Shown here: piece by piece, positions 1 to 64,000 of the stretch | Layout: each line of letters starts with the position of its first letter | Numbering within the stretch: position 1 is the first letter of the stretch | Sequence record: PV340856.1 | Reading direction: 5' to 3' (one strand) | Length of the DNA stretch: 64,000 nt | Program-made: the position numbers and the translations under genes | Notes under the pieces: generated by a model | Seen by the model: the letters and a program-made list of their open reading frames with translations, nothing else | Told to the model about the DNA's origin: nothing | Databases searched by the model: none

Positions 1-231
1 TTGAAAGCAAAGTTTTTGTGTCAAACAAAATTTACTCAAGATATCGAAAAATTAGTTCAGTCTTCTGATCTGAATTATATTGAAGCAATTATCACTTATT
101 GCGAAGAAAACAATATAGAGTTGGAGTCAGTAAGCAAACTGATTTCAAAACCACTCAAAGAAAAACTAAAAGTTGAGGCTATGGATCTCAATTATCTTAA
201 GAAAACCACTAGATCTCGTCTGCCTCTCTAA
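1..231 (+). CDS. gp33: late transcription co-activator gp33 (probably 5'-truncated by the window edge)
   Basis: YIEAIITYCEENNIELESVSKLISKPLKEKLKVEAMDLNYLK is the typical gp33 signature; lies directly before gp59. Confidence 0.85.
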   Translation: MKAKFLCQTKFTQDIEKLVQSSDLNYIEAIITYCEENNIELESVSKLISKPLKEKLKVEAMDLNYLKKTTRSRLPL

Positions 232-824
232 TGGAACCAGTCGAGGTTTATCAAACTTATTTGGCTTTTAAAAATCACTTTTGTAAAGAGAGCTACGATT
301 TTTTTAAGTATAAAGGTAGAGTATCTGCATCTAAAACTGGATTTAATAAAAGAAAGGATAAGTACTTCTTTGAAAGGATGTCAAGAAAAAGATCTGATGC
401 CGAAATCAGAGATTTTTTTCTGGCAAATTTTAGTCAATCTTCCGACCCATCTAAATTGTGGATCGGAGAAATTATAAAATCAGGCGAAGGTGTCTATACT
501 TCTTGGTTCTTTAGACAAAAAACTTTATTGAACACATTTCAGGTAGAATCTGAGGTGTTTTTAAGTCATAACTTCGATGATATCTTTAAAATAAAAGGAT
601 CATCTCATCCCCATCTCCTTAGAAAGCATATCCAAGGTTTACTTTCTATAGAAACCATGGTAATATTGGATTTGATTTTACAGTTTACGCATGAATATGA
701 TCAAAAACTCTTTGATCCTGTGTGGGAAACTGTAAGTCTCAAGATTAGGAAGTATAAACCCTTTCTAAATATTGATGTCAAAGACTGCAAGCGAATTTTA
801 AGGGAGACGGTTAGTTGTGAGTGA
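231..824 (+). CDS. gp59: helicase loader gp59
   Basis: YLAFKNHF...YDFFKYKG...FNKRKDKYFFERMSRK motif; T4-like synteny 33-59-x-32. Confidence 0.9.
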   Translation: MEPVEVYQTYLAFKNHFCKESYDFFKYKGRVSASKTGFNKRKDKYFFERMSRKRSDAEIRDFFLANFSQSSDPSKLWIGEIIKSGEGVYTSWFFRQKTLLNTFQVESEVFLSHNFDDIFKIKGSSHPHLLRKHIQGLLSIETMVILDLILQFTHEYDQKLFDPVWETVSLKIRKYKPFLNIDVKDCKRILRETVSCE

Positions 825-1158
825 TTTTTTCGATTCCCCAGTTGTTCGTTCCTCTATTGCTGAGATCAATGAACTTCAAGAAGAATTGGTTAGTGGAATG
901 ATGAAACGTGGGTTCAATAAACCCATAGATTATGATGAAGGAATGGAACAACTCAGGGTTATGAGATCCATTCTTGAAAAACAAAAAAACTTTATGTTTA
1001 GATTGAAACTGTCTGATGACCCTCAAGCACTTGAAATGAAGAATGCAATTCTTGATTCTGCTAAGATGCTTGGTATGAGAGATGACCAAGACATTGAAGA
1101 GTTCTTTGCGGATCTCGAACAAACCCTTGATAGACTCGAAAAAGGTCTTGACGAATAA
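817..1158 (+). CDS. conserved cyanophage protein (DUF1825-like)
   Basis: FFDSPVVRSSIAEINELQEE...KQKNFMFRLKLSDDPQA; usual position between gp59 and gp32 in cyanomyoviruses. Confidence 0.7.
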   Translation: MSDFFDSPVVRSSIAEINELQEELVSGMMKRGFNKPIDYDEGMEQLRVMRSILEKQKNFMFRLKLSDDPQALEMKNAILDSAKMLGMRDDQDIEEFFADLEQTLDRLEKGLDE

Positions 1159-1176
1159 CCCAAACACACGTATAAT
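1148..1176 (+). promoter_or_regulatory. sigma70-like promoter for gp32
   Basis: TTGACG-N17-TATAAT. Confidence 0.75.
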
Positions 1177-1221
1177 TAATACGTACAATACACACAATAC
1201 GAACAAATACGGAGAACACAC

Positions 1222-2115
1222 ATGTCTTTTGCCGATCTGAAAAAACAATCCCGCGCTGGATCTCTCACCGATAAACTGATTAAGAAGGTGGAGAAACTGA
1301 ATGAAAAGGGTAGTAATAATGATGATCGTTTTTGGAAACCAACTGTAGATAAGGCTGGTAACGGCTATGCAGTAATTCGTTTCCTCCCTGCACATTCCAA
1401 CTGTGAACTTCCCTGGAATCAAGTCTGGTCTCATGCTTTCCAAGGTCCTGGTGGATGGTATATTGAAAACTCCTTGACCACCATTGGAAAGGATGATCCC
1501 GTTGGAGAACTGAACCGCAGTCTGTGGAACAGTGGCAATGATGCTGATAAAGAAATCGCACGTAAACAGAAACGTAAACTGTCCTACTACGCTAATGTGT
1601 ATGTGGTTAAGGATGCTGCCAATCCCGAAAACGAAGGACAAGTTAAACTTTACAAATTTGGCAAAAAGATCTTTGATAAGATCACCGCAGCAATGCAACC
1701 CGAGTTTGAGGATGAAGATCCTATCAATCCTTTTGATTTCTGGAAGGGTGCTAACTTCAAATTGAAGATCAAACAGGTTGCTGGTTATTGGAACTATGAT
1801 TCTTCTGAGTTTGGTCGTGTCGAACCTCTAATGGATGACGATGATCAACTAGAAGAAATTTATAACAAGGTTGTTGATCTTAATGAGTTTACTTCCGATG
1901 ACAAGTTCAAAACCTATGATGCTCTCAAGAAGCGTCTAGATGCAGTTCTTGGACGTAAACAACAACTTCGTGCTCCAGAACCTGAAGTTGAAGAAGAGGA
2001 AACTCTTGAAGATCTCAGCGAAGGACGTGGAACTACTTCTGCAGAAGAATCCGAAACTGTAGATGATGATGCAGATGACGCACTCTCATACTTCCAAAAA
2101 CTTGCAGAAGACTGA
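1222..2115 (+). CDS. gp32: single-stranded DNA-binding protein gp32
   Basis: DDRFWKP..DKAGNGYAVIRFLP, WYIENSLTTIG, LYKFGKKIFDKI, acidic C-terminal tail. Confidence 0.97.
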   Translation: MSFADLKKQSRAGSLTDKLIKKVEKLNEKGSNNDDRFWKPTVDKAGNGYAVIRFLPAHSNCELPWNQVWSHAFQGPGGWYIENSLTTIGKDDPVGELNRSLWNSGNDADKEIARKQKRKLSYYANVYVVKDAANPENEGQVKLYKFGKKIFDKITAAMQPEFEDEDPINPFDFWKGANFKLKIKQVAGYWNYDSSEFGRVEPLMDDDDQLEEIYNKVVDLNEFTSDDKFKTYDALKKRLDAVLGRKQQLRAPEPEVEEEETLEDLSEGRGTTSAEESETVDDDADDALSYFQKLAED

Positions 2116-2130
2116 TAAGTCTGGTATAAT

Positions 2131-2157
2131 GAGAGGGTCTTAAGACCCTCTTTTTTT
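2131..2157 (+). terminator. rho-independent terminator after gp32
   Basis: GAGAGGGTC-TTAA-GACCCTCTT followed by a T run. Confidence 0.8.
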
Positions 2158-2829
2158 ATGTGGAAATATATTATATCTGGACTTATTCTTAGTGCCTCAC
2201 ATATCCCTTCAGTTGAAGCTAATCCAACGAAGGGATATTATACATATGATGCTATGGGTTGTATGTTGTTGCGGGAGTGTACTGATGGAGTCGATAAAGT
2301 CGAAAGTATCGCAACTATTGCTGATCAGTATCCCGATAGTGATTTTGATTTTGTTACTAACGAGTTCCACACAATGCTCGTTGCCCTTGATCAAGTCGGA
2401 GTTAACGTGTTTCTAGCAGATGAGAAGTATTTTCCTGTAGGTCATCGTGGAGTTTATCATACTGTAGGAAATAATTTCTTTCTGAATAAAGCATTCATGC
2501 ATCGTCCTGGTACGCTTATGAGTGTAATGCGTCATGAGGGATGGCACGCTGCACAAGATTGTATGGCAGGTACGATTAAGAACAATATGATTGCTATTAT
2601 TCACAATGAGGAAGACGTGCCTGAGTTGTGGCAAGAGATGGCACGGAGATCATATGCACTCACCCCTTCAGCAATTCCTTGGGAGAAAGAAGCAACTTGG
2701 GCAGGAAAGACCGAAGGTATGACGATGAAAGCATTGCAATCATGTGCTGACGGCAATATGTGGGAAGTATATGAACCAACACCAAAGACTAGAGAATGGT
2801 TGATGGAAAATGGATTTATGACCCAGTGA
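2158..2829 (+). CDS. conserved cyanophage protein, HExxH zinc-metallopeptidase-like, with N-terminal signal-like segment
   Basis: MRHEGWHAAQDC motif; hydrophobic N-terminus. Confidence 0.55.
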   Translation: MWKYIISGLILSASHIPSVEANPTKGYYTYDAMGCMLLRECTDGVDKVESIATIADQYPDSDFDFVTNEFHTMLVALDQVGVNVFLADEKYFPVGHRGVYHTVGNNFFLNKAFMHRPGTLMSVMRHEGWHAAQDCMAGTIKNNMIAIIHNEEDVPELWQEMARRSYALTPSAIPWEKEATWAGKTEGMTMKALQSCADGNMWEVYEPTPKTREWLMENGFMTQ

Positions 2830-3577
2830 GTCTAGTATTATATACTGATTTGAGATTACTTGATAGTGTTTCGGAAGATTTTATGTCATAAGCCATAATT
2901 TTTTCAATATCACTAACAAATGTTGGAATGTATGATTTTTTAGGAAGTACAATGATTCTCTTGTCATCATTTATTTGAGACTCAAATTCAAAATTTGTTA
3001 TTTCTCTAATTTTGACATTTTTAAGAATATTTCCGTTTTCGTCCCGTGCAGTGCCATTCTCGTCAACAGTTGTAGCATTAGGTATCTTTGATGCGACATC
3101 ACTATATGTAATTTCTTGTTCCCTTCCTGGATTTCTTTCCAAATAAGACATATCAAAATTTGAATCTACAATTAATCCTGCTGGAATAACTATTCTAGAG
3201 TAGTCATCCAATTGCTCTGATGTTTCATAATGATGAATTTCTCCAATTTTTTCTTCTGAACCATACTTTTCTATCAAATATTTTCTAAATGTTAGATCAT
3301 CCATGGGCCATTCATTACGAATGTCAATGATATTATTTGCTACTAAGATAACCCAATCATACCTGGAATCTCCATAATAAGTTTCCGCTAACTGATCTGG
3401 TCTCGTATCGCCAGGAATGTAAAAGTCATCAAAAGCATAGACCACGGAAGCCTGGTCTTCCCTTACTTTTACTCTCCTAAAAATGTTTTTTACATCATTT
3501 GTTTCTTGAATAGATCTTCTATCAAGAGATCTGGAAAGATATCTTATGTTTGGTAAGTATGAGAAATAACCAGCCAT
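2816..3577 (-). CDS. gp53: baseplate wedge subunit gp53
   Basis: YFSYLPNIRY, RPDQLAETYYGDSRYDWVILVANNIID..NEWP, IHHYET. Confidence 0.9.
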   Translation of the reverse strand: MAGYFSYLPNIRYLSRSLDRRSIQETNDVKNIFRRVKVREDQASVVYAFDDFYIPGDTRPDQLAETYYGDSRYDWVILVANNIIDIRNEWPMDDLTFRKYLIEKYGSEEKIGEIHHYETSEQLDDYSRIVIPAGLIVDSNFDMSYLERNPGREQEITYSDVASKIPNATTVDENGTARDENGNILKNVKIREITNFEFESQINDDKRIIVLPKKSYIPTFVSDIEKIMAYDIKSSETLSSNLKSVYNTRLTGS

Positions 3578-5169
3578 TAGTAACCTACGTCGAAAAGTCC
3601 GATTGGAGTTAAATCGCCCAATCCCCCTAAAGAAGAATCTCTTTCTTCGGGAATATTTTGAGTATAATCAGTATTGTATATAGGTTCAAGTTCAGAAAAT
3701 CTGAATGTTAGAAATACTTTAACAGGGGCCCCTTGGTCATAGGCCATCCATTGTTCACCAGGAGCGTAGTTAACGGAAAAACTCGTTAATGCACATGGTT
3801 TAAATTTATTGACATGTTTATTCAAAGTACCACCTGTCAAATATTGTAATTGGAAAATGTTTGGTGTTCCCAAGAAGAACGAAGATCCTCCTGCTTGTGG
3901 TCCTTGATTTACGTCTTCTGTTCCAGTTAATTTTCTTGGAGCTGACCATTGTTTAAAACATCTAATCATTGTAGTGATAGCCTGAGTCTCTACATAACTT
4001 CTGGCAACTAAAGTGTAAGCAAACTCAAAAGTTCTCAGTGTCACACCCCTGAACATTAGTTCTGCGTTGCTGTTGGAGATGATTCCACCAGACCTTCCTA
4101 GAATTTGATCTGCACCAATATCAAATCCCAAATTTGCACCTAACATACTAACAATATTTGCTCCAAGTGCTCCTTTTATGGCACCATCGCCATTTGCTAT
4201 CATGGATCCATAAACTGCCAATTTAGCTGCTGAACCAACTAAATTTCCGAGTCCAAGTGGGTTTAATTTCTCGACCACTCCAGCGCTCCCATACTGAAAC
4301 GCATTTTTAGCAATATGTTGAGCTGCTCCTAATTGAATATCTCCCATATAGTCAACTTCCCATCCCGCAGAAGTTCCATCTACAATTGAATTGGGCATTG
4401 GAAGTTTGATAGATCCCAATCTTTCTTTGAATGGACTAGTTCTTTTGATATTTCCTATGCTTGTTTCTTGGAGAGCATCTGCATATGGAGGTTTGTATCT
4501 AAAACAAGTTATTTTCAGTGCATCCTGATTTGGGTTCATATTTTGTGGATATGTCAGGATATTACCAGGATACCCATTAAGAAGAGAAGCATCAAGATTA
4601 GTATCAAATTTGTTTCCTTGTAAACCATAATCTTTAACTAATCCAAATAAACCTTCAGATTGTATTGTTTTTAAAAAATTTTGACCCGATTGGAAAAAGT
4701 TTTCATCAGAGGAAACGTTTGTTCCTTGATTAGATCCACCAAATAAACCATCTATACCATCTATCGCACCCTGTATGCCACTTGCAGATCCAGTGGGTGT
4801 TTGTCCTGGTGCTATGGGTTCAAGAACATCACTTCCAGCAATTTGCGCCCAACTAGGTATGGTTTTATTGGATTGAATGGCTAATTGTTTCGTTGCAATT
4901 TGTATTTTTCTATGAAAATCTGCTTGTTGTTGTTCTGTGAGTGTGGTGACCTGACTCTTAGACCACTCGCCATTTCTGTATAGAGGCTTGGCATCTTTTA
5001 ATTGTCTGCCTTCATTATCAATTGGAAACGCTCTTACTTGTGTAATTTTTTTGGTTGATTTTCCACGTCTATCTAGTGCATATTCGGCTATAATCACATA
5101 TTCCCTTGTCACACCATCAACTACTTGGGTAACAGGAGGTTCAACTTTTATTTTGCTTCGTGATGCCAT
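3577..5169 (-). CDS. gp48: baseplate tail-tube cap gp48
   Basis: NSNAELMFRGVTLRTFEF, FKPCALTSFSVNYAP, FSELEPI; synteny 4-2-48-53. Confidence 0.85.
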   Translation of the reverse strand: MASRSKIKVEPPVTQVVDGVTREYVIIAEYALDRRGKSTKKITQVRAFPIDNEGRQLKDAKPLYRNGEWSKSQVTTLTEQQQADFHRKIQIATKQLAIQSNKTIPSWAQIAGSDVLEPIAPGQTPTGSASGIQGAIDGIDGLFGGSNQGTNVSSDENFFQSGQNFLKTIQSEGLFGLVKDYGLQGNKFDTNLDASLLNGYPGNILTYPQNMNPNQDALKITCFRYKPPYADALQETSIGNIKRTSPFKERLGSIKLPMPNSIVDGTSAGWEVDYMGDIQLGAAQHIAKNAFQYGSAGVVEKLNPLGLGNLVGSAAKLAVYGSMIANGDGAIKGALGANIVSMLGANLGFDIGADQILGRSGGIISNSNAELMFRGVTLRTFEFAYTLVARSYVETQAITTMIRCFKQWSAPRKLTGTEDVNQGPQAGGSSFFLGTPNIFQLQYLTGGTLNKHVNKFKPCALTSFSVNYAPGEQWMAYDQGAPVKVFLTFRFSELEPIYNTDYTQNIPEERDSSLGGLGDLTPIGLFDVGY

Positions 5170-5663
5170 TACTTACTCCAAGAATATGCTCTGTGTTTAG
5201 GATACTTCATACCTCGTTTATCAATAAACTTCTCTGTAGGTAGAAGAGCAATATCACCCCAGTTTTCATTCTTTGGAATTTTATATAAACTCCCAATACC
5301 AGAAAATAAGTATCTATGTATAGAGTTTTTCGGCACAGTAACACCGCCCTTGCTATTTATTAAGCTTTTTGCAACTGCGTCTCGATAGTCTGGATTTATA
5401 TAATGTAAGTTTGCTCCCAAAAAACCATCTGAATAAAATTGAATGACGTATGATAGTGGTTGAACATCCCAGAATTCATATTTTTCTGGAAATTTTGCAC
5501 CGTATTGAAAGAATATGAGGTCTCCAACAGCAACTCCCCCAGTATCACTTTCACTAATGTCTGGATCTTGCACGGCTGATAATGCTGATTCTAGTGCAGA
5601 AATGTACCAATCTCCACTCCTTCTTTTTTTACCAGCTTGTTCTATAATCGTTTGTGCAATCAT
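5169..5663 (-). CDS. gp2: DNA end protector gp2
   Basis: GDLIFFQYGAK...WDVQPL...GFLGANLHYI motif. Confidence 0.8.
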   Translation of the reverse strand: MIAQTIIEQAGKKRRSGDWYISALESALSAVQDPDISESDTGGVAVGDLIFFQYGAKFPEKYEFWDVQPLSYVIQFYSDGFLGANLHYINPDYRDAVAKSLINSKGGVTVPKNSIHRYLFSGIGSLYKIPKNENWGDIALLPTEKFIDKRGMKYPKHRAYSWSK

Positions 5664-6097
5664 ATCCCCAGATCGTCTTCAGTCATCACTCTGAATTCAT
5701 ATTTTCTATCCGCACAGTATTCTTCTGCAGCTTTCCATTTAGCCTGATTGATTACCCAGTTATGAACATCATGAGCCCAGGATTTGGTTCTCTTTTTTGG
5801 ATTTTTTTCTGGCATTTTCAGTTGTCGTTTTGGTTTCACTTCAATTACAACTGATCTTCTTTTGCCTTCTCTATCAATATACTTGATAAAAAAGTCTGGA
5901 AAATATCTATGAATTTTATTATCAATGGGAGATTTGTACGGAATGATAATCTCCTCGGATTGCCACTGATGAACACTTTCGTTTAGATCGCAATATCTCA
6001 TAAATTTTCTTTCCCACAAAGATCGATAAATGATGTTAGTGGGATCCCCTTTGTATTTTTTTGGGTACTCTGGTTTATATTTTCCTTTATAAGACAT
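5660..6097 (-). CDS. gp4: head completion nuclease gp4 (start moved to MSYKGKY at 6097)
   Basis: YKGKYKP..PKKYKGDPTNIIYRSLWERKFM, HRYFPDF, IEVKP. Confidence 0.93.
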   Translation of the reverse strand: MSYKGKYKPEYPKKYKGDPTNIIYRSLWERKFMRYCDLNESVHQWQSEEIIIPYKSPIDNKIHRYFPDFFIKYIDREGKRRSVVIEVKPKRQLKMPEKNPKKRTKSWAHDVHNWVINQAKWKAAEEYCADRKYEFRVMTEDDLGI

Positions 6098-6130
6098 ATA
6101 CATAGTATATAAGATCATAAAATTATTTAG

Positions 6131-7051
6131 ATGAGCTTCATACAACAACTTCAAGATATACTTGGTAGCTCAGCAAAAGTAAATACTAATGATGCTACAT
6201 TTGCGTCTAGACTTCAATCACCATCAACAACCAACACCTATAAAATATCTTTACTTTTAGCAAAAAACTTAGGCAATCCTTCCGCTGATTTGAGTTCTTG
6301 GTTGACTAGTGCTGGAGTGTTTGATCAGTCTGACCCAGATAGGTTTGATTTTCTGTGTTCCGAAACATTTATTCCTGGAACAAACATGACTCCATTTGAA
6401 ACTTTTGGAGATGTTCAGGGAATGTATGAGTCATTTAGTGGTCCCAGAAGAGACATGGAAATGGCATTTACATTCTATGTAGGATCAGATTATCAAACTC
6501 TTAGATTATTTGAGGAGTGGGTTAATTATATGAATCCAATTTATGCTCCAAATGAACTTACCAGTGCCAGTCCTGGTGGATATGAATCTCATCTAAATCA
6601 AAGTGTAATGTATAGATTTAGATATCCATCTACATATAAGAGAGATATTGCTATTACTAAATTTGAACGAGATTATAGAGATAATATAACATATGCATTT
6701 AAGTCTGCTTTTCCAACAAATATCGAAAGTATCCCCCTTACATATGATGCTGGACAACTTTTGAAGGTTACTGTTAGTATGAGATATGATAGAAAAGTAA
6801 TCATTCAATCTCGAAAACAGGTCGTTAACAATCAAACATCTGCAAATTCTTTCCCCTCATTGTTTGCTGGAGATGCAAAACCTGGTGGCGTCAATATAGA
6901 TGCGGGCACACTAGTTGGAGAATTCCAAAGTGGTCCAGATACACTGACTCAAAATTGGTTAGTTAATGGTCAACTTTTAACCAGTGATACTACTTTTGGA
7001 TCAACTATAGTTACTGGATTTGATGGTGCAGAAGTCGGTGATTTGACCTAA
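6131..7051 (+). CDS. gp54: baseplate tail-tube initiator, gp54/gp19-like
   Basis: FLCSETFIPG, FTFYVGSDY..LRLFEEW, AFPTNIESIPL tail-tube-family motifs; divergent from gp4. Confidence 0.65.
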   Translation: MSFIQQLQDILGSSAKVNTNDATFASRLQSPSTTNTYKISLLLAKNLGNPSADLSSWLTSAGVFDQSDPDRFDFLCSETFIPGTNMTPFETFGDVQGMYESFSGPRRDMEMAFTFYVGSDYQTLRLFEEWVNYMNPIYAPNELTSASPGGYESHLNQSVMYRFRYPSTYKRDIAITKFERDYRDNITYAFKSAFPTNIESIPLTYDAGQLLKVTVSMRYDRKVIIQSRKQVVNNQTSANSFPSLFAGDAKPGGVNIDAGTLVGEFQSGPDTLTQNWLVNGQLLTSDTTFGSTIVTGFDGAEVGDLT

Positions 7052-7057
7052 TAAATA
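7051..7057 (+). promoter_or_regulatory. T4-type late promoter
   Basis: ATAAATA 25 nt before gp26. Similar motifs at 19004-19010, 22261-22267, 29566-29572, 33679-33685, 41725-41731, 52071-52077 and 53034-53040. Confidence 0.7.
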
Positions 7058-7081
7058 CTTTTATGAACTGAACTACTAGTC

Positions 7082-7804
7082 ATGCCTTTACCCAAAATTA
7101 CAACATCCCAATATGAGTTGGTGTTGCCTTCCACAGGCAAAACAATTAAGTATAGACCATTTCTTGTAAGAGAGGAAAAAATTCTAATCTTAGCTCTTGA
7201 AAGTGAAGATACTAAACAAATTACTAATGCTGTAAAACAAGTCTTAAAAGACTGTGTTATTTCTAGACTTAAGATTGAAGATCTTCCTAGTTTTGATATT
7301 GAATATTTGTTTCTGAATATTCGTGGAAAATCTGTAGGAGAGTCGGTAGATATCATTGTTACTTGTGGTGATGATGGAGAAACCCAAGTTCCTGTTTCCT
7401 TGCCCATTGACACCATCGAAGTCGATAGACATCCAGACCACACTCAAGATTTGGAGCTTGGAGAGGGGTATGTATTGAGAATGAAATATCCTACCATGGG
7501 ACAATTCATTGATACAAACTTCAATGTTAAGTCTACGGAAGAGGATGAAGTAGAAAGATCATTCAATATTATCTGTTCATGTATTGAACAGGTTTATAAT
7601 GAAGAAGATATGTGGTCTGCTTCTGAGTGTTCAAAGAAAGAACTAAGAGATTGGGTAGAAAGTTTAACCTCCGAACAATTTAAGAAAATTGAAAAGTTCT
7701 TTGAAACAATGCCCAAACTTCGTCATGAAATTAAAGTAATAAATCCCAAAACCAAGAAAGAAAATACTGTCGTTTTGGAGGGTTTATCGAGTTTTTTCGC
7801 TTAA
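7082..7804 (+). CDS. gp26: baseplate hub subunit gp26
   Basis: MPLPKI..PQYELVLPSTGKTIKYRPFLVREEKIL, FDIEYLFLNIRGKSVGE, LEGLSSFF. Confidence 0.93.
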   Translation: MPLPKITTSQYELVLPSTGKTIKYRPFLVREEKILILALESEDTKQITNAVKQVLKDCVISRLKIEDLPSFDIEYLFLNIRGKSVGESVDIIVTCGDDGETQVPVSLPIDTIEVDRHPDHTQDLELGEGYVLRMKYPTMGQFIDTNFNVKSTEEDEVERSFNIICSCIEQVYNEEDMWSASECSKKELRDWVESLTSEQFKKIEKFFETMPKLRHEIKVINPKTKKENTVVLEGLSSFFA

Positions 7805-7806
7805 TT

Positions 7807-7998
7807 ATGTCTCATATTGATCTTGAGGCATATTACCGAATCAACTTTGCTTTAATGCAGTTCCATAAATATTCTTTGACTGAAATTGAAAATATGGTTT
7901 CTTGGGAAAGAGATATTTACGTTGGTCTCCTAAGAGCACACATTGAAGAAGAGAATTTGAAACGCAAACAAGCAGAAGCGGCGAGACGTAATGCGTAG
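7807..7998 (+). CDS. gp51: baseplate hub assembly catalyst gp51
   Basis: YYRINFALMQFHKYSLTEIENM..WERDIYV. Confidence 0.9.
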   Translation: MSHIDLEAYYRINFALMQFHKYSLTEIENMVSWERDIYVGLLRAHIEEENLKRKQAEAARRNA

Positions 7999-9649
7999 TC
8001 CTATTACCCCACGAATAATGCCAAGAATATCTGGGATTCGTCCTGGAGCTTTCTTTGGTAGGGGTGCGGGTGCCTTTCAGGGGGCCACAGATTTTTTTGG
8101 AAGGAATAAGAAAGGAGTTGCTAGTCAGTCAAGGGTAAAGGCTGCTGGATCTCCACTCTTAGGTGCTGCACAGAATATATCCCAAGCTCTTGAACCACAA
8201 CAAGAATATGAGGGAGTTAATGTAAATAGAATTAATCAAATTGTAGAGAATAAAGTCAATAGACTCATTCCTAGGATTGCGGAGAGAGTCGAAACGCAAG
8301 TTAATGCTTTTGATCCAAATGAGTTGCTCTCTAGAATTTTTAGAGGAGGATTAGACGAACTCCAAAGATTCGGACAGAATTTGCAGAGCTTAATGGTTCC
8401 TCTGCAGAGAACTTTTGATTTTATTTTCCAGTCTAGAGATATATTATTAAAATTAATCGATCAATTAGCTACTGCTTCAAAGAATTTAGGCAATAGTAAG
8501 TCTCCTGGTATGGGACTTAGGGGACTCAAAACTCTTGCTCTTGCAGCCACTGCTGCTTATGCTGCAAAAATTACTTGGGATCAAATACAAAAAGCCAATG
8601 ACGAAGGACCTCCGCCACAGGGAGGAGAAATTAGTGGAACTCCACCCCCTATGGGAGGTGTTGAACAACAACAGTCTTTAACTGGAGGCGAAGAAATTAA
8701 TACTGAACTATTCAATGAAACTGTTGGAAAGTTTGGTGCTATTTTATCTGGTATTGAGAAATCTCTATATGGAGAAGAAAAAGGTTCTTCTGGCGATGGA
8801 ATTTCCCTTTCGCCTCCTGGAGAGTCCACCAGCATACCAGTAAGCCAACCAATGAGTTCTAGTGGTGGAATCACATTGCCAAATACCCCTCCAGAAATAT
8901 CTGCTCTTATGGATGCAGTTTCTGCTGGTGAAGGTGATGCAAATTCTATTCAAGGTCAGGGAGTAATTCCTGGAGTGAATTTAGAAAACATGACTATTGA
9001 GCAAGCTTTTCAAACTGGAGAGTCATATAGAGGTAAGGGAAAAACAACGACTGGTGCAATTGGAGCATATCAATTCCATCCAGATTTTCATAGAGAAACG
9101 GCAAAAGCTGCTGGACTTGATTTGAATAAAGATAAGTTTACGAAAGACAATCAAATGCGAATGATGAGGACATATCTAACTCAGGTATATTCTCGTATGG
9201 GTGGAAAAGGGGGTGAAGCTGGAATAGTAAAATCTATTCAAGAAGGAAATTTAATGTCTGATGTAGTTCCAAAACTCGCAGTTGATATGGGATGGCCCTC
9301 TCTCCCTGGTGGAAGTCAACCAAATGTAAATACTGCTAGTTTTGAGTCCACATTTAAGTCGGCATATCAAACTTATGCAAATATGTTGACCCCAGACAGT
9401 GGTGGATCTCAATTTAGGGAACAGTCCTCCAGAGAAATCGCTCAAGTTCCATCTCAAATGTTGACTGATGAAGATGTCCAGACCAATATCATTCCAATAA
9501 ATATGGGATCTCAACAACAAAGTCAAGATGGTGTACCAGATAAAATTCCCGATGGACAAGGTGCTACGATTCCATTTCTAGTTCCTTTTGATCAGTCCAA
9601 TATACATCTCATGTACTCCAGAATTGTTTACAATATTGTTGATGCATAA
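7991..9649 (+). CDS. baseplate hub/tail protein with a lambda-R-like (GH104-type) lytic transglycosylase domain
   Basis: ALMDAVSAGEG ... TGAIGAYQF resembles the AFLD.IA.SEG / TAAGRYQF motifs; position after gp51. Confidence 0.55.
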   Translation: MRSPITPRIMPRISGIRPGAFFGRGAGAFQGATDFFGRNKKGVASQSRVKAAGSPLLGAAQNISQALEPQQEYEGVNVNRINQIVENKVNRLIPRIAERVETQVNAFDPNELLSRIFRGGLDELQRFGQNLQSLMVPLQRTFDFIFQSRDILLKLIDQLATASKNLGNSKSPGMGLRGLKTLALAATAAYAAKITWDQIQKANDEGPPPQGGEISGTPPPMGGVEQQQSLTGGEEINTELFNETVGKFGAILSGIEKSLYGEEKGSSGDGISLSPPGESTSIPVSQPMSSSGGITLPNTPPEISALMDAVSAGEGDANSIQGQGVIPGVNLENMTIEQAFQTGESYRGKGKTTTGAIGAYQFHPDFHRETAKAAGLDLNKDKFTKDNQMRMMRTYLTQVYSRMGGKGGEAGIVKSIQEGNLMSDVVPKLAVDMGWPSLPGGSQPNVNTASFESTFKSAYQTYANMLTPDSGGSQFREQSSREIAQVPSQMLTDEDVQTNIIPINMGSQQQSQDGVPDKIPDGQGATIPFLVPFDQSNIHLMYSRIVYNIVDA

Positions 9650-11496
9650 TGACTAAACCAATTAACATTAGAGCAGTAGCATCAGGTATACGGGGTCCTG
9701 TCGAGGATACCGAAAAAGTAATCGTTAAATTTAGCAAGTTTATACGAAGAAATGATGCAAAGCTGAGAAACTTCAAGTTTCCTAGTCGAAACAGAATGAA
9801 ATATCTCAAGACACTGAACTTAACTGTCTTGGGAAAACACGAAAGGGGTGGATTTTCTTTAGGATTACCAAATCCTTTCAGAACTGTTACTGAAGCAGCA
9901 TTATCTCGAATACTTACGCCTCTGGCCGTCGGAACAATTTTTACCACTGCTGGAGCATGGTTACCTGCCTTAGTACCAGAACTAGTTAATGAACAGGAAA
10001 GAAAAACTGCAAAAACTCCTGGAAGTAGAGAAGAAAAACTTAGAGCACTATATGAACAGAAAAAGAATCTAAAATGGTGGGATTGGATTACTGGAGTTGC
10101 ACAGGAAGTAGACGAACAAATCTATTTCTTAGAAACAGGACAAACTAAATCATATGGTCGAAACTTGACTCCAAGGACACCAAGTGACTTTGATGCTGGT
10201 GAGTGGACAGAAAGAAAGCCCAAAGGTAAATTAGACCTCCAGAACTTTGCTTCATCTGTAGCTGTTTTTGAAAAGTTGGCTTCAAAGGGAGTTTTTACTC
10301 AGGGATTGCCCATCAAACTTACTAATAACACTCAGGGCAAAAACTCACAAGCTACCCCCACAAGCGGAATCTTAAATGTTGCACAATATGGAAAGGGAGG
10401 ATTGCATCCGTTCCCAGGAGGAAACAGTATTACTTCCGACGTTGGAATGAGAAATGGAGACTATCATTGGGGAACCGATATTGCTGAGACAATGAAAGAT
10501 GGAAAGTACAGGTCAAATCCTAGGACTCCAATCATTGCGATGCATGATGGCGTAGTTTTGGAAGAGAAATTTAATAATGAGAAAGACGCATATCTAGCAG
10601 GAATGATGATCAATCATCCCGAGTTAAAAGTAGATGCAAGATATTTGCATATGAATCCAAGTGTTCAACCTGGAGAAACTATAAAACGAGGACAAATTAT
10701 TGGAACTCTCGTTCCTCTGGGAGGATCTGAAACACAATACAAAGATACTCACTTACATTTGGAACTATACAAGCCAGGAACCACAACCGCCTTGGGGAAA
10801 ACAGAATCTAGAAAATTTCTTGGTGGATTGCATAAGGTTCCTTTTGCTGATGTAAATAATGCTACAAAACTTAAACCAAGAAATCAAATACCAGATCCCA
10901 GCGAAGCAACAACAGTTACTCCAAGCACAGAAGTGATACCAACAAAAGAAAATGCAATAGAATCAAAGAAAAAATTGAAGGAATTAGAAACAAAGATTGG
11001 AGATTTAAAGGATTCTAGGGATATTAATAGAGCTGGAGAAAAGGTAAGAATCCCAGAAGTTGGAACATATGTATTTGGTAGGGCTTGGCATGGAGGACAA
11101 GAGGACAAATACTTTAACCCTAATGGTGAACGAATCAGTAGAGATGAGTTTGAAGATAGATTCGTAAAATATGCAGAAAAACTAGAAGGGCAGATAACTG
11201 CCTCTCCAACTCCATCTGCTACCCTAAGTCCATCTATAGATCCAATTGTTACTGATTCATCGACAGTAGATCCTACTAAACGCGAAAGACCTTCTGTAGA
11301 AACTTATCCATCATATAATAGACCCAACAGGGTAAATAATACCATCATAACAAATAATCAATTGCCAGATAAAAAAGGATCGGTCCCACAATATAGTTCT
11401 AGACCATCTAGTTCTGGTGGGGGTATGGTTTATATTGGTTCGGATTTATCTTCAATGGCTTCTTCCATTTTACTCACACAATTATCAGGATCATGA
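9649..11496 (+). CDS. baseplate-associated protein with an M23 peptidase domain
   Basis: YHWGTDIA (HxxxD), ARYLHM, THLHLELY (HxH). Confidence 0.75.
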   Translation: MTKPINIRAVASGIRGPVEDTEKVIVKFSKFIRRNDAKLRNFKFPSRNRMKYLKTLNLTVLGKHERGGFSLGLPNPFRTVTEAALSRILTPLAVGTIFTTAGAWLPALVPELVNEQERKTAKTPGSREEKLRALYEQKKNLKWWDWITGVAQEVDEQIYFLETGQTKSYGRNLTPRTPSDFDAGEWTERKPKGKLDLQNFASSVAVFEKLASKGVFTQGLPIKLTNNTQGKNSQATPTSGILNVAQYGKGGLHPFPGGNSITSDVGMRNGDYHWGTDIAETMKDGKYRSNPRTPIIAMHDGVVLEEKFNNEKDAYLAGMMINHPELKVDARYLHMNPSVQPGETIKRGQIIGTLVPLGGSETQYKDTHLHLELYKPGTTTALGKTESRKFLGGLHKVPFADVNNATKLKPRNQIPDPSEATTVTPSTEVIPTKENAIESKKKLKELETKIGDLKDSRDINRAGEKVRIPEVGTYVFGRAWHGGQEDKYFNPNGERISRDEFEDRFVKYAEKLEGQITASPTPSATLSPSIDPIVTDSSTVDPTKRERPSVETYPSYNRPNRVNNTIITNNQLPDKKGSVPQYSSRPSSSGGGMVYIGSDLSSMASSILLTQLSGS

Positions 11497-12800
11497 GTTC
11501 TCCACTTCAACAGATTCAAATAAAAGAAGCATATCTAACAGGTCCAGAATCTGGTAATTCATATAGTTTTTCTAGAGCAATTGAGAGTATTGATTACTAT
11601 GAGGATTTATTGAGTCCTTCATTGACATGTTATGTGAAGTGTTTTGATACTGATAACTTATATCAAACTTTACCAATTAGGGGACTGGATAGACTTGATT
11701 TAGACATACAAACTTCATTGGGCAACCTTAAATTTAATGAATCTAATAATACTCCATTATATGTTACGAGTGTTCAAGATATTATTACAAAAGATTCTAC
11801 AGAAAGTTTTACGTTATCTTGTTCAACAAAATCGGTTCTTGATAATGAAGTAACAAGGTGTTCTACTAAATTTAACAAGGCTCCTATATCTACTCATGTG
11901 GAGTCCATTTTAACAAATACTTTACTTGTCGATAGTCAAAGAATATTTGTTGAGAATACTGCTAACTCATATGGTTTTATTGGTAATCAGAAGAAACCCT
12001 TTCATACCTGCACATGGTTAGCACCAAAAGCAGTTCCGTTCTCAAATACTGCTCAAGTAATGGGAACTTCTGGAAAAGGGACCAGTGCTGAAGCTGTAGG
12101 AACTTCTGGATTTTTCTTTTTTGAAAATCAAGAAGGATTTCACTTCAAATCAATTGAATCTCTTTGCTCTGAAACCAAAGAATTGTTGTCTGCAGATGAA
12201 AAAGATATTATCACATATCAAAAAACCGATATTATAGAAGCTGGAGATTCTACGTTTAAAATCATCCACTCATATTTGGACAAAAATACGGATCTCATTA
12301 AAAATTTGAGAGTTGGATTATATTCAAACCTAACATATTTTTACGAACCATATGACTGGAATTTCGACGCTTTTTCTTATAAAATCAAAGATTATTTTGA
12401 TCCTTCTTTGGGGAGAACCCAAGGATTGCCTATAGACGAAATTTCTGAAAAGGCTTCTAGAATTCTGGTTAGAATAGGTGATACTGGAATGATTAGTAAA
12501 GATTTTGGAGAAGATAGTGGTAGAGATAACGCTGATATGGCAAAATCATTTTCTAGATATAATTTGCTTTTCACACAGTCACTAAATATTGTAGTGCCAT
12601 GTAATGTCAATTTGAAAGTTGGTGATATTATTCGTTTAATTTTCCCAACGGTCGGACCAGGAAGTTCTAGTGATGAAAAACCAGTTGATAAGGAATCAAG
12701 TGGTAATTATTTGATCAGAAGTTTAAGACATCATTTTGATGTCGCTGGTGGTCAAAACACAACATCGTTGAATTTAGTCCGAGATTCATATAGAATATAA
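11493..12800 (+). CDS. probable baseplate hub protein (gp27/GPD-like)
   Basis: FFFFENQEGFHFKSIESL, LKVGDIIRL, SGNYLIRSLRHHF; lies just before gp5. Confidence 0.5.
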   Translation: MSSPLQQIQIKEAYLTGPESGNSYSFSRAIESIDYYEDLLSPSLTCYVKCFDTDNLYQTLPIRGLDRLDLDIQTSLGNLKFNESNNTPLYVTSVQDIITKDSTESFTLSCSTKSVLDNEVTRCSTKFNKAPISTHVESILTNTLLVDSQRIFVENTANSYGFIGNQKKPFHTCTWLAPKAVPFSNTAQVMGTSGKGTSAEAVGTSGFFFFENQEGFHFKSIESLCSETKELLSADEKDIITYQKTDIIEAGDSTFKIIHSYLDKNTDLIKNLRVGLYSNLTYFYEPYDWNFDAFSYKIKDYFDPSLGRTQGLPIDEISEKASRILVRIGDTGMISKDFGEDSGRDNADMAKSFSRYNLLFTQSLNIVVPCNVNLKVGDIIRLIFPTVGPGSSSDEKPVDKESSGNYLIRSLRHHFDVAGGQNTTSLNLVRDSYRI

Positions 12801-12822
12801 TTATTCCACACTAAAAAAACTC

Positions 12823-13050
12823 ATGGAAAACATCGAAAAGCATATCGAGGAAGATAAGAAGATTCTGGAAACCCCCACAATTTCTCCTCAACAACGTCGC
12901 CATATTGAACATCAATTGGATCAGTTGGAACGTTATGTAGAAAATCATAAAAAAGAAATCGAATCGGGTGATCATCACGATCCTACCGATCTGGAATTAT
13001 ATTGTGAAGATTTTCCAGAATCGGACGAATGCAGAATTTATGAAGACTAA
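12823..13050 (+). CDS. conserved small cyanophage protein
   Basis: SPQQRRHIEHQL...HDPTDLELYCEDFPESDECRIYED; typical of the position before gp5. Confidence 0.65.
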   Translation: MENIEKHIEEDKKILETPTISPQQRRHIEHQLDQLERYVENHKKEIESGDHHDPTDLELYCEDFPESDECRIYED

Positions 13051-13052
13051 TA

Positions 13053-15839
13053 ATGATTGACCACTCTTTATTAAAAACTCAGTATGCTGGTAGAGACGGA
13101 TTTATCTGGTGGATTGGCAGAGTTGCCGATCCACGGGTTTGGCGTGACGAATCTACCGATCCTGAAACAGGGTGGCCATATAGATGTAAAGTAAGAATCA
13201 TTGGATATCACCCATTTGATGGAGCCACTTTAGAAGAAAAGGATTTGCCTTGGGCTCATGTCATGTCCTCTCCAACATCGGGTTCTGGACAAGGCGGTCT
13301 TGGCGAAACTAGTTCCATGATGGGTGGAGAAACAGTTTTTGGTTTTTTCCTTGATGGTGAAGATGCACAACAACCAGTCATTTTTGGATCTCTACAAAGA
13401 AATTTGACGGGAGTCAAAAATACAATCTCCAAAGAAGCAATTGAAGCAGAAAAATCTGCTGGATTTAGTGTTTTTACTGGCAAAATTGCTGGAGAGAAGA
13501 TAGGTCCAACTACTCTACCACCAATAGGAGACAAGACTGTAGGTACTCCAACAGAAAATGCAACTCAAACCTCTGCCAACCCCCAGACTGGTTCTGTGGG
13601 GGATGTGGAGGGTGTTAGAAGGAAAGTGCAGTCTTCTAGTCAAATATTTGGAAACGCATCTCTTGGACCTCATAGTGGATCAAATGCTTGTGAAAATGAT
13701 GCTATTTCCAAAATTACTCATGCAATAGGTAGTTTCTTAAAAACTATCAACTCCTTACAAAAATTTGGTTCTACTTATATTAATGCTGCACAAAACTTTG
13801 TTGCGGACGTAAGAAGAATTATAAGTAGAGCATCCAGAATCATTGTTGGTGCAATGAAAATGATTCTGAATAGTGTTCGTGATAAAATCTTTAAATTCCT
13901 AAACAAAAGATTTCGTGATTTTGTTGGTCTGATTGTACCAGAACCACAGAAATCTCCTGTTGCAGCAGCTTTAAAGAGAATCATGGATATTCTCTTTTGT
14001 ATTTTGGAAAAACTAGGAATCAATATTTTTGATTATGTTTTTGGATTCTTGAACGAATTGGTAGATAAAACTATTGGTGCGTCTATTTGTGGCGTGGAAC
14101 AAGCATCGGCAACGTTAGTTGCAAAGATGACCGATGCCATTAATGATGCAATGAAACCAATTATAGATGGTTTGGACTGGTTAACTGGTGCTATGGGTGG
14201 TGTTGGGAGTCTGCTCGGTAAGGTAAGTGGATATATTAATATGATTATGAGCTTCCTTTCTTGTGATAATTTGCAGTGCAAGGATTATGATGATTGGTCA
14301 CAGGGTTGGGGTCTGTCTACAAAAGCTGCTGGAAATATCTCTAATGTTCTAGATAATGTCACAATTATTAAGACAAATGATTTGGATATTGATCTTAATG
14401 ATTTAGATGCTGCTGCAGGCGATGGCAATTTATCATTCTTGAGTCTTCTGGGTGGAAATATATCTCAGTTTGTTGATTGTAACAATCGAACTCAAAATCC
14501 CACAGATCAGGATGACCTTTCCGATACCGTTCCCGAAGGAAGTCGATTCACTAAGTGTCTACCTCCTAAAGTCAAAATTGTTGGAAGATGCGATAAGAGA
14601 GCAAAAGCAATTCCAATCATTTCGGATGTTGATGGAAGTATTCTTTCTATTGAAATTACTAAGAGGGGTAGAGGATACAAAAATCCTCCAAAAATTTGCA
14701 TTATTGATAAGACAAGATTTGGCGGAGGTGCAATTGCTGAATCTGAAATCGATGATCGTGGTAGATTAAGCAGAATTTTCCTATTGGAACCTGGGTCTGG
14801 TTATTGTCCATCGCCATTTGGGAATCCAGAACCACCAGAACCACCAGATGGTGATGATACTGATTTTATTCCAAATGATCCCAATGATCTTTTGAATCCA
14901 GATCCATTCTCCAATGAGTGTGAAAAAGTTGCTCAACTTAGACAAGAGACATTTAAAGGAAAACCAAGAATTATTAGAGAACAGGGATTTCTCTGGGTAG
15001 ATCAAAAAACACAAGAAGAATATTTTTGTCCAAACTTTGATCCAGTGGTGATCGATCCCGGCGAGCCCGATACTGGCGGCGGGACCACGCCTCCACCACC
15101 GCCGCCAGGGCCTGGTCCAGATGATGGTGGAGATGGTACAGTTACAACTCCAGATCCTGATACTCGGGATTTGGATCCACCGTTTATTATCTTCACCAAT
15201 CCAGCAGATAATAATACGGGAATTTCAACATCTACTAATATCAGAATTAGATTCAGCGAACCAGTTTCTAGAGGAACTGGATCAATCAAAATTTATGAAT
15301 TGACAAGCAATCAATTGCATGAGAGAATTGATGTTACTGATCCAGATATTGTCAAGTTCAATACAATTGATACCATTGTTATTAATCCAACTATAGATCT
15401 AAAACCATCTACTGAGTATTTTATTAATATTGATAGGGGAACTTTTCTTGATGGAGCTAACAATGTGTTCGCTGGTATTGGAAACACTACTGAGTATAAT
15501 TTCTCTACAAGATCAACTGCTGACCCAACAGCACCAGCAACTGGTATTATCACAAGTTTTGTACCAATCAAACCAGGAATTGGATATACGCCAGGTGATT
15601 CGATTGTAGTTAATGGATGTACGTTTGGTCTGAATTTAACTCCAGCGGGAAGTATTATTGGCGTTGAACTTAGAGACTGTAATCATAAATTCGATAGAAT
15701 TCCAAATATCACGATAAATACCAATACTGGGATAGGAGCAGATATACGACCTGTCCTTACATATGATCCAAATCTAACAAGAGACATTGGTTTAGAAATC
15801 AATCAATCTCTCGTTATTCACGTTATCGACTGTATTTAA
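13053..15839 (+). CDS. gp5: baseplate hub/spike gp5 (N-terminal OB fold) with Pro-rich linker and Ig-like (Big_5/SbsA-type) domain
   Basis: GRDGFIWWIGRV, RCKVRIIGYH, DLPWAHV, VFGFFLDGEDAQQPVIFG; PPFIIFTNPADN.TGISTSTNIRIRFSEPV. Confidence 0.85.
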   Translation: MIDHSLLKTQYAGRDGFIWWIGRVADPRVWRDESTDPETGWPYRCKVRIIGYHPFDGATLEEKDLPWAHVMSSPTSGSGQGGLGETSSMMGGETVFGFFLDGEDAQQPVIFGSLQRNLTGVKNTISKEAIEAEKSAGFSVFTGKIAGEKIGPTTLPPIGDKTVGTPTENATQTSANPQTGSVGDVEGVRRKVQSSSQIFGNASLGPHSGSNACENDAISKITHAIGSFLKTINSLQKFGSTYINAAQNFVADVRRIISRASRIIVGAMKMILNSVRDKIFKFLNKRFRDFVGLIVPEPQKSPVAAALKRIMDILFCILEKLGINIFDYVFGFLNELVDKTIGASICGVEQASATLVAKMTDAINDAMKPIIDGLDWLTGAMGGVGSLLGKVSGYINMIMSFLSCDNLQCKDYDDWSQGWGLSTKAAGNISNVLDNVTIIKTNDLDIDLNDLDAAAGDGNLSFLSLLGGNISQFVDCNNRTQNPTDQDDLSDTVPEGSRFTKCLPPKVKIVGRCDKRAKAIPIISDVDGSILSIEITKRGRGYKNPPKICIIDKTRFGGGAIAESEIDDRGRLSRIFLLEPGSGYCPSPFGNPEPPEPPDGDDTDFIPNDPNDLLNPDPFSNECEKVAQLRQETFKGKPRIIREQGFLWVDQKTQEEYFCPNFDPVVIDPGEPDTGGGTTPPPPPPGPGPDDGGDGTVTTPDPDTRDLDPPFIIFTNPADNNTGISTSTNIRIRFSEPVSRGTGSIKIYELTSNQLHERIDVTDPDIVKFNTIDTIVINPTIDLKPSTEYFINIDRGTFLDGANNVFAGIGNTTEYNFSTRSTADPTAPATGIITSFVPIKPGIGYTPGDSIVVNGCTFGLNLTPAGSIIGVELRDCNHKFDRIPNITINTNTGIGADIRPVLTYDPNLTRDIGLEINQSLVIHVIDCI

Positions 15840-16405
15840 TGACACAGGAAACAACCACATTAGAATATTATAGAAATTATCCTGGATTCAGAATTGAATC
15901 TGGGGTTTTGATTGAAGATGGTGAATTGAAAGGAAAGACAAGCGATGTTTCCATCATAACTGATGAGGGACAGGGGTTTGCATATTACAAAGATGGTTAT
16001 TATAAGAGCATCTGTAATGGAACTTCTTATGAAATCTGTGGATTTAAGAGAACTACAGAAGATGATTATGCAAAGATTCTCACTGCAGGATCTGGACATA
16101 TTTTAATTGACGCTCAAGATGGCGATATTATCTTAAAAGGTCGAAATATTCGTTTATCTGCGGAAGATGGTGATGGTGAAATTACTTTAGTATCAGCAAA
16201 ACACATTTATCTTAAGGGTGCGGTAACTCATATTCGAGGAACCAATGTAAATATTCTTGGTACAAATAACTTATCCGTAGGGGGTGCTTTCGTTGAGACT
16301 ACTGGTGGAGTATCTAATGAAGGTGGAACACAGACCGATATCGTTCAGGGTGGATTTTTTGGGGGAATTTTAAAATTTCTAGATAAATTCAAGGATTTTA
16401 TTTGA
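15839..16405 (+). CDS. probable spike/needle protein (gp5 C-terminal beta-helix-like)
   Basis: Repeating short beta strands GHILIDAQDGDIILKGRNIRLSAEDGDGEITLVSAKHIYLKG; follows gp5. Confidence 0.45.
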   Translation: MTQETTTLEYYRNYPGFRIESGVLIEDGELKGKTSDVSIITDEGQGFAYYKDGYYKSICNGTSYEICGFKRTTEDDYAKILTAGSGHILIDAQDGDIILKGRNIRLSAEDGDGEITLVSAKHIYLKGAVTHIRGTNVNILGTNNLSVGGAFVETTGGVSNEGGTQTDIVQGGFFGGILKFLDKFKDFI

Positions 16406-16411
16406 GGCAAT

Positions 16412-17299
16412 ATGGCAGTTACAGGATCTATTGGAATGTTCGGTGATAAAGTAATCATCGGAGCTTTAGATGTATCCTTCTTAGATGCTACTTCTAGAGT
16501 CTTTCCTGGAACATTGGTGTGTAATGGACCAGCATATTTTGGATTAAACGGTTCTGTTGGAGCACCTAGAGCCACTGTAATGATTGGTCCTCCAGTTGGA
16601 GTATCTGCACCCGCATCTCTAGAAGTCATTGGCATTACCAATATTTTTGGTTCTTTAAACGTATTTGCCGTTAGTTCATTTACTGGATTATGTACCAAAT
16701 TGGGGACAACTATCAAAAATGCTTTAAGTCTTAAGAATGGTGTTGATGTAAAAAATGCGTTGGATGTTGGAAATGCAACGGGAGTTAATAACGCGACATT
16801 TACTATCGCGGGAGCATTGAATGTTGGTGGGACAATTAACTGCGCTTGGTTGACATCAGCTATTAACGCCGCAATGTCGTCTCCACCAAAAGGATTTGAT
16901 ATGCACCATCCAACCAAGAAAGGTTGGAGACTAACACATATTTGCATTGAAGGACCTGAAGCCGCAGTATATTATCGTGGTCAACTTCAGGGAGGTAATT
17001 ATATTGATCTTCCAGACTATTGGAGAGGATTGGTTGACTCGGAAACAATCACAGTTCAGTTAACTCCTATTGGTGTATATCAAGAGTTGTCTTATGAAAT
17101 TATTGACTGGGGCACTCGGGTTAAGGTGCTAAATAATGGGGGTGGCGCAGTAAACTGTAGTTATGTGGTCTTTGGTGAAAGAAAAGATGTTGATAAGATC
17201 GTGGTTGAGTATGAAGGAAAGATTGAGGACTATCCTGGACGAGATCAACGTTCTATCGTTGGTTATCATTATGATTATAGACAAGGAGTGAATGGATAA
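16412..17299 (+). CDS. virion structural protein with FDMHHPTKKGWRL.H..IEGPE C-terminal domain
   Basis: Beta-rich N-terminal part; C-terminal motif common in cyanophage tail proteins. Confidence 0.5.
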   Translation: MAVTGSIGMFGDKVIIGALDVSFLDATSRVFPGTLVCNGPAYFGLNGSVGAPRATVMIGPPVGVSAPASLEVIGITNIFGSLNVFAVSSFTGLCTKLGTTIKNALSLKNGVDVKNALDVGNATGVNNATFTIAGALNVGGTINCAWLTSAINAAMSSPPKGFDMHHPTKKGWRLTHICIEGPEAAVYYRGQLQGGNYIDLPDYWRGLVDSETITVQLTPIGVYQELSYEIIDWGTRVKVLNNGGGAVNCSYVVFGERKDVDKIVVEYEGKIEDYPGRDQRSIVGYHYDYRQGVNG

Positions 17300-18999
17300 T
17301 GGCTACAGCAGCGGATCCCGATAAGATTGTAAGCAGACTCAGAAAACAAAGAGATCAACAGGATGCTCAGTTGGAGCAACTTGAGGAACAGTTGGCTCTT
17401 GTCGATGCAATTATTGACGAATATGACGAACTTATTATCAAAATGGATAATAAGAGTCCTGGATTAATTGAAGAACTTAATGATGCTATCAATGTAGTTA
17501 AAGATGCATATCTTGCAAGAATTAGTGCTGGATGTAGAAGTGATCTGGCCTGGATTGAACAAGAACCAACCAACTTCCGAAGCACAATGTTTGATGATGA
17601 TGATGAATATGTTGTCTACAAAGTAGATAAAAATCCAGAAGTATATGATTTTCTTGGGTACTATGGTATGAAATACTTTAGATATCCGAAAAATATCGAA
17701 TATGGTGCTAACGTAACAGATACTTTGCCTAACTGCAATGTAGACTTATTTTCAACTGCTGTTGTTCTTATTCCACAAAATCCCGCACCAATTGGAGGAT
17801 CTGGAACGACATATTTTGAAACTACAGATGCTGAGACACAACAACTTTCTAATGGGCAAAAAACAGTAAAGGTTGGAGATTTTATAACTGATGACCTCAG
17901 GGAACCAGAATATTTTCAAATTGGAGATTTGCCGAAAATTGTTGGTTTTGGAACTACCAGTTACCCTGGGAGAAGAGTAAACCTTACTGGATTTACCACT
18001 GCTGCAGACAACAAAATCTACTTCGATGGTATTGTGGGAGGCATTGCTACAGTAGCCAGGGTTGGAGATTTTGTCTATGATCGGAGTGGAAATGGATATG
18101 TTGCTAATGGTTCATATATTCAAAGTATTGGAGTGTCAACTATATCACAAGATGTAATTAATGCATCTGGCATCACAACGCAAATCACAATTAATATTGA
18201 TTTTGTTGTTCTTAATAATGTATCTCTAGGAACTACAGAAAATCATACTTTCCAAGTTGGAATTGTTTCTACATATGATACTATTTTTATTAGCACTGGA
18301 CCAGTGTCTAAGGCTGTGGAGGGCGATAGTCTTTTGGTTCTTAGACCTCCTGAAGTTGGTGATATTGAATTTAATGCGACAGCAAGTCCTATTGATCCAG
18401 TAGAAATTGGTATTGTACAAGGCAACGATATCGGAAAAGGACACAAAATTGATCTGATTAATAATGGAGTCGAAAATAAAAAGGACAGTTGGCATGAACA
18501 AAGATATGATCCAGATCCACCATACAGTGATGAACCAGTTTACCCAGAACCCGCTGTAGGTAATGGACGTGCATCATATTGGATTGGAAATAGTCTATGG
18601 CCACAACTTACTGTTAATACTGGGGAAGATTCGGATACCTTCTATGCTCCAATAGGCGAAACCGCCATTGTTGGTTCTGCGAATACCGCAGGAGCAAGTG
18701 TAAGTATTACTTATACTTCAATTAGTCCAACAAATCCGTCATTGAATGGTTGTGGATCTTTAGACACCGCAATTACTAATGCAGAAGCTGCTCTTCAAGT
18801 AGTTATCGATAAAAATGTTCCTATCATTGAAAATTATATTCAAGGTGCAAAGGCATTGAGAAGACTTAGGAATGAAGAGGAAACCACAGCTTGGTCATTC
18901 CAACAGGGCATTGGATTTATTAATAACAAAAAATCAACTCTAGATAACGAAGCAAATGAGTTAGAATCATTGGATTGGAAAGATCTCCTTGCGGACTGA
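17299..18999 (+). CDS. virion structural protein (coiled-coil ends, beta-rich core)
   Basis: Long ORF translationally coupled to the tail operon. Confidence 0.5.
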   Translation: MATAADPDKIVSRLRKQRDQQDAQLEQLEEQLALVDAIIDEYDELIIKMDNKSPGLIEELNDAINVVKDAYLARISAGCRSDLAWIEQEPTNFRSTMFDDDDEYVVYKVDKNPEVYDFLGYYGMKYFRYPKNIEYGANVTDTLPNCNVDLFSTAVVLIPQNPAPIGGSGTTYFETTDAETQQLSNGQKTVKVGDFITDDLREPEYFQIGDLPKIVGFGTTSYPGRRVNLTGFTTAADNKIYFDGIVGGIATVARVGDFVYDRSGNGYVANGSYIQSIGVSTISQDVINASGITTQITINIDFVVLNNVSLGTTENHTFQVGIVSTYDTIFISTGPVSKAVEGDSLLVLRPPEVGDIEFNATASPIDPVEIGIVQGNDIGKGHKIDLINNGVENKKDSWHEQRYDPDPPYSDEPVYPEPAVGNGRASYWIGNSLWPQLTVNTGEDSDTFYAPIGETAIVGSANTAGASVSITYTSISPTNPSLNGCGSLDTAITNAEAALQVVIDKNVPIIENYIQGAKALRRLRNEEETTAWSFQQGIGFINNKKSTLDNEANELESLDWKDLLAD

Positions 19000-19029
19000 T
19001 TCTAAATAAAATTACCTTGTACATTAATT

Positions 19030-19683
19030 ATGATACATATTGACTGTTCTAGAGAACCTCTAGATTTTTCACAATACGATCTGGCACAAGATGAGATCTT
19101 TGTGATCGATAATCTATTTCCATGGTGGTTTGTTCATCACATAGACAAAACAATCCTGCATGGATTTGGATGGCAATATGGTCTCTGTAGTGGTCATAAA
19201 AGTAAATCAGATGGTACTCCAGATTGGGATTATGATAAGGGTGCCGATTTCGACTTTGAAGTTCCTTGTTTCAAACAATCAATTTATCCACCTAGATCAG
19301 AATCTGCAAGTGACAGTGCCTACGGAATGTTGTATAATGCAGTGGTAGGTTCTATTGATTTCGATTTAGAACTGGGAGAAATCCTAGTAAATGGACAACA
19401 ATATATCCATAACACTACTATTCATCAGGATTGTAGTTGTGACAATGGATTAAGCTGGATTTATTATGTAAATAAAAGATGGGAACCAGAATGGGGTGGT
19501 CCAACTATCATTGAACATAATGGAGAAACAGTAGAAGTTTTACCAAAACCAGGAAGAGTATGTTTCTTCAAAGGTAATATTCCACATAGAGGTGCTCCTC
19601 CCAATGGAGAATATTACCGAGGACTTAGAGCAACTCTAGTATATAAAACTATGAGAAAGGATCCCCTACCTACTAGACAATGA
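19030..19683 (+). CDS. 2OG-Fe(II) oxygenase
   Basis: IHQD...WEPEWGG...PKPGRVCFFKGNIPHRG...RATLV. Confidence 0.85.
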   Translation: MIHIDCSREPLDFSQYDLAQDEIFVIDNLFPWWFVHHIDKTILHGFGWQYGLCSGHKSKSDGTPDWDYDKGADFDFEVPCFKQSIYPPRSESASDSAYGMLYNAVVGSIDFDLELGEILVNGQQYIHNTTIHQDCSCDNGLSWIYYVNKRWEPEWGGPTIIEHNGETVEVLPKPGRVCFFKGNIPHRGAPPNGEYYRGLRATLVYKTMRKDPLPTRQ

Positions 19684-20210
19684 AGAAAGAAATCTTTGCT
19701 ATTCCAATCTTTGAAGACACTATTGATTTAGAACTATTCAAAGTTCCTCCATGTAAAGATGGAGAAATTATAGAAACTTGGGATTCAAAAGTTCCAACGT
19801 CGTTTAATTCTAAACTAGATATTAGTGAAGATGCTATGCAGCATCTAGTCAATGTCATTGAGAGAAATCTTGGTCCTGAGGGTTTAATTGCTATGAATCC
19901 TCGCATTGAACATATTTGGAGGAATGTATATAAGGAGAATGATTATCAGGATCCACATATTCATCCAGTATGCCAATGGAGTTTTATCATTTATGAAACT
20001 GTCAGATCCAAAACATCATTCTTAAATCCCTCATTGGGCATCGTTCAAGAAAAGTATGGTATGAATTGCCGTGCTTTTCCACCAGACTATAAACCAGATC
20101 TGGAACCAGGAAGTATTATTATCTTCCCGTCAATGTTGCTTCATTTCGTAAATAGTGGTAATATTGGCAGTACAATCTCAGGAAACATCTACATGGATTA
20201 TGGAGGATAA
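19680..20210 (+). CDS. 2OG-Fe(II) oxygenase (TIGR02466-like)
   Basis: WRNVY...QDPHIH, IIFPSMLLHFV, TISGNI. Confidence 0.8.
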   Translation: MKKEIFAIPIFEDTIDLELFKVPPCKDGEIIETWDSKVPTSFNSKLDISEDAMQHLVNVIERNLGPEGLIAMNPRIEHIWRNVYKENDYQDPHIHPVCQWSFIIYETVRSKTSFLNPSLGIVQEKYGMNCRAFPPDYKPDLEPGSIIIFPSMLLHFVNSGNIGSTISGNIYMDYGG

Positions 20211-20211
20211 C

Positions 20212-20427
20212 ATGGAAGAAGAAAAAGTAATTAGAAGTGAACCTAATGCCAAGTATGGCAATGAACTCCTACTAGACAATATTGATTATATTGGTCAAGC
20301 AGTGGGTGATATCATTACCAGACTCAAGAGGCTAGAACAACGGATGGATGCCGTTGAAGTTGATGCAAGATCAGCTAACTTCCAAATCAACAGAGTTTTA
20401 GATTACACTATTGGAGATGGAAAATGA
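20212..20427 (+). CDS. small hypothetical protein
   Basis: ATG at 20212 preceded by GGAGG; 71 aa. Confidence 0.55.
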   Translation: MEEEKVIRSEPNAKYGNELLLDNIDYIGQAVGDIITRLKRLEQRMDAVEVDARSANFQINRVLDYTIGDGK

Positions 20428-20562
20428 CTACAAAAACTTTCAAAAATTGACAAAAAAGGTCATGAAGAAATTTGGGAGTGGGAAGAAACTCCCGAACTTC
20501 GAGCATTCATCAAGAATCAGTCAACTTCAAAACTGTCCGCTCCTCCTACAAGACCCCAATAA
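20424..20562 (+). pseudogene. small ORF apparently split by a 1-nt frameshift (or sequencing error)
   Basis: MTTKTFKN* stops at 20448-20450; the adjacent frame continues IDKKGHEEIWEWEETPELRAF...* across an A5 run. Confidence 0.4.
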
Positions 20563-20564
20563 TA

Positions 20565-20573
20565 TGGTATAAT
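20565..20573 (+). promoter_or_regulatory. extended -10 promoter for the tRNA/tmRNA operon
   Basis: TG-G-TATAAT ending 8 nt before the first tRNA. Confidence 0.55.
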
Positions 20574-20581
20574 AACATAGT

Positions 20582-20654
20582 GCTTCCTTAGCAATCTGGT
20601 GAATGCTCCGAACTCATAATTCGGTTAAGGAGAGTTCGATCCTCTCAGGAAGCA
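20582..20654 (+). tRNA. tRNA with CAU anticodon (Ile2/lysidine-type or Met)
   Basis: Acceptor GCTTCCT/AGGAAGC, anticodon arm CCGAA-CTCATAA-TTCGG, T-loop GTTCGATC. Confidence 0.85.
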
Positions 20655-20659
20655 CTTAT

Positions 20660-20745
20660 GCGAGTATGGCGGAATCGGTAGACGCACCAGACTTAAAATC
20701 TGTTGACTATATAAGGTCGTGGGAGTTCAAGTCTCCCTACTCGCA
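20660..20745 (+). tRNA. trnL: tRNA-Leu(UAA)
   Basis: GCGAGTA/TACTCGC acceptor, CT-TAA-AA loop, long variable arm, GTTCAAGTC. Confidence 0.95.
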
Positions 20746-20749
20746 CCTT

Positions 20750-20821
20750 GCCCTTGTAGCTCAGTGGTAGAGCAGCGCTTTTGTAAAGCGAAGGTCATCG
20801 GTTCAAATCCGTTCGAGGGCT
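20750..20821 (+). tRNA. trnT: tRNA-Thr(UGU)
   Basis: GCCCTTG/CGAGGGC acceptor, CGCTT-TTTGTAA-AGCG anticodon arm, GGTTCAAATCC. Confidence 0.95.
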
Positions 20822-21100
20822 TTCACTCTTTTGAGTGAATAGGTTGCACCATCGACATTTCGGACAGGAGTTCGATTCTCCTCGCTTCCACTCATGGGGG
20901 CGCAATGGTTTCGACGGGGTATACGGAGTGTGACTGAAACCTGCTTGGATAAGCAACCAATAGATGCAAAAACATCTGATGTCGCTGCGAACAATATCGT
21001 AGCATTCTCCCGCACTCGCGAACTCGCGACTGCCTGAATGGGAGATCGGGGTTAGACTAGCCTTGTTACCCAAGTAGTCCGTGGGGGTGTAATGCCCCCT
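20822..21100 (+). ncRNA. ssrA: circularly permuted two-piece tmRNA (acceptor piece about 20822-20890, intervening 20891-20895, coding piece 20896 to about 21100)
   Basis: T-arm AGGAG-TTCGATT-CTCCT plus 3' strand CGCTTCC-A comes before the 5' strand GGGGGCG-CAATGGTTTCGAC; G3-U70 pair; P2 pairing AGTGTGACT with GGTTGCACC; tag ORF 20987-21037 ANNIVAFSRTRELATA*. Confidence 0.9.
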
Positions 21101-21115
21101 TCATTCAGGAGTGTT

Positions 21116-21301
21116 ATGAAAATCAACTTATGGTATTCTAAGAGTATGTCGCAATGGCGATGGACTCTTACCGAAGAGTTTAGGAATGGAGTTACTAAAC
21201 TAGAACAACATTCTGGTCAACATCCATTTCTTAGAGATGCTATGAATGATGTAGCAAACACGGTTGAATACCTTTTGGATGAGCACACCAATCCCAAGTA
21301 G
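21116..21301 (+). CDS. conserved small cyanophage protein; stop codon lies inside tRNA-Asn
   Basis: MKINLWYSKSMSQWRWTL...; CAGGAG RBS; TAG at 21299-21301. Confidence 0.7.
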   Translation: MKINLWYSKSMSQWRWTLTEEFRNGVTKLEQHSGQHPFLRDAMNDVANTVEYLLDEHTNPK

Positions 21302-21363
21302 CTCAGTGGCAGAGCCGCCGACTGTTAATCGGCTGGTCGCTGGTTCAAATCCAGCCTTGGGAG
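21292..21363 (+). tRNA. trnN: tRNA-Asn(GUU)
   Basis: TCCCAAG/CTTGGGA acceptor, GCCGA-CTGTTAA-TCGGC, GGTTCAAATCC. Confidence 0.95.
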
Positions 21364-21366
21364 TAA

Positions 21367-21439
21367 GGGGAATTAGCTCAGTTGGTAGAGCGCCTGCTTT
21401 GCAAGCAGGATGTCAGCGGTTCGAGTCCGCTATTCTCCA
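21367..21439 (+). tRNA. trnA: tRNA-Ala(UGC)
   Basis: GGGGAAT/ATTCTCC with G3-U70, CCTGC-TTTGCAA-GCAGG, GGTTCGAGTCC. Confidence 0.95.
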
Positions 21440-21464
21440 TATATAATAGGAATTGGATAAGTAT

Positions 21465-22193
21465 ATGTTTGAATTAAGTGAGTCGATGGAGGTCGCTCAA
21501 ATTGATAACATCGGACCAAATGCTGTTACTTGTGTTGTTATCGATAACCTCTATGCAAATCCAGATGAAGTTAGAAGATTTGCATTAAAACATAGGGGTG
21601 AAGCAGAGAAGATTAATGAATATTGTGACTTTGGTGATCGGTTAGCAATTAAACACAAGGATATCCGCAATATAAAAGAAGTTGTTGATGATTTTGTTAG
21701 GAACCGTGCTATCTGGAATAACTGGTATGACGAGTTATCATATGAAACTAACTGGCATGATGCCGAGTTTCTAGTAAATTTCACTAGTCACCAAACTTTA
21801 GTTAATAATCCATTTGGATTAATTCCACATCAAGACACATATCTAAGATTTCAACTCCCAAGTAGATTTGGAGTTGTAATCTATTTAAATACTCCTGAGG
21901 AGTGTGAGGGAGGCACAAACTTTTATAGTTACCTTGGCAAACAAGGACTCGAAAGATCTTTATTGTATGAGAAACAATTTAAAGATATTACGAGTGCCGA
22001 TAACAAATGTACTGAGACATATGAAGAGTTATTCAATACAATTCAAATGTCCTCTGCACTGAAAATTGAAGCAGAGATTGGAATGAGATATAATAGAATG
22101 CTCATTTATCCTGTAGATATTCTTCACGCACCAAGTATGGCTCCTGGATGGTTTAAAAATCATGAAAGAATTGCACAAGTAATGTTCTTATGA
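21465..22193 (+). CDS. 2OG-Fe(II) oxygenase-like protein (DUF6445-like)
   Basis: VVIDNLYANPDEVR.FA, PHQD, YLNTPEECEGGTNFY, YNRMLIY...LH...RIAQVMF. Confidence 0.75.
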   Translation: MFELSESMEVAQIDNIGPNAVTCVVIDNLYANPDEVRRFALKHRGEAEKINEYCDFGDRLAIKHKDIRNIKEVVDDFVRNRAIWNNWYDELSYETNWHDAEFLVNFTSHQTLVNNPFGLIPHQDTYLRFQLPSRFGVVIYLNTPEECEGGTNFYSYLGKQGLERSLLYEKQFKDITSADNKCTETYEELFNTIQMSSALKIEAEIGMRYNRMLIYPVDILHAPSMAPGWFKNHERIAQVMFL

Positions 22194-22221
22194 TATAATT
22201 AGTATGTGTGAAGGAAGTGCG

Positions 22222-22254
22222 ACCTCTCTGACCGTAGGGTTGGAGGGGTTTTTT
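22222..22254 (+). terminator. probable terminator before the tail fibre gene
   Basis: ACCTCTCTGACC-GTAG-GGTTGGAGGGGT plus T run. Confidence 0.55.
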
Positions 22255-22297
22255 CATTGTCTAAATACAGAAAGGAATCATATATTGAGCAGATAAG

Positions 22298-25200
22298 ATG
22301 CCTCTATCAAGATTAGAAAATTTTCTGAAGAACGCAGAAGGTAACATTCTATATGTAAACCCAAGTGATTTTGACGCTACCGATAGTATTGAAAACCGTG
22401 GTAACTCGCAGACGAGACCTTTCAAAACTATTCAAAGAGCATTGATCGAGGCTGCTCGTTTTTCATATCAAACGGGAAAAAATAATGACAAAATCGACAG
22501 AACAACTATTCTGGTTTTTCCTGGCGTTCACTACATTGATAACAGACCAGGATATACTGTAACAAATAATAATGGAAGTGCTGAGTTTAGAGTAAGAAAA
22601 AATGCTGGTTGGCAAACTGCTGACCTGACTCAGTTCACTTCTGAGACTAACTTTGATGTTTTAGATCCAAACAACGAACTCTATAAGTATAACTCTACAG
22701 AAGGTGGAGCAATTCTCCCCCGTGGTACTTCCATCATCGGTTTAGATCTCCGCAAAACTAAACTGAGACCACTATATGTACCCGATCCTCTAAATGATAA
22801 CCAACTATATGGTGGTATTCTTCGTGTTACTGGTACTTGTTACTTCACTGCTTTCACAATCTTTGATGCAGATATTTCTAAAAATGCATATTATGATTAT
22901 GACAGCAATACAAAAATTCCAACATATTCTCACCATAAACTTGCTGCATTTACATATGCGGATGGTGTAAATAATGTATTGATTAATGGAACCGACTCTG
23001 GTCTAACTGACCTGGATATGTTCTATTTCAAAGTAGCACAAGCTTATGGTGATGCTTCGGGTAGACCAGTTCCCGACTTCCCCACATTTGATGATTTTGA
23101 ACCAAGTGTAGACGAATTTAGAATTGTTGGTGACCTAGCTGCGGACCCCGTTGGCATTACCTCTATTAAGGCCGGTGATGGTAACACTCCTAACAATGTC
23201 ATTACCGTCGATACAACTAAAGCACATGGATTATTCAAAGATACTCCTGTTCTTATTGCTGGTATCACAACATCTGTCAACTCATATAACGGATCCTTCT
23301 TAGTAGAAGAAGTTATTAGTGACACACAGTTTAGATACTTAGCTCCCAGTGTTCCTATTACTGCACTCCCAACTCCACAAGAGATTCAAAACTCTTCTGT
23401 AATTATTGAACCAGATACTGTTGGTTCTGCATCTCCATATGTTTTCAACTGTTCTCTTCGTTCCGTTTTCGGTCTAAACGGGTTAGATTGTGATGGAGAT
23501 AAAGCTACTGGATTTAAATCCATGGTTTGTGCTCAGTTTACGGGCATCTCTATTCAAAAGGATGATAATGCTTTTGTCCTCTATAATCCAGATACCGCAG
23601 TATTTAACGATGACTTAAGTGTATCGGATTCTGATAGACCTCTGCACTCAAACTCCAGAGCAGTCTATAAACCAACCTTTGAGACCTCTCACATGAGAGT
23701 GAGAAACAATGCTGTTGTTCAGTTGGTTTCTATCTTCGCTATTGCATATGCACGTCACTTCCATGCAGAAAGAGGTGGTGACGCATCTATTACTAACTCC
23801 AACTCTAACTTTGGACAAACGGCTCTAGAGTCTAGTGGTTTCAGACCAGAGTCATTTAACCGTGATGATGTTGGATATATCACTCACGTTCTTCCCCCTA
23901 GAGAGATTCCAAAGAATGAAACTACAGCATCTTGGTTAACACTCGACACACAGAAGACGGTTGGTATTGGCATTACAGATCGACTATATCTTTTCAGTTA
24001 TAACACTGAAGAAATTGTTCCACCTGCACAGGTTGACTCATATAGAATTGGTGCGAAGAAAAGAGATAAATTATTCCTCTCTGTTGTAAATACTCTCACT
24101 GGACAAGCTGTTCAAGAGACTTATGAAACCCCGATTCTTATGCAGGTTCCTTCTGGGACGGGTGTTGAATCGGAGAAAGAATATCAAGTCATCAGAAATT
24201 CTGGTGTTAATGCTATTATTTCTAACGTCATTAGTTTTACAACTAATCATCAGCTTAATAATGGAGAAAAGATTAGAGTTTTTTCCAACACTGGTGAAAC
24301 TCCAAATGGTATTGTAAATGATAAAATCTATTATGCTATTGCTGGTGGAAATCTCGCTGCAAATAGAATTCAGTTAGCATCTACATTTAATGATGCACTA
24401 TCTCGTAGACCTTTAACTGGTATTTCTAATGGTGGTGGAGAACTAACTGTAGTTTCTAGAGTTACCGATAAATTGCCAGGAGATCCTGGACACCCAATTC
24501 AATTTGATAGTATCAATAACCAATGGTACATCTTGGGTCACCCAAGTGAAACCTTTAACCAAATTACCCCAGCACTTAGAACTATTGGTGCAGGTGTTAT
24601 TGGAAATGAAACTGGTTCCACTTATGTAAAACGTAGAGTAGATAATAGATCTCTGATTGATAGGTTATATCGTGTAAGATATGTTCTGCCTAAGGAACAT
24701 GTTGATGCTCGTGCTCCTAAACCTGGATTTGTTCTACAAGAATCTAAGACTGTTGGTATTGGTAGTGCATCATTCCTGACCGCTGATCTATCCAACCCAA
24801 CTCAACTTAAGAATGTTAAGATTATCAAAAAAGCTAATTATAGCAATACTACCTTAACATTTGAGACAGAACTTCCTCACAGATTGAGTGAAGGTGATTT
24901 GGTAAAGGTAAGAAATGTAGAATCTGTTAATAATCCTCTCAATAATTTTAACGTTGGATATAACGGCGAACATGTTGTCGATAATATCATTTCCAGCAAA
25001 GCATTTACTGTAACTGGAATCACCACAGATCCTGGTCTTTTCCTCAATGAAAACAACCAGAGAACAACACAACAACAAATTGAAGATTTACCAACAGTAG
25101 AAAGATCCAAATCTAAGGATTCTTTCTATGTTTATCGAGTACAGGAATCTAAACCACATATTCCTGGAACTGCTGGACAAGATGGTGTATATAACATCAC

Positions 25201-28200
25201 TCTAGTTTGTGGATCTATCCCATTAGATAAAGATCTTGGTTTTGGTGTATCCTTCAAATCATTTTCACAAGACATTAGAAACCTTTATCCGCAACAGGAT
25301 AGAGATAACTATGACTCTGATCCACAAGCGTCTATCTCACATGCAAATGCAAATGTCATTGGTAATGTAGTCTCCAATAATAGACAAAAATCACTAACTC
25401 GCGAAGCGTTATCTTACTTCATGCAGGGTCAAGAAGTTGGATATGCTGTTACTGGCGCAGTTGTTACTGGTACAGGTAATACCACTCTTACGATGTTTAC
25501 AAAAGCTGAACATCGATTCAATCAAATTAAGGGGTTACGTATTATCAATCCTGGAGCAGGATACAATAATGGTTCTGGTATTGCAACTGTTATCTATTCC
25601 GCAGATCTTGAGAACGTTACTCTAACTGGTAGACAAGCATCGGCTAAGGTACAGATCTCTGCTGCGGGTACTGTAACTAGTGTAGAGATTATTGATGGTG
25701 GTACTGGTTATGGTATCGGAAATACCATGACTATCTCTGCATATCCAGCAGGATCTCCTACGACTAATGCTGTTGTTGAAGTTACTGGTGTATTTGATAA
25801 TGTTTATGATGGTATGCACTTATCTGGCTTCGCAGATCCTCTTCTGAACGGAACATTTAAGATCGTAGATATTCCATCTTCCAAGTCTATTTCTGTTGAG
25901 ATACCTCAATCAAGAGGACTTGGACCTTACTATACTGTAAGAGATGACAGAAGACTGCCATCATATCACCTGGCAAACATTGGTGTTGGTGTAACCTATA
26001 TCCATGTTACTAATAGAGATGAAGGCACAGTACAGATTTTGACTGATGCAAACCATACTTTAGTTGCTGGTAATTGTTTCACCATTCAAGGAACTGGAAA
26101 TACTAACTGGGATGATCAAATCTTTATCGTTGATGATGTTGATCAGAACAATCCACTAAGAAGTATTCACTTCAATGTTGGTGTCCATACTGTTGGTTTT
26201 GTAACCTCTTATGATACAATCAACACCAGATTGTTTGGTACTGGTATTAGTGCAAATGCCAAGACTCTTGGTTTGGGTGAAAACAATCTTGCTGGTAGAG
26301 CATCTTACTTCTATACTGGTATTTCTACCACAGTTGCTTCTCCAATCACAACAACAGATACCCAACTTACTCTTACTTCTATAGAAGGATTTAAGAAAGG
26401 TGATTATATCATTATTGGATCGGAAATCATGCGATTCACCAATGATAACATCAATAATGTTCTCCGTGGTCAGTTTGGTACAGTCAACGCATCTGCTCCT
26501 GTTGGAGCAACCATCAAAAAGATTAATGTTCTACCAATGGAATTGCGTAGACCATCTATTCTTCGTGCATCTGGTCATACGTTTGAATATCTTGGTTATG
26601 GATCTGGTAACTACTCCACATCTCTGCCACAAAAACAGGATAGAGTTCTAACAGACCAAGAAACACTTGCTGCACAGAAGAAAGAACTTGATGGTGGTAA
26701 AGTTGTCTACACTGGTATGAATGACAGTGGTGACTTCTATACTGGATACAAGAGACTATCTTCAATCACTGGTGAAGAAGAAGTTGTTGGCGCACCTATT
26801 TTCACTTATACTGGTGATGATGCAGAGGCAGAGGGAACTAAAAGAGTTGCGGGTGTATTTGACGAATTACTTGTTAGAGAATCTATCACAGTTGAGGGTG
26901 GAGATAACAACAATAGAACATCACAATTCTATGGTCCCGTAAACTTCACAGAAAAACTCGCCAATAGTTCTGATGATGGTATTGAAACCAAGAACTTCTT
27001 CTTACGAGGAAATGCACCTCAGGGCAAATTATTAACTGTTGGTATTCAAACTCCAACTGGTGCAGCTCGTGCTGGAGATCTTTCATTTGCTGGTATTCCA
27101 GATAATGGTGGATACCTTGGACATATCTATGCTGAGGGTGATTGGAGAAGATTTGGTGTTATTTCTAGAGAAAAGAATAGAAATTTCTATACTGTAGATC
27201 AAGTATCTATTGGAGCTAGTGACGGACAAACTTTTAGATGGAGAGATGCTCTTGAAGTTAATGGTGTCACCAAACTGGATCACCTATTTGTTACTGGTAT
27301 TGTTACGTTTGCATCTAACCAGACATTCTCTGGTGTTACCTATGATTCAATTGTTGTCAGACAACTTGCAAACTTCTATGGTTATAACTTAAGTGGTGGA
27401 TTTTCGGATGAAGGTATTGCTTGGGAAAACTATGGATTCTATACCATTGTTGATGAAGGTGGTACAGCAAGACTCAACAACATGGAAGTTGTTGGTACTT
27501 ATGTTTCATTTAAAGCTTCTGCACAAGTTGACATTCTCTCACAGTTAACTTCTGGTTATACTGGTATTAACTCTATCAAGGGTGACATTACCTGTAGTAA
27601 TATCTCGGTAAGAGAACAAGATCCTCTGAATGGCAGTGGCAAGTTCTTCGCTGAAGATCTCGTAGTTCAAACTGGTTTTGCTACCGATTTCAATGTTGGA
27701 TCTACTGGAACTGGTGGAGTCCTGACAGTTGGTAATAGAGCAGGATCTACACTTAATGGACATGCAAACATTGTAAGTATTACTGGTCCTGGTATGCCAG
27801 ATGATACTGGTGGAGGTTCTGTTGCACTACCACCACAAGGTGGTGGTCAAACATATCAAGGTGTTTCTAGAGTTGCTATTACTAGTGCATACGTAAATGT
27901 TGGTGTCATCACCAACTTCCATGCACCTTCTGTCTCTTACCTAAATCAACCAAAAATTGCAAGTGGTGTTGCAACTTCTTTTGAAGTTACAAATAATCTA
28001 ACTGTTAATGATGCTGGTTCTAGTGCAACTATTGCTACTCTGAACTTTACCACTGGTAGTGGCACAAATCTAACCTTGAGTCAAGATCTGACAGTTCGGG
28101 GTGGTTCTTCTGTTGCAAGACTTAGGGAAATTGAATTTGATACTCAAATTGTAGGACCAACAGCATTATTCAATGATGTAAAATGTACTACTTTGAATCC

Positions 28201-29569
28201 CAAAACAAGCGGAACATTAGCAATAAATTGTACTACATTAACTGCGACAAATACGATTACTTGTCAAGGATCTTCTTTCTCAAGAATTAATAAACTCAAT
28301 TCTCAAGAAATTGTGATGGAACCATTAGCTAGTGGTTCTATCAAAACTGGTAAATTGCAAGTTGGCGATACAAGTTCCAACTCACCAAGTTCTGATGCTA
28401 AAATTAGATATTTGAATGGATTGACAGTTGGTAGTTCTAATCCAAGACTGGATATTAATTGTGGTCCTCAAGGAAAAATTACAGCTTTCCAAATTGAATC
28501 TACTGCAGCTTCTGGTAATCCACCGTTTGTAGTAAGATCTACGACCAAAGTTAATGATCTAAATGCCGATTTATTGGATGGACTCGACACATCTTCCAAC
28601 GATAGAAGTGGAGATAGTGTTGTTGTTAGAGACAATGGTAATTTTGAGGCGGGAACTATTACAGCTGATAACTTCAATGGGGGAGATTTCTCTGGCGCGA
28701 GCCTTGCTCTTTCTGGAAATCTTGCATGTAGTGGTACAGTTACAAGTACATTTTCGGGTAACTTATCAGGAACTGCATCTAATGCAACTAAAGCTACAGA
28801 TGTTGATCTTGGAAAGGGTGTTCTATACAACACTGGCCAGACTGCAACAACAGTCTCTAGTAATTTCTATTATCAGTCAAATATACTATATGCTCCTAGA
28901 TTCTCTGGTAATCACAGCGGTAATGGTTCTGGACTAACCAGTCTTCCTGCTGGCCAACTCACAGGAACCTTGCCTGATGGTGTACTTGGCAGTATAGATG
29001 CTGCCGACCTCACAGGAGATAATGGATCCCTTCCTGCAAGACTAGTCCCAACTCTAAACCAGGATACAACAGGAAATGCGGCAACAGCTAGTGAAATTAG
29101 AGTTAGTGGTTTAGGAAATGGTGCGGGACCACATTATCTTCTCATGCAGGAGGGAACAGCTCCAGGAAATCATTACACCAGAGCAAGAGTTGATGGAGGA
29201 ATTTGGTATAGATCCCACACCGACTCACTATATGTTTCTGGTGATCTTATCGCTTTCGCATCAGATGATAGACTTAAGACTAACAAAAAGATCATTGAAA
29301 ATGCACTTGAAAAAGTACGTTCTCTAAATGGTTTTACCTTCAACTTCAATGAAACTGCTGCGGAACTTGGTAAAGACACCGAAACCACACATGTTGGTGT
29401 TTCTGCACAAGAGGTTGAAAAAGTTCTACCTGAAGCAGTTACTGAATCTGCAACTGAGGGTTATTTAACTGTCAAGTATGACAAAATGGTTGCCCTTCTT
29501 ATTGAAGCAATCAAGGAACAGTCTGAACAGATTGATTATCTTAAGGAGGAGATTGAAAAGTTGAAATAA
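22298..29569 (+). CDS. long tail fibre with C-terminal intramolecular chaperone (peptidase S74-like)
   Basis: Cyanophage fibre N-terminus MPLSRLENFLKN.EGNILYVNPSD; C-terminal SDDRLKTN..IENALEKV..LNG.TF...GVSAQEVEKVLPEAV...LIEAIKE; late promoter upstream. Confidence 0.9.
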   Translation: MPLSRLENFLKNAEGNILYVNPSDFDATDSIENRGNSQTRPFKTIQRALIEAARFSYQTGKNNDKIDRTTILVFPGVHYIDNRPGYTVTNNNGSAEFRVRKNAGWQTADLTQFTSETNFDVLDPNNELYKYNSTEGGAILPRGTSIIGLDLRKTKLRPLYVPDPLNDNQLYGGILRVTGTCYFTAFTIFDADISKNAYYDYDSNTKIPTYSHHKLAAFTYADGVNNVLINGTDSGLTDLDMFYFKVAQAYGDASGRPVPDFPTFDDFEPSVDEFRIVGDLAADPVGITSIKAGDGNTPNNVITVDTTKAHGLFKDTPVLIAGITTSVNSYNGSFLVEEVISDTQFRYLAPSVPITALPTPQEIQNSSVIIEPDTVGSASPYVFNCSLRSVFGLNGLDCDGDKATGFKSMVCAQFTGISIQKDDNAFVLYNPDTAVFNDDLSVSDSDRPLHSNSRAVYKPTFETSHMRVRNNAVVQLVSIFAIAYARHFHAERGGDASITNSNSNFGQTALESSGFRPESFNRDDVGYITHVLPPREIPKNETTASWLTLDTQKTVGIGITDRLYLFSYNTEEIVPPAQVDSYRIGAKKRDKLFLSVVNTLTGQAVQETYETPILMQVPSGTGVESEKEYQVIRNSGVNAIISNVISFTTNHQLNNGEKIRVFSNTGETPNGIVNDKIYYAIAGGNLAANRIQLASTFNDALSRRPLTGISNGGGELTVVSRVTDKLPGDPGHPIQFDSINNQWYILGHPSETFNQITPALRTIGAGVIGNETGSTYVKRRVDNRSLIDRLYRVRYVLPKEHVDARAPKPGFVLQESKTVGIGSASFLTADLSNPTQLKNVKIIKKANYSNTTLTFETELPHRLSEGDLVKVRNVESVNNPLNNFNVGYNGEHVVDNIISSKAFTVTGITTDPGLFLNENNQRTTQQQIEDLPTVERSKSKDSFYVYRVQESKPHIPGTAGQDGVYNITLVCGSIPLDKDLGFGVSFKSFSQDIRNLYPQQDRDNYDSDPQASISHANANVIGNVVSNNRQKSLTREALSYFMQGQEVGYAVTGAVVTGTGNTTLTMFTKAEHRFNQIKGLRIINPGAGYNNGSGIATVIYSADLENVTLTGRQASAKVQISAAGTVTSVEIIDGGTGYGIGNTMTISAYPAGSPTTNAVVEVTGVFDNVYDGMHLSGFADPLLNGTFKIVDIPSSKSISVEIPQSRGLGPYYTVRDDRRLPSYHLANIGVGVTYIHVTNRDEGTVQILTDANHTLVAGNCFTIQGTGNTNWDDQIFIVDDVDQNNPLRSIHFNVGVHTVGFVTSYDTINTRLFGTGISANAKTLGLGENNLAGRASYFYTGISTTVASPITTTDTQLTLTSIEGFKKGDYIIIGSEIMRFTNDNINNVLRGQFGTVNASAPVGATIKKINVLPMELRRPSILRASGHTFEYLGYGSGNYSTSLPQKQDRVLTDQETLAAQKKELDGGKVVYTGMNDSGDFYTGYKRLSSITGEEEVVGAPIFTYTGDDAEAEGTKRVAGVFDELLVRESITVEGGDNNNRTSQFYGPVNFTEKLANSSDDGIETKNFFLRGNAPQGKLLTVGIQTPTGAARAGDLSFAGIPDNGGYLGHIYAEGDWRRFGVISREKNRNFYTVDQVSIGASDGQTFRWRDALEVNGVTKLDHLFVTGIVTFASNQTFSGVTYDSIVVRQLANFYGYNLSGGFSDEGIAWENYGFYTIVDEGGTARLNNMEVVGTYVSFKASAQVDILSQLTSGYTGINSIKGDITCSNISVREQDPLNGSGKFFAEDLVVQTGFATDFNVGSTGTGGVLTVGNRAGSTLNGHANIVSITGPGMPDDTGGGSVALPPQGGGQTYQGVSRVAITSAYVNVGVITNFHAPSVSYLNQPKIASGVATSFEVTNNLTVNDAGSSATIATLNFTTGSGTNLTLSQDLTVRGGSSVARLREIEFDTQIVGPTALFNDVKCTTLNPKTSGTLAINCTTLTATNTITCQGSSFSRINKLNSQEIVMEPLASGSIKTGKLQVGDTSSNSPSSDAKIRYLNGLTVGSSNPRLDINCGPQGKITAFQIESTAASGNPPFVVRSTTKVNDLNADLLDGLDTSSNDRSGDSVVVRDNGNFEAGTITADNFNGGDFSGASLALSGNLACSGTVTSTFSGNLSGTASNATKATDVDLGKGVLYNTGQTATTVSSNFYYQSNILYAPRFSGNHSGNGSGLTSLPAGQLTGTLPDGVLGSIDAADLTGDNGSLPARLVPTLNQDTTGNAATASEIRVSGLGNGAGPHYLLMQEGTAPGNHYTRARVDGGIWYRSHTDSLYVSGDLIAFASDDRLKTNKKIIENALEKVRSLNGFTFNFNETAAELGKDTETTHVGVSAQEVEKVLPEAVTESATEGYLTVKYDKMVALLIEAIKEQSEQIDYLKEEIEKLK

Positions 29570-29592
29570 ATACCAGAAATGGTGATTTTATA

Positions 29593-30354
29593 ATGAAAAT
29601 AAATTTTGTCGAACCTAATGAAATTAGAGTCAATCCAGATGCTATCATCAACAACAAAAATATTGGGGAGAAAAATCACCCTCTTATTGTTGTTGATGAT
29701 TTTTTACTAAATCCAGATCAATTAGTCAACGATTATACTAGACACATTCCTGTTGCTCTCAATACTTTGAATTCGGAATCAGTCATACCTGGGTGGTATG
29801 GAGAATTGCCACATAGATTTATAGAAATTGACACATCCATTAATCATTTAATTCATTTATTCACAGATATTACTTTAAGTGATAAAGAAATAAACACTTT
29901 TTCGTGGTCGTATCAGTTAAATGTATTGGCGGGTGGAGTCCAATGTGCGAGAAAAAGTGTGCAACCGCATGTTGATCCAGCAATGTTTGCATGGGTTTTA
30001 TATCTAAATCCAGAGGAAGAATGTAAAGGAGGAACTTCTTTTTACAGACATTCTGAAGCTGGAGATATGAATCTTGAATATGTTGAAAGGTCTTGGAAGA
30101 GAACAACTGAATATTGGAAATATAAAGAGTGGCAATTTGAAAAAATAAGAAATCATGAAAATGAATATGTTGATCTTGATGTAAATTCAATGGACGACTC
30201 TTGGGAAGAATATCATTTTGTAAATATGAAATATAATAGACTCGTTCTATATCCATCATATATTTTCCATAGTGCTCAAATTAAAAAAGATTGGTTTGTG
30301 GAATATCCAAGAGTAAGTATTTCTGGATTTATTAAGTCATCATATTTTACCTAA
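29593..30354 (+). CDS. 2OG-Fe(II) oxygenase-like protein (DUF6445-like)
   Basis: IVVDDFLLNPD, QPHVD, YLNPEEECKGGTSFYRH, YNRLVLYP..FHSA. Confidence 0.75.
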   Translation: MKINFVEPNEIRVNPDAIINNKNIGEKNHPLIVVDDFLLNPDQLVNDYTRHIPVALNTLNSESVIPGWYGELPHRFIEIDTSINHLIHLFTDITLSDKEINTFSWSYQLNVLAGGVQCARKSVQPHVDPAMFAWVLYLNPEEECKGGTSFYRHSEAGDMNLEYVERSWKRTTEYWKYKEWQFEKIRNHENEYVDLDVNSMDDSWEEYHFVNMKYNRLVLYPSYIFHSAQIKKDWFVEYPRVSISGFIKSSYFT

Positions 30355-30921
30355 ATGAACTTATATAATTTTATCTTTACATACGAAGATATTCTAAATG
30401 AAAAAGATCATGAAAGATTTATACATCTTTGCAAAGAATTTGACTTTGGAGAATGTGATAAGTCCGATGACAATTACTATGAATTGGATGTTTTAAGATC
30501 ACATATTCAATTATGCCCCAACGAACATAAAGAGTTATGGCAACTGAGTCATAAAGTGGCAATTAAAACAATGCCAAAAATATATGCTAATTATGAAAAT
30601 TATCTTCCCAAAGAAGTAGATCTATACAATAAATACAGTGGTTACTGGTTATGTAAATATCCCGTAGGTGGTAGATTATCAAATCATGCAGATCTTGATG
30701 GCGATTCTGGTTCGGTAACTATTTCATATACAATAAATGATGATTATGAGGGCGGAGAACTTAGATTTTGGGACAATTATGAGTTGAAAAATTATTCAAA
30801 CTCAGTTCACATTTATCCAAGTAATTTTTTATATCCACATAAAGTAACACCAGTAACTAAAGGAGATAGATATTCGATAGTTTGCTGGTTTGGTTATCAA
30901 AAAGGAAACGACTGGAGTTAA
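30355..30921 (+). CDS. 2OG-Fe(II) oxygenase (prolyl-hydroxylase-like)
   Basis: HADLD, NDDYEGGELRF, YPSNFLYPHKVTPVTKGDRYSIV. Confidence 0.88.
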   Translation: MNLYNFIFTYEDILNEKDHERFIHLCKEFDFGECDKSDDNYYELDVLRSHIQLCPNEHKELWQLSHKVAIKTMPKIYANYENYLPKEVDLYNKYSGYWLCKYPVGGRLSNHADLDGDSGSVTISYTINDDYEGGELRFWDNYELKNYSNSVHIYPSNFLYPHKVTPVTKGDRYSIVCWFGYQKGNDWS

Positions 30922-30923
30922 CA

Positions 30924-31961
30924 ATGGTAGAATTAGAATTACTCGAAAAGGTTCAAAGATCTGGAGAATATCCCAATCTACTCACATCAACCGATGTTGA
31001 TAACATCAAATTGATTGTTGAATCAAATCCAAGTCTATTTGCTTATCCTTGGTATGATAAGAGATCAAATAGGAGAGATTGTGGTGTTGCCATTTCAAGG
31101 ACTTTAGGTGGTTCTACACTATATGGATTCGGATTTGATGTTGTAAAACAAAACAGTGTTTATAAATTATGGGACAACCATATCCTAAGAAGTAATTTAT
31201 TTGCTCACATATTTGACAGCAAAATATATTTTTATGATCCAAGTGATCCATCATCTCCAGAAGAAGAACATATTAGTTTTGATTCTGTTCCAATATTTCA
31301 ACCTTCCATCAATATGATCTGTGGTATAGCTTCAGAAATTACTGGAAGACAGTCTGTAGGAGATTTACAAAATTTATTGCAAATCATTCAAAATGTAGAA
31401 GAATTGGATGATTTGGATTATACGCTTACATATATGCGTATCAATAGAAAAAGGCAAACTATCAAGTTTGATTTTGAGAAAAATGATAACAATAATACCT
31501 TCACTGATATAGTTGAATCTTTAACTTCAGAAGGATCCATCGCAAGAATTAATTGCAGTGGACTTGCAGGTATTATTGCCAGTGAAATATTGTCAGATGA
31601 AAATACTACAACATCTATGACAATTACTTATGGACCAGGAGGACTTTCGGAAGAAATATCTTTTTCATTATCAACCATTTGGAGCAAACTTGCTGCACCA
31701 GGAACCAGTCCCCAAGACAACTATACAGTTTTTCGGGAAAGATCCGTCTCACATACAAATTTTGTCCATGGAACATCCAATATGTTTACTAATCAAAATT
31801 GGATAACTTCAGATATATCAAATGAAATTTCCACATGGGAAGACAATACTATATTAGAGAACATTTATGCAGTTACTACTATCACTGCCTCAGATTCTGG
31901 AGTAGGTACAGAGTTGATATATGGATTTAGTGGACCCAAGAATGGAAAACAACCATCATAG
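30924..31961 (+). CDS. hypothetical protein
   Basis: 345-aa ORF from MVELEL, preceded by GGAG; converges on the Gly-rich gene. Confidence 0.6.
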   Translation: MVELELLEKVQRSGEYPNLLTSTDVDNIKLIVESNPSLFAYPWYDKRSNRRDCGVAISRTLGGSTLYGFGFDVVKQNSVYKLWDNHILRSNLFAHIFDSKIYFYDPSDPSSPEEEHISFDSVPIFQPSINMICGIASEITGRQSVGDLQNLLQIIQNVEELDDLDYTLTYMRINRKRQTIKFDFEKNDNNNTFTDIVESLTSEGSIARINCSGLAGIIASEILSDENTTTSMTITYGPGGLSEEISFSLSTIWSKLAAPGTSPQDNYTVFRERSVSHTNFVHGTSNMFTNQNWITSDISNEISTWEDNTILENIYAVTTITASDSGVGTELIYGFSGPKNGKQPS

Positions 31962-33641
31962 ATCGTAAAATAAAGCTCCATTAGAACTAAAAGTAGCCCA
32001 GCCCTGTGCTCTGCCAGCACTTCCTCCGACTTGGCCAACTCTTCCCTCTCTATCTCCTCTATATCCACATCCCTTTTCGTCCTTTTCTCCACGATCACCC
32101 TTCGCTCCTTTTCCTCCACTTCCGCCGCTGACGTTCCAAGTTCCGCCATTACCACCGCTACCGCCATTACCACCTCTACCGCCACCGCGGTTGCTTCCAC
32201 CTTGGCCTCCTTGGCCTCCTTGACCTCCTTGCCCTGGGATATACCACGAAGATCCATTCCATCTAAACCCCTTCCCATATCCTCCCGCACCGCCATTGCC
32301 GCCGTTGCCACCTTCACCTCCATTTTTTTCACATTTAGTCTTGGAACCCCAGCAGAAATACCCAGCACATCTTTTCACTCCTCTATGACCACCGCCGCCA
32401 CCTTTTCCACCTTTTCCACCGCCGGCACCACCACCGCCTCCACCTGCTGCATCTCCTCCAAATGCACCACTTGGTACATGAACGGGTGAAGCGAAATGTG
32501 CAGCAGGACCGCCATTGCCTCCATTTCCTGCGTTTCCTCCTCCTCTTTCTCCAGCCCAACCATAAATTTTACCCGAAACGGTCATCTCTCCTCTTCCACC
32601 CATTTCTTGATTCCATCTAAAGGCTCTTCCGCTAGGCCCATTTGTCCCTAGACGACCAGTCACGCGAACTTTTTTTGTTATATATGATTTCCAAACAGTT
32701 TCATCAGCAACAATCTGCCACCTCATAATTACCGTATTGCCATTGCCTTGAATGTCATAGATAAGTTTATTGGTGGTATTTCTCATATCTGATGCTTTGA
32801 TTTCCCCAGATGTTGGAACCTCATTCAAATGAGCAAGAATATCAAGAATCTTACTGCCACCTCGGTAAAATTCACTAAGTTTGGTATTACTTTTATCACC
32901 ATTAAATTTTTCTTCCAGTTTGCTAAAACTTATCGATCCAGATTGAAACAACCGATCCCAAGTAACTGCAAGAGTATAAGAAGATAATTCAGACGGGTCA
33001 AAGAAGTCATCGGGATTGCTTTCAATACTTCCAGAAGAAATAGTATTTCTTACATCCTCAGGCAATTCATTAAATGTTTCGCCATGCATCATCTGGGTTC
33101 TTGGATATTCTCTAGCAATACTAGTTACCGATTCAGTTACAGACATCGAAAGAGATTCGGAGTCTATATTTACTCTATGTAAGGTATCATCATCTTCACC
33201 AAGAATAAAAATCTTATCTCTATTTCCATTATATCTTCCCGCAACAGTTGAGATCCATCTAGCACAATCTCTAAGATCTCTGTTTGATTTGTATGGAGTT
33301 TCGGTCTTTCTGAAAAAACAATCTATAAAAACAATTTTACATGTATGAGATACAAATTTTTGAATAACTCCTCCATCTTCATCAGCTAAATTTCTTGAAG
33401 TAGTTTCATTTCCTCTAATTACAATTTTATATTCTCCATTATCTCTATCAAGATCCCATTGCGATGGTTGAAACCAAACATAACAATAAAAGTCTCCAAC
33501 AGTTGATAGGGTTTTGTAAACCTGTTCATCTGCTTGAAGAACATATCTAGTCAGAGGAAAAGTAGAAGGTTGTGGATTTGCATCAATTTCATCTTCAATC
33601 CTCTGTTGTTCGGGATCATAAACTAACTTTGGATTATCCAT
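31956..33641 (-). CDS. glycine-rich tail adhesin-like protein (gp38-like) with an N-terminal degenerate alpha/beta-hydrolase-like segment
   Basis: SGSISFS..LSEFYRGG..PTSGEI fibre-attachment-type motif; KIYGWAGERGG...GGPA...AGGGGGGAGG polyglycine repeats; own late promoter at 33668-33674. Confidence 0.6.
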   Translation of the reverse strand: MDNPKLVYDPEQQRIEDEIDANPQPSTFPLTRYVLQADEQVYKTLSTVGDFYCYVWFQPSQWDLDRDNGEYKIVIRGNETTSRNLADEDGGVIQKFVSHTCKIVFIDCFFRKTETPYKSNRDLRDCARWISTVAGRYNGNRDKIFILGEDDDTLHRVNIDSESLSMSVTESVTSIAREYPRTQMMHGETFNELPEDVRNTISSGSIESNPDDFFDPSELSSYTLAVTWDRLFQSGSISFSKLEEKFNGDKSNTKLSEFYRGGSKILDILAHLNEVPTSGEIKASDMRNTTNKLIYDIQGNGNTVIMRWQIVADETVWKSYITKKVRVTGRLGTNGPSGRAFRWNQEMGGRGEMTVSGKIYGWAGERGGGNAGNGGNGGPAAHFASPVHVPSGAFGGDAAGGGGGGAGGGKGGKGGGGGHRGVKRCAGYFCWGSKTKCEKNGGEGGNGGNGGAGGYGKGFRWNGSSWYIPGQGGQGGQGGQGGSNRGGGRGGNGGSGGNGGTWNVSGGSGGKGAKGDRGEKDEKGCGYRGDREGRVGQVGGSAGRAQGWATFSSNGALFYDL

Positions 33642-33667
33642 GACTATTATAGCTACTATTATATCCC

Positions 33668-33685
33668 TATTTATTGTGATAAATA
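33668..33685. promoter_or_regulatory. back-to-back divergent late promoters
   Basis: TATTTAT (33668-33674, ATAAATA on minus) and ATAAATA (33679-33685). Confidence 0.65.
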
Positions 33686-33706
33686 ATGAAAAACGTGAAA
33701 TTTATC

Positions 33707-33883
33707 ATGACAGACTACGCAAAAGAACTTACAGAACGTTCCGAAAAACTGAGAGAAGAACTACAAGAAATGCAAAAAACGTTTGAAGTGAAAAGAGAAG
33801 AATTTCTCAAAATTCAAGGTGCATTAGAAATGCTGGACGTTTTAGAAAAAGACTCTAAAGAAGCAGAGCAAAATGCTGATTGA
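33707..33883 (+). CDS. small coiled-coil protein
   Basis: MTDYAKELTERSEKLREELQEM...FLKIQGALEML. Confidence 0.6.
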   Translation: MTDYAKELTERSEKLREELQEMQKTFEVKREEFLKIQGALEMLDVLEKDSKEAEQNAD

Positions 33884-33915
33884 ACTCTGACAGAGTAATT
33901 GTATCAAGATGCCAC

Positions 33916-33941
33916 GGGTCGGTCAAGTGCCGACCCATTTT
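33916..33941 (+). terminator. rho-independent terminator
   Basis: GGGTCGG-TCAAGTG-CCGACCC-ATTTT. Confidence 0.7.
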
Positions 33942-33962
33942 AATTTCTTATGGGTTTGGGGG

Positions 33963-33991
33963 TTGACAATCCTGCTAGAACCTGACATACT
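33963..33991 (+). promoter_or_regulatory. sigma70-like early promoter for the DUF262-HNH gene
   Basis: TTGACA-N17-CATACT. Confidence 0.6.
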
Positions 33992-34054
33992 ACTTTTGTC
34001 CGACGGGGTTCCCCCACGACGACACACACTACAGTCCCTACACGGATTCTTATT

Positions 34055-35542
34055 ATGTCTAACAAAATTACAGAAGTCGCAGTAAAAGATCTCTCCACCC
34101 GCAAGGTGATGCAGAAGGTCACACAATTCGCTACACTCAAAGATTTTTCTCGAATCGTCAAACAAACTGGTCGCGATTGCACGGTGCAACGTGAGTCTGT
34201 TTGGCGTTTCATTCCCGATAAACAGTCCAAGTATATGAGTGCCCTTGCACAAGGTTACTCCGATACTTCCATCTTTCACCTCATCAACCTTGAGAAATCG
34301 GTAGAGATTCTTGAACCGATCGCTCTTTCTTCTGGTGTTCCCCAAGATCTGCAATTCATCGATCACCAGAAGTCGTTCATCTCAAAAGGTTTTAACTGGG
34401 TTCACATCGACGGTGGCAATCGTTCCGATACCATTATGGATTGGTACGACAATAAGATTGCTCTTCAACCTGGAAACTATGTGATCCCTACTGGTGGTGA
34501 AGGTGATCTGGTTCGCTACACTCTGAACAAGACAAACTACTTCACTTATGAAGTATGTTGTGAAGAGTTTCCTGCTCTGGTTGAGTTTATCGACAACCAA
34601 ACGATTGCATGGATCGAGTATTCTGGTCTCAATCGTGAAGAACGTCGCGATTTGTTTGAACGTCTGAATGATAACGAGAACCTCAACACTGAGGAACTTC
34701 GTAACTGCAGCACATCGGAGATCTGCACAAACATTCGTGAACTGAACTACAAGTACAAGGATCACTTTGTACTTGACAATGAGAAGAAGACTTTTGTTCT
34801 CAAGTCTAATGCAGAACGCTACAAGTTCTGTGCATACCTTGCATCTCTCCTGAACTTCTACACTTTCCGTGGTCAGGTTGATGCCTTCTCTCCCAAGACT
34901 CTTGACTCAGATTACAACTCAAACTCTGAAGCAGAGAACAACTTCAAAGACTTCAAAAAGTTCTTTGAATCTACTTTCATGCCAATGGTAAAGTATGTCG
35001 GTGACTTCACCAAACTTGGTGGTGCTCGTAACCGTCTGATTGATCTTTACTGTGCTCTGGTTGAAATATATGCAGAGGGCGATGAACTTTATCGTCTAGA
35101 TAACAACAAACTGAATTATCAACACTTCCTTGAGTGTTATCTTGAGTTGGTTGGTAAGTATTGGGGTGAGGAAGAAGCACGGTTTGAAACTGGTCGTTCT
35201 TCCTGCAAGTTCAAGGATCTGTATGGTGCTAACACCAATTACAAGATGAAGCACCGTCTTGAACTTATCCGCAATGAGTTCATCCCCATGTTGAAAGAAC
35301 GTGGTATTGTTGTCACCAAGGATAAGACTCGTTATTTCCCTCAGGAATGGCGACGTATCTTGTGGTCTCGTCAACAGGGTAAGTGTGCTCTGACTGGCGA
35401 AATCATCCCCATCACTGATGTTGAGAACGGTGATAAAGTCCACATCGATCACATCGTTCCTCACTCAAAAGGTGGTAGGACAGTGATGGAGAATGCTCAA
35501 CTTACCCTTGCTGGTCCTAACATGGAGAAGAGTAACAAGTGA
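34055..35542 (+). CDS. DUF262 (ParB/Srx-like) plus C-terminal HNH nuclease; GmrSD-like
   Basis: QRESVW, HIDGGNRS, LFERLNDNENLN; RQQGKCALTG...HIDHIVPHSKGG.T..ENAQL....NMEKSN. Confidence 0.75.
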   Translation: MSNKITEVAVKDLSTRKVMQKVTQFATLKDFSRIVKQTGRDCTVQRESVWRFIPDKQSKYMSALAQGYSDTSIFHLINLEKSVEILEPIALSSGVPQDLQFIDHQKSFISKGFNWVHIDGGNRSDTIMDWYDNKIALQPGNYVIPTGGEGDLVRYTLNKTNYFTYEVCCEEFPALVEFIDNQTIAWIEYSGLNREERRDLFERLNDNENLNTEELRNCSTSEICTNIRELNYKYKDHFVLDNEKKTFVLKSNAERYKFCAYLASLLNFYTFRGQVDAFSPKTLDSDYNSNSEAENNFKDFKKFFESTFMPMVKYVGDFTKLGGARNRLIDLYCALVEIYAEGDELYRLDNNKLNYQHFLECYLELVGKYWGEEEARFETGRSSCKFKDLYGANTNYKMKHRLELIRNEFIPMLKERGIVVTKDKTRYFPQEWRRILWSRQQGKCALTGEIIPITDVENGDKVHIDHIVPHSKGGRTVMENAQLTLAGPNMEKSNK

Positions 35543-36108
35543 ATTTGTTCCCCACTTTAGTGGAAGAGTATGACCTTTCGGGGTCCTCTGCTCTTTCCAC
35601 ATTCAAAGAGATTATTGATACTCAGGGCCAGAAAGGACATCACTTTCTTGCTGTTGGGGGGGAGTCAAGTCATGGTCGTTGGGATCCATTTAGAGTTGAT
35701 GGATCCCGTCCATTAGTTAAACTCGTAGTGCAATGTATGCAGCACTATGTTGATAGGGTGAAACTCAAGCCAATTATTATTGGTAACGCATGGTATAATG
35801 AGTTGCCTCCTGGTGGTTGGACAAACAGACATCGCCATGAGTTTAGTACGATCAGTGGCGCACTATATTTGAAATTACCAGAAAATAGTGGAGATCTTTA
35901 TTTTGTTTCTCCTCTTCAGGGATATAGAATGTGTGAGTTGCATGATGGTCCATCAGAATGGAATGAGTATGAACATGACATGTCAATTAAAGAAGATCAT
36001 TTATATCTTTTTCCTAGTTGGTTAGAGCATGGTAGTAGAGAAAATAAGAGTGGTGAGAGTAGAGTAACTGTTAGTTTTAATACCTCACCATATTCACCCG
36101 ATTCATAA
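35539..36108 (+). CDS. 2OG-Fe(II) oxygenase (TIGR02466-like)
   Basis: AWYN, RHRHEFSTISGALY, LFPSWLEHG, RVTVSFN. Confidence 0.85.
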   Translation: MNLFPTLVEEYDLSGSSALSTFKEIIDTQGQKGHHFLAVGGESSHGRWDPFRVDGSRPLVKLVVQCMQHYVDRVKLKPIIIGNAWYNELPPGGWTNRHRHEFSTISGALYLKLPENSGDLYFVSPLQGYRMCELHDGPSEWNEYEHDMSIKEDHLYLFPSWLEHGSRENKSGESRVTVSFNTSPYSPDS

Positions 36109-36110
36109 TA

Positions 36111-36827
36111 ATGCAAATTTTTGATATTCTGCCTTCACCTCTCGCCGTAGTGCCTTGTCCCTTTCATGAAAATATGAAAAGGACCATTTTTGATGAGATG
36201 GAAAAAATAAGAGATACTGCATGGACAAATTTCGGATCTGATGAACTAAAACATTTGGACTCATGTTCAGTTCTTGATCTACCTGAGTTAGAGAGATTGT
36301 CTGTTTGGATTGAGGAACAAGCAGAGACATTTTGTAAAGAAGTTAAGGGAGATCACCTTGTAGATGGTGTTATCATAACTGATAGTTGGTTAAATCTTTG
36401 TGGTCCTGGTGGTACGCAATCCCCACACTATCACACCAATTCATATCTCAGTGGCATATATTATGTGAACTTTGATGCAAACATTCATTCACCAACTTAT
36501 TTCTATAAATCACAGAATTCACATATGTTTGCTCCACCAACCCCAAATATATCCTTGATGACTGACAATAATACAAAATATACTGAACCTCAATCATTCA
36601 CAGCACAAGAGGGGGAGTTAATCTTATGGTCATCGGAATTGATTCATGGATATAAACCCAATCAAGGAGACACTAGAGTTACATTATCTTTCAATATAAT
36701 GCCTAAGATTGTAACTAGTGGAGAGTATGGGTGGAAGGTTGAGAAACTGTCCCCTAAGGAGCGCCTAGATTGCGTAACAAACAAAAGTCATGGTAATATA
36801 TGGGGAGTTCCACATTTCGATCAATGA
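36111..36827 (+). CDS. 2OG-Fe(II) oxygenase (TIGR02466-like)
   Basis: SWLN, PHYHTNSYLSGIYY, EGELILWSSELIHG, RVTLSFN. Confidence 0.85.
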   Translation: MQIFDILPSPLAVVPCPFHENMKRTIFDEMEKIRDTAWTNFGSDELKHLDSCSVLDLPELERLSVWIEEQAETFCKEVKGDHLVDGVIITDSWLNLCGPGGTQSPHYHTNSYLSGIYYVNFDANIHSPTYFYKSQNSHMFAPPTPNISLMTDNNTKYTEPQSFTAQEGELILWSSELIHGYKPNQGDTRVTLSFNIMPKIVTSGEYGWKVEKLSPKERLDCVTNKSHGNIWGVPHFDQ

Positions 36828-36982
36828 CTTATTCATTCACCGCCACAGTTCGCACAGCGAATCAAGGTCTTAAGACTATTGAATTTGAGTCAATCTCTCA
36901 AAACTCACAAGATGCAAAGATTCAGTGCGAATCAATGACTGGCGGAGAGGTTGTGATGATTAAACCAACCAATCTCAAGTAA
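36824..36982 (+). CDS. small hypothetical protein
   Basis: MTYSFTATVRT...; overlaps the previous stop (ATGA). Confidence 0.55.
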   Translation: MTYSFTATVRTANQGLKTIEFESISQNSQDAKIQCESMTGGEVVMIKPTNLK

Positions 36983-37058
36983 CCACTTGCTAAACTGTCC
37001 CACAGACCCTTGTAGAGGTCTCTGAGGGGTGTATTATTAAAGAGTCAAAGAAACAGAC

Positions 37059-37472
37059 ATGACCACTACCATCACTTCAGTTCTGAATCGTACCGAAGCA
37101 TTGTGTGATGCTTTGGTTCAGAACTTTGCCAGGTATTGCATCAAATCACATCTTCGTTCTGCTCTATCAGCAGAAACTCTTGTCGATTCTGCTTATCACA
37201 AACGTAAAGCAGAAGAAATTGAATCTGGTAAAGGTGATTTGTATCAGTTTCTTATTGAAACTGGTCGTAAATACCATAAAATTATCATGGTCGATACTAG
37301 TGGATCTCGTTCTGTTCACGCTTTTGTGGATAAGAATACTGGAGATGTATATAAATCCGCTAGTTGGAAATCTCCCGCAAAAGGTGTTCGATTCAACCTC
37401 ATGAATGATGCCTCTTACAGTCAGGTTATCTCTACCTGTGATTGGGCAGGTAGTTATCTTTACCTTCGATAA
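37059..37472 (+). CDS. conserved early hypothetical protein
   Basis: GRKYHKII...SVHAFVDKNTGDVYKSASWKSPAKGVRFNL; early-promoter cassette upstream. Confidence 0.7.
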   Translation: MTTTITSVLNRTEALCDALVQNFARYCIKSHLRSALSAETLVDSAYHKRKAEEIESGKGDLYQFLIETGRKYHKIIMVDTSGSRSVHAFVDKNTGDVYKSASWKSPAKGVRFNLMNDASYSQVISTCDWAGSYLYLR

Positions 37473-37497
37473 ATAGACCGCTAACATAGAACTGATT

Positions 37498-37788
37498 ATG
37501 GCAGATCAACGTGCTTCCGTTCATACACAAGAACGATTACAGAAACAATTAAGTGCCACAATGGCAACGGTAGGTGAAATCGACCGCCGTCTTGGTGAAC
37601 TAGAACAACTGGTTTTAGGTTCAATTCACAAAACTCAAGCAGATGTTGTGCATCTTGCTAATGAAGTTGCTGCAATCCGTGATAAGATTGCAATTGGTGA
37701 AAAGTTTGATATGGTAACACCAGTTGCCACAGGTCCAGACCGACCACAACAAGGAAACGCTCAACAACAACCACCCGATTTTCTCTAA
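37498..37788 (+). CDS. hypothetical coiled-coil protein
   Basis: ORF following ATAAATA at 37469-37475. Confidence 0.55.
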   Translation: MADQRASVHTQERLQKQLSATMATVGEIDRRLGELEQLVLGSIHKTQADVVHLANEVAAIRDKIAIGEKFDMVTPVATGPDRPQQGNAQQQPPDFL

Positions 37789-37962
37789 TCATGAACAACG
37801 AATTTGATTATCAGTATAATGATTTTGATGAACTTTATGATGAAATGATGGAAACTGGTCCAGAAGATTGGTTGCCTAGTAGTGGCATCCGAGAGAAGTT
37901 TGATCCCGAAACCGAAAAGATGCTCCGTCAGTTCTGATCATGTGACGGTTATCACTCTGTCC

Positions 37963-37997
37963 ACCCCGTTGCAAGACGGGGTTTTTTTGTGTATAAT
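37963..37997 (+). promoter_or_regulatory. terminator hairpin overlapping a sigma70-like promoter
   Basis: ACCCCGT-TGCAAG-ACGGGGT-T run; TTGCAA-N17-TATAAT within and across the hairpin. Confidence 0.65.
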
Positions 37998-38018
37998 TGA
38001 TCTATCGACGGAACGACT

Positions 38019-39224
38019 TTGACCATCACTCTTCGCCCGCATCAGGAACGCATCATCAATCGTATGCTTTCCTACAACAAAGGTCAGGTGATTGTGCCCA
38101 CTGGTGGTGGCAAAACTCTGACCATGATTATGGATACCAAGAAACGCCATGAAGTTATCAACAACGGCACTACCACCGTTGTTGTTGCTCCCCGCATCTT
38201 ACTTGCAGATCAACTATGCTCTGAGTTCATGGAGGTTATTGATCCCAACAACAGTGATCCTTATCTTCATGTGATGCACGTTCACAGTGGTGAGACACAT
38301 TACACTAGCACAACTAATTCCGATAAGATTCACCTCTATGCTAACTGTGCTCGTAGTATGGGTGAGAACTGCATTATCTTTACCACTTATCATTCACTCC
38401 ATCGTGTGATGAATGCTGACATCGAAGTGAACACAATTTACTTCGATGAAGCACACAACAGTGTGCAGAAGAACTTCTTTCCTGCCACTGAGTTCTTTGC
38501 AGAGAACGCAGATCGTTGCTATTTCTATACAGCAACTCCCAAACATTCTCTTACAGTGAAGAAACCAGGCATGAATTGGGGTCATGTTTATGGTCAGGTT
38601 CTCGTCAATGTTCCTGCTCCTGAACTTGTTCAACAGGGTTACATTCTTCCTCCCAAAGTTGTAGTCAAGAAACTGCCTTTGGTTAAAGGTCGTAAGGTCA
38701 TGTATGCAGAAGATGCAGACAACTTGCTTGAGACTATTGATGATAATAACATCAATAAGACTCTGATCTGTGCTCGTACTACGAAACAGATTGTTGGTCT
38801 TTTGTCTCAGTCTGACTTCTGCCTTCAACTTCGCAAACGTGGTTATTCTTGGATGACGATCACATCTAAGACTGGTGCAATCATTGACGGTAAGAAAGTC
38901 AATCGTGAGCAATTCTTCGATACTCTTAATGCATGGGGTAAAGATGACACCAAGAAATTTGTAGTCATTCACCACTCTATTTTGTCCGAAGGTATCAACG
39001 TCAGTGGTCTTGAGGCAGTCATTTTCATGCGTAACATGGATTACATTGGTATTTCTCAAAGTATTGGACGAGTTATCAGACTTGGCAGCACTGAAAAGAC
39101 CTTTGGTTTAGTTTGCATCCCAACTTATGACACAGTTGGTATCAGCACCGCCAAGAAAGTTCAGGCAGTTGTTGATGTTGTGTTTAATCAAGGTCAACCT
39201 GCTATCAGTGAGATTCGTCGATAA
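38019..39224 (+). CDS. superfamily 2 DExH helicase (ResIII-like)
   Basis: PTGGGKT (motif I), FDEAHN (II), TATP (III), ILSEGINV (V), QSIGRVIR (VI). Confidence 0.9.
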   Translation: MTITLRPHQERIINRMLSYNKGQVIVPTGGGKTLTMIMDTKKRHEVINNGTTTVVVAPRILLADQLCSEFMEVIDPNNSDPYLHVMHVHSGETHYTSTTNSDKIHLYANCARSMGENCIIFTTYHSLHRVMNADIEVNTIYFDEAHNSVQKNFFPATEFFAENADRCYFYTATPKHSLTVKKPGMNWGHVYGQVLVNVPAPELVQQGYILPPKVVVKKLPLVKGRKVMYAEDADNLLETIDDNNINKTLICARTTKQIVGLLSQSDFCLQLRKRGYSWMTITSKTGAIIDGKKVNREQFFDTLNAWGKDDTKKFVVIHHSILSEGINVSGLEAVIFMRNMDYIGISQSIGRVIRLGSTEKTFGLVCIPTYDTVGISTAKKVQAVVDVVFNQGQPAISEIRR

Positions 39225-39239
39225 TTAATAACATATCAA

Positions 39240-39992
39240 ATGAAAAACAAGTATTACAATCACAACTCAACTCTTTTAGATGCTAAACCATTGTTATCAT
39301 ACGTTTCACCAGATGGAATGTGGGCAATAGTACCAGCAGGAAAGAAGTTTGCTCTAATTCATCATGGAAAGATTGTCGATTACGGTAGATCTTTTCAGAG
39401 CACACAGAATAAGATGCTTCGGTATCAAAAACCAATCAAGAAAGTGTCACAGGGCAAGAGGAACGCGCTCTCTGATGCCTTACAATAACACTGTCACATA
39501 AACCAAAATGACTAAGAAAAAAACCAAAAGAGTTTCAGTGACTCCACTATCTCGTAAGGCGAAAAATAGGTTTGCTAATGAGATGGATATGTTTCATTCA
39601 TGTACTGTTGAGAGTGAACGTGAAATGGCAGATGGTTCTAGATGGTTGCATCTTAAGTCACTGAATGAATGTTACTTTTTCTGGGTTCCTGTTGGTGGCA
39701 GTAAAGATTGGAAACTAGAAAATTGACAATCCAAAACAATTTTATTAGACTTGAAAAAATGGACTTTACCATGCTCAACGACATCCGTGAAACCTGTCTC
39801 GAAACTCTTGAAAACACATATGCCTCACGTCTAGAGATTCTTGTCGATGGAGGTAAATTTGATGATGCAAAATCAATCGTTAGTGAAATGGTTGTTGATG
39901 ATTTGGTGGAAACCGAGTGGACTTTCATCGATGATATGAGTCAGTTCACTGATGCTGACATTCCACATTTGAATTGGACAGAAAGTGAGTAA
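39240..39992 (+). CDS. three small hypothetical ORFs (39240-39488, 39508-39726, about 39759-39992)
   Basis: Contiguous plus-strand ORFs with short spacers. Confidence 0.55.
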
Positions 39993-40112
39993 AGATAAAA
40001 GAGTCAGTCAACATATAACTGACCCACTCAAAGCACACCTTAAGTTCTTAAAACAATTAAAAAAAGATCTTAATAGACCAGGCACTAAACTTCGTAAAAG
40101 AGACAAACTAAA

Positions 40113-40676
40113 ATGACTATAGGAACACTCAACCTCTTTGGTATTCCTGTTAATAAGATTACCCTACCTGATTGGGATAACCTCAAACCTCAGTTGCTTG
40201 AGATGATTAATCTCGATGGTGATGAGTATAGATCATTAACATGCACAACGGATTTCTTTCATGTTGGTGCCTCTGATGGCCAAGGTCATCCATACCTAGA
40301 AAAGTTCTGGGAGTTGGTTGGTCCATCGATTGAAGAATGTTGGCAGATGATGAATCTACCACCACATAAAGATTCTAGTGAGATTCAACTTTGGTCTCAA
40401 AGATATTATCGTGGAGATTATCATGACCTGCACAATCATGGGTTTGGTAATATGTCTGGCGTTCTCTTTCTTGAATTTGATCCAGAATTACATTCCTCAA
40501 CTAGGCTACAATGTCCACACTTAGATCCTCTTTATGGTAGAATCACAATGATGAAACTACCAGATGTAAGAGAGGGAGAAATCATTTTATTTCCCGCTGG
40601 AATAGGTCACGAATCGATGCCGAATCAAAGTGATATACCACGGACGGTTATGTCACTCAACATTCCTATCCAATGA
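40113..40676 (+). CDS. 2OG-Fe(II) oxygenase (TIGR02466-like)
   Basis: HDLHNHG..NMSGVLF, EGEIILFP..IGHE, RTVMSLN. Confidence 0.8.
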   Translation: MTIGTLNLFGIPVNKITLPDWDNLKPQLLEMINLDGDEYRSLTCTTDFFHVGASDGQGHPYLEKFWELVGPSIEECWQMMNLPPHKDSSEIQLWSQRYYRGDYHDLHNHGFGNMSGVLFLEFDPELHSSTRLQCPHLDPLYGRITMMKLPDVREGEIILFPAGIGHESMPNQSDIPRTVMSLNIPIQ

Positions 40677-40678
40677 AG

Positions 40679-40708
40679 AAAGATCCTCCAAGTGAGGGTC
40701 TTTTTTTT
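40679..40708 (+). terminator. rho-independent terminator
   Basis: AAGATCCTC-CAAGT-GAGGGTCTT plus T run. Confidence 0.7.
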
Positions 40709-40833
40709 ATGGCAAATTGCCTTTTATATAAAAAGCATTCAAAAACAGCAGCATCAGCGTTTTCGGGTGTGCTTATATAAAAACTGTCACATGGGGGACA
40801 GACATGGCGTTTTCTGTGAGTTATTATATACTC

Positions 40834-41724
40834 ATGAAAAACACCCATCTCGAGCACCCAGAAGACGCGATTTTATATAATCGCGAGTCTTTTGACAAAA
40901 TGCTTCAGTTTTTGCGTGATCGTAGCAGCACTGCCACTGTAAAGTGGGACGGTGCTCCTGCTATAGTATTTGGTACAAATGAAGGCAAATGGTTTGTTGG
41001 TACTAAAAGTGTATTCAATAAAGTAAAAGTCAAGATCAACTATAGTCATAATGATATAGAAGTCAATCATGGCGATTCTCCAAGAGTTGCTGCTATCTTA
41101 CATACATGTTTTGAGTGTTTGCGTAAGACTCCTGGTATTTGGCAGGGTGATTTTATAGGTTATGGTGGCACTAATAGTTTCACTCCCAACACTCTTACAT
41201 ATAACTTTGATGAGACGATTGATAGAGGTATTGTTGTAGCAGTTCATACTTATTATCAAGGTAAAGATCTCAAGACAATGTGTGCTGACTTCAATGCTCA
41301 GTGGGATAGATATGAACGTGGAAGTAATACTCGATACTTGAACACTGATGCACACTTTACCGCCCGTAGTCGTAGAATTGACTACCTTATTCATTTTGCT
41401 TCTGTGATTGCAAATCTTGTTAGATTTCCTGATGAAACGAGAGGAAAACAACTGAAGATTGCAGTCAATAAGTGTATCCGTGAAGGCAAAGATATTGCCA
41501 ACGCAGGTATGGGTCCGACCATGACATTGCTCTACAAAACTATCATCGAGATCAAACGATTGATGATGAAAGGTATCACTTCTGATGAGAACGTTCAAGT
41601 TCAGTTTGAGGGAGAAGATTGTGACCATGAGGGTTATGTTGTGACCAATAAGTATGGCACTTACAAACTAGTCAACCGTCGTGAGTTCTCTTACCGCAAC
41701 TTCACCAAAATCAAAAACTGGTAA
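40834..41724 (+). CDS. conserved phage protein (DUF6267-like) with polynucleotide-ligase-like motifs
   Basis: HLEHPED, TVKWDGAPAI (KxDG), WQGDFI, HEGYVV, YKLVNR. Confidence 0.6.
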   Translation: MKNTHLEHPEDAILYNRESFDKMLQFLRDRSSTATVKWDGAPAIVFGTNEGKWFVGTKSVFNKVKVKINYSHNDIEVNHGDSPRVAAILHTCFECLRKTPGIWQGDFIGYGGTNSFTPNTLTYNFDETIDRGIVVAVHTYYQGKDLKTMCADFNAQWDRYERGSNTRYLNTDAHFTARSRRIDYLIHFASVIANLVRFPDETRGKQLKIAVNKCIREGKDIANAGMGPTMTLLYKTIIEIKRLMMKGITSDENVQVQFEGEDCDHEGYVVTNKYGTYKLVNRREFSYRNFTKIKNW

Positions 41725-41753
41725 TAAATAAATTGTACTATTTTCCAACTACA

Positions 41754-41960
41754 ATGACAAGAATTGGAGATTTGCTGGGTGGGAAGTCCGCACCCGAACC
41801 AACACCTGCTGCGGCACCTGAAATTGAGGAAAAAACCGTAGTTATCAAAGATGAACCCAAAGTGATGGACTTGGAAGAGTCTGACGGTGCAGATGTGCTA
41901 ACTGAAGATAAACCAGAAGAGAAAAAAGGCAACGTAAAGTATAATTTTATCAGAGAGTGA
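41754..41960 (+). CDS. small late-expressed cyanophage protein
   Basis: MTRIGDLLGGKSAPEP...; late promoter at 41725. Confidence 0.55.
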   Translation: MTRIGDLLGGKSAPEPTPAAAPEIEEKTVVIKDEPKVMDLEESDGADVLTEDKPEEKKGNVKYNFIRE

Positions 41961-42121
41961 GTGGACAGTAGGACAAAGTGTCCACTCCCGCTTGAAAACT
42001 GACTCGATCCGTGCGATATTAAGGAAGTGGAGGGGAGACCCGACACAACACACTGAGAGGCCAAACAATAAGAGGGATCGACAAACAGATCTCCGCCTCT
42101 CTCACATTTTCTTCTTCATTC

Positions 42122-42538
42122 ATGTCAACTAACGCTCGCATTGGTCTTCAACTTAACGGTGGAATCGTCAGTGTTTATCATCACTGGGACGGTTATCCTC
42201 AGTGGTTGGGTGTTCAACTCACCACAAAATACACCAATAAAGAAGACATTGCCGAACTGATTGATGGTGGCAACATGTCATGTATCGCTTCTGATACTGA
42301 CTGGAATCTTAAATCTTGTAAAGAACACGTTCAGTATTATACTGGTCGTGGTGAATCTATCGACGAAAATGCACCTAAACTTGCTGAGTCGATGACCGAG
42401 TATTTTGAGCAGTGTGACAACTGCGGTGCAGAATACGCTTACGTTTTTGACAACGGTGAGTGGTTCTGTTATGATGTAAAAACTTGGTCCGATTCTTTCG
42501 GCCAACTTGTTGACATTCCTGAAGAGGTTGCAGCATGA
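42122..42538 (+). CDS. conserved early hypothetical protein
   Basis: MSTNARIG...SVYHHWDGYP.WLG...EYAYVF.NGEW. Confidence 0.7.
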   Translation: MSTNARIGLQLNGGIVSVYHHWDGYPQWLGVQLTTKYTNKEDIAELIDGGNMSCIASDTDWNLKSCKEHVQYYTGRGESIDENAPKLAESMTEYFEQCDNCGAEYAYVFDNGEWFCYDVKTWSDSFGQLVDIPEEVAA

Positions 42539-42641
42539 GAATTGCACTGTCTGCCATCGTTGTTATGATTGGTGCTCACATGTTGATTAACATTCTCGAC
42601 TCTAACATGATGAAAACTATTGAATCACGGAACGAAAAACT

Positions 42642-43470
42642 ATGTCGAATGGATCAATCACTCTGTCAAAAGTAGACGTTCCCATGAGAGTCTTAGGCAG
42701 CATTCTTGTAATTGCTGCCTATTTTGTTGTCTTGCATGTAAATGTATATGTTGGAGTAACAATGAATCTCCTGGGTGATATAGTTTCAATGCCATATTTC
42801 ATACGAACTAAATCCTATGACGTTGTGATAATGCTTACATTTCTCATGGTCATTGGTCTTTCTAAATTAGTATCAACTCTGTCATGATTGAAGAAAAAAC
42901 TGAACAACGCAAAACAAAACTTTCTGATTCATTTGGTGGCACTATAGAACAAAATATCCCAGAAGATGCTGAGTGGATTGACGATTTTTTCTACATTAAA
43001 AAGACACGTTTCGGTCTCTATACTTCCATTCTAAAAGAACCTCTGGGTCAACATTTTATCACTGGTGCTACATATGAAGCGGTGTTATCTGTGACCCGTT
43101 GGCATCTCAAATGCTTACAAGATGGCACTCTTGATGATTACACTCGCGTCGTGAATAGTGGCGTTGTTGGTGGTAAACTGTGATCGAACTTCCCCCCGAT
43201 TTTATTCATGAAGCTCCTAAAAACTACCGATATGAATCGCTTCAATTTAAGCGTAATGTTATTGCAATCTGGACTATATGCTGTCATCGGTTTAATTACA
43301 ATTCTGGTGATGAATCTCGTTGTATTTGGGGATTCTATGACACCAAAAAACGTACCTACTTTGCACCAATCAACTCCAAAAGAGTTGGGTCCGCAGTAGC
43401 AATCGAGGATACTTCTCCTTATTCTGCTATGCAAATTAATTACAAAGGTTTGGAGTCTTTCTTTTGTTAG
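42642..43470 (+). CDS. three small ORFs: membrane protein 42642-42887, then 42884-43183 and 43180-43470
   Basis: Overlapping start/stop codons; first ORF has hydrophobic helices. Confidence 0.55.
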
Positions 43471-44168
43471 TTTTAATCACAGGACATAAAGGTTTCATTG
43501 GCAGACATGTATATGCTGATTGGCAACAACAATTAGGCAAAGAATGTGTGCATGGGATTGATATTCCTGATGATATTGCCAATTTTAATGGTGGAAACTA
43601 TGATCTAGTCATCCACCTTGCGGCATTCGCTAACATTCGTGAGAGTTTAGACAACCCACACAAATTCTATGAGAATAATGTAACAAAAGCACGTAAGTTG
43701 TTCGATTGGTGTAGAGAAACTGGCACACTGTTGATGTATGCTTCATCGAGTGCAGTTGATGGAGAATACTGGGAAAATCCATACGCAATGAGCAAATGGA
43801 TCAATGAAATCATGGCGCCTCCTAACTCTATCGGAATGAGATTCACCACGGTATATGGTGAGAATAGTCGCCCAGATATGATGTATAGAATGCTGGAGGA
43901 TAAGACCGCCACTTATGTAACAAACCACACCAGAGATTGGATTCATGTTGAAGATGTATGTTCTGCCATTCGTTGTCTTTCTTCTAGTACGATTAGAGGT
44001 CCTGTATCAGTTGGGACTGGCGTCTCAGTTAGTGTAAAAGAGTTGGCAAATAAAATGGGTATGGGTCACCTACCAGTTAAAGAATTAACCCCAGGTGAGA
44101 GACAAGATAACACGGCAGATACTACGCTATTGTGTAGCACTGGATGGTATCCTAGGCACAAACTGTAG
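43464..44168 (+). CDS. NAD-dependent epimerase/dehydratase (extended SDR)
   Basis: LITGHKGFIG, IHLAA, YASSSAV, YAMSK (YxxxK), RDWIHVEDV. Confidence 0.9.
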   Translation: MLVLITGHKGFIGRHVYADWQQQLGKECVHGIDIPDDIANFNGGNYDLVIHLAAFANIRESLDNPHKFYENNVTKARKLFDWCRETGTLLMYASSSAVDGEYWENPYAMSKWINEIMAPPNSIGMRFTTVYGENSRPDMMYRMLEDKTATYVTNHTRDWIHVEDVCSAIRCLSSSTIRGPVSVGTGVSVSVKELANKMGMGHLPVKELTPGERQDNTADTTLLCSTGWYPRHKL

Positions 44169-44184
44169 CGAATGGAGTCGTATC

Positions 44185-44259
44185 GAGTGCCAGTGTCCGT
44201 AGTGTCCACTATCGGTTGAAATGGACTCGTTTTCCTGTATTCTATAAGAGTCAAAGGAA
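44185..44259 (+). repeat. early-promoter cassette, copy 1
   Basis: GTGCCA-N9-GTGTCCACT-N5-TTGAAA-N16-TATTCT-ATAAGAGTCAAAGGA. Confidence 0.85.
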
Positions 44260-44268
44260 CGCAACTCA

Positions 44269-47200
44269 ATGACCGTCATTCTTCAACCTCGCAAGATCAA
44301 CAACACAATGTACGATATGCCCACGGTTGGTGGACTTGACCGCTGCGAGATTAACACCAAACTACACTATCTCAACGTGGAAATGGACAAACTGAAGATG
44401 AAGCAAGCATCACTGATTGCTATGCGTGACCAACTCGATCGACATGCAGAAATGCAGGAGATGGATGATCTTTTCGATCAAATGTTCGGAGGTGAGTGAT
44501 AATGAATAAAACTAGATCTTACAAAGAACTCACTCGCATCTTATGTGATGCTGTCTGCCGCAATTTCCCCACTAACTGACATGAACTACGCATTGATTGC
44601 TCAACAAACTAAAGCAAACGAGTTGAAATCTACAGGCAAGATTGTTACACCTCAGTTCAGATGTAAGGTGGAGATTGTTGATGAGATGACCCCACTTCAG
44701 CGACTGAAAGCAAAGAGAAATTGTGCCAAATGAAATTTACTGACCGACAATTAGAACTAATTGCTGAGGCCATTGAGGATTATGCTGTTCTGATTGATGA
44801 AGAGACCGCAGATGAATGTGGTGATATTTTAGACATTATTGAAGCACATTTTCAAAACAAACGTTACTAACTCTACATTATGTCAAATCAACAAAACGAT
44901 GAAATCTTCGAGTATTTGTTTGAACAAGTACAGGAAGAATATCCCGAATTGACTGAAATTCAACAGGCCACAATCGCTTCACAACGTTTCTGGAGTCTTG
45001 CTCAGTGATGATTCGTTCTAAATCACAAATGATCAAAGTAATGTCACAATGCGCCGGCGCAGACACACTCACCCGTGAAGAAAAGTTTCAAGTCTTTGTC
45101 AACGTGTGCGACAACATGTTGAAGGAAGGTAGAATCACCAAAGCAAATCATAGTCGCTGGACTAACATCTGGTGAGGTGTGCCAGTGGACGTGGTGTCCA
45201 CTATCGGTTGATTTGGTCCCGTTTTCCTGTATTCTATAAGAGTCAAAGGAGTTCACCCCATGCAACTTACTTCCAAACGTCATTCCATGGTTGTTGAGTT
45301 TCGCCCTCATGCCATTCTGACTGATAAGTTTGTCTACACTTTGAAGTTCAAAGGTGAAGCACAATCCATGCGATTGTTCACTAAAAAAGAGATGATTGAA
45401 ACGTGCAATTCTCGTCTCGACATTCATGGTTATCAGGTCACAGATTTTCTGACTGAACCACAACAGTACATGCCTGCTTCTTGCTGATCATGTTAGAACA
45501 AACGACACCAACTTATTCAGAATTGCTTCAAATTCTGATTCGACTTTCTCCAGAACAGTTGAAGCAGAACGTCACAATCTACGACATCGAAAATGATGAG
45601 TATTTTCCTTGTTTTCGGTTTGAAACTCTTCATCAATCCGATGACGTTCTTGACACCGACCATCCCTACATTGCTTTTTGATTGACTATGCCAATGCACA
45701 CTTCCTATACTGATCGCTACTCGTCCGATGAAGCATTTGATGGTGATTGGGATGACATTATGTCACCAGATGAATATGAAGATTATATTGACCGAGTACA
45801 ATATGCTAAGAGTATGGGTCTGAAACGTCCCGTATATCGTCCACAACGTAATCTAAACCCTCTCAGCGATTATTGATGACTACTTACGAAATTGACACCA
45901 TTGTAGATGGTTTAAGAGATGCTATTCGCATCTGTGCCGATGTTGATGGAATGAGTGAAGATTACGAGAAAAGTTATCCCTATGCTGCGGGATATGCTCG
46001 TGCTTCAATGCAACATGCTGTAAAAACCTTAATTGAACTAAAGGAGAGAGATTATGCCTGATTCATGGAGAGAACACTGCCGAGGTTTGCTTTCTGATGT
46101 GATTGCAGAGTATCTAAATGATGAGAATTTTACGCCCGATGATTTGATCGATGATTTTAGGGCTGAACTTAAATCATGGATGGACTATCATCGAGAACAA
46201 GAGATGAAAGCATCACAAATGTACTGTAAAACTGTCGGATTGTCTAATAGTAAACTATGAAGAATGAATTAATCAAAGCATACGGAGGTCGTGTACTTAT
46301 GTCGCCTGGTTGTCTCAATGATCCTGTAATCGTTGCAGCATTAGAGTCACTGAGTCAACGCAACTTTGAACAACAAAATGTAGTAAATGGCGAGGTCTGG
46401 TGGATTAGCGATAGGCACTAGGGGTGTGCCAATGCCCGTAGTGTCCACTTTCTGTTGAAATGGACCCGTTGGCCTGTATTCTATAAGAGTCAAAGGAACA
46501 CACCTCATGCTCAATTCTCAAGAGACTTCCGCCGTTATCTACAAGCAACTGTTCACGGGCGCCGAATGGGATGCGATTGCTTTTGCTATGAAAGATTATG
46601 GTGATTTTCATGGCGGAATGGATGAAACGATTGCTAACAATGTTCAAGCAAAGATTGCCAAAATCTTTGAACTGACCTCTGCTAAGTGATTCACATGAGT
46701 TACACTGATCCCTGCACAATCGCTCTTCAATCTGATAAAGAACTCATGGCCATTCATGAAGAACCGATGTTTATTCTTCACGGAGAATTTCATCGTGACA
46801 ATGGTTGGGTGATGCGAGATTCCCTCTCTTATATTAAACCAACTGTTGAGGAAGCGATTGCTACATGTAATCGACTCAATCCTAACTTTGTGATTCACTC
46901 TGTAACGATTGAAGATTGATGAAAACAACAACAGCAACTTACATCGTCAATGTAACAACCGACGATGAAAACATCATCACATTTTACAAGACAATGCCCA
47001 CACGTCCAACAACACCGAAAGGGATTAAATCGCAGAATAATAAGATTGAACAATGGGTGATGAAAACTTATCCTAACTGGCAGGAAATTAATGTTAAATT
47101 GCAGCAGGAAGAGTTAGTGTAGAGAAATAGTGTGCCAATCAACAAACCGCACACAAAACCTACCATTCCCCGCCAGATGCCTTATATTAGGTACATGGGA

Positions 47201-48313
47201 GGGACACCACCCAATTCACTTCACTAACTTCACTCATCATGCGTAAGATCGAACAACAAATGTGTGCTGCTGTTCAGAAGAACATCAACTGGCAGTCTGG
47301 TAACACTTCTGTTCACTTTGACGAAGAATCTGGCGTCTCTGTTGTTCGCCTTCACGGTAACAAGATTGCCGAGATTAGTGACAACGACATGACCATTTTT
47401 GATGGTGGTTGGCAGACTGTCACAACTAAGTCTCGTTTGAATGCTCTTTGCGAGGAATTCTGCATCGCTGGTGAGGGTGTTTTTCAGAAAGATTTTCAGT
47501 GGTTTGTTCGTAAGTTTGTCGCAGAATCTTCCATCACTGGTAAAGTCTACAACGTCGATGATTTCACCAATGGGTATGTTTTTGCCTGATATGATTACAG
47601 ACGCAACAGAGAAGGACTGGAACGACTTTTGGCACGGTCCTGACATCAACTCCGACACACAAACTAACATGACAGATCAACAAATGTCCGCGACAATCTA
47701 CAAACAACTGTTTACAGATTCAGAATGGCAGATGATTGATGAGGCCATGAGTGAGTATCAAGATCATCTGGACGAAGATGAGAACGAGGTTGACATTTAC
47801 GATTCAATTCAAAGCAAACTCCAAGCAATCTTTTCCTGATGACTGAACTCCAACTGCAAGCGATTGAAGTGATGCAAACGGTTGAAGATACCGTTGCTTA
47901 TTTGTGTTCTGAAAATCAACTTTCTGGTGAGAAAGTATGGACAATGATCGGTGCTCTTGCTGATGCAAAACTCACAGAATTTCCCGATCATGATGAATGA
48001 CTTCCTGGATAATCTTGCTGCTAATCTTCATCACAAGTCACAACCTAAAATGAAACTCACCAAATCACAATTAGAACAGTTCAAAGCGAACTATGCCGAG
48101 TTGATTGTTGATGGGATGGATATGAAAACTCTCGAACAATTTGCTATTGAGAGTATCGAACAAAACATCAAAGATTGGACCGAAGATGAGATCAAGGATG
48201 AGATTCTTGATTACTATGGTGAAGAAACTCTCAACGACCTAAGGCCATCAATCGATGAAATAGGTGCTCTTGAAACTAATACTCCTCAATATGGAATGGG
48301 GGTGGGTAAGTGA
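44269..48313 (+). CDS. array of more than 20 very small early ORFs (e.g. 44269-44499, 44730-44870, 45260-45487, 45481-45681, 45682-45876, 45873-46061, 46054-46260, 46507-46689, 46686-46919, 46916-47122, 47239-47589, 47669-47839, 47839-48000, 48047-48313)
   Basis: Tightly packed co-oriented ORFs, many with ATGA overlaps, downstream of repeated promoters; no functions recognised. Confidence 0.6.
45177..45250 (+). repeat. early-promoter cassette, copy 2
   Basis: GTGTGCCA-N9-GTGTCCACT-N5-TTGATT-N16-TATTCT-ATAAGAGTCAAAGGA. Confidence 0.85.
46424..46497 (+). repeat. early-promoter cassette, copy 3
   Basis: GTGTGCCA-N9-GTGTCCACT-N5-TTGAAA-N16-TATTCT-ATAAGAGTCAAAGGA. Confidence 0.85.
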
Positions 48314-48606
48314 CAAGTATTGTCTATGCGTCAGATGTAAAGACAAAGGAAAAACAGTACGTTGTTCGCTTTAGTAATGGCACTTACATCTACTCTAATT
48401 CTGTTCTCCCTATTCTCCCGTTTTTCCAAGATCCTTATTCACATTTCCCAGGTGAAAACGCGCCGCCCCATTATTACTTTCCGTAATGCCAACTGATTCA
48501 CAAACCCGTAAAGTGTTTAATTATTATGCAAAATTACCAGTACAATCCCGAGAGCGATTGTATAAGGAAATCGTCAAGTATTATCAGGACGAAGAGTTAC
48601 AAAAGA

Positions 48607-48635
48607 TTGACAAATAATCCCATTTAATATAAAAT
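48607..48635 (+). promoter_or_regulatory. sigma70-like promoter
   Basis: TTGACA-N17-TAAAAT before ORF 48659-48865. Confidence 0.75.
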
Positions 48636-48658
48636 AGAACAGTTCAACTTTCTCCATC

Positions 48659-48974
48659 ATGATTCTCTCCAACCCGCCACTTACTCGTTACCGTGTTACC
48701 TTAGATTTCACAGTAGATGATACTAACTGTGTTCATCCTAAAGATTGGAATTGGAATGAACTTCTAGAGTTAAAGAATGAAGAAAAGATTCGTGAGGTTT
48801 ATGTAGAAAACCTCGGATATATTAACTCTAAGAAAGGTAAGCGGAAGGAGAGGAAAAATGGATGAAGAAGAGTACACAATGCTCACTGAATCAGAAGAGG
48901 AACAGTATAGGGAACACCTAACAGATTGTCCTGAGTATGATGATGCTATGGAGTGTGATTATACCTACGATTAG
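48659..48974 (+). CDS. two small hypothetical ORFs (48659-48865, 48858-48974)
   Basis: ORFs downstream of a consensus promoter. Confidence 0.5.
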
Positions 48975-49224
48975 TGCTCTAATACACTGTCAAGTGCCTT
49001 CGGATATGCTTCACAGTATCTCTGAAGGTGCTTTTCTTTGCTATTAATTAAATGGTTAAAAAAACATACTTGAGTGTTGTATCTCTTGAAGATGTATGCG
49101 TGAATTAAATGCTCTCAGGAGTCGTTATCTTGGACCTCAGGCTATCACAAACTCGGAGAAATGTCAAGACCCTCGGAGCAATGTTATGGACCCCGTATAA
49201 GAGATTCTGATGGTAGCAAATGAC

Positions 49225-49253
49225 TTGACAATCCTCGGAGCATTCGTTATACT
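49225..49253 (+). promoter_or_regulatory. near-consensus sigma70 promoter with no immediate downstream ORF
   Basis: TTGACA-N17-TATACT. Confidence 0.7.
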
Positions 49254-49397
49254 AACTCTGTAAGGGTTCAAAGGACAGGGCTTAGCTTATAGCTACCACA
49301 CTTTGAGTCGTTATGAGCAGCTCAGAGGACACTTCGTGAACTGCACACTGTTCTCCCAATCCCACTGAGAATCGTGTATATTAAAAGAGTCAAAGAA

Positions 49398-49604
49398 ATG
49401 CTTCACATGACTCCGAACACTCTGAACGTTGCTACTGCATCCCGTGAAGATCTTCTGATTGCTGATGCTCGTGGACAGGTTAAGTATACTGTGCTTAAAG
49501 CTCAACGTCCTCGGAAAGATCTGCTGGTCTTGACACAAACTAAGGGTCTCCGCACTAACACTAACCGTGGTAAGATTAACACTAAGATGGCTTCAGTGAT
49601 CTGA
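49398..49604 (+). CDS. small basic early protein
   Basis: Follows a degenerate cassette TGTATATTAAAAGAGTCAAAGAA. Confidence 0.55.
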   Translation: MLHMTPNTLNVATASREDLLIADARGQVKYTVLKAQRPRKDLLVLTQTKGLRTNTNRGKINTKMASVI

Positions 49605-49625
49605 GAGGATATGTGAGGGGGTGCT

Positions 49626-49654
49626 TGACACTCCCTCTGATATCTGATAGAATG
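49626..49654 (+). promoter_or_regulatory. sigma70-like promoter with a leader of about 190 nt
   Basis: TTGACA-N17-TAGAAT; next ATG at 49849. Confidence 0.7.
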
Positions 49655-49848
49655 ACAGTATCGAATTAGCAGGGTTTTTGCGGTTCTTATATGTTAATGT
49701 CCGATCCGATGGGTTTTAAAAACAGCTAACTACCCTAACCTACAACGAACCAAAATCGAGAGAGTGATTTCGTGTTCATTAAAAAAATTTTTCAGGTATA
49801 AAAAGTCCCTCAGGGTCGAGCATAGATAAGGAGGTATTTAAAGAACTG

Positions 49849-50046
49849 ATGTCCACATATCATATTAACGAAATGATCTTCCATGTATATGAGAAGAATA
49901 CCGCAGGTGAAACTAGAGTACTCAATTGTTGTTTAACTGTAGATGAACTTGAAAAGAAGTTAGAGAATGGAGAGATTGATCTAGGCAAAGTAGAGATTGA
50001 ATGTTTGCCACCCAATAGAGAAGAATGTGAAGATGCAAGTTATTGA
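49849..50046 (+). CDS. small hypothetical protein
   Basis: Strong RBS AAGGAGG upstream. Confidence 0.6.
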   Translation: MSTYHINEMIFHVYEKNTAGETRVLNCCLTVDELEKKLENGEIDLGKVEIECLPPNREECEDASY

Positions 50047-50698
50047 TTTACCTAACTTTGGTATTATTGAGACACAATTAACTGAAGAACATGTAGATCT
50101 TCTGTATAAGGATTTGATTCGTCAAGCACCTAAGGGATGGGAGTTTGACGGTCATAAAATCATAAAGGGTACAGAAGTATCTCAGTGGGACTTTGATTGG
50201 TCTTCAGAGACCTATAAGAAGTTTATGGGAGAGTGTCTTGGTCCATGTATCAGCACGTATGCCGAAAAGTATGGTAAACATACTCTTATGTGTACATCAC
50301 AGATGCATGGAATTAATGTAAGTCGGTGTTGGGTAAGATGTAGCAAACCAGGAGAATATCTTTCAGTACATGATCATAGTGCTCTATGGTCTTTTGCAGT
50401 ATGGTTAAACATTCCATATGACTATAAAGAAGAACAGAAAGATAATGAAGCGTTCACACCATATGCAGGAGATTTTCAATTAATATATCCAGCAACTACT
50501 GGTATTATGTTAAAGAAGAATTGGAGACTCGATAGATCTATGGAAGGTCGTATGATCTTCTTCCCGAGTCAGATTAGTCATATGGTGTATCCTCATCATA
50601 CCACTAGCGGCGCGGCGTTTGACGGTGAGTATCGTGTATGTGTTGCAGGTAATATCTCATTGGATAGTTACCAAGTATTAGATAACGTAGCTTCTTAA
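50030..50698 (+). CDS. 2OG-Fe(II) oxygenase (TIGR02466-like)
   Basis: WVRCSKPGEYLSVHDHSALWSF, EGRMIFFPSQISHMV, RVCVAGNI. Confidence 0.8.
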   Translation, partial: KMQVIDLPNFGIIETQLTEEHVDLLYKDLIRQAPKGWEFDGHKIIKGTEVSQWDFDWSSETYKKFMGECLGPCISTYAEKYGKHTLMCTSQMHGINVSRCWVRCSKPGEYLSVHDHSALWSFAVWLNIPYDYKEEQKDNEAFTPYAGDFQLIYPATTGIMLKKNWRLDRSMEGRMIFFPSQISHMVYPHHTTSGAAFDGEYRVCVAGNISLDSYQVLDNVAS

Positions 50699-51107
50699 AG
50701 TGTTAAATGTATAGATATGGAGAACACTATATCTGTGTAAAATGGAAATTCATATTGAACCTTACCACCTAGACTTGCTAATTGAGACAATTTCGTTTAG
50801 ACTAGAAGAGGATCAACAATTACATTTTTTACCTGATGTGCGTTCTGATTTAGAAGAACTAATTGCAATGTTTGAAGATGAATATCTATAACGTCTATCT
50901 CGGTCAAGATATAATTATTCGTGAGTGCCGAGAAGAAGATTTAGAACATAAACTTGTATTTGTCAAAGAATATTTTGACTGGCATCAGGACGATGAACTA
51001 CGTCATCAGAAGTTAAAAATAGTAAAGGTTGAGACTTCTAAATAAACCGTAACCATTGCAATGATTGATTTGCCGTGGTATAATAATTTCGTAAAACATT
51101 CACTGTT

Positions 51108-51860
51108 ATGGCTAAAGGATTTACCGTAAAAGCTAAGGCTCCTACTCCGAAAAAAGTAGAAGATGATTTTGATATCGCAGCAGCAAAGGAGATGGTAAAA
51201 GGCAAGAGTATTGTCTTCTGTCTCCCTGGTCGTGGTGTCTCCTATATTTTCCTCAAGGCATTTGTTCAACTATGCTTTGATCTCGTTCAAACTGGTGCAA
51301 GTATTCAGATTGCACAAGATTACTCCTCCATGGTCAACTTTGCACGTTGTAAAGTGCTTGGGGCTAATGTCCTTCGTGGACCTAAACAGATTCCCTGGGA
51401 TGGTAAGTTGCAGTATGATTACCAACTGTGGATTGACTCGGATATCGTCTTCGATGTTGAGAAGTTCTACCGTCTTGTGTGGATGCAGAAGGATATTGCA
51501 GCTGGTTGGTACATGACTGAGGATGGTAAGACCACCTCTGTTGCACACTGGTTGGAAGAAGATGACTTCGCTAAGAATGGTGGTGTCATGAATCACGAAA
51601 CTGGTGAGTCTATCTCTCGTCGTCGTAAGCCTTTCACCGTAGACTACACTGGCTTCGGTTGGGTTCTGATCAAGAAGGGTGTATTTGAATCTCTTGAGTA
51701 CCCCTGGTTTGCTCCTAAGATGCAGGTCTTTGAATCTGGTGATGTTCAGGATATGTGTGGAGAAGATGTTTCGTTCTGTCTCGACGCAAAAGAAGCAGGT
51801 TATGAGATCTGGTGTGATCCCAAGATTCGTGTTGGACACGAAAAGACTCGCGTGATCTGA
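51108..51860 (+). CDS. conserved cyanophage protein with a GT-A (GT2-like) fold
   Basis: WIDSDIVF (DxD), TGFGWVLIK, CGEDVSFC, VGHEK. Confidence 0.6.
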   Translation: MAKGFTVKAKAPTPKKVEDDFDIAAAKEMVKGKSIVFCLPGRGVSYIFLKAFVQLCFDLVQTGASIQIAQDYSSMVNFARCKVLGANVLRGPKQIPWDGKLQYDYQLWIDSDIVFDVEKFYRLVWMQKDIAAGWYMTEDGKTTSVAHWLEEDDFAKNGGVMNHETGESISRRRKPFTVDYTGFGWVLIKKGVFESLEYPWFAPKMQVFESGDVQDMCGEDVSFCLDAKEAGYEIWCDPKIRVGHEKTRVI

Positions 51861-52379
51861 TGTTATACAAGGTCATGGAGTTAGGTACAGATGGTTGGGG
51901 GATTAATGACCCTCATCGTGATCGTAACCTGACCAAAGAACAAGCTAAAGAGAGACTTGAACATTATATTAATGAGGGAGTCTCTCCTCAAAGACTTCAG
52001 GCTACTCCAGAATAAAAACTCTACCGGCGCGTTTTACCCGCGTCCGACCGCGAAAAACCTCTAAGTATTACTAAATAATGGCTGTAAGGAAAATGAGCAA
52101 GAGTGGTTCGACTTTTATCGAATCATCTCCCAAGAAAACTAGGCAAGGTAGTGGAAAAAACACAAAGTATTCTGCTACATCTGCAAACAATAAACGTAAA
52201 CGTTATCGAGGACAAGGAAGGTAATGGAAGAAATTAAGTCTGGACCTAACGCATCTGATAGTGCTCCAAATATTGAAGGCACTAAAACATTTGGTTATGA
52301 TGTTTCTGCTCAAGCTAAAAAGAAATCAGAAGAGTCCAGAAACGAAAAGAATCCCAACTCTCCTTTAGCCGCAGGATAA
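51860..52379 (+). CDS. three small ORFs: 51860-52015, very basic 52078-52224 (KKTRQGSG...KRKRYRGQGR), 52224-52379
   Basis: Read directly from the sequence; below the ORF-track length threshold. Confidence 0.55.
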
Positions 52380-52384
52380 CACAT

Positions 52385-53041
52385 ATGAGTTCATTAATTG
52401 TTAATCTTCCCGCACAAAAAGTGTGGGTTCGCAAAGAATATTTGAGAGATTTGCAAGATGGACATGGTGAATTTGTTGAAGGCGTCTGGGTGTCGGCTAA
52501 GTCGATACCTGGACGTTCTTTTTATTTTGAGACATACTTGCCTGAATATGGTGCTATGTTTGATAAGTTACCTATCAGTGCATTTGTATCTGAACCAAAG
52601 ACTCCAGATCCTGATTTAGATCTTCCCAATTTGCAGTTTTGGAACTGTATGGATTATGGAGTTGTCAACGTGTGTAAACAATTTGTTGCATCAATGGATT
52701 GGCAAGTCAGAACAAGACACTTTGGGACAATTATGGGTACATATATTTGTACTCTAGATAATTATCACTCGGACTGTGACACTATTGACTACTCAACGAG
52801 CGAAATTCCACAGGAACATAAGTCATTTAACTTGATTGAATTGTCAAATGGTCAGTTTGCTTTGTATCCAAACAACAGATGTCGTATTTTTGATGTGAGT
52901 TTAACACCCCAAGAGCCAAAAATACCCGATTTTAAAGTATCCACAGAATATTATCAGGTAGAAAATGGTGTTGATTGGGGTAGATTGGGTGATACTGATG
53001 AATATTTTTGGGAAACACCCGAAGAAAAGAGTAATAAATAA
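52385..53041 (+). CDS. conserved cyanophage hypothetical protein
   Basis: NLPAQKVWVRKEYLRD...GAMFDKLPISAF...LQFWNCMDY...NGQFALYPNNR. Confidence 0.7.
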   Translation: MSSLIVNLPAQKVWVRKEYLRDLQDGHGEFVEGVWVSAKSIPGRSFYFETYLPEYGAMFDKLPISAFVSEPKTPDPDLDLPNLQFWNCMDYGVVNVCKQFVASMDWQVRTRHFGTIMGTYICTLDNYHSDCDTIDYSTSEIPQEHKSFNLIELSNGQFALYPNNRCRIFDVSLTPQEPKIPDFKVSTEYYQVENGVDWGRLGDTDEYFWETPEEKSNK

Positions 53042-53235
53042 AAGGCAGAGATAGAACCTCTTAAAAAGTTCTGTTTATCAGAACTAATTTGGAGGATTTA
53101 TGTCAAATCACCCGATTCCCGACTCCTCTATGGAGTATATGATGGAAATGTGGGGTACTAGATACCTTATCACTGATCCAAAATCAGATTATTATTTGAA
53201 ACTGAATGAAAAAAAATCAGTAAAATCTGAAAATA

Positions 53236-53652
53236 ATGGCATTGTCAAAAGGTCAAAATAAAATATCTAGAGTTTTTAAGGACATTAGTCTCTCTTTTAT
53301 CAAGCATCCTGTCACAAACGACCTTGGAACGTTTAATGATCAGGATGCCATCAAAAGAGCTGTGACAAATTTGGTAAGAACTAAGCTTGGTGAGAGATTT
53401 TTTCAAAATTTGATCGGCAGTAATGTTGAAAATTCTATTTTTGAACAACCTTCGGAAGATTTGGCTGTAGGAATTGAGGAAGAAATTAGTTATTTGCTCG
53501 ATAATTTTGAATCTAGAATCTCTAGTCCCAGAGTAAAGGTGACTTATCCACCAGATACCAATGATTTGTTAGTTCATATATCATATGAGATCGTAGGATT
53601 GCCCTTACCCACACAGAAAATCGAGTTTATTCTCCAATCTACTAGGATATAA
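53236..53652 (+). CDS. gp25: baseplate wedge subunit gp25
   Basis: FKDISLSF..HPVTND, AIKRAVTNLV.T.LGERFF, FESRI. Confidence 0.92.
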   Translation: MALSKGQNKISRVFKDISLSFIKHPVTNDLGTFNDQDAIKRAVTNLVRTKLGERFFQNLIGSNVENSIFEQPSEDLAVGIEEEISYLLDNFESRISSPRVKVTYPPDTNDLLVHISYEIVGLPLPTQKIEFILQSTRI

Positions 53653-55523
53653 TGTCATTTAATCAATTTACAAACCTAGATTTTGATAGCCTTAAAGTTC
53701 AAATTAGGGATTATCTTCGTGCAAATAGCAATTTTACTGATTTTGACTTCGAGGGATCTAATTTTTCGGTTCTTATTGATCTTTTAGCTTATAATTCTTA
53801 TGTCACGTCATATAATACCAATATGGCGGTCAATGAATGCTTTCTTGATAGTGCTACTTTAAGAGAAAATGTCGTTGCACTCTCAAGAAACATTGGATAT
53901 GTACCTAGATCTAGCAGATCTTCCCGTGCAGTCATCAATTTTTCTGTAGATTTGGGTACAAATGATACCAGAATCGTAACTTTGAAGGCAGGAACCGTTG
54001 CACTCGGCGCTCAAGTCAACGGACAGTACGTATTTTCAATTCCTGACGACTTTGTTACAACAGTTGATAATGATAATGTAGCATTTTTTGAAAATTTAAA
54101 CATTTATGAGGGTGTTTATCTCACAAAAACATTTACGGTTGACTATTCTCTTCCAAATCAGAGATTTATTCTTCCAAATTCCAATATTGATACAACTTCT
54201 ATTCGTGTAAATGTAGAATCTACCACAAATGAAATTTATGAGTTATATGATAATATTCTGAGAGTTGATAATACCTCCAGATTATTCCTTGTTCAGGAAA
54301 TTGAAGATGAAAAATATGAACTTCTTTTTGGAGATAATATTTTAGGCAAGAAACCTCCAGCAGGAGCTAAAATTACTGTAAGTTATATTGTTACGAATGG
54401 ATCAACTGCTAATGGAGCATCAAATTTTACATTTAGCGGTATTCTAAAAGACGATACTGGATCTACAGTTACTGATGGCATCTCTTTAATCTCTACAGAA
54501 CAGTCATCAGAGGCCGGTGACGACATAGAGACTATCAATTCAATCAAATATTTGGCTCCTCGTATCTACGCAGCACAATACCGTGCAGTGACTGCAAACG
54601 ACTATAGAGGTATTATTCCCTTCATATATCCTAACGTTGAATCTGTGACCGCCTACGGGGGTGAGGAGTTGAATCCACCCGAGTACGGTAAAGTGTTTAT
54701 TTCCATAAAACCAAGAAATGGTTCTTTCTTATCTCAGGTAACAAAAGACCAGATTTCTAGACAACTTAAACAATATTCTATTGCTGGCATTAAACCAGAA
54801 ATTGTTGATTTGAAATATCTTTATGTTGAAACTGATTCTGCAGTTTACTTTAATACTAACTCCGTTTTTGATCCTTCTGCATTGAGAACCAAAGTTTTTA
54901 ATTCTCTTACTTTCTATTCTCAGTCTACTGACATCAATAGTTTTGGTGGGAGATTTAAATATAGTAAAATCGTTGGACTTATCGATGATACTGATCAAGG
55001 CATTACTTCCAATATTACAAAGGTAAAAATTAGAAGAGATTTGAATCCTGAAATTGGATTATTTGCAACTTATGAATTGTGTTTTGGTAATGCGTTTTTT
55101 GTTAATTCTGACGGGTACTCCGTAAGATCAACCGGCTTTGAAGTTAGTGGTATTGGTGGAAAGTTATATCTTGCCGACATTCCTATCAGTAAAACTAGAG
55201 GAAAAATTATTTTCTTCAAATTGGAAAATAATGAACCAATTATTGTCAAAAATAATGCGGGAACGGTTAAGTATGACGAAGGAGAGGTTCTTTTAGATGT
55301 GGTAAATATAACAGGAACTTCTTTAAGTAACGGAACAGTTCAAGTAGAAGCTATTCCAGAGTCTAATGATATCATTGCTTTGAAAGACATTTACTTACAA
55401 TATGATATTGCAAATAGCAAAGTAAGTGCTCTTAATGATGTTGTTTCCTCTGGTGAAAATACTTCTGCTACATCATATGTCGTAACTTCCAGTTATTCCG
55501 ACGAAGGATATATCAGATCGTAA
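53652..55523 (+). CDS. gp6: baseplate wedge subunit gp6
   Basis: FTNLDFDSLK..IRDYLRANSNFTDFDFEGSN, SATLRENVV, QYRAVTANDY, PPEYGKVFI. Confidence 0.95.
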   Translation: MSFNQFTNLDFDSLKVQIRDYLRANSNFTDFDFEGSNFSVLIDLLAYNSYVTSYNTNMAVNECFLDSATLRENVVALSRNIGYVPRSSRSSRAVINFSVDLGTNDTRIVTLKAGTVALGAQVNGQYVFSIPDDFVTTVDNDNVAFFENLNIYEGVYLTKTFTVDYSLPNQRFILPNSNIDTTSIRVNVESTTNEIYELYDNILRVDNTSRLFLVQEIEDEKYELLFGDNILGKKPPAGAKITVSYIVTNGSTANGASNFTFSGILKDDTGSTVTDGISLISTEQSSEAGDDIETINSIKYLAPRIYAAQYRAVTANDYRGIIPFIYPNVESVTAYGGEELNPPEYGKVFISIKPRNGSFLSQVTKDQISRQLKQYSIAGIKPEIVDLKYLYVETDSAVYFNTNSVFDPSALRTKVFNSLTFYSQSTDINSFGGRFKYSKIVGLIDDTDQGITSNITKVKIRRDLNPEIGLFATYELCFGNAFFVNSDGYSVRSTGFEVSGIGGKLYLADIPISKTRGKIIFFKLENNEPIIVKNNAGTVKYDEGEVLLDVVNITGTSLSNGTVQVEAIPESNDIIALKDIYLQYDIANSKVSALNDVVSSGENTSATSYVVTSSYSDEGYIRS

Positions 55524-55524
55524 A

Positions 55525-58500
55525 ATGCCTGAACTAAACAAAGTTAAAATCTCTCAACTAATTGAGTCGCAGATTCCTTCTTTTCTTAATGAGGAATCTC
55601 CTCTTTTTGCCGAGTTTTTAAAACAGTATTATATTTCTCAGGAACATCAATCTGGTGTTACGGATATTGCTGTCAATCTTCCAGATTATAAAAAGATAAG
55701 TAGTTTTAATAATGAAACTCTTGTTCCATATAATGTCCTATTAGAAGATATTTTTGCTGCGGATGATACTATCACGGTTCAGTCTACTGTTGGATGGCCA
55801 GATAGTTATGGACTTTTAAAAATTGATAATGAAATTATTACATATAAATCAAAAACTAGTAATCAGTTTTTGGATTGTAGCAGGGGTTTTAGTGCAATCA
55901 ATAAAATTAAACAGGATGTTAATTCTGAGTTTTTAGAATTTTCTGATTCTGAAGCTGAAGAGCATTCTTCTGGGTCTTTAGTATATAATTTAAGTAACTT
56001 ATTTTTGCAAGAATTCTTTTCTAAGTTTAAGAAAGAATTCTTACCTGGATTTGAGAATAGATCTTTTGTTACTGGAACTTCGGTTCAAAATATTCTTACA
56101 AGAGCTAAGGACTTTTATTCTGCAAAAGGAACAGATTCTTCATATCAGATTCTTTTCAAACTTCTGTATGGAGAAGAAATTCAACTAATTAAACCTATTG
56201 ATGATACTATTGCTGCTTCATCAAACGTATATTTTAAAACTAAAAATGTTCTTGTAGAGAATCTTTTTGATGGAGATCCTCTAAGAACGGTAGGTAACTT
56301 CTTATTCCAGGATGTAAGCGGAATTGGAACGGTAAGTGCTTCGATTTATAACGTAGAATATAGACCAATTGATAGGAAAGATTTTTATGAAATTTCTTTA
56401 GACTCTTCTTCTTTCTCTGGAAATTTTGAGGTTCCTGGCAAAACAAAAACATTAGAAGGAATCCCTCAGTTTTCAAACAATATTCTTGTAGACTCTACCA
56501 TTGGATTTGATCAACAGGGATCACTTCTAATTAAACCAACTACAGATTCTAATTTTATTGAAGTATCTTATACAGACAAGACAATTAATCAGTTTCTGGG
56601 TGTTAGTGGTATTTCTACTGATTTGGTTTTTGGTGCTGAGATTTTTGAAGACAAATTAGCTTTTGCATATGCTGGACTTGGGCAGACATCTCTAGCACAG
56701 TTGAGAATTGTCAATATAATTGATAGTATTGATACAAATGATACTGCCAATATGTCAGTTGGTGATAGTTTGAAACTATCTACATTTGGCGTTAATAGAG
56801 GAAAAGATTCTCAATTTAATAGTTGGATCTACAATATCCCCACTATTCACAATATCAAAAGTGTCGATCAACTCAATGTTAACACATTCAGAATTACTCT
56901 TTTTGACTTTGTTGTATTTTACATTGGAGAGAAACTTAATATTTCTGATGGTATAAGAGAAATACAATCAGAAGTTAAGGATATTGAATATGATTCATCT
57001 AATGATGAGAAAAGATTAAGCGATAAAGTTGTAGTCCAGGTTTCCTCTAATATTCCATCTAATCCCACTCTTCTTAAGAAAACTATTGTTAAGGCAGAGC
57101 ATAATCTAGGAAGATTTCCAGAAATAACTAAGTTTCCTATTGGAATTCAAAATAGTTACATATCTGCAGATGGACAGGATTATTTTATTACATCTGCGGG
57201 CATTCCTAACTATCCGATATTTGCAACTGATAATAGAAAGTTTGTTAAGACTGATATTAATGAGTCAACCGATGATAATGGGACACCTATCAATGGTGGC
57301 GGATTTACATACTTATTCAAATCTGTTGATCCTGGATCATCTGAAGCAGAGGGAACTCTTGCTTTAAATGCTGGTGATGTTTCAATCAGACATAATTATA
57401 AAACTGGAGAAAAAATCTTCTGGGATAACATTTACAACAGTGGAATTCAAACAGGCGTTTATTTTGTTACTGCTATAAGTGAAACTGAGTTTTATTTGTC
57501 CTTTAGTGGGTCTGATGTTTTTTCTAAAAAGTATATTCCAGTAAGAACTGATTCTAGGGGGCAGTTTATTGTAAAATCTGGATATGAGGGACGAGAACTA
57601 TCGCATCAAAAAATTCTAAGAAAATTTCCATATGAGAGAAAGGTTGATTTCTTTGATGATCCAAATAAACGAAGTGTTAAAAACAGACCTATTGGTATAT
57701 TAGCAAATGGTGTTGAAATTTTTCCACCAACAGTATTTGATGAGCAGATTTATTACGGTGATGTTGTTAATATTAAAGTAACTAATAGAGGAAAAGACTA
57801 TGATGTAATAAATGGACCAGAATTAGTAATTCAAGATCAGAATGGTAGTGGATGCGAAGCTTTTGCAAATGTTAGTGGGTCTTTTCGTGAAGTAAGATTG
57901 GTTTCTCCTGGAATTGGATATCAGGAGAAACCAAAGATTACTATTGAGGGTGGAAATGGAACTGGTGCTGTTCTTGAATCTAATTTTGTAAAAGGAAAAC
58001 TTATTGTCAATTTTAAAGCTGATGGATCATCTGTAAATTCAAACTCGGAAACTATAGATTTCCCAACTAGACACAACTTCGAGATTGGCGAAGAAGTTTT
58101 TTATGATTCTAGAGGCAACACTCCTATTGGTAATTTAATTAGTGGTGCTACTTATTTTGTTAGACCAGTTGACGACCAAACAATATCTTTATATGAGACT
58201 TTTAGGGATGCTGTTAATGGATCCAATGTTGTTAATATTGGATCTCCAAGTTTTGGTTTCCATAAATTTACATCTACTAAATCTAGAAATACTATTACGA
58301 GAGTCTACGTAAGAGAACCAGGACAAGGATATTCAAACAGAAAAGTTATTGTTCCATCTAGAAATACTGCTGCTGGAACAAGATCTGGCATTGACACTTC
58401 TGATAATTATGTCTATGCCCGTGAACATAATTTCAAAACTGGAGATGTAGTTAGGTATTCATCAACTGAATCTTTAATTAGTGGATTAAGTTCTACTACG

Positions 58501-61500
58501 GAATATTATGTACGAGTGCTTGATGATAATAGATTCAAGTTATATGATGTTGGAATTGGCACTACAAGAGATACTACTAATTTTACAAAAAATAAAGAAT
58601 CTATTTTTGGTGATTTTGGATCTGGAGATCATAAGATTTATTATCCTCCCATTGTAGTAAAAGTGGAATCTATTTCTGCTATTGGTGCTACAACTATTAT
58701 TCAACCACAACTGGATCCAGTTGTTCTCGGTGAAATCGATAGTGTTTTCTTGCGAGAGGGTGGAATTGGATATGGATCTACAAATATTGTAGATTTCCAT
58801 AGAAGACCAAATGTTGGAATTTCTACGATTATCTTTAGATCACTTCTAAAGCCCGTTATTGTCGGTGGAAGTATTGTAGATGTCCAAATTCTTGCAAGTG
58901 GAAGGGGATATAGAAAAGACTCTGACATCTTTGTTTTTGGAAAAGGCGATTTTGCTCAAATTAATCCAATCATCGAAGATGGTGGAATTATTGGAGTCAA
59001 AATTCTTGACGGCGGTGCTGGATATGATGATAATACTGTTTTGGATCTTCAGAATCGAGGAACCGATGCCAAATTCATTGCCGATGTCAGAGAGTGGAAG
59101 TTAAATCAAGTAGTTACTTCTTCCGAGGTTATTAGTGAGGAAGATGGTTGTTTGCTTAGACCATCTACCGATCCAGATCTTGGTCTTCAACCCATTTCGA
59201 TGTATCCTCCAAGAAAATTGAGATATCAACTTGGGGATAATATTGATGCTGGTAATTTGGAACTATCTCAAAATGCTATCCACTCTCCGATTCTTGGGTG
59301 GGCATATGATGGTAATCCAATTTATGGTCCGTATGGATATGAAAATGAAACTGGGGGTTCTATAGTAAGACTTACCAGTGGGTATATTTTAAACGATGAA
59401 AATCTTGATGGATTAAGACCTCCAGGATACTCTTTGGGTTATTTTACAAATGATTATATTTTTAATAATTCTGGAGATCTTGATGTGCATGGAGGAAGAT
59501 ATTGCGTAACACCGCAATTCCCCAATGGAACATATGCATATTTTTATAGTATTGATGTTGATTCAAGTGGCGTTGCTGAACCCAGATATCCATATCTCCT
59601 TGGAACAAAATTCAAAGATTCTCCTGTTGAGGAAAATTTTAATACGTTTTTTAATCAGGACATTGATATTTTCAATAATAATTTATCTAGGAATACTGGT
59701 CCATATTTTCTTGAATTTGGAAATTCCAACTATGATTTGATTGATCGGGTTGATGATTCATATAACCAAAAATTCTATGTTGAAAACGTAAAAACATCTG
59801 GCATAGGATCTGTGAGTATATTCAGTAGAGGAACTGGATATAAAGTAAATGATGTTTTGAATATTGATAATACGGGAACAGATGGATCTAGTGCTAGTGT
59901 TATAGTATCATCTATTTTGGGTAAAGATATATCAAATATATCTGTTGGAATTTCAACTTATGTTGATACGGAACTTAGAGTTAATGGTAGGAGTATTGTT
60001 GGAGTCACTACGGTTCCACATGATATCAATAATGGCGAAACTGTTATTTTATCTGGTATTACGACGGCTAGATTTTCTCCATTTTTTGGAGAACAAAAAG
60101 TTTCTGTCCCATCTAGACGTGTTGGGCTTTCTAGTTTTGTTCCAAATGTTAGTACAACAGGAATAACGACATTTATATCTGTAACTGATACTTTTGGGTT
60201 TAAACCTGGTGATCACATTGGTGTTGGAACAGAAACAATGGTGATTACGGATATTGATTTGAAATTTAAGAGATTTCGGGTCAATCGTGAAAATTATGTT
60301 GGAATGGCAGTTACTCATTTACCTTCAGACAACTCAGTTTTTCTGAAACCAGTTGAGTTTGAATTTAGTGCTGGAGAAAATGTATTTTCATATTCAGTGA
60401 AACCAAATAGAGTTTTATATTTCTCTCCAGAGGAAACAGTTGGTATAGGCTCTACTGGATCGATTTATGATGTAATTAATACGGGAATTGGTAGTGTTGT
60501 TTCTCAAAGTTATGATACTAGATATGTTAGGGCAAGATCAATTTTTATTCCCAATCATGGATTAAAAACTGGACAACCAATAGAGTATAATATTGGTATT
60601 GGTGGAACTTCAATTGTAACAGCTAAAACATCCGCAGGATCTACTTCTGGTGTTGGAACAAGTAGATTGCAGAATGGATCCACCGTATATGCTGTTAATT
60701 TTGGTACAAACTATCTTGGTTTATCTACGACTGGATTTACTACTATTGGGGATGCTTTATATTTCTTTAACGTAGCATCTAATATTGGATATGCCCATTC
60801 GTTTACTACAAAATTTCCAAGAGTTAATGCTCGTGTAGAGAGATACTATACTGAAGTTACTACTGTTGATAATCATGAATTAGTTGATAATGATATTATT
60901 AAATTAGATTCTTCACCAGTTCAGGTAGAGAATGAAAAAATCGTGTTTGATCCCATAATTGGGAAAATTACAACTGGCAAAGTTAGCTTTGGAAATACAG
61001 ATGTTTCTGCAGATTTAACTTCAATTAATATTGATGATGAAACATTCCAGAGTGGCGACAAAGTAGTATTTTATGCTACTGATGGAAATGTTATTGGTGG
61101 ACTTGAAAACAACCAAACTTATTTTGTTCTTCGTGAAGATCCAAAAAATATTAAGTTGGTAAAATACAAATCAGATGTTGTAGATTCAAATCCCATTGTA
61201 TTTACTTCCGTTCCAATCGGAACATACCAAATTGCTAAAATAAATCCACCACTGAATTTTACCAAAGGAAATACATTGGTCATTGATGTATCTGATGTTT
61301 CCTTGAGTGAAATGAAATTTGAGGTTTTCTCTGATATCAATTATTTGAATAATTTAGAAGTTACTAATGATAACGGATTTGCTATTAAACGAGAGGGAGA
61401 ACCTGGTGAAGATGGTTCTACAGTAACGATTGATACTAGGAGAGGATATCCCAATAAAAGTTTCTATACATTAACTCCTGTTATTCCATCTGATGATAGA

Positions 61501-64000
61501 AAACTAAGTGTTATTTCTGATATTGATGTTTTGGGTAGAAACAGCATTACTTTAAATGAATTGGTGATGAATGGATTTACACCTGTTACTGTTATTGACA
61601 ATAAAAAATTCACATATAATCTTGATAGAAAACCTCTGGAAAGTCAAAAGTATTTTTCTAGATTGGGTGTTAGTACCATTTTTTATGAAACGACTTCCAG
61701 AAATGCTACTGGACCAGTATATTCAACTAAGACTACTTTTCCTGGTAGGGGATATAAATCTATTCCTTCTACTAATGGATTTTCTAGTCAATCTGGAATT
61801 AATGCGGCTGTTAAAATTATTTCTAATGAAATTGGACAAATTGAATCTTTAGGCAGAATTAAGGATGGATTTGATTATCCAACTGATCCAACTTTGCTTC
61901 CATTTTTGAGTGTTCCAGCGATTATTGATGTTGGAGGTATTCAAAGAATTGGTAACATTGATGTTATTGATGGAGGTGTAAATTATACCCAACCTCCCAA
62001 TTTAGTTGTGAGGGGTAATGATACTGTTGATTTGCAAGCGAGGTTAAATGGAAGCTCTATTGATAAGGTATTTGTTCTTCAGAATGCTTTTGAATTTGAT
62101 GAACCGCTAAGTATTATTCCAGTACAAAACTCTAATGGATTTGATATTGATCAAATTACTCACAATGGAGACACTGTAACTCTTGAACTTCTTTTGGATG
62201 CTCAGTTCAATATTCCAGTCAGAACTGGATATGGATCAACTGATATTGAATTCCCATTTGAAGTTGGAGACTCTATTTTTATTGAGGGATGTAGATTGAC
62301 ACCCGAATCTTTTGATGCTGGTGACATTAACTTCAACTCAGAAAGATTTGATTATAGATTCTTTACTGTTACTGGAGTTGATACTAATAATTTTACTCTC
62401 ACATATAGTCTTGCTGGAATTAACACGGGAAGATTGGGTGCTTATGATGATGATTTTGGACTTGGATATGTTGTTAATTATAAGGACATGGCTAAGTTCC
62501 GAATGAATCTTGTTAACGATGCAAAGTTCTTATCGGAAGAAAGAATTACTTCTAACACATTTGAAGGATTTGTATCTCCTAATGGTTGGAATAGTAGATT
62601 GAATCAACTTAGACTCTCTAATTCTTCTGGCAATTTATCTGTTGGTGATATCATTTATGGAGAACAATCTACTATTTTGGGTAGAGTAGAAGCTGTTAAC
62701 AAATTTAATGTAAGAACTACATTAGGAGTTAGTAGAGAAAAAGTTGCTAAAAATGATAATAGTTCTGGAATTCTAAATGATTTTAGTCAAAGAATTTCTG
62801 ACAACGCATATTATCAGAAATTCTCATATTCTATTAAAGGTAGAGTTCCATATAATACTTGGAGAGAATCTGTAAGATCTATTGTTCATCCATCGGGATT
62901 TCAAGAATTTTGTGATCTTGAGGTTATAAGCACGCCGACTGATAATGTTGGAAGTGCTAGATCTACAACAATGAAAGTGAAACCCGATTCTACTTCAGTT
63001 GAATTGCTTGTAAATATTGATAATGATATTTACTTGCAGGAGAGACAAAATTTTGCTCTTGTAACCGAAGATGATCAAGCTAGGGATGGAAGTATTCAAC
63101 GTATTTTCTTTCCAGAAGGCAGACCAATTAAAAGTTATATTTTAAATAAGACCAATAAAGTTTTGTTGATAGATGATATTTCTGATGGATTTAATGGTGA
63201 TCATGATAGAACAGGAACATTGGTAGGAAATACTGGATTCAAACTTAAAAGTAATGGTAAACCATTATTCAAAGCAGTATTTGATGCTTCTGATAGTAAA
63301 GTCGTTGATATTACAGATAACATTATTAATATACAAAATCACAATTTCCAAACTGGTCAAGAACTATTTTATGATCGCCAAGGTGGAGGTGAAATTGGAA
63401 TTGCAACAACATCTCATGCTTCGGGAGTCCGAGATATTGTGATGAATGTTGAATCTGCATTGGCTGGTTCTGGAGCAATGTTTGAGAATGGTTATAATAT
63501 AGAAATTCCAGAAGGTGGTGTTACTGGTGTTGGTACTATAGTCAATCCCATTGTCACATTTGTTGTATATGGATTTGGAAGTCCTGATGGTGGACTTCCT
63601 GGTATTTCGACCAGAGGAACTGGTGCTAGATTCCAAGTCAAATTCACTTATGAACAAAGCACAGGTCAACCTATTTCTACAAATGTTATTCTTACTAAAG
63701 GTGGAACTGGATACTATGTTGGTGACAATGTAAGTATTGCTGGTACACATCTTGGCGGAACAACTCCTGCAAACGATCTTACATTCCCTGTAACACGTAT
63801 TACTGGTACTAGAACTGGTATTACCACTACTTACCTAGACGTACCATCTACTAGTGATTTGAGCGGTACTGGGGCACGTTTTAACGTTACCCGCGATTCC
63901 AACTTGGATGTCGAAAGTATTGTCGTTGTTAGTGGTGGTAGTGGTTATGTAAGCACCGAAACTATTTCCATTGCTGGAACTTATATCGGAGGCAGTGGAT
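55525..64000 (+). CDS. gp7: baseplate wedge initiator gp7, large cyanophage form with a YHYH-like insert; continues beyond the window (absent from the ORF track)
   Basis: MPELNKVKISQLIESQIPSFL.EESPLF.EFLKQYY; FYSAKGTDSSYQILF; HSPILGWAYDGNPIYGPYG; WRESVRSIVHPSGF. Frame spot-checked open at several points through to 64000. Confidence 0.88.
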   Translation, partial: MPELNKVKISQLIESQIPSFLNEESPLFAEFLKQYYISQEHQSGVTDIAVNLPDYKKISSFNNETLVPYNVLLEDIFAADDTITVQSTVGWPDSYGLLKIDNEIITYKSKTSNQFLDCSRGFSAINKIKQDVNSEFLEFSDSEAEEHSSGSLVYNLSNLFLQEFFSKFKKEFLPGFENRSFVTGTSVQNILTRAKDFYSAKGTDSSYQILFKLLYGEEIQLIKPIDDTIAASSNVYFKTKNVLVENLFDGDPLRTVGNFLFQDVSGIGTVSASIYNVEYRPIDRKDFYEISLDSSSFSGNFEVPGKTKTLEGIPQFSNNILVDSTIGFDQQGSLLIKPTTDSNFIEVSYTDKTINQFLGVSGISTDLVFGAEIFEDKLAFAYAGLGQTSLAQLRIVNIIDSIDTNDTANMSVGDSLKLSTFGVNRGKDSQFNSWIYNIPTIHNIKSVDQLNVNTFRITLFDFVVFYIGEKLNISDGIREIQSEVKDIEYDSSNDEKRLSDKVVVQVSSNIPSNPTLLKKTIVKAEHNLGRFPEITKFPIGIQNSYISADGQDYFITSAGIPNYPIFATDNRKFVKTDINESTDDNGTPINGGGFTYLFKSVDPGSSEAEGTLALNAGDVSIRHNYKTGEKIFWDNIYNSGIQTGVYFVTAISETEFYLSFSGSDVFSKKYIPVRTDSRGQFIVKSGYEGRELSHQKILRKFPYERKVDFFDDPNKRSVKNRPIGILANGVEIFPPTVFDEQIYYGDVVNIKVTNRGKDYDVINGPELVIQDQNGSGCEAFANVSGSFREVRLVSPGIGYQEKPKITIEGGNGTGAVLESNFVKGKLIVNFKADGSSVNSNSETIDFPTRHNFEIGEEVFYDSRGNTPIGNLISGATYFVRPVDDQTISLYETFRDAVNGSNVVNIGSPSFGFHKFTSTKSRNTITRVYVREPGQGYSNRKVIVPSRNTAAGTRSGIDTSDNYVYAREHNFKTGDVVRYSSTESLISGLSSTTEYYVRVLDDNRFKLYDVGIGTTRDTTNFTKNKESIFGDFGSGDHKIYYPPIVVKVESISAIGATTIIQPQLDPVVLGEIDSVFLREGGIGYGSTNIVDFHRRPNVGISTIIFRSLLKPVIVGGSIVDVQILASGRGYRKDSDIFVFGKGDFAQINPIIEDGGIIGVKILDGGAGYDDNTVLDLQNRGTDAKFIADVREWKLNQVVTSSEVISEEDGCLLRPSTDPDLGLQPISMYPPRKLRYQLGDNIDAGNLELSQNAIHSPILGWAYDGNPIYGPYGYENETGGSIVRLTSGYILNDENLDGLRPPGYSLGYFTNDYIFNNSGDLDVHGGRYCVTPQFPNGTYAYFYSIDVDSSGVAEPRYPYLLGTKFKDSPVEENFNTFFNQDIDIFNNNLSRNTGPYFLEFGNSNYDLIDRVDDSYNQKFYVENVKTSGIGSVSIFSRGTGYKVNDVLNIDNTGTDGSSASVIVSSILGKDISNISVGISTYVDTELRVNGRSIVGVTTVPHDINNGETVILSGITTARFSPFFGEQKVSVPSRRVGLSSFVPNVSTTGITTFISVTDTFGFKPGDHIGVGTETMVITDIDLKFKRFRVNRENYVGMAVTHLPSDNSVFLKPVEFEFSAGENVFSYSVKPNRVLYFSPEETVGIGSTGSIYDVINTGIGSVVSQSYDTRYVRARSIFIPNHGLKTGQPIEYNIGIGGTSIVTAKTSAGSTSGVGTSRLQNGSTVYAVNFGTNYLGLSTTGFTTIGDALYFFNVASNIGYAHSFTTKFPRVNARVERYYTEVTTVDNHELVDNDIIKLDSSPVQVENEKIVFDPIIGKITTGKVSFGNTDVSADLTSINIDDETFQSGDKVVFYATDGNVIGGLENNQTYFVLREDPKNIKLVKYKSDVVDSNPIVFTSVPIGTYQIAKINPPLNFTKGNTLVIDVSDVSLSEMKFEVFSDINYLNNLEVTNDNGFAIKREGEPGEDGSTVTIDTRRGYPNKSFYTLTPVIPSDDRKLSVISDIDVLGRNSITLNELVMNGFTPVTVIDNKKFTYNLDRKPLESQKYFSRLGVSTIFYETTSRNATGPVYSTKTTFPGRGYKSIPSTNGFSSQSGINAAVKIISNEIGQIESLGRIKDGFDYPTDPTLLPFLSVPAIIDVGGIQRIGNIDVIDGGVNYTQPPNLVVRGNDTVDLQARLNGSSIDKVFVLQNAFEFDEPLSIIPVQNSNGFDIDQITHNGDTVTLELLLDAQFNIPVRTGYGSTDIEFPFEVGDSIFIEGCRLTPESFDAGDINFNSERFDYRFFTVTGVDTNNFTLTYSLAGINTGRLGAYDDDFGLGYVVNYKDMAKFRMNLVNDAKFLSEERITSNTFEGFVSPNGWNSRLNQLRLSNSSGNLSVGDIIYGEQSTILGRVEAVNKFNVRTTLGVSREKVAKNDNSSGILNDFSQRISDNAYYQKFSYSIKGRVPYNTWRESVRSIVHPSGFQEFCDLEVISTPTDNVGSARSTTMKVKPDSTSVELLVNIDNDIYLQERQNFALVTEDDQARDGSIQRIFFPEGRPIKSYILNKTNKVLLIDDISDGFNGDHDRTGTLVGNTGFKLKSNGKPLFKAVFDASDSKVVDITDNIINIQNHNFQTGQELFYDRQGGGEIGIATTSHASGVRDIVMNVESALAGSGAMFENGYNIEIPEGGVTGVGTIVNPIVTFVVYGFGSPDGGLPGISTRGTGARFQVKFTYEQSTGQPISTNVILTKGGTGYYVGDNVSIAGTHLGGTTPANDLTFPVTRITGTRTGITTTYLDVPSTSDLSGTGARFNVTRDSNLDVESIVVVSGGSGYVSTETISIAGTYIGGSG

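Follow-up and report, generated by a model that had tools for sequence, protein, structure and literature searches.

A circularly permuted, two-piece tmRNA gene of a phage lineage within the tRNA array of Synechococcus phage Sf-FS3

What is encoded by the unannotated gap in the tRNA array of Synechococcus phage Sf-FS3, and does it belong to the phage or to its host? Sf-FS3 is a T4-like cyanomyovirus of sponge-cell origin that was isolated on Synechococcus WH8102. We analysed 64,000 nt of its 216,248 bp record (PV340856.1); this whole stretch is called the window below, its coordinates are those of the record, and all features discussed lie on the plus strand. The GenBank record leaves the interval from the end of tRNA-Thr (20821) to the start of the CDS SfFS3_24 (21092) unannotated, and the paper describing the phage, which used tRNAscan-SE, counts 10 tRNAs and does not mention a tmRNA (PMC12284385). 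A first-pass annotation of the letters had placed a permuted, acceptor-piece-first tmRNA here and had anticipated that standard tRNA annotation would miss it, as the record and the paper indeed indicate.

The interval 20822-21099 is a real, structurally intact permuted tmRNA gene of the marine picocyanobacterial type. In a covariance-model scan, the Rfam model cyano_tmRNA (RF01851, gathering score 70) aligns end to end, over model positions 1-288 of 288, to positions 20809-21098 with 143.3 bits (E 4.7e-39), and tmRNA_permuted (RF04321, gathering score 47) scores 82.7 bits over model positions 1-213 of 213. ARAGORN independently calls a permuted tmRNA at 20801-21128, and the identification is further supported by covariation in 25 phage homologues. 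The order of the parts is the permuted one: the T-arm and the 3' strand of the acceptor stem come first, and the 5' strand of that stem and the tag follow. The full-length Rfam match, which had been proposed as a check, and the permuted ARAGORN call bear out the first-pass annotation, and the elements it had picked out (hairpin, T-arm, acceptor strands, discriminator, D-loop element and tag) are all present at most one base from where it had placed them. ARAGORN also reports a one-piece tmRNA (20474-20891), but this is an artefact, since it engulfs three good tRNAs and reuses the real T-arm and acceptor strand.

The acceptor piece (20822-20890), delimited by the sequence and by mapping of the Rfam structure, is 69 nt long before CCA addition, the CCA not being encoded. 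It opens with a hairpin (TTCACTC-TTTT-GAGTGAA, 20822-20839) directly 3' of tRNA-Thr and continues with one strand of the P2 helix, the T-arm (AGGAG-TTCGATT-CTCCT, 20866-20882), the acceptor 3' strand (CGCTTCC, 20883-20889) and a discriminator A at 20890. A linker of 5 nt (CTCAT, 20891-20895), which would be removed in maturation, separates it from the coding piece (20896-21099), whose extent follows from Rfam structure mapping and covariation. The coding piece begins with the acceptor 5' strand GGGGGCG (20896-20902) and the D-loop-like element AATGGTTTCGAC (20904-20915). Two hairpins then precede the tag (20942-20955 and 20962-20977), and the Rfam structure further maps a hairpin at the tag end (21013-21032), a helix at 21041-21071 and a terminal hairpin at 21083-21099. 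The two hairpins upstream of the tag, both with compensatory change in homologues, replace a weak hairpin (TGCTT...AAACA) that the Rfam alignment draws here with a 21-nt insertion. The P2-like helix that had been noticed earlier is present in the mapped structure, although it is longer than had been described, pairing 20842-20862 with 20915-20935 with bulges.

Comparisons across copies draw on at least 30 distinct phage or viral-contig copies and at least 108 host copies, collected by one IMG/VR and one GTDB pattern scan and an nhmmer search; the host set of at least 108 genes comes from one exact-pattern GTDB scan and is biased by the search pattern. As the earlier reading of the pairing had it, G3 (20898) pairs with U70 (T20887 in the DNA), and this pair is invariant in 25 of 25 phage homologues listed. 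Together with the discriminator A, it gives the RNA a tRNA-Ala-like acceptor stem carrying the alanine identity elements. Among the matches listed, every one of the 30 phage and 108 host copies has the discriminator A and none encodes CCA, while the linker measures 4-9 nt in phage and 5-23 nt in host genes. So short a linker means that the RNA has to be cut to expose a chargeable 3' end. When the acceptor and coding pieces are co-folded thermodynamically, the acceptor stem forms between them and the T-arm and the hairpins appear as well, but P2 is not recovered, so this helix rests on comparative evidence.

That evidence comes from 25 distinct phage copies among the matches listed, which we aligned and scored against the mapped Rfam structure. 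In these 25 copies, 86% of the alignment cells are paired, against 43-54% when the partners are slid by 1-3 columns, and 36 of the 70 pairs have changed on both sides, a count reached by none of 500 shuffles and compared with 10-22 in the slid controls. Pairing is complete (100%) throughout the T-arm and the acceptor stem in all 25 phage copies listed, with compensatory changes; the acceptor pair 5-68, for example, occurs as G-C, A-U, C-G and U-A in this set. Likewise, the hairpin just upstream of the tag changes from AGATG/CATCT to ATCTG/CAGAT in several phage copies. This pattern of paired substitution shows that the tmRNA structure is under selection in the phage lineage.

A search by blastn across phage genomes, also suggested earlier, matches 18 of 50,697 phage records, and these homologues come from six named phages: Sf-FS3, S-SSM7/S-SSM6a, S-CAM1, S-CAM3, S-CRM01 and AG-345-P14. 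The homologues in the named phages share 70-75% identity with Sf-FS3 by blastn, and those tested score 109-128 bits against cyano_tmRNA. A GenBank tmRNA annotation is absent in all these phages, several of which carry a 'hypothetical protein' CDS over the RNA. The restriction to 18 of 50,697 records and six named phages implies that the tmRNA is dispensable for most cyanomyoviruses. We further note that the locus is syntenic in S-SSM7, where 2OG oxygenase genes, the tmRNA, a small ORF, a DUF6445/minor coat gene and a tail fibre gene follow one another.

In a simple neighbour-joining tree, built without support values from the 108 host and 30 phage copies listed, the host genes form a single clade and all 30 phage copies fall outside it. 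Sf-FS3 is placed in a clade of 20 phage-only sequences, adjoining the IMG/VR contig L070. This contig is also the best phage match among those listed (88% identity over the tmRNA proper), while identity to hosts among the matches listed is 59-73% with a median of 65%. Judged by identity and tree position, the Sf-FS3 tmRNA is not a recent host capture, and the comparison shows the cyanophage tmRNAs to be a long-standing phage lineage rather than stray host genes. The description of the RNA as host-style therefore needs dividing: the molecule is a permuted tmRNA of cyanobacterial type, but it belongs to a phage-only lineage, the C-terminal half of its tag is altered, and its tRNA-array context is not seen in hosts.

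These comparisons also bear on two other accounts of the locus. One is that the locus codes for a protein: CDSs have been annotated across the corresponding sequence in S-SSM7 (SSSM7_025) and S-CAM3 (gp053), and Sf-FS3 does have an ATG ORF of 47 aa (20894-21037) in the same frame as the tag, at the place where other phage records carry a hypothetical protein. Upstream of the tag, however, the differences between homologues are indels of other than whole-codon length and compensatory changes in paired bases rather than third-position changes, and the covariance-model scores are decisive against a coding gene, which we regard as virtually excluded. The other account takes the gene for a passenger, either a recombined host ssrA carried without function or an attachment-site remnant as in temperate phages. 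Host-derived genes are common in this hypervariable region of cyanomyoviruses, the gene is present in few isolates only, and ssrA fragments are known in prophages (PMC9004378). The gene in Sf-FS3 is nevertheless complete rather than a 3' fragment, and its 59-73% identity to listed host genes, within a phage-only group, is not the near-identity to a host gene that an attachment-site fragment would show. Throughout the phage lineage the tag frame stays open and compensatory changes continue to appear, and the linkage to tRNA-Thr and the S-SSM7 synteny are conserved. On these comparisons the passenger account appears largely refuted, and we consider it highly improbable. The Sf-FS3 tmRNA gene, to judge from its sequence, is instead probably functional.

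The setting of the gene is a compact tRNA array. Upstream lie a tRNA with a CAU anticodon (20582-20654; Met according to ARAGORN, Ile2 according to the GenBank record), tRNA-Leu(UAA) (20660-20745; found by ARAGORN and Rfam and present in the GenBank record) and tRNA-Thr(UGU) (20750-20821; ARAGORN), the 3' end of which abuts the tmRNA 5' hairpin. Downstream, a small conserved phage ORF (21116-21301, 61 aa, phrog_2818) lies between the tmRNA and tRNA-Asn(GUU) (21292-21363), which is followed by tRNA-Ala(UGC) (21367-21439), both tRNAs being called by ARAGORN and Rfam. The annotated start of the small ORF (SfFS3_24, 21092) falls inside the terminal hairpin of the tmRNA, and the ATG at 21116, with AGGAG upstream at 21108-21112, is the likelier start; the S-SSM7 counterpart, also phrog_2818, is 35% identical.

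The close contact with tRNA-Thr is shared within the phage lineage. Among the matches listed, 13 of 30 phage loci have tRNA-Thr(UGU) immediately next to the 5' hairpin of the tmRNA, as against 0 of 108 host loci, and in phage loci another tRNA often begins directly after the 3' hairpin. Indeed, none of the 108 host genes listed has a tRNA neighbour within 120 nt upstream or 150-400 nt downstream of the T-loop. With the 3' end of tRNA-Thr abutting the hairpin, 3' processing of this tRNA would make the 5' end of the acceptor piece. S-CAM1, S-CAM3 and AG-345-P14 have no upstream tRNA-Thr and carry a TACTAT-like box instead, which suggests that the tmRNA may have its own promoter in these phages.

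In Sf-FS3, an extended -10-like box read from the sequence, TGGTATAAT (20565-20573), lies 8 nt upstream of the first tRNA and is a possible, weak candidate for a promoter of the tRNA/tmRNA cluster. The motif occurs 7 times in the 64-kb window against 4.6 expected, which is not significant by itself, and TGNTATAAT shows no enrichment there. A two-hexamer promoter scan finds nothing in 20100-21700, and a terminator scan finds nothing useful around the tmRNA locus. With the box unenriched and the promoter scan empty, co-transcription with the tRNAs is something that we infer.

The tag frame runs from GCG to TGA at 20987-21037 and reads ANNIVAFSRTRELATA, a peptide that is identical in contig L070. 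This is the tag ORF proposed earlier, and the Rfam alignment to host genes supports 20987 as the resume codon. ARAGORN starts a longer tag further upstream (AKTSDVAANNIV...), which we do not adopt in view of that alignment. Directly 5' of GCG is a second Ala codon, GCT (20984-20986), that could be the true resume codon; among the matches listed, 26 of 30 phage copies encode Ala immediately ahead of the resume codon, as against 0 of 108 host copies.

A degenerate tag frame in related phages had been named as evidence against the tmRNA, and none is found, the frames being open in all 30 phage copies listed. Phage tags in this set are 14-24 aa long and their differences in length are always whole codons. 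Of the variable sites within the first nine tag codons of the phage copies listed, 2 fall at the first codon position, 2 at the second and 8 at the third, and such mostly third-position variation is expected of a translated sequence. The pattern of substitution thus shows the tag to be under selection as coding sequence.

The two halves of the tag differ in their histories. Host tags are nearly fixed: all 108 listed are 16 aa long and end in AA, with only 10 variants among them, reading ANNIVRFSRQ(A/T)APVAA in Synechococcus and ANKIVSFSRQTAPVAA in Prochlorococcus among the matches listed. The 30 phage copies listed carry 18 different tags in which ANNIVAFSR is kept and the remainder is rewritten. 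Residues 1-9 of the Sf-FS3 tag agree with host tags at 8 of 9 positions, while the C-terminal 7 differ. C-terminal parts in the phages include TRELATA (Sf-FS3 and L070), TREFATA, IAELATV, STVAA and ILTREFARTDELVTA (S-SSM7), with ends such as ATA, ATV, VTA, VPA, VAV and TLV, and many have added charged residues (R, E, D). With an ATA end in place of the host AA, the Sf-FS3 tag may no longer be a degradation signal, and its phage-specific C-terminal half may send tagged proteins to a fate other than the one set by the host tag.

In E. coli, ClpXP recognises the tag by its last residues, and changing them alters the half-life of the protein. The phage RNA may accordingly be a working tmRNA that is selected mainly to change the fate of tagged proteins, beyond extra rescue, with the C-terminal half acting as a weaker or different degradation signal, such that rescued chains would spare the host Clp proteases or take a different route. 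The fixed length and end of the listed host tags, the new ends and added R, E and D residues of the listed phage tags, the retention of the N-terminal ANNIVAFSR and the phage-specific Ala codon before the resume codon all favour such a change. Some phage copies nevertheless keep host-like ends (QAAPVAA, STVAA), so that a changed end is not universal, and the variable part of the tag also forms the hairpin 21013-21032, so the change may partly follow RNA structure or relaxed constraint. Selection for an altered fate is, on balance, a possibility that we entertain with some doubt. A different departure from ordinary tagging would be a decoy that sequesters host SmpB or blocks trans-translation in the host without tagging, comparable to what has been proposed for phage DS6A. 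A tRNA-like-domain molecule is described in DS6A, and a similar molecule strongly inhibits tmRNA according to work cited in PMC4131195; the viral contig L012, moreover, has a copy cut down to the tRNA-like domain beside a full one. Sf-FS3, however, has the full mRNA-like domain and a conserved open tag frame with mostly third-position variation, and a conserved coding frame is not needed by a pure decoy, which makes this reading very unlikely.

The explanation that best fits the locus is a functional ssrA gene of a phage lineage, whose circularly permuted, two-piece tmRNA would be processed by the host and would act in rescue with host SmpB during infection; we hold this to be probable. The earlier suggestion that the RNA relies on host SmpB agrees with a tblastn search of the phage records with E. 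coli SmpB, in which 68 phage records matched and 0 of these were from cyanophages; the same search finds no SmpB homologue in the window or in the fetched phage loci. The query was smpB of E. coli K-12 (NC_000913.3), the only gene used from its locus. With no cyanophage SmpB found, the RNA would use host SmpB, AlaRS, EF-Tu, RNase P and CCA-adding enzyme.

By analogy with the host system, we picture the following course. The tmRNA would be transcribed with its flanking tRNAs and excised by the host tRNA-processing enzymes, with tRNA-Thr 3' processing setting the 5' end of the acceptor piece. An RNase P cut before G20896 would free the coding piece, and the 5-nt CTCAT trailer would be trimmed to A20890, where the host CCA-adding enzyme would add CCA. 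Sequence and covariation show what would hold the two pieces together, namely an acceptor stem of 7 bp and the long P2 helix. Host AlaRS would charge the RNA with alanine, and host SmpB and EF-Tu would bring it to ribosomes stalled on broken mRNAs in infection. Translation would resume at GCG 20987 (or GCT 20984), adding (A)ANNIVAFSRTRELATA to the stalled chains, and the ribosomes would be freed for phage protein synthesis while host mRNA is degraded. The first-pass annotation had put forward the rescue of ribosomes that stall when mRNA is degraded or when anti-phage RNases act, and we infer such a role.

A bolder reading joins the features peculiar to the phages: an old cyanomyovirus lineage of two-piece tmRNAs, with ends set by the neighbouring tRNAs, most often tRNA-Thr(UGU), may have re-engineered its tag by keeping the N-terminal half, which would be the ribosome- or adaptor-facing one, and replacing the C-terminal degradation signal that is invariant in the host. 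We offer this reading tentatively. If true, these phages would rescue ribosomes without the host's normal Clp route, or via another, and this would amount to viral reprogramming of bacterial translation quality control, beyond topping up the host RNA. The contrast between a fixed host tag and a rewritten phage tag, together with the embedding in a tRNA array, turns this into a testable question, namely whether the phage RNA only boosts rescue or also changes the fate of proteins; we found no experimental work on it in the literature searched.

Permuted cyanophage tmRNAs have already been listed by Buchholz et al. (2022), so the Sf-FS3 gene is not new as a kind. What is new here is the Sf-FS3 member, previously unannotated. 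The phage-only lineage, the rewritten end of the tag and the embedding in a tRNA array appear not to have been described before and extend the catalogued phenomenon; in the literature searched, we found no paper analysing the cyanophage copies themselves. The annotation is hereby corrected for Sf-FS3 and also for S-SSM7, S-CAM1 and S-CAM3, where 'hypothetical protein' CDSs lie over the RNA.

The closest known system is the tmRNA of the hosts. The permuted form of the gene and its two-piece product are established in marine picocyanobacteria (Gaudin et al., 2002, as cited in PMC1242208), and the two-piece maturation of the host homologues has been seen on northern blots in Prochlorococcus strains and Synechococcus WH8102 (Axmann et al., 2005, PMC1242208). 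Sf-FS3 shares with host Synechococcus and Prochlorococcus tmRNA (RF01851) the acceptor-piece-first order, the helices over the 288-position model, G3-U70, A73, the absence of an encoded CCA, the AATGGTTTCGAC element and a tag that starts ANNIV.FSR. It differs in sequence (59-73% identity, outside the clade of 108 host genes listed), in the C-terminal half of the tag (TRELATA versus Q(A/T)APVAA), in an extra Ala codon before the resume codon, in a longer two-hairpin region upstream of the tag, at the site of the 21-nt insertion in the Rfam alignment, and in lying between tRNA genes, which 0 of the 108 listed host genes do.

Among phages, tmRNAs first became known in mycobacteriophages (Hudson et al., 2014, PMC4131195), and a 2025 tmRNA database holds 79 unique bacteriophage sequences (PMC11915505). 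The tmRNAs of mycobacteriophages (Bxz1 group) and of Bacillus phage G are likewise phage-encoded and dependent on host SmpB, but they are one-piece (PMC4131195). DS6A has a tRNA-like domain only and no tag (PMC4131195), whereas Sf-FS3 has a full mRNA-like domain with an open tag frame. The OM43 phage Melnitz and the pelagimyophages resemble Sf-FS3 in being lytic, marine and T4-like with a complete permuted ssrA and no smpB (PMC9004378). For the Melnitz tmRNA the same roles have been proposed as here, either the upkeep of a translation machinery that the phage has taken over or the tagging of proteins (PMC9004378). The Melnitz tmRNA is, however, of the alphaproteobacterial type and is accompanied by a glutamine riboswitch, whereas that of Sf-FS3 is of the cyanobacterial type and lies in a tRNA array. 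A glutamine riboswitch is also reported for AG-345-P14 by Buchholz et al. (PMC9004378); at the Rfam gathering threshold we find none in the window or within 2.5 kb of the AG-345-P14 tmRNA.

The nearest phage relatives are in the survey of Buchholz et al. (2022), which found 53 permuted tmRNAs in 18,146 phage genomes, 50 of them from marine or aquatic phages (PMC9004378). Its supplementary table of permuted tmRNAs includes S-SSM7, S-SSM6a, S-CAM1, S-CAM3, S-CRM01, S-CBWM1 and AG-345-P14 (PMC9004378), and Sf-FS3, a 2025 genome, lies outside that survey. Of these, the tmRNAs of S-SSM7/S-SSM6a, S-CAM1, S-CAM3, S-CRM01 and AG-345-P14 are homologous to that of Sf-FS3 and belong to the same phage-only lineage, with S-SSM7 also syntenic. 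The tag ending in TRELATA sets Sf-FS3 apart from these named isolates and, among the matches listed, is common only to the uncultured contig L070.

In these phages the tmRNA seems to be a constant component of the tRNA arrays. Among the matches listed, its 5' hairpin immediately follows tRNA-Thr(UGU) in thirteen of thirty phage loci (for example L070, L030, L062, L076, L117, L026 and L023), and the 3' hairpin is frequently followed at once by a second tRNA. A tRNA neighbour is absent from all 108 host ssrA genes among the matches listed. The viral contig IMGVR_UViG_3300020204_000938 (locus L012), which carries 22 tRNA genes within 10.5 kb, contains two tmRNA copies (5590-5694 and 6316-6616), one a full permuted tmRNA and the other a truncated copy ~700 nt upstream of it, which comprises the tRNA-like domain only and continues into a tRNA-like T-arm.

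The gene carries no tmRNA annotation in any of the eighteen phage records with a homologous gene. 'Hypothetical protein' CDSs instead overlie the tmRNA genes of S-SSM7 (SSSM7_025, L002 2494-2712), S-CAM3 (BOW87_gp053, L004 2455-2595) and S-CAM1 (KU6861xx records), and these are almost certainly misannotations. For the small ORF downstream of the Sf-FS3 tmRNA, SfFS3_24 (window 21092-21301), the annotated start falls within the tmRNA terminal hairpin. A start at ATG 21116, with AGGAG ahead of it at 21108-21112, fits better than the annotated 21092. The 61-aa product is a member of phrog_2818 (function unknown) and shares 35% identity with SSSM7_026, which is likewise positioned after the tmRNA in S-SSM7; the 3' end of SfFS3_24 shares 10 bases with tRNA-Asn.

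A second ARAGORN call in the window, a one-piece tmRNA at 20474-20891, was rejected as spurious since it overlaps tRNA-Met, tRNA-Leu and tRNA-Thr; it re-employs the true T-arm and acceptor strand. Separately, the tRNA with a CAT anticodon at window 20582-20654 is assigned to Met by ARAGORN and to tRNA-Ile2 in the GenBank record.

Several 2OG-Fe(II) oxygenase-type genes lie on either side of the Sf-FS3 tRNA/tmRNA cluster (window 19030-20210 and 21465-22193). Their annotations are prolyl 4-hydroxylase-like for one, JmjC for another and DUF6445 for a third, which matches 2OG only weakly. In S-CAM1, Rfam RF01761 (the wcaG RNA motif) matches at 83.5 bits ~2.3 kb downstream of the tmRNA (L003 5066-5162).

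On the host side, one GTDB genome locus (L239) has two nhmmer matches to the tmRNA profile, ~3 kb apart, at 4255-4578 and 7527-7768. ARAGORN called a tmRNA at the former match and none at the latter, which may represent a partial or diverged tmRNA copy. Phage and host copies also differ in the triplet directly 5' of the resume codon, the first codon of the tag: among the matches listed, this triplet is an alanine codon (GCN) in 26 of the 30 phage copies versus 0 of the 108 host copies, and the phage tag may therefore begin one alanine sooner.

Follow-up and report, generated by a model that had tools for sequence, protein, structure and literature searches.

The locus and its variable block

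The window, 64,000 nt in full, comes from Synechococcus phage Sf-FS3 (record PV340856.1). The gene of interest, SfFS3_30, translates without stops into 561 amino acids and lies on the strand opposite to that of its neighbours (Table 1). It is a real ORF: annotated in PV340856.1 and kept in S-SSM7 (SSSM7_033) and, in synteny, in 78 metagenomic loci of IMG/VR. The S-SSM7/Sf-FS3 lineage is also seen in Tara and JGI data, and 34 homologues are full length. The paper describing Sf-FS3 does not discuss ORF30 (PMC12284385). All motifs quoted in the original prediction are found in the translation: KIVFIDC...DLRDCARWISTVAGRYNGNRDKIFILGEDD (residues 102-151); SGSISFS, LSEFYRGG and PTSGEI (234-281); VTGRLG, GKIYGWAGERGG, GGPAAHF and AGGGGGGAGG (327-408); and GGSAGRA (539-545).

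A late promoter of its own had also been proposed for the gene. The NATAAATA motif bears this out, being kept in 40 of the 42 distinct upstream regions of homologues, where ATAAATA stands at -25 to -36 (mostly -30 to -36). Across the window as a whole, only two copies of ATAAATA lie on the minus strand.

Three genes separate SfFS3_30 from the gene of a 2423-aa fibre on the other strand. This arrangement is constant in related loci, and the synteny of the two genes is without exception in all long ones. SfFS3_29 is likewise found in all long related loci, always syntenic and at 26-55% identity; it has no match in Pfam, PHROG, PDB or the ESM Atlas. Sliding comparison with two related loci (L005 and L007) delimits a divergent block containing the distal ~450 residues of the fibre, two 2OG oxygenases, SfFS3_29 and SfFS3_30. 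Identity within it is 45-74% over most of its length, with short islands of 80-83%; the flanks are mostly ~80-99% identical (L007 60-79% beyond 35.4 kb). A swappable cassette had been predicted here. The variable unit is real, but it is not the adhesin gene alone, as the block spans the region from fibre tip to adhesin promoter. This fibre-tip-to-adhesin block is now bounded, and it differs sharply between otherwise near-identical phages.

Table 1. Features of the fibre-adhesin region, in window coordinates
Feature	Position	Strand	Basis or remark
2423-aa tail fibre, proposed adhesin carrier	22298..29569	+	phrog_529 tail fibre, 1377 bits
Divergent "host-range" block	28200..33900	.	sliding identity to L005 and L007
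"DLIAFA", fibre residues 2316-2321	29243..29260	+	C-terminus after predicted S74 self-cleavage; predicted docking strands
Peptidase_S74 intramolecular chaperone domain of fibre	29261..29443	+	PF13884, E=2.9e-16, residues 2322-2382
SfFS3_29, 345 aa, function unknown	30924..31961	+	convergent with SfFS3_30; 3' ends overlap by 6 nt
SfFS3_30, whole gene, 561 aa	31956..33641	-	ORF and translation; GenBank CDS "hypothetical protein"; homologues
Polyglycine-II sandwich region, residues 361-548	31998..32561	-	five long glycine-rich runs separated by loops
Conserved His/Cys loop, residues 419-439 (C425, C430, C437)	32325..32387	-	near-invariant columns, between glycine runs
gp38-type attachment domain, residues 234-284	32790..32942	-	S16 gp38 alignment, fibre contacts, PHROG 30374
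Linker, residues 181-229	32955..33101	-	pLDDT 39-66; gap fraction 0.34-0.60
Cut-down alpha/beta-hydrolase-like domain, residues 33-180	33102..33545	-	7 strands, 2 long helices
"GEDDD", residues 148-152, at nucleophile-elbow place	33186..33200	-	non-significant HMM alignment to 4zrs; conservation
AATAAATA, T4-type late-promoter motif (NATAAATA)	33668..33675	-	~33 nt 5' of SfFS3_30 ATG

The C-terminal region and the S74 fibre

The composition of SfFS3_30 changes markedly along its length: residues 341-561 are 38.9% glycine, residues 1-229 only 4.4%, and Cys/Trp/Arg-rich loops separate the glycine runs. Three cysteines (C425, C430 and C437) are near-invariant in the alignment of homologues; W461 and C525 do not vary at all. 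Foldseek ranks gp38 of PP01 and S16 first for the model, and the top BFVD matches are Gp38-domain proteins. Model residues 230-561 align to residues 2-240 of 6f45_D (218 aligned). An attachment domain and a beta-helix domain precede a polyglycine-II sandwich built from glycine-rich motifs in the model. The attachment domain consists of three pseudo-repeats (SGSISFS, KSNTKLS and GEIKAS) with a short helix after each (239-245, 255-258 and 283-286).

Direct sequence searches return little. A Pfam scan of the whole protein gave no match, and a PHROG scan gave only phrog_30374 (function unknown; residues 234-289, E=0.003). PDB sequence searches with the protein alone and with profiles missed gp38, yielding only glycine-linker artefacts and sub-threshold esterases. 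PF05268 was matched by neither SfFS3_30, 33 homologues nor the stand-alone relatives at E up to 10, and a Pfam rescan did not reproduce the precomputed PF05268 flags on some homologues. A collagen-like or low-complexity, unfolded glycine tail was rejected as an explanation, because the gp38-like model is confident and the register of the glycine runs is conserved. Points that count against a tip-cap reading are the three-gene gap and opposite strand, unlike gp37-gp38, together with the missing PF05268 match.

Variability peaks at those sandwich positions that are not glycine (identity 0.27), with indel hot spots at residues 341-400, 461-480 and 501-520. Several inter-glycine loops are conserved in their Cys and Trp residues (e.g. 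419-439 and around W461) and are not hypervariable.

The neighbouring fibre does end in the S74 chaperone attributed to it by the original prediction, with a PF13884 match above the curated cut-off. The cleavage motif, SDDRLK at fibre residue 2322, is of the S-D-x-R-x-K type, and related loci keep the fibre end GD[IL][TI]AF[AV] immediately before SDxRLK. Docking of the adhesin after chaperone cleavage had been proposed; it is established for S16, where self-cleavage exposes the gp38 docking surface (PMC7917993), and a controlled complex model reproduces it here. The adhesin was placed on the post-cleavage fibre end with an ipSAE of 0.71 versus 0.02 for the best control, in a model that used custom alignments outside the calibration and may owe something to memory of 6F45. 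Of 80 solved complexes, 58 attain this ipSAE mark, as against 2 of 110 mismatched pairs. The partners have pLDDT values no lower than 80, and 76% or more of the contacts recur between runs. One copy docks in silico on the trimeric, cleavage-exposed end: in each of the three chains, fibre residues 2316-2321, the last six before the cleavage site, contact the adhesin, which takes part with residues 234-240, 250-256 and 279-284.

Could SfFS3_30 cap a different fibre? Several large fibre-like proteins are encoded in the genome (e.g. an ORF of more than 2825 aa at 55525-63999), and SfFS3_30 is neither adjacent to the S74 fibre gene nor on its strand. This assignment is nevertheless highly unlikely: the only S74 domain of the 216-kb record is that of the 2423-aa fibre, and the genome has a single gp38-like module; the two genes share invariant synteny and a co-divergent block; their docking model passes its controls; and stand-alone gp38-like relatives always follow an S74 fibre.

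It is also very improbable that SfFS3_30 serves as a fibre assembly chaperone like T4 gp38, absent from mature virions, while the fibre tip binds the receptor. T5 pb1 and K1F offer a precedent, with S74-ended fibres that bind receptors directly, and the Sf-FS3 fibre tip upstream of the cleavage site is itself hypervariable. In the related phage S-SCSM2R, ORF45 (long tail fiber distal subunit) was designated the RBP by its authors and reported in the virion proteome (PMC12801897). Shared annotation, size, position and an S74-like C-terminal end, rather than a direct comparison, make ORF45 a putative homologue of the 2423-aa fibre. No adhesin gene was found in the S-SCSM2R genome, so a fibre of this kind can apparently work uncapped. 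As a candidate homologue of SfFS3_30, ORF45 was rejected, its match being to the giant fibre. Against the chaperone role, SfFS3_30 has the full adhesin fold, unlike T4 gp38, which is without a polyglycine sandwich; docking is predicted on the post-cleavage fibre end, not on unfolded fibre; and the sandwich loops vary like host-range loops. T4 gp38 is also very different in sequence from S16 gp38 and assists only fibre folding and assembly (PMC6851490).

The N-terminal domain

The N-terminal part had been described as an apparently catalytically dead esterase fold and compared with the HSL family. Its fold matches are exclusively alpha/beta hydrolases (Z up to 8.4, a middling value), and a Foldseek-independent search of 48,161 chains placed this one superfamily in all of the top 50 positions. 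HSL-type esterases (14-18% identity) head the Foldseek 3Di+AA ranking, and weak HMM matches fall on the helix-B/strand-5 segment, as in those esterases. The likeness of fold is middling, and sequence searches do not establish HSL membership. The domain profile had no significant match in Pfam (BD-FAE at E=0.23 in 2 of 33 members), matches to 4zrs were sub-threshold (E=0.23 and 1.2), and a profile search of 1.84 billion representative proteins gave 22 matches and no hydrolase. The sole non-family match in that search (P0064) was discarded as a tandem-repeat artefact, and the ESM Atlas gave no usable match. The domain is found only in this phage's family, the S-SSM7/Sf-FS3 lineage.

These non-significant sequence links, together with the missing helix C after the "elbow", allow the domain of a tip adhesin to be read as a generic three-layer alpha/beta sandwich whose hydrolase likeness is a topological coincidence. 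Such a coincidence is possible but rather unlikely, given fold matches from one superfamily, the first rank of HSL-type esterases and the shared position of the weak HMM matches.

Conservation columns bear out an apparent lack of canonical Ser/His catalytic equipment. The domain has no invariant Ser or His (residues 1-221 hold no near-invariant His), and the HGG oxyanion motif after strand 3 is absent. In place of a GxSxG nucleophile elbow there is GEDDD, followed in the model by a beta-strand (154-159) instead of a helix. The further claim that the nucleophile elbow reads GEDDD fares less evenly. In the non-significant 4zrs alignment, IFILGE stands opposite IVLSGQ, immediately before SAG, and D150 is near-invariant; G148, however, varies (D or N in relatives), and helix C does not follow.

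No other part of the protein is as conserved as this domain (0.50 versus 0.27 in the sandwich loops), and the linker behind it is indel-rich and mostly missing in most homologues. The domain precedes the attachment domain and is highly conserved, which suggests that it binds something constant. Lipid or acylated sugar had been put forward as possible ligands; conservation of the core would sooner point to a constant partner than to a host receptor that varies. The favoured guess is that the domain binds the distal shaft of the fibre itself, or else some other component of the virion or of its assembly, the alternative being a conserved envelope ligand.

In a wider, improbable reading, the domain is host-directed. 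It would either serve as a second head, with a conserved glycan or lipid of the envelope as its ligand, or retain some enzyme activity towards the envelope of Synechococcus through D150 and the conserved polar cluster R111/N120/D122/D125 at the C-terminal edge of the sheet. Near-invariance of D150 at the nucleophile place and conservation of the cluster speak for it, as does the presence among the fold matches of non-catalytic alpha/beta-hydrolase folds that serve as binding modules (neuroligin, thyroglobulin ChEL, GID1 and DPP10). Against it stand the missing His and HGG, the reduced second half of the fold, a position before the attachment domain, which puts it towards the fibre and away from the cell, and a level of conservation unlike that of a host-range surface. 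If it were true, the domain would be a new kind of functional fibre-tip module and SfFS3_30 the first two-function gp38-type adhesin, and a functional domain would explain confinement to one abundant marine cyanophage lineage. In any case, a lineage-specific alpha/beta domain is a small puzzle of fibre architecture.

Proposed assembly and comparison with known systems

SfFS3_30 is best explained, with a probability of about 70%, as a gp38-type (S16/T2/PP01) adhesin that is expressed late, caps the fibre tip as a monomer and carries a lineage-specific N-terminal domain. The computations behind this reading comprise fold matches, homology to stand-alone gp38-like proteins, one-to-one occurrence with S74, synteny, the promoter motif and controlled docking. 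In the proposed mechanism, the 2423-aa fibre would trimerise and its S74 chaperone would cleave itself off between A2321 and S2322 before docking. The three freed C-terminal strands (...GDLIAFA) would then be caught by the three pseudo-repeats of the adhesin (residues 234-284). SfFS3_30 would thereby become a virion component, for which the conserved late-promoter motif is the sole, indirect sign. Once docked, the polyglycine-II sandwich (~361-548) would be directed away from the fibre, and its variable non-glycine loops would touch a receptor on the surface of Synechococcus and so determine host specificity. The first 230 residues would be a cyanophage-lineage add-on, a cut-down hydrolase-like domain on a floppy linker, with a suggested binding role.

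Receptor recognition of Synechococcus and Prochlorococcus by marine T4-like cyanophages is poorly known, and SfFS3_30 is annotated only as hypothetical. It is a candidate host-range determinant for the S-SSM7/Sf-FS3 lineage. More widely, gp38-type caps appear to accompany S74-cleaved fibres across coliphage myoviruses, marine podoviruses and cyanomyoviruses, and the short conserved fibre end (...TAF/Y) may be the predicted socket for the cap. Such a cap-S74 rule, if true, would help to predict or swap receptor-binding tips in laboratory phage-host systems.

The closest architecture is that of gp38 from S16 (PDB 6F45) and from the T2/T6/PP01 Straboviridae (PDB 9V85; PF05268). The shared three-part plan comprises an attachment domain, a beta-helix and a polyglycine-II sandwich of glycine-rich motifs with loops; shared too is a monomer (predicted for SfFS3_30) on a trimeric fibre end freed by S74-type self-cleavage. 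The cleavage sites read DLNVS^SDRRIKK in S16 and DLIAFA^SDDRLKT in the Sf-FS3 fibre. Identity of SfFS3_30 to these proteins is only 14-19%, with no sequence match in Pfam or PDB. SfFS3_30 differs from them in an N-terminal extension of ~230 residues, in the size of its sandwich (larger, at ~188 residues) and its conserved Cys/Trp loops, and in its host, a marine cyanobacterium. Its predicted interface pairs the last six fibre residues with three S-G-x-I-x-F-S-like segments, which may or may not be equivalent to the tryptophan prongs of S16. The S16-type gp38 gene lies directly downstream of the fibre gene; in Sf-FS3 the two are three genes apart and on opposite strands.

Stand-alone gp38-like proteins of uncultured T7-like podoviruses (P0036-P0044; contigs L081-L083) are homologous over residues 232-420. 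The hhalign comparison reaches 99.9% (E=6e-34), with their residue 4 at residue 232 of SfFS3_30. They share the N-terminal triple motif, the glycine runs and the Cys-rich insert, and are without the alpha/beta domain and the linker. Their genes are co-oriented with, and directly downstream of, a short S74 fibre. The fibre ends (...NVTAY^SD and ...DDITAFYS^SD) follow the pattern ...TA[FY](x)^SD.

For the N-terminal domain, the comparison is with HSL/Abhydrolase_3/BD-FAE esterases (6NKF, 5AO9, 4ZRS) and S9 peptidases (7NE5, 7PX8). The hairpin, strands 3-5 and helices A and B match, and the helix-B/strand-5 segment (D..C..W......Y.....DKI) carries a weak sequence echo of these hydrolases. At ~145 residues versus 250-300, the domain is much shorter; unlike them it has no GxSxG, HGG, conserved His or acid loop, and a strand replaces helix C.

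Among cyanophages, the fibre gp24 of the myocyanophage Pam3 has a receptor-binding tip of stacked glycine-rich motifs, which its authors compare with S16 gp38 (PMC9608196). There, the glycine-rich domain lies inside the trimeric fibre and depends for its folding on gp25, a separate chaperone (PMC9608196). Sf-FS3, unlike Pam3, is predicted to cap its S74 fibre with a monomer that is a protein of its own.

Identity and fold of SfFS3_30

The window is an exact match to Synechococcus phage Sf-FS3 (PV340856.1). This T4-like cyanomyovirus has a 216-kb genome and came from the sponge Petrosia ficiformis, with WH8102 as the isolation host (PMC12284385). The original prediction described SfFS3_30 as a gp38-type polyglycine adhesin with a non-catalytic hydrolase-like domain, paired with an S74 fibre and provided with its own late promoter. 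This reading is largely right, and all the strings it quoted are found in the translation.

Features of the adhesin locus and of related loci
Feature	Position	Strand	Remarks
Tail fibre, 2423 aa	22298-29569	+	phrog_529, 1377 bits
Four 2OG-Fe(II) oxygenase/prolyl-hydroxylase-like genes	29593-30921 and 35539-36827	+	flank fibre-tip/adhesin block
SfFS3_29, 345 aa	30924-31961	+	convergent with adhesin gene; 3' ends overlap 6 nt
SfFS3_30, 561 aa	31956-33641	-	annotated 'hypothetical protein'
His/Cys loop, residues 419-439	32325-32387	-	C425, C430, C437 near-invariant
44-nt gap, adhesin gene/divergent small ORF (33686-33883)	33642-33685	both	ATAAATA on each strand
N-domain model strands	residues 36-45, 49-57, 71-78, 103-109, 139-147, 154-159, 166-171		
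N-domain model helices	residues 90-97, 121-137		between strands 71-78 and 103-109; between 103-109 and 139-147
Short S74 fibre, then stand-alone gp38-like gene	L081:6562-9332; L082:7089-9104; L083:870-2885		uncultured T7-like podovirus contigs
S-SCSM2R ORF45	L086:15807-22451		annotated long tail fibre distal subunit; the reported receptor-binding protein

Glycine makes up 38.9% of residues 341-561 vs 4.4% of residues 1-229. The AlphaFold2 model (33-sequence alignment) has a mean pLDDT of 75, rising to 85-95 across residues 340-560, a region almost without regular structure by DSSP. The best Foldseek matches in the PDB are PP01 gp38 (E=6e-6) and S16 gp38 (E=2e-3); those in BFVD are Gp38-domain proteins of Rhizobium and Agrobacterium phages and uncharacterised proteins of P-SSM2 and MED4-213. 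Gp38 is defined by an attachment domain, a beta-helix and a polyglycine-II sandwich (PMC12032242; PMC6851490), and the structural alignment spans all three.

A word-indexed protein search yields 34 full-length marine relatives (27-94% identity) and weaker matches of 367-450 aa. In profile-profile comparison, residues 232-420 match residues 4-184 of these stand-alone proteins (probability 99.9%, E=6e-34); since they begin at the equivalent of about residue 232, the first ~231 residues of SfFS3_30 are an add-on. No publication describing this family in cyanophages was found.

Across 34 dereplicated sequences, non-glycine positions of the sandwich are least conserved (mean pairwise identity 0.27), the attachment domain is intermediate (0.43-0.47) and the N-domain core is highest (0.50). 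Indels concentrate at residues 341-400, 461-480 and 501-520. Exceptions among the polyglycine-domain loops are the His/Cys loop and the invariant W461 and C525; C425, C430, C437 and C525 may pair into two disulfides or coordinate a metal. The gp38 descriptions in PMC12032242, PMC6851490 and PMC7917993 mention no counterpart of these Cys/Trp residues. SfFS3_30 is a testable candidate for a protein that sets host range in an abundant lineage of marine phages.

The N-terminal domain

A separate model built on 23 diverse N-domains has a core pLDDT of 82-92. Sequence-level comparisons of the domain give nothing significant, and a profile searched against 1.84 billion representative proteins retrieved, besides one repeat artefact, only the SfFS3_30 family and its fragments. 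The proposed membership of the HSL esterases is therefore not established. Nor is the proposed 'GEDDD elbow': D150 is near-invariant and falls at the serine position of esterase 4zrs in a non-significant alignment, but G148 is not conserved, and the next element in the model is a strand instead of helix C. The domain also has no conserved His and no HGG motif. Lipid or sugar binding is likewise not established. The best description is a reduced alpha/beta-hydrolase-like module, one that cannot act as a canonical serine hydrolase; descent from esterases is plausible, with odds somewhat better than even, but unproven. Because the domain is highly conserved and precedes the attachment domain on the side facing the fibre, a constant partner (e.g. 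the shaft of the fibre, or a protein of assembly or of the virion such as SfFS3_29) is favoured over a variable host receptor.

Promoter, gene order and the variable block

The motif AATAAATA lies ~33 nt upstream of the SfFS3_30 ATG and matches NATAAATA, the late promoter of T4-like cyanophages. Of 42 distinct upstream regions, 40 keep it between -25 and -36 (mostly -30 to -36), which bears out the predicted late promoter; just two ATAAATA occur on the minus strand across the window. The plus-strand copy (GATAAATA) abuts the ATG of the divergent small ORF, leaving no space for a leader.

The adhesin gene occurs in 78 IMG/VR loci. All long loci share the order fibre, two 2OG-Fe(II) oxygenases, SfFS3_29 homologue and adhesin (opposite strand), followed by a small ORF, an optional HNH gene and further oxygenases. 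S-SSM7 is organised identically; its gene at the adhesin's place is SSSM7_033. All related loci keep the four oxygenase-type genes around the block, and one of these families is labelled 'minor coat protein' in S-SSM7. SfFS3_29 has no match in Pfam, PHROGs, PDB sequences or the ESM Atlas; its homologue is present in every related locus (26-55% identity), evolving as fast as the adhesin. SfFS3_29 may serve the adhesin, or the N-domain of the adhesin, as a partner or chaperone.

In sliding comparison with the close relatives L005 and L007, flank nucleotide identity is mostly 80-99% and falls to 45-74% over ~28.2-33.9 kb, save short islands of 80-83%, and divergence peaks in the adhesin gene. The variable unit is therefore larger than that gene: it comprises the distal ~450 fibre residues, the adhesin and the intervening genes. 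A 98% identical metagenomic relative (L004:2233-3830, IMGVR_UViG_3300028384_001258) lacks 119 nt relative to window ~32272-32390, between glycine-codon repeat tracts (adhesin residues 417-457, Cys loop included); the resulting frameshift stops the ORF at 419 aa. The shortened gene reflects either a knock-out variant that arose naturally or a collapse of repeats in the assembly.

Pairing with the S74 fibre

In the Sf-FS3 genome the S74 domain (Peptidase_S74, fibre residues 2322-2382, E=2.9e-16) and the gp38-like module occur exactly once each. Related loci preserve GD[IL][TI]AF[AV] as the mature fibre end, immediately before SDxRLK, and the tip preceding it is hypervariable. A complex of three copies of fibre 2202-2321 with adhesin 222-561 was modelled alongside three controls. 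Its ipSAE is 0.71 vs 0.02 for the best control, a level reached by 58/80 solved complexes and 2/110 mismatched pairs; such a pass indicates likeness, not binding, the model may draw on 6F45 (S16 gp38), and the alignments lie outside the tool's calibration. Partner pLDDT is at least 80, and at least 76% of contacts agree between runs. Confident contacts join fibre 2316-2321 (DLIAFA) of all three chains to adhesin 234-240, 250-256 and 279-284, each followed by a short helix. Together with the single S74 domain and single gp38-like module, the controlled model supports the predicted pairing.

In the related broad-host-range phage S-SCSM2R, a 'receptor-binding protein' is reported in the virion proteome (PMC12801897). 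This protein, ORF45, corresponds to the giant Sf-FS3 fibre by size, position and S74-like end. An adhesin gene is missing from this phage, whose fibre ends ...DDDATT/SDARLK in place of ...DITAFA and has no TAF motif there.

In S16, gp37 self-cleaves its last 113 residues, exposing the gp38 docking surface (PMC7917993), and the predicted docking of the adhesin on the fibre end mirrors this arrangement. In T7-like contigs, two stand-alone gp38-like genes immediately follow short S74 fibres, which end ...GNVTAY/SDVTLK and ...DDITAFYS/SDRRLK. Podovirus and cyanophage fibres share the end ...TA[FY](x)/SD, a sequence likeness suggestive of a socket used generally by gp38-type caps. SfFS3_30 adds evidence for an association between gp38-type caps and S74-cleaved fibres.
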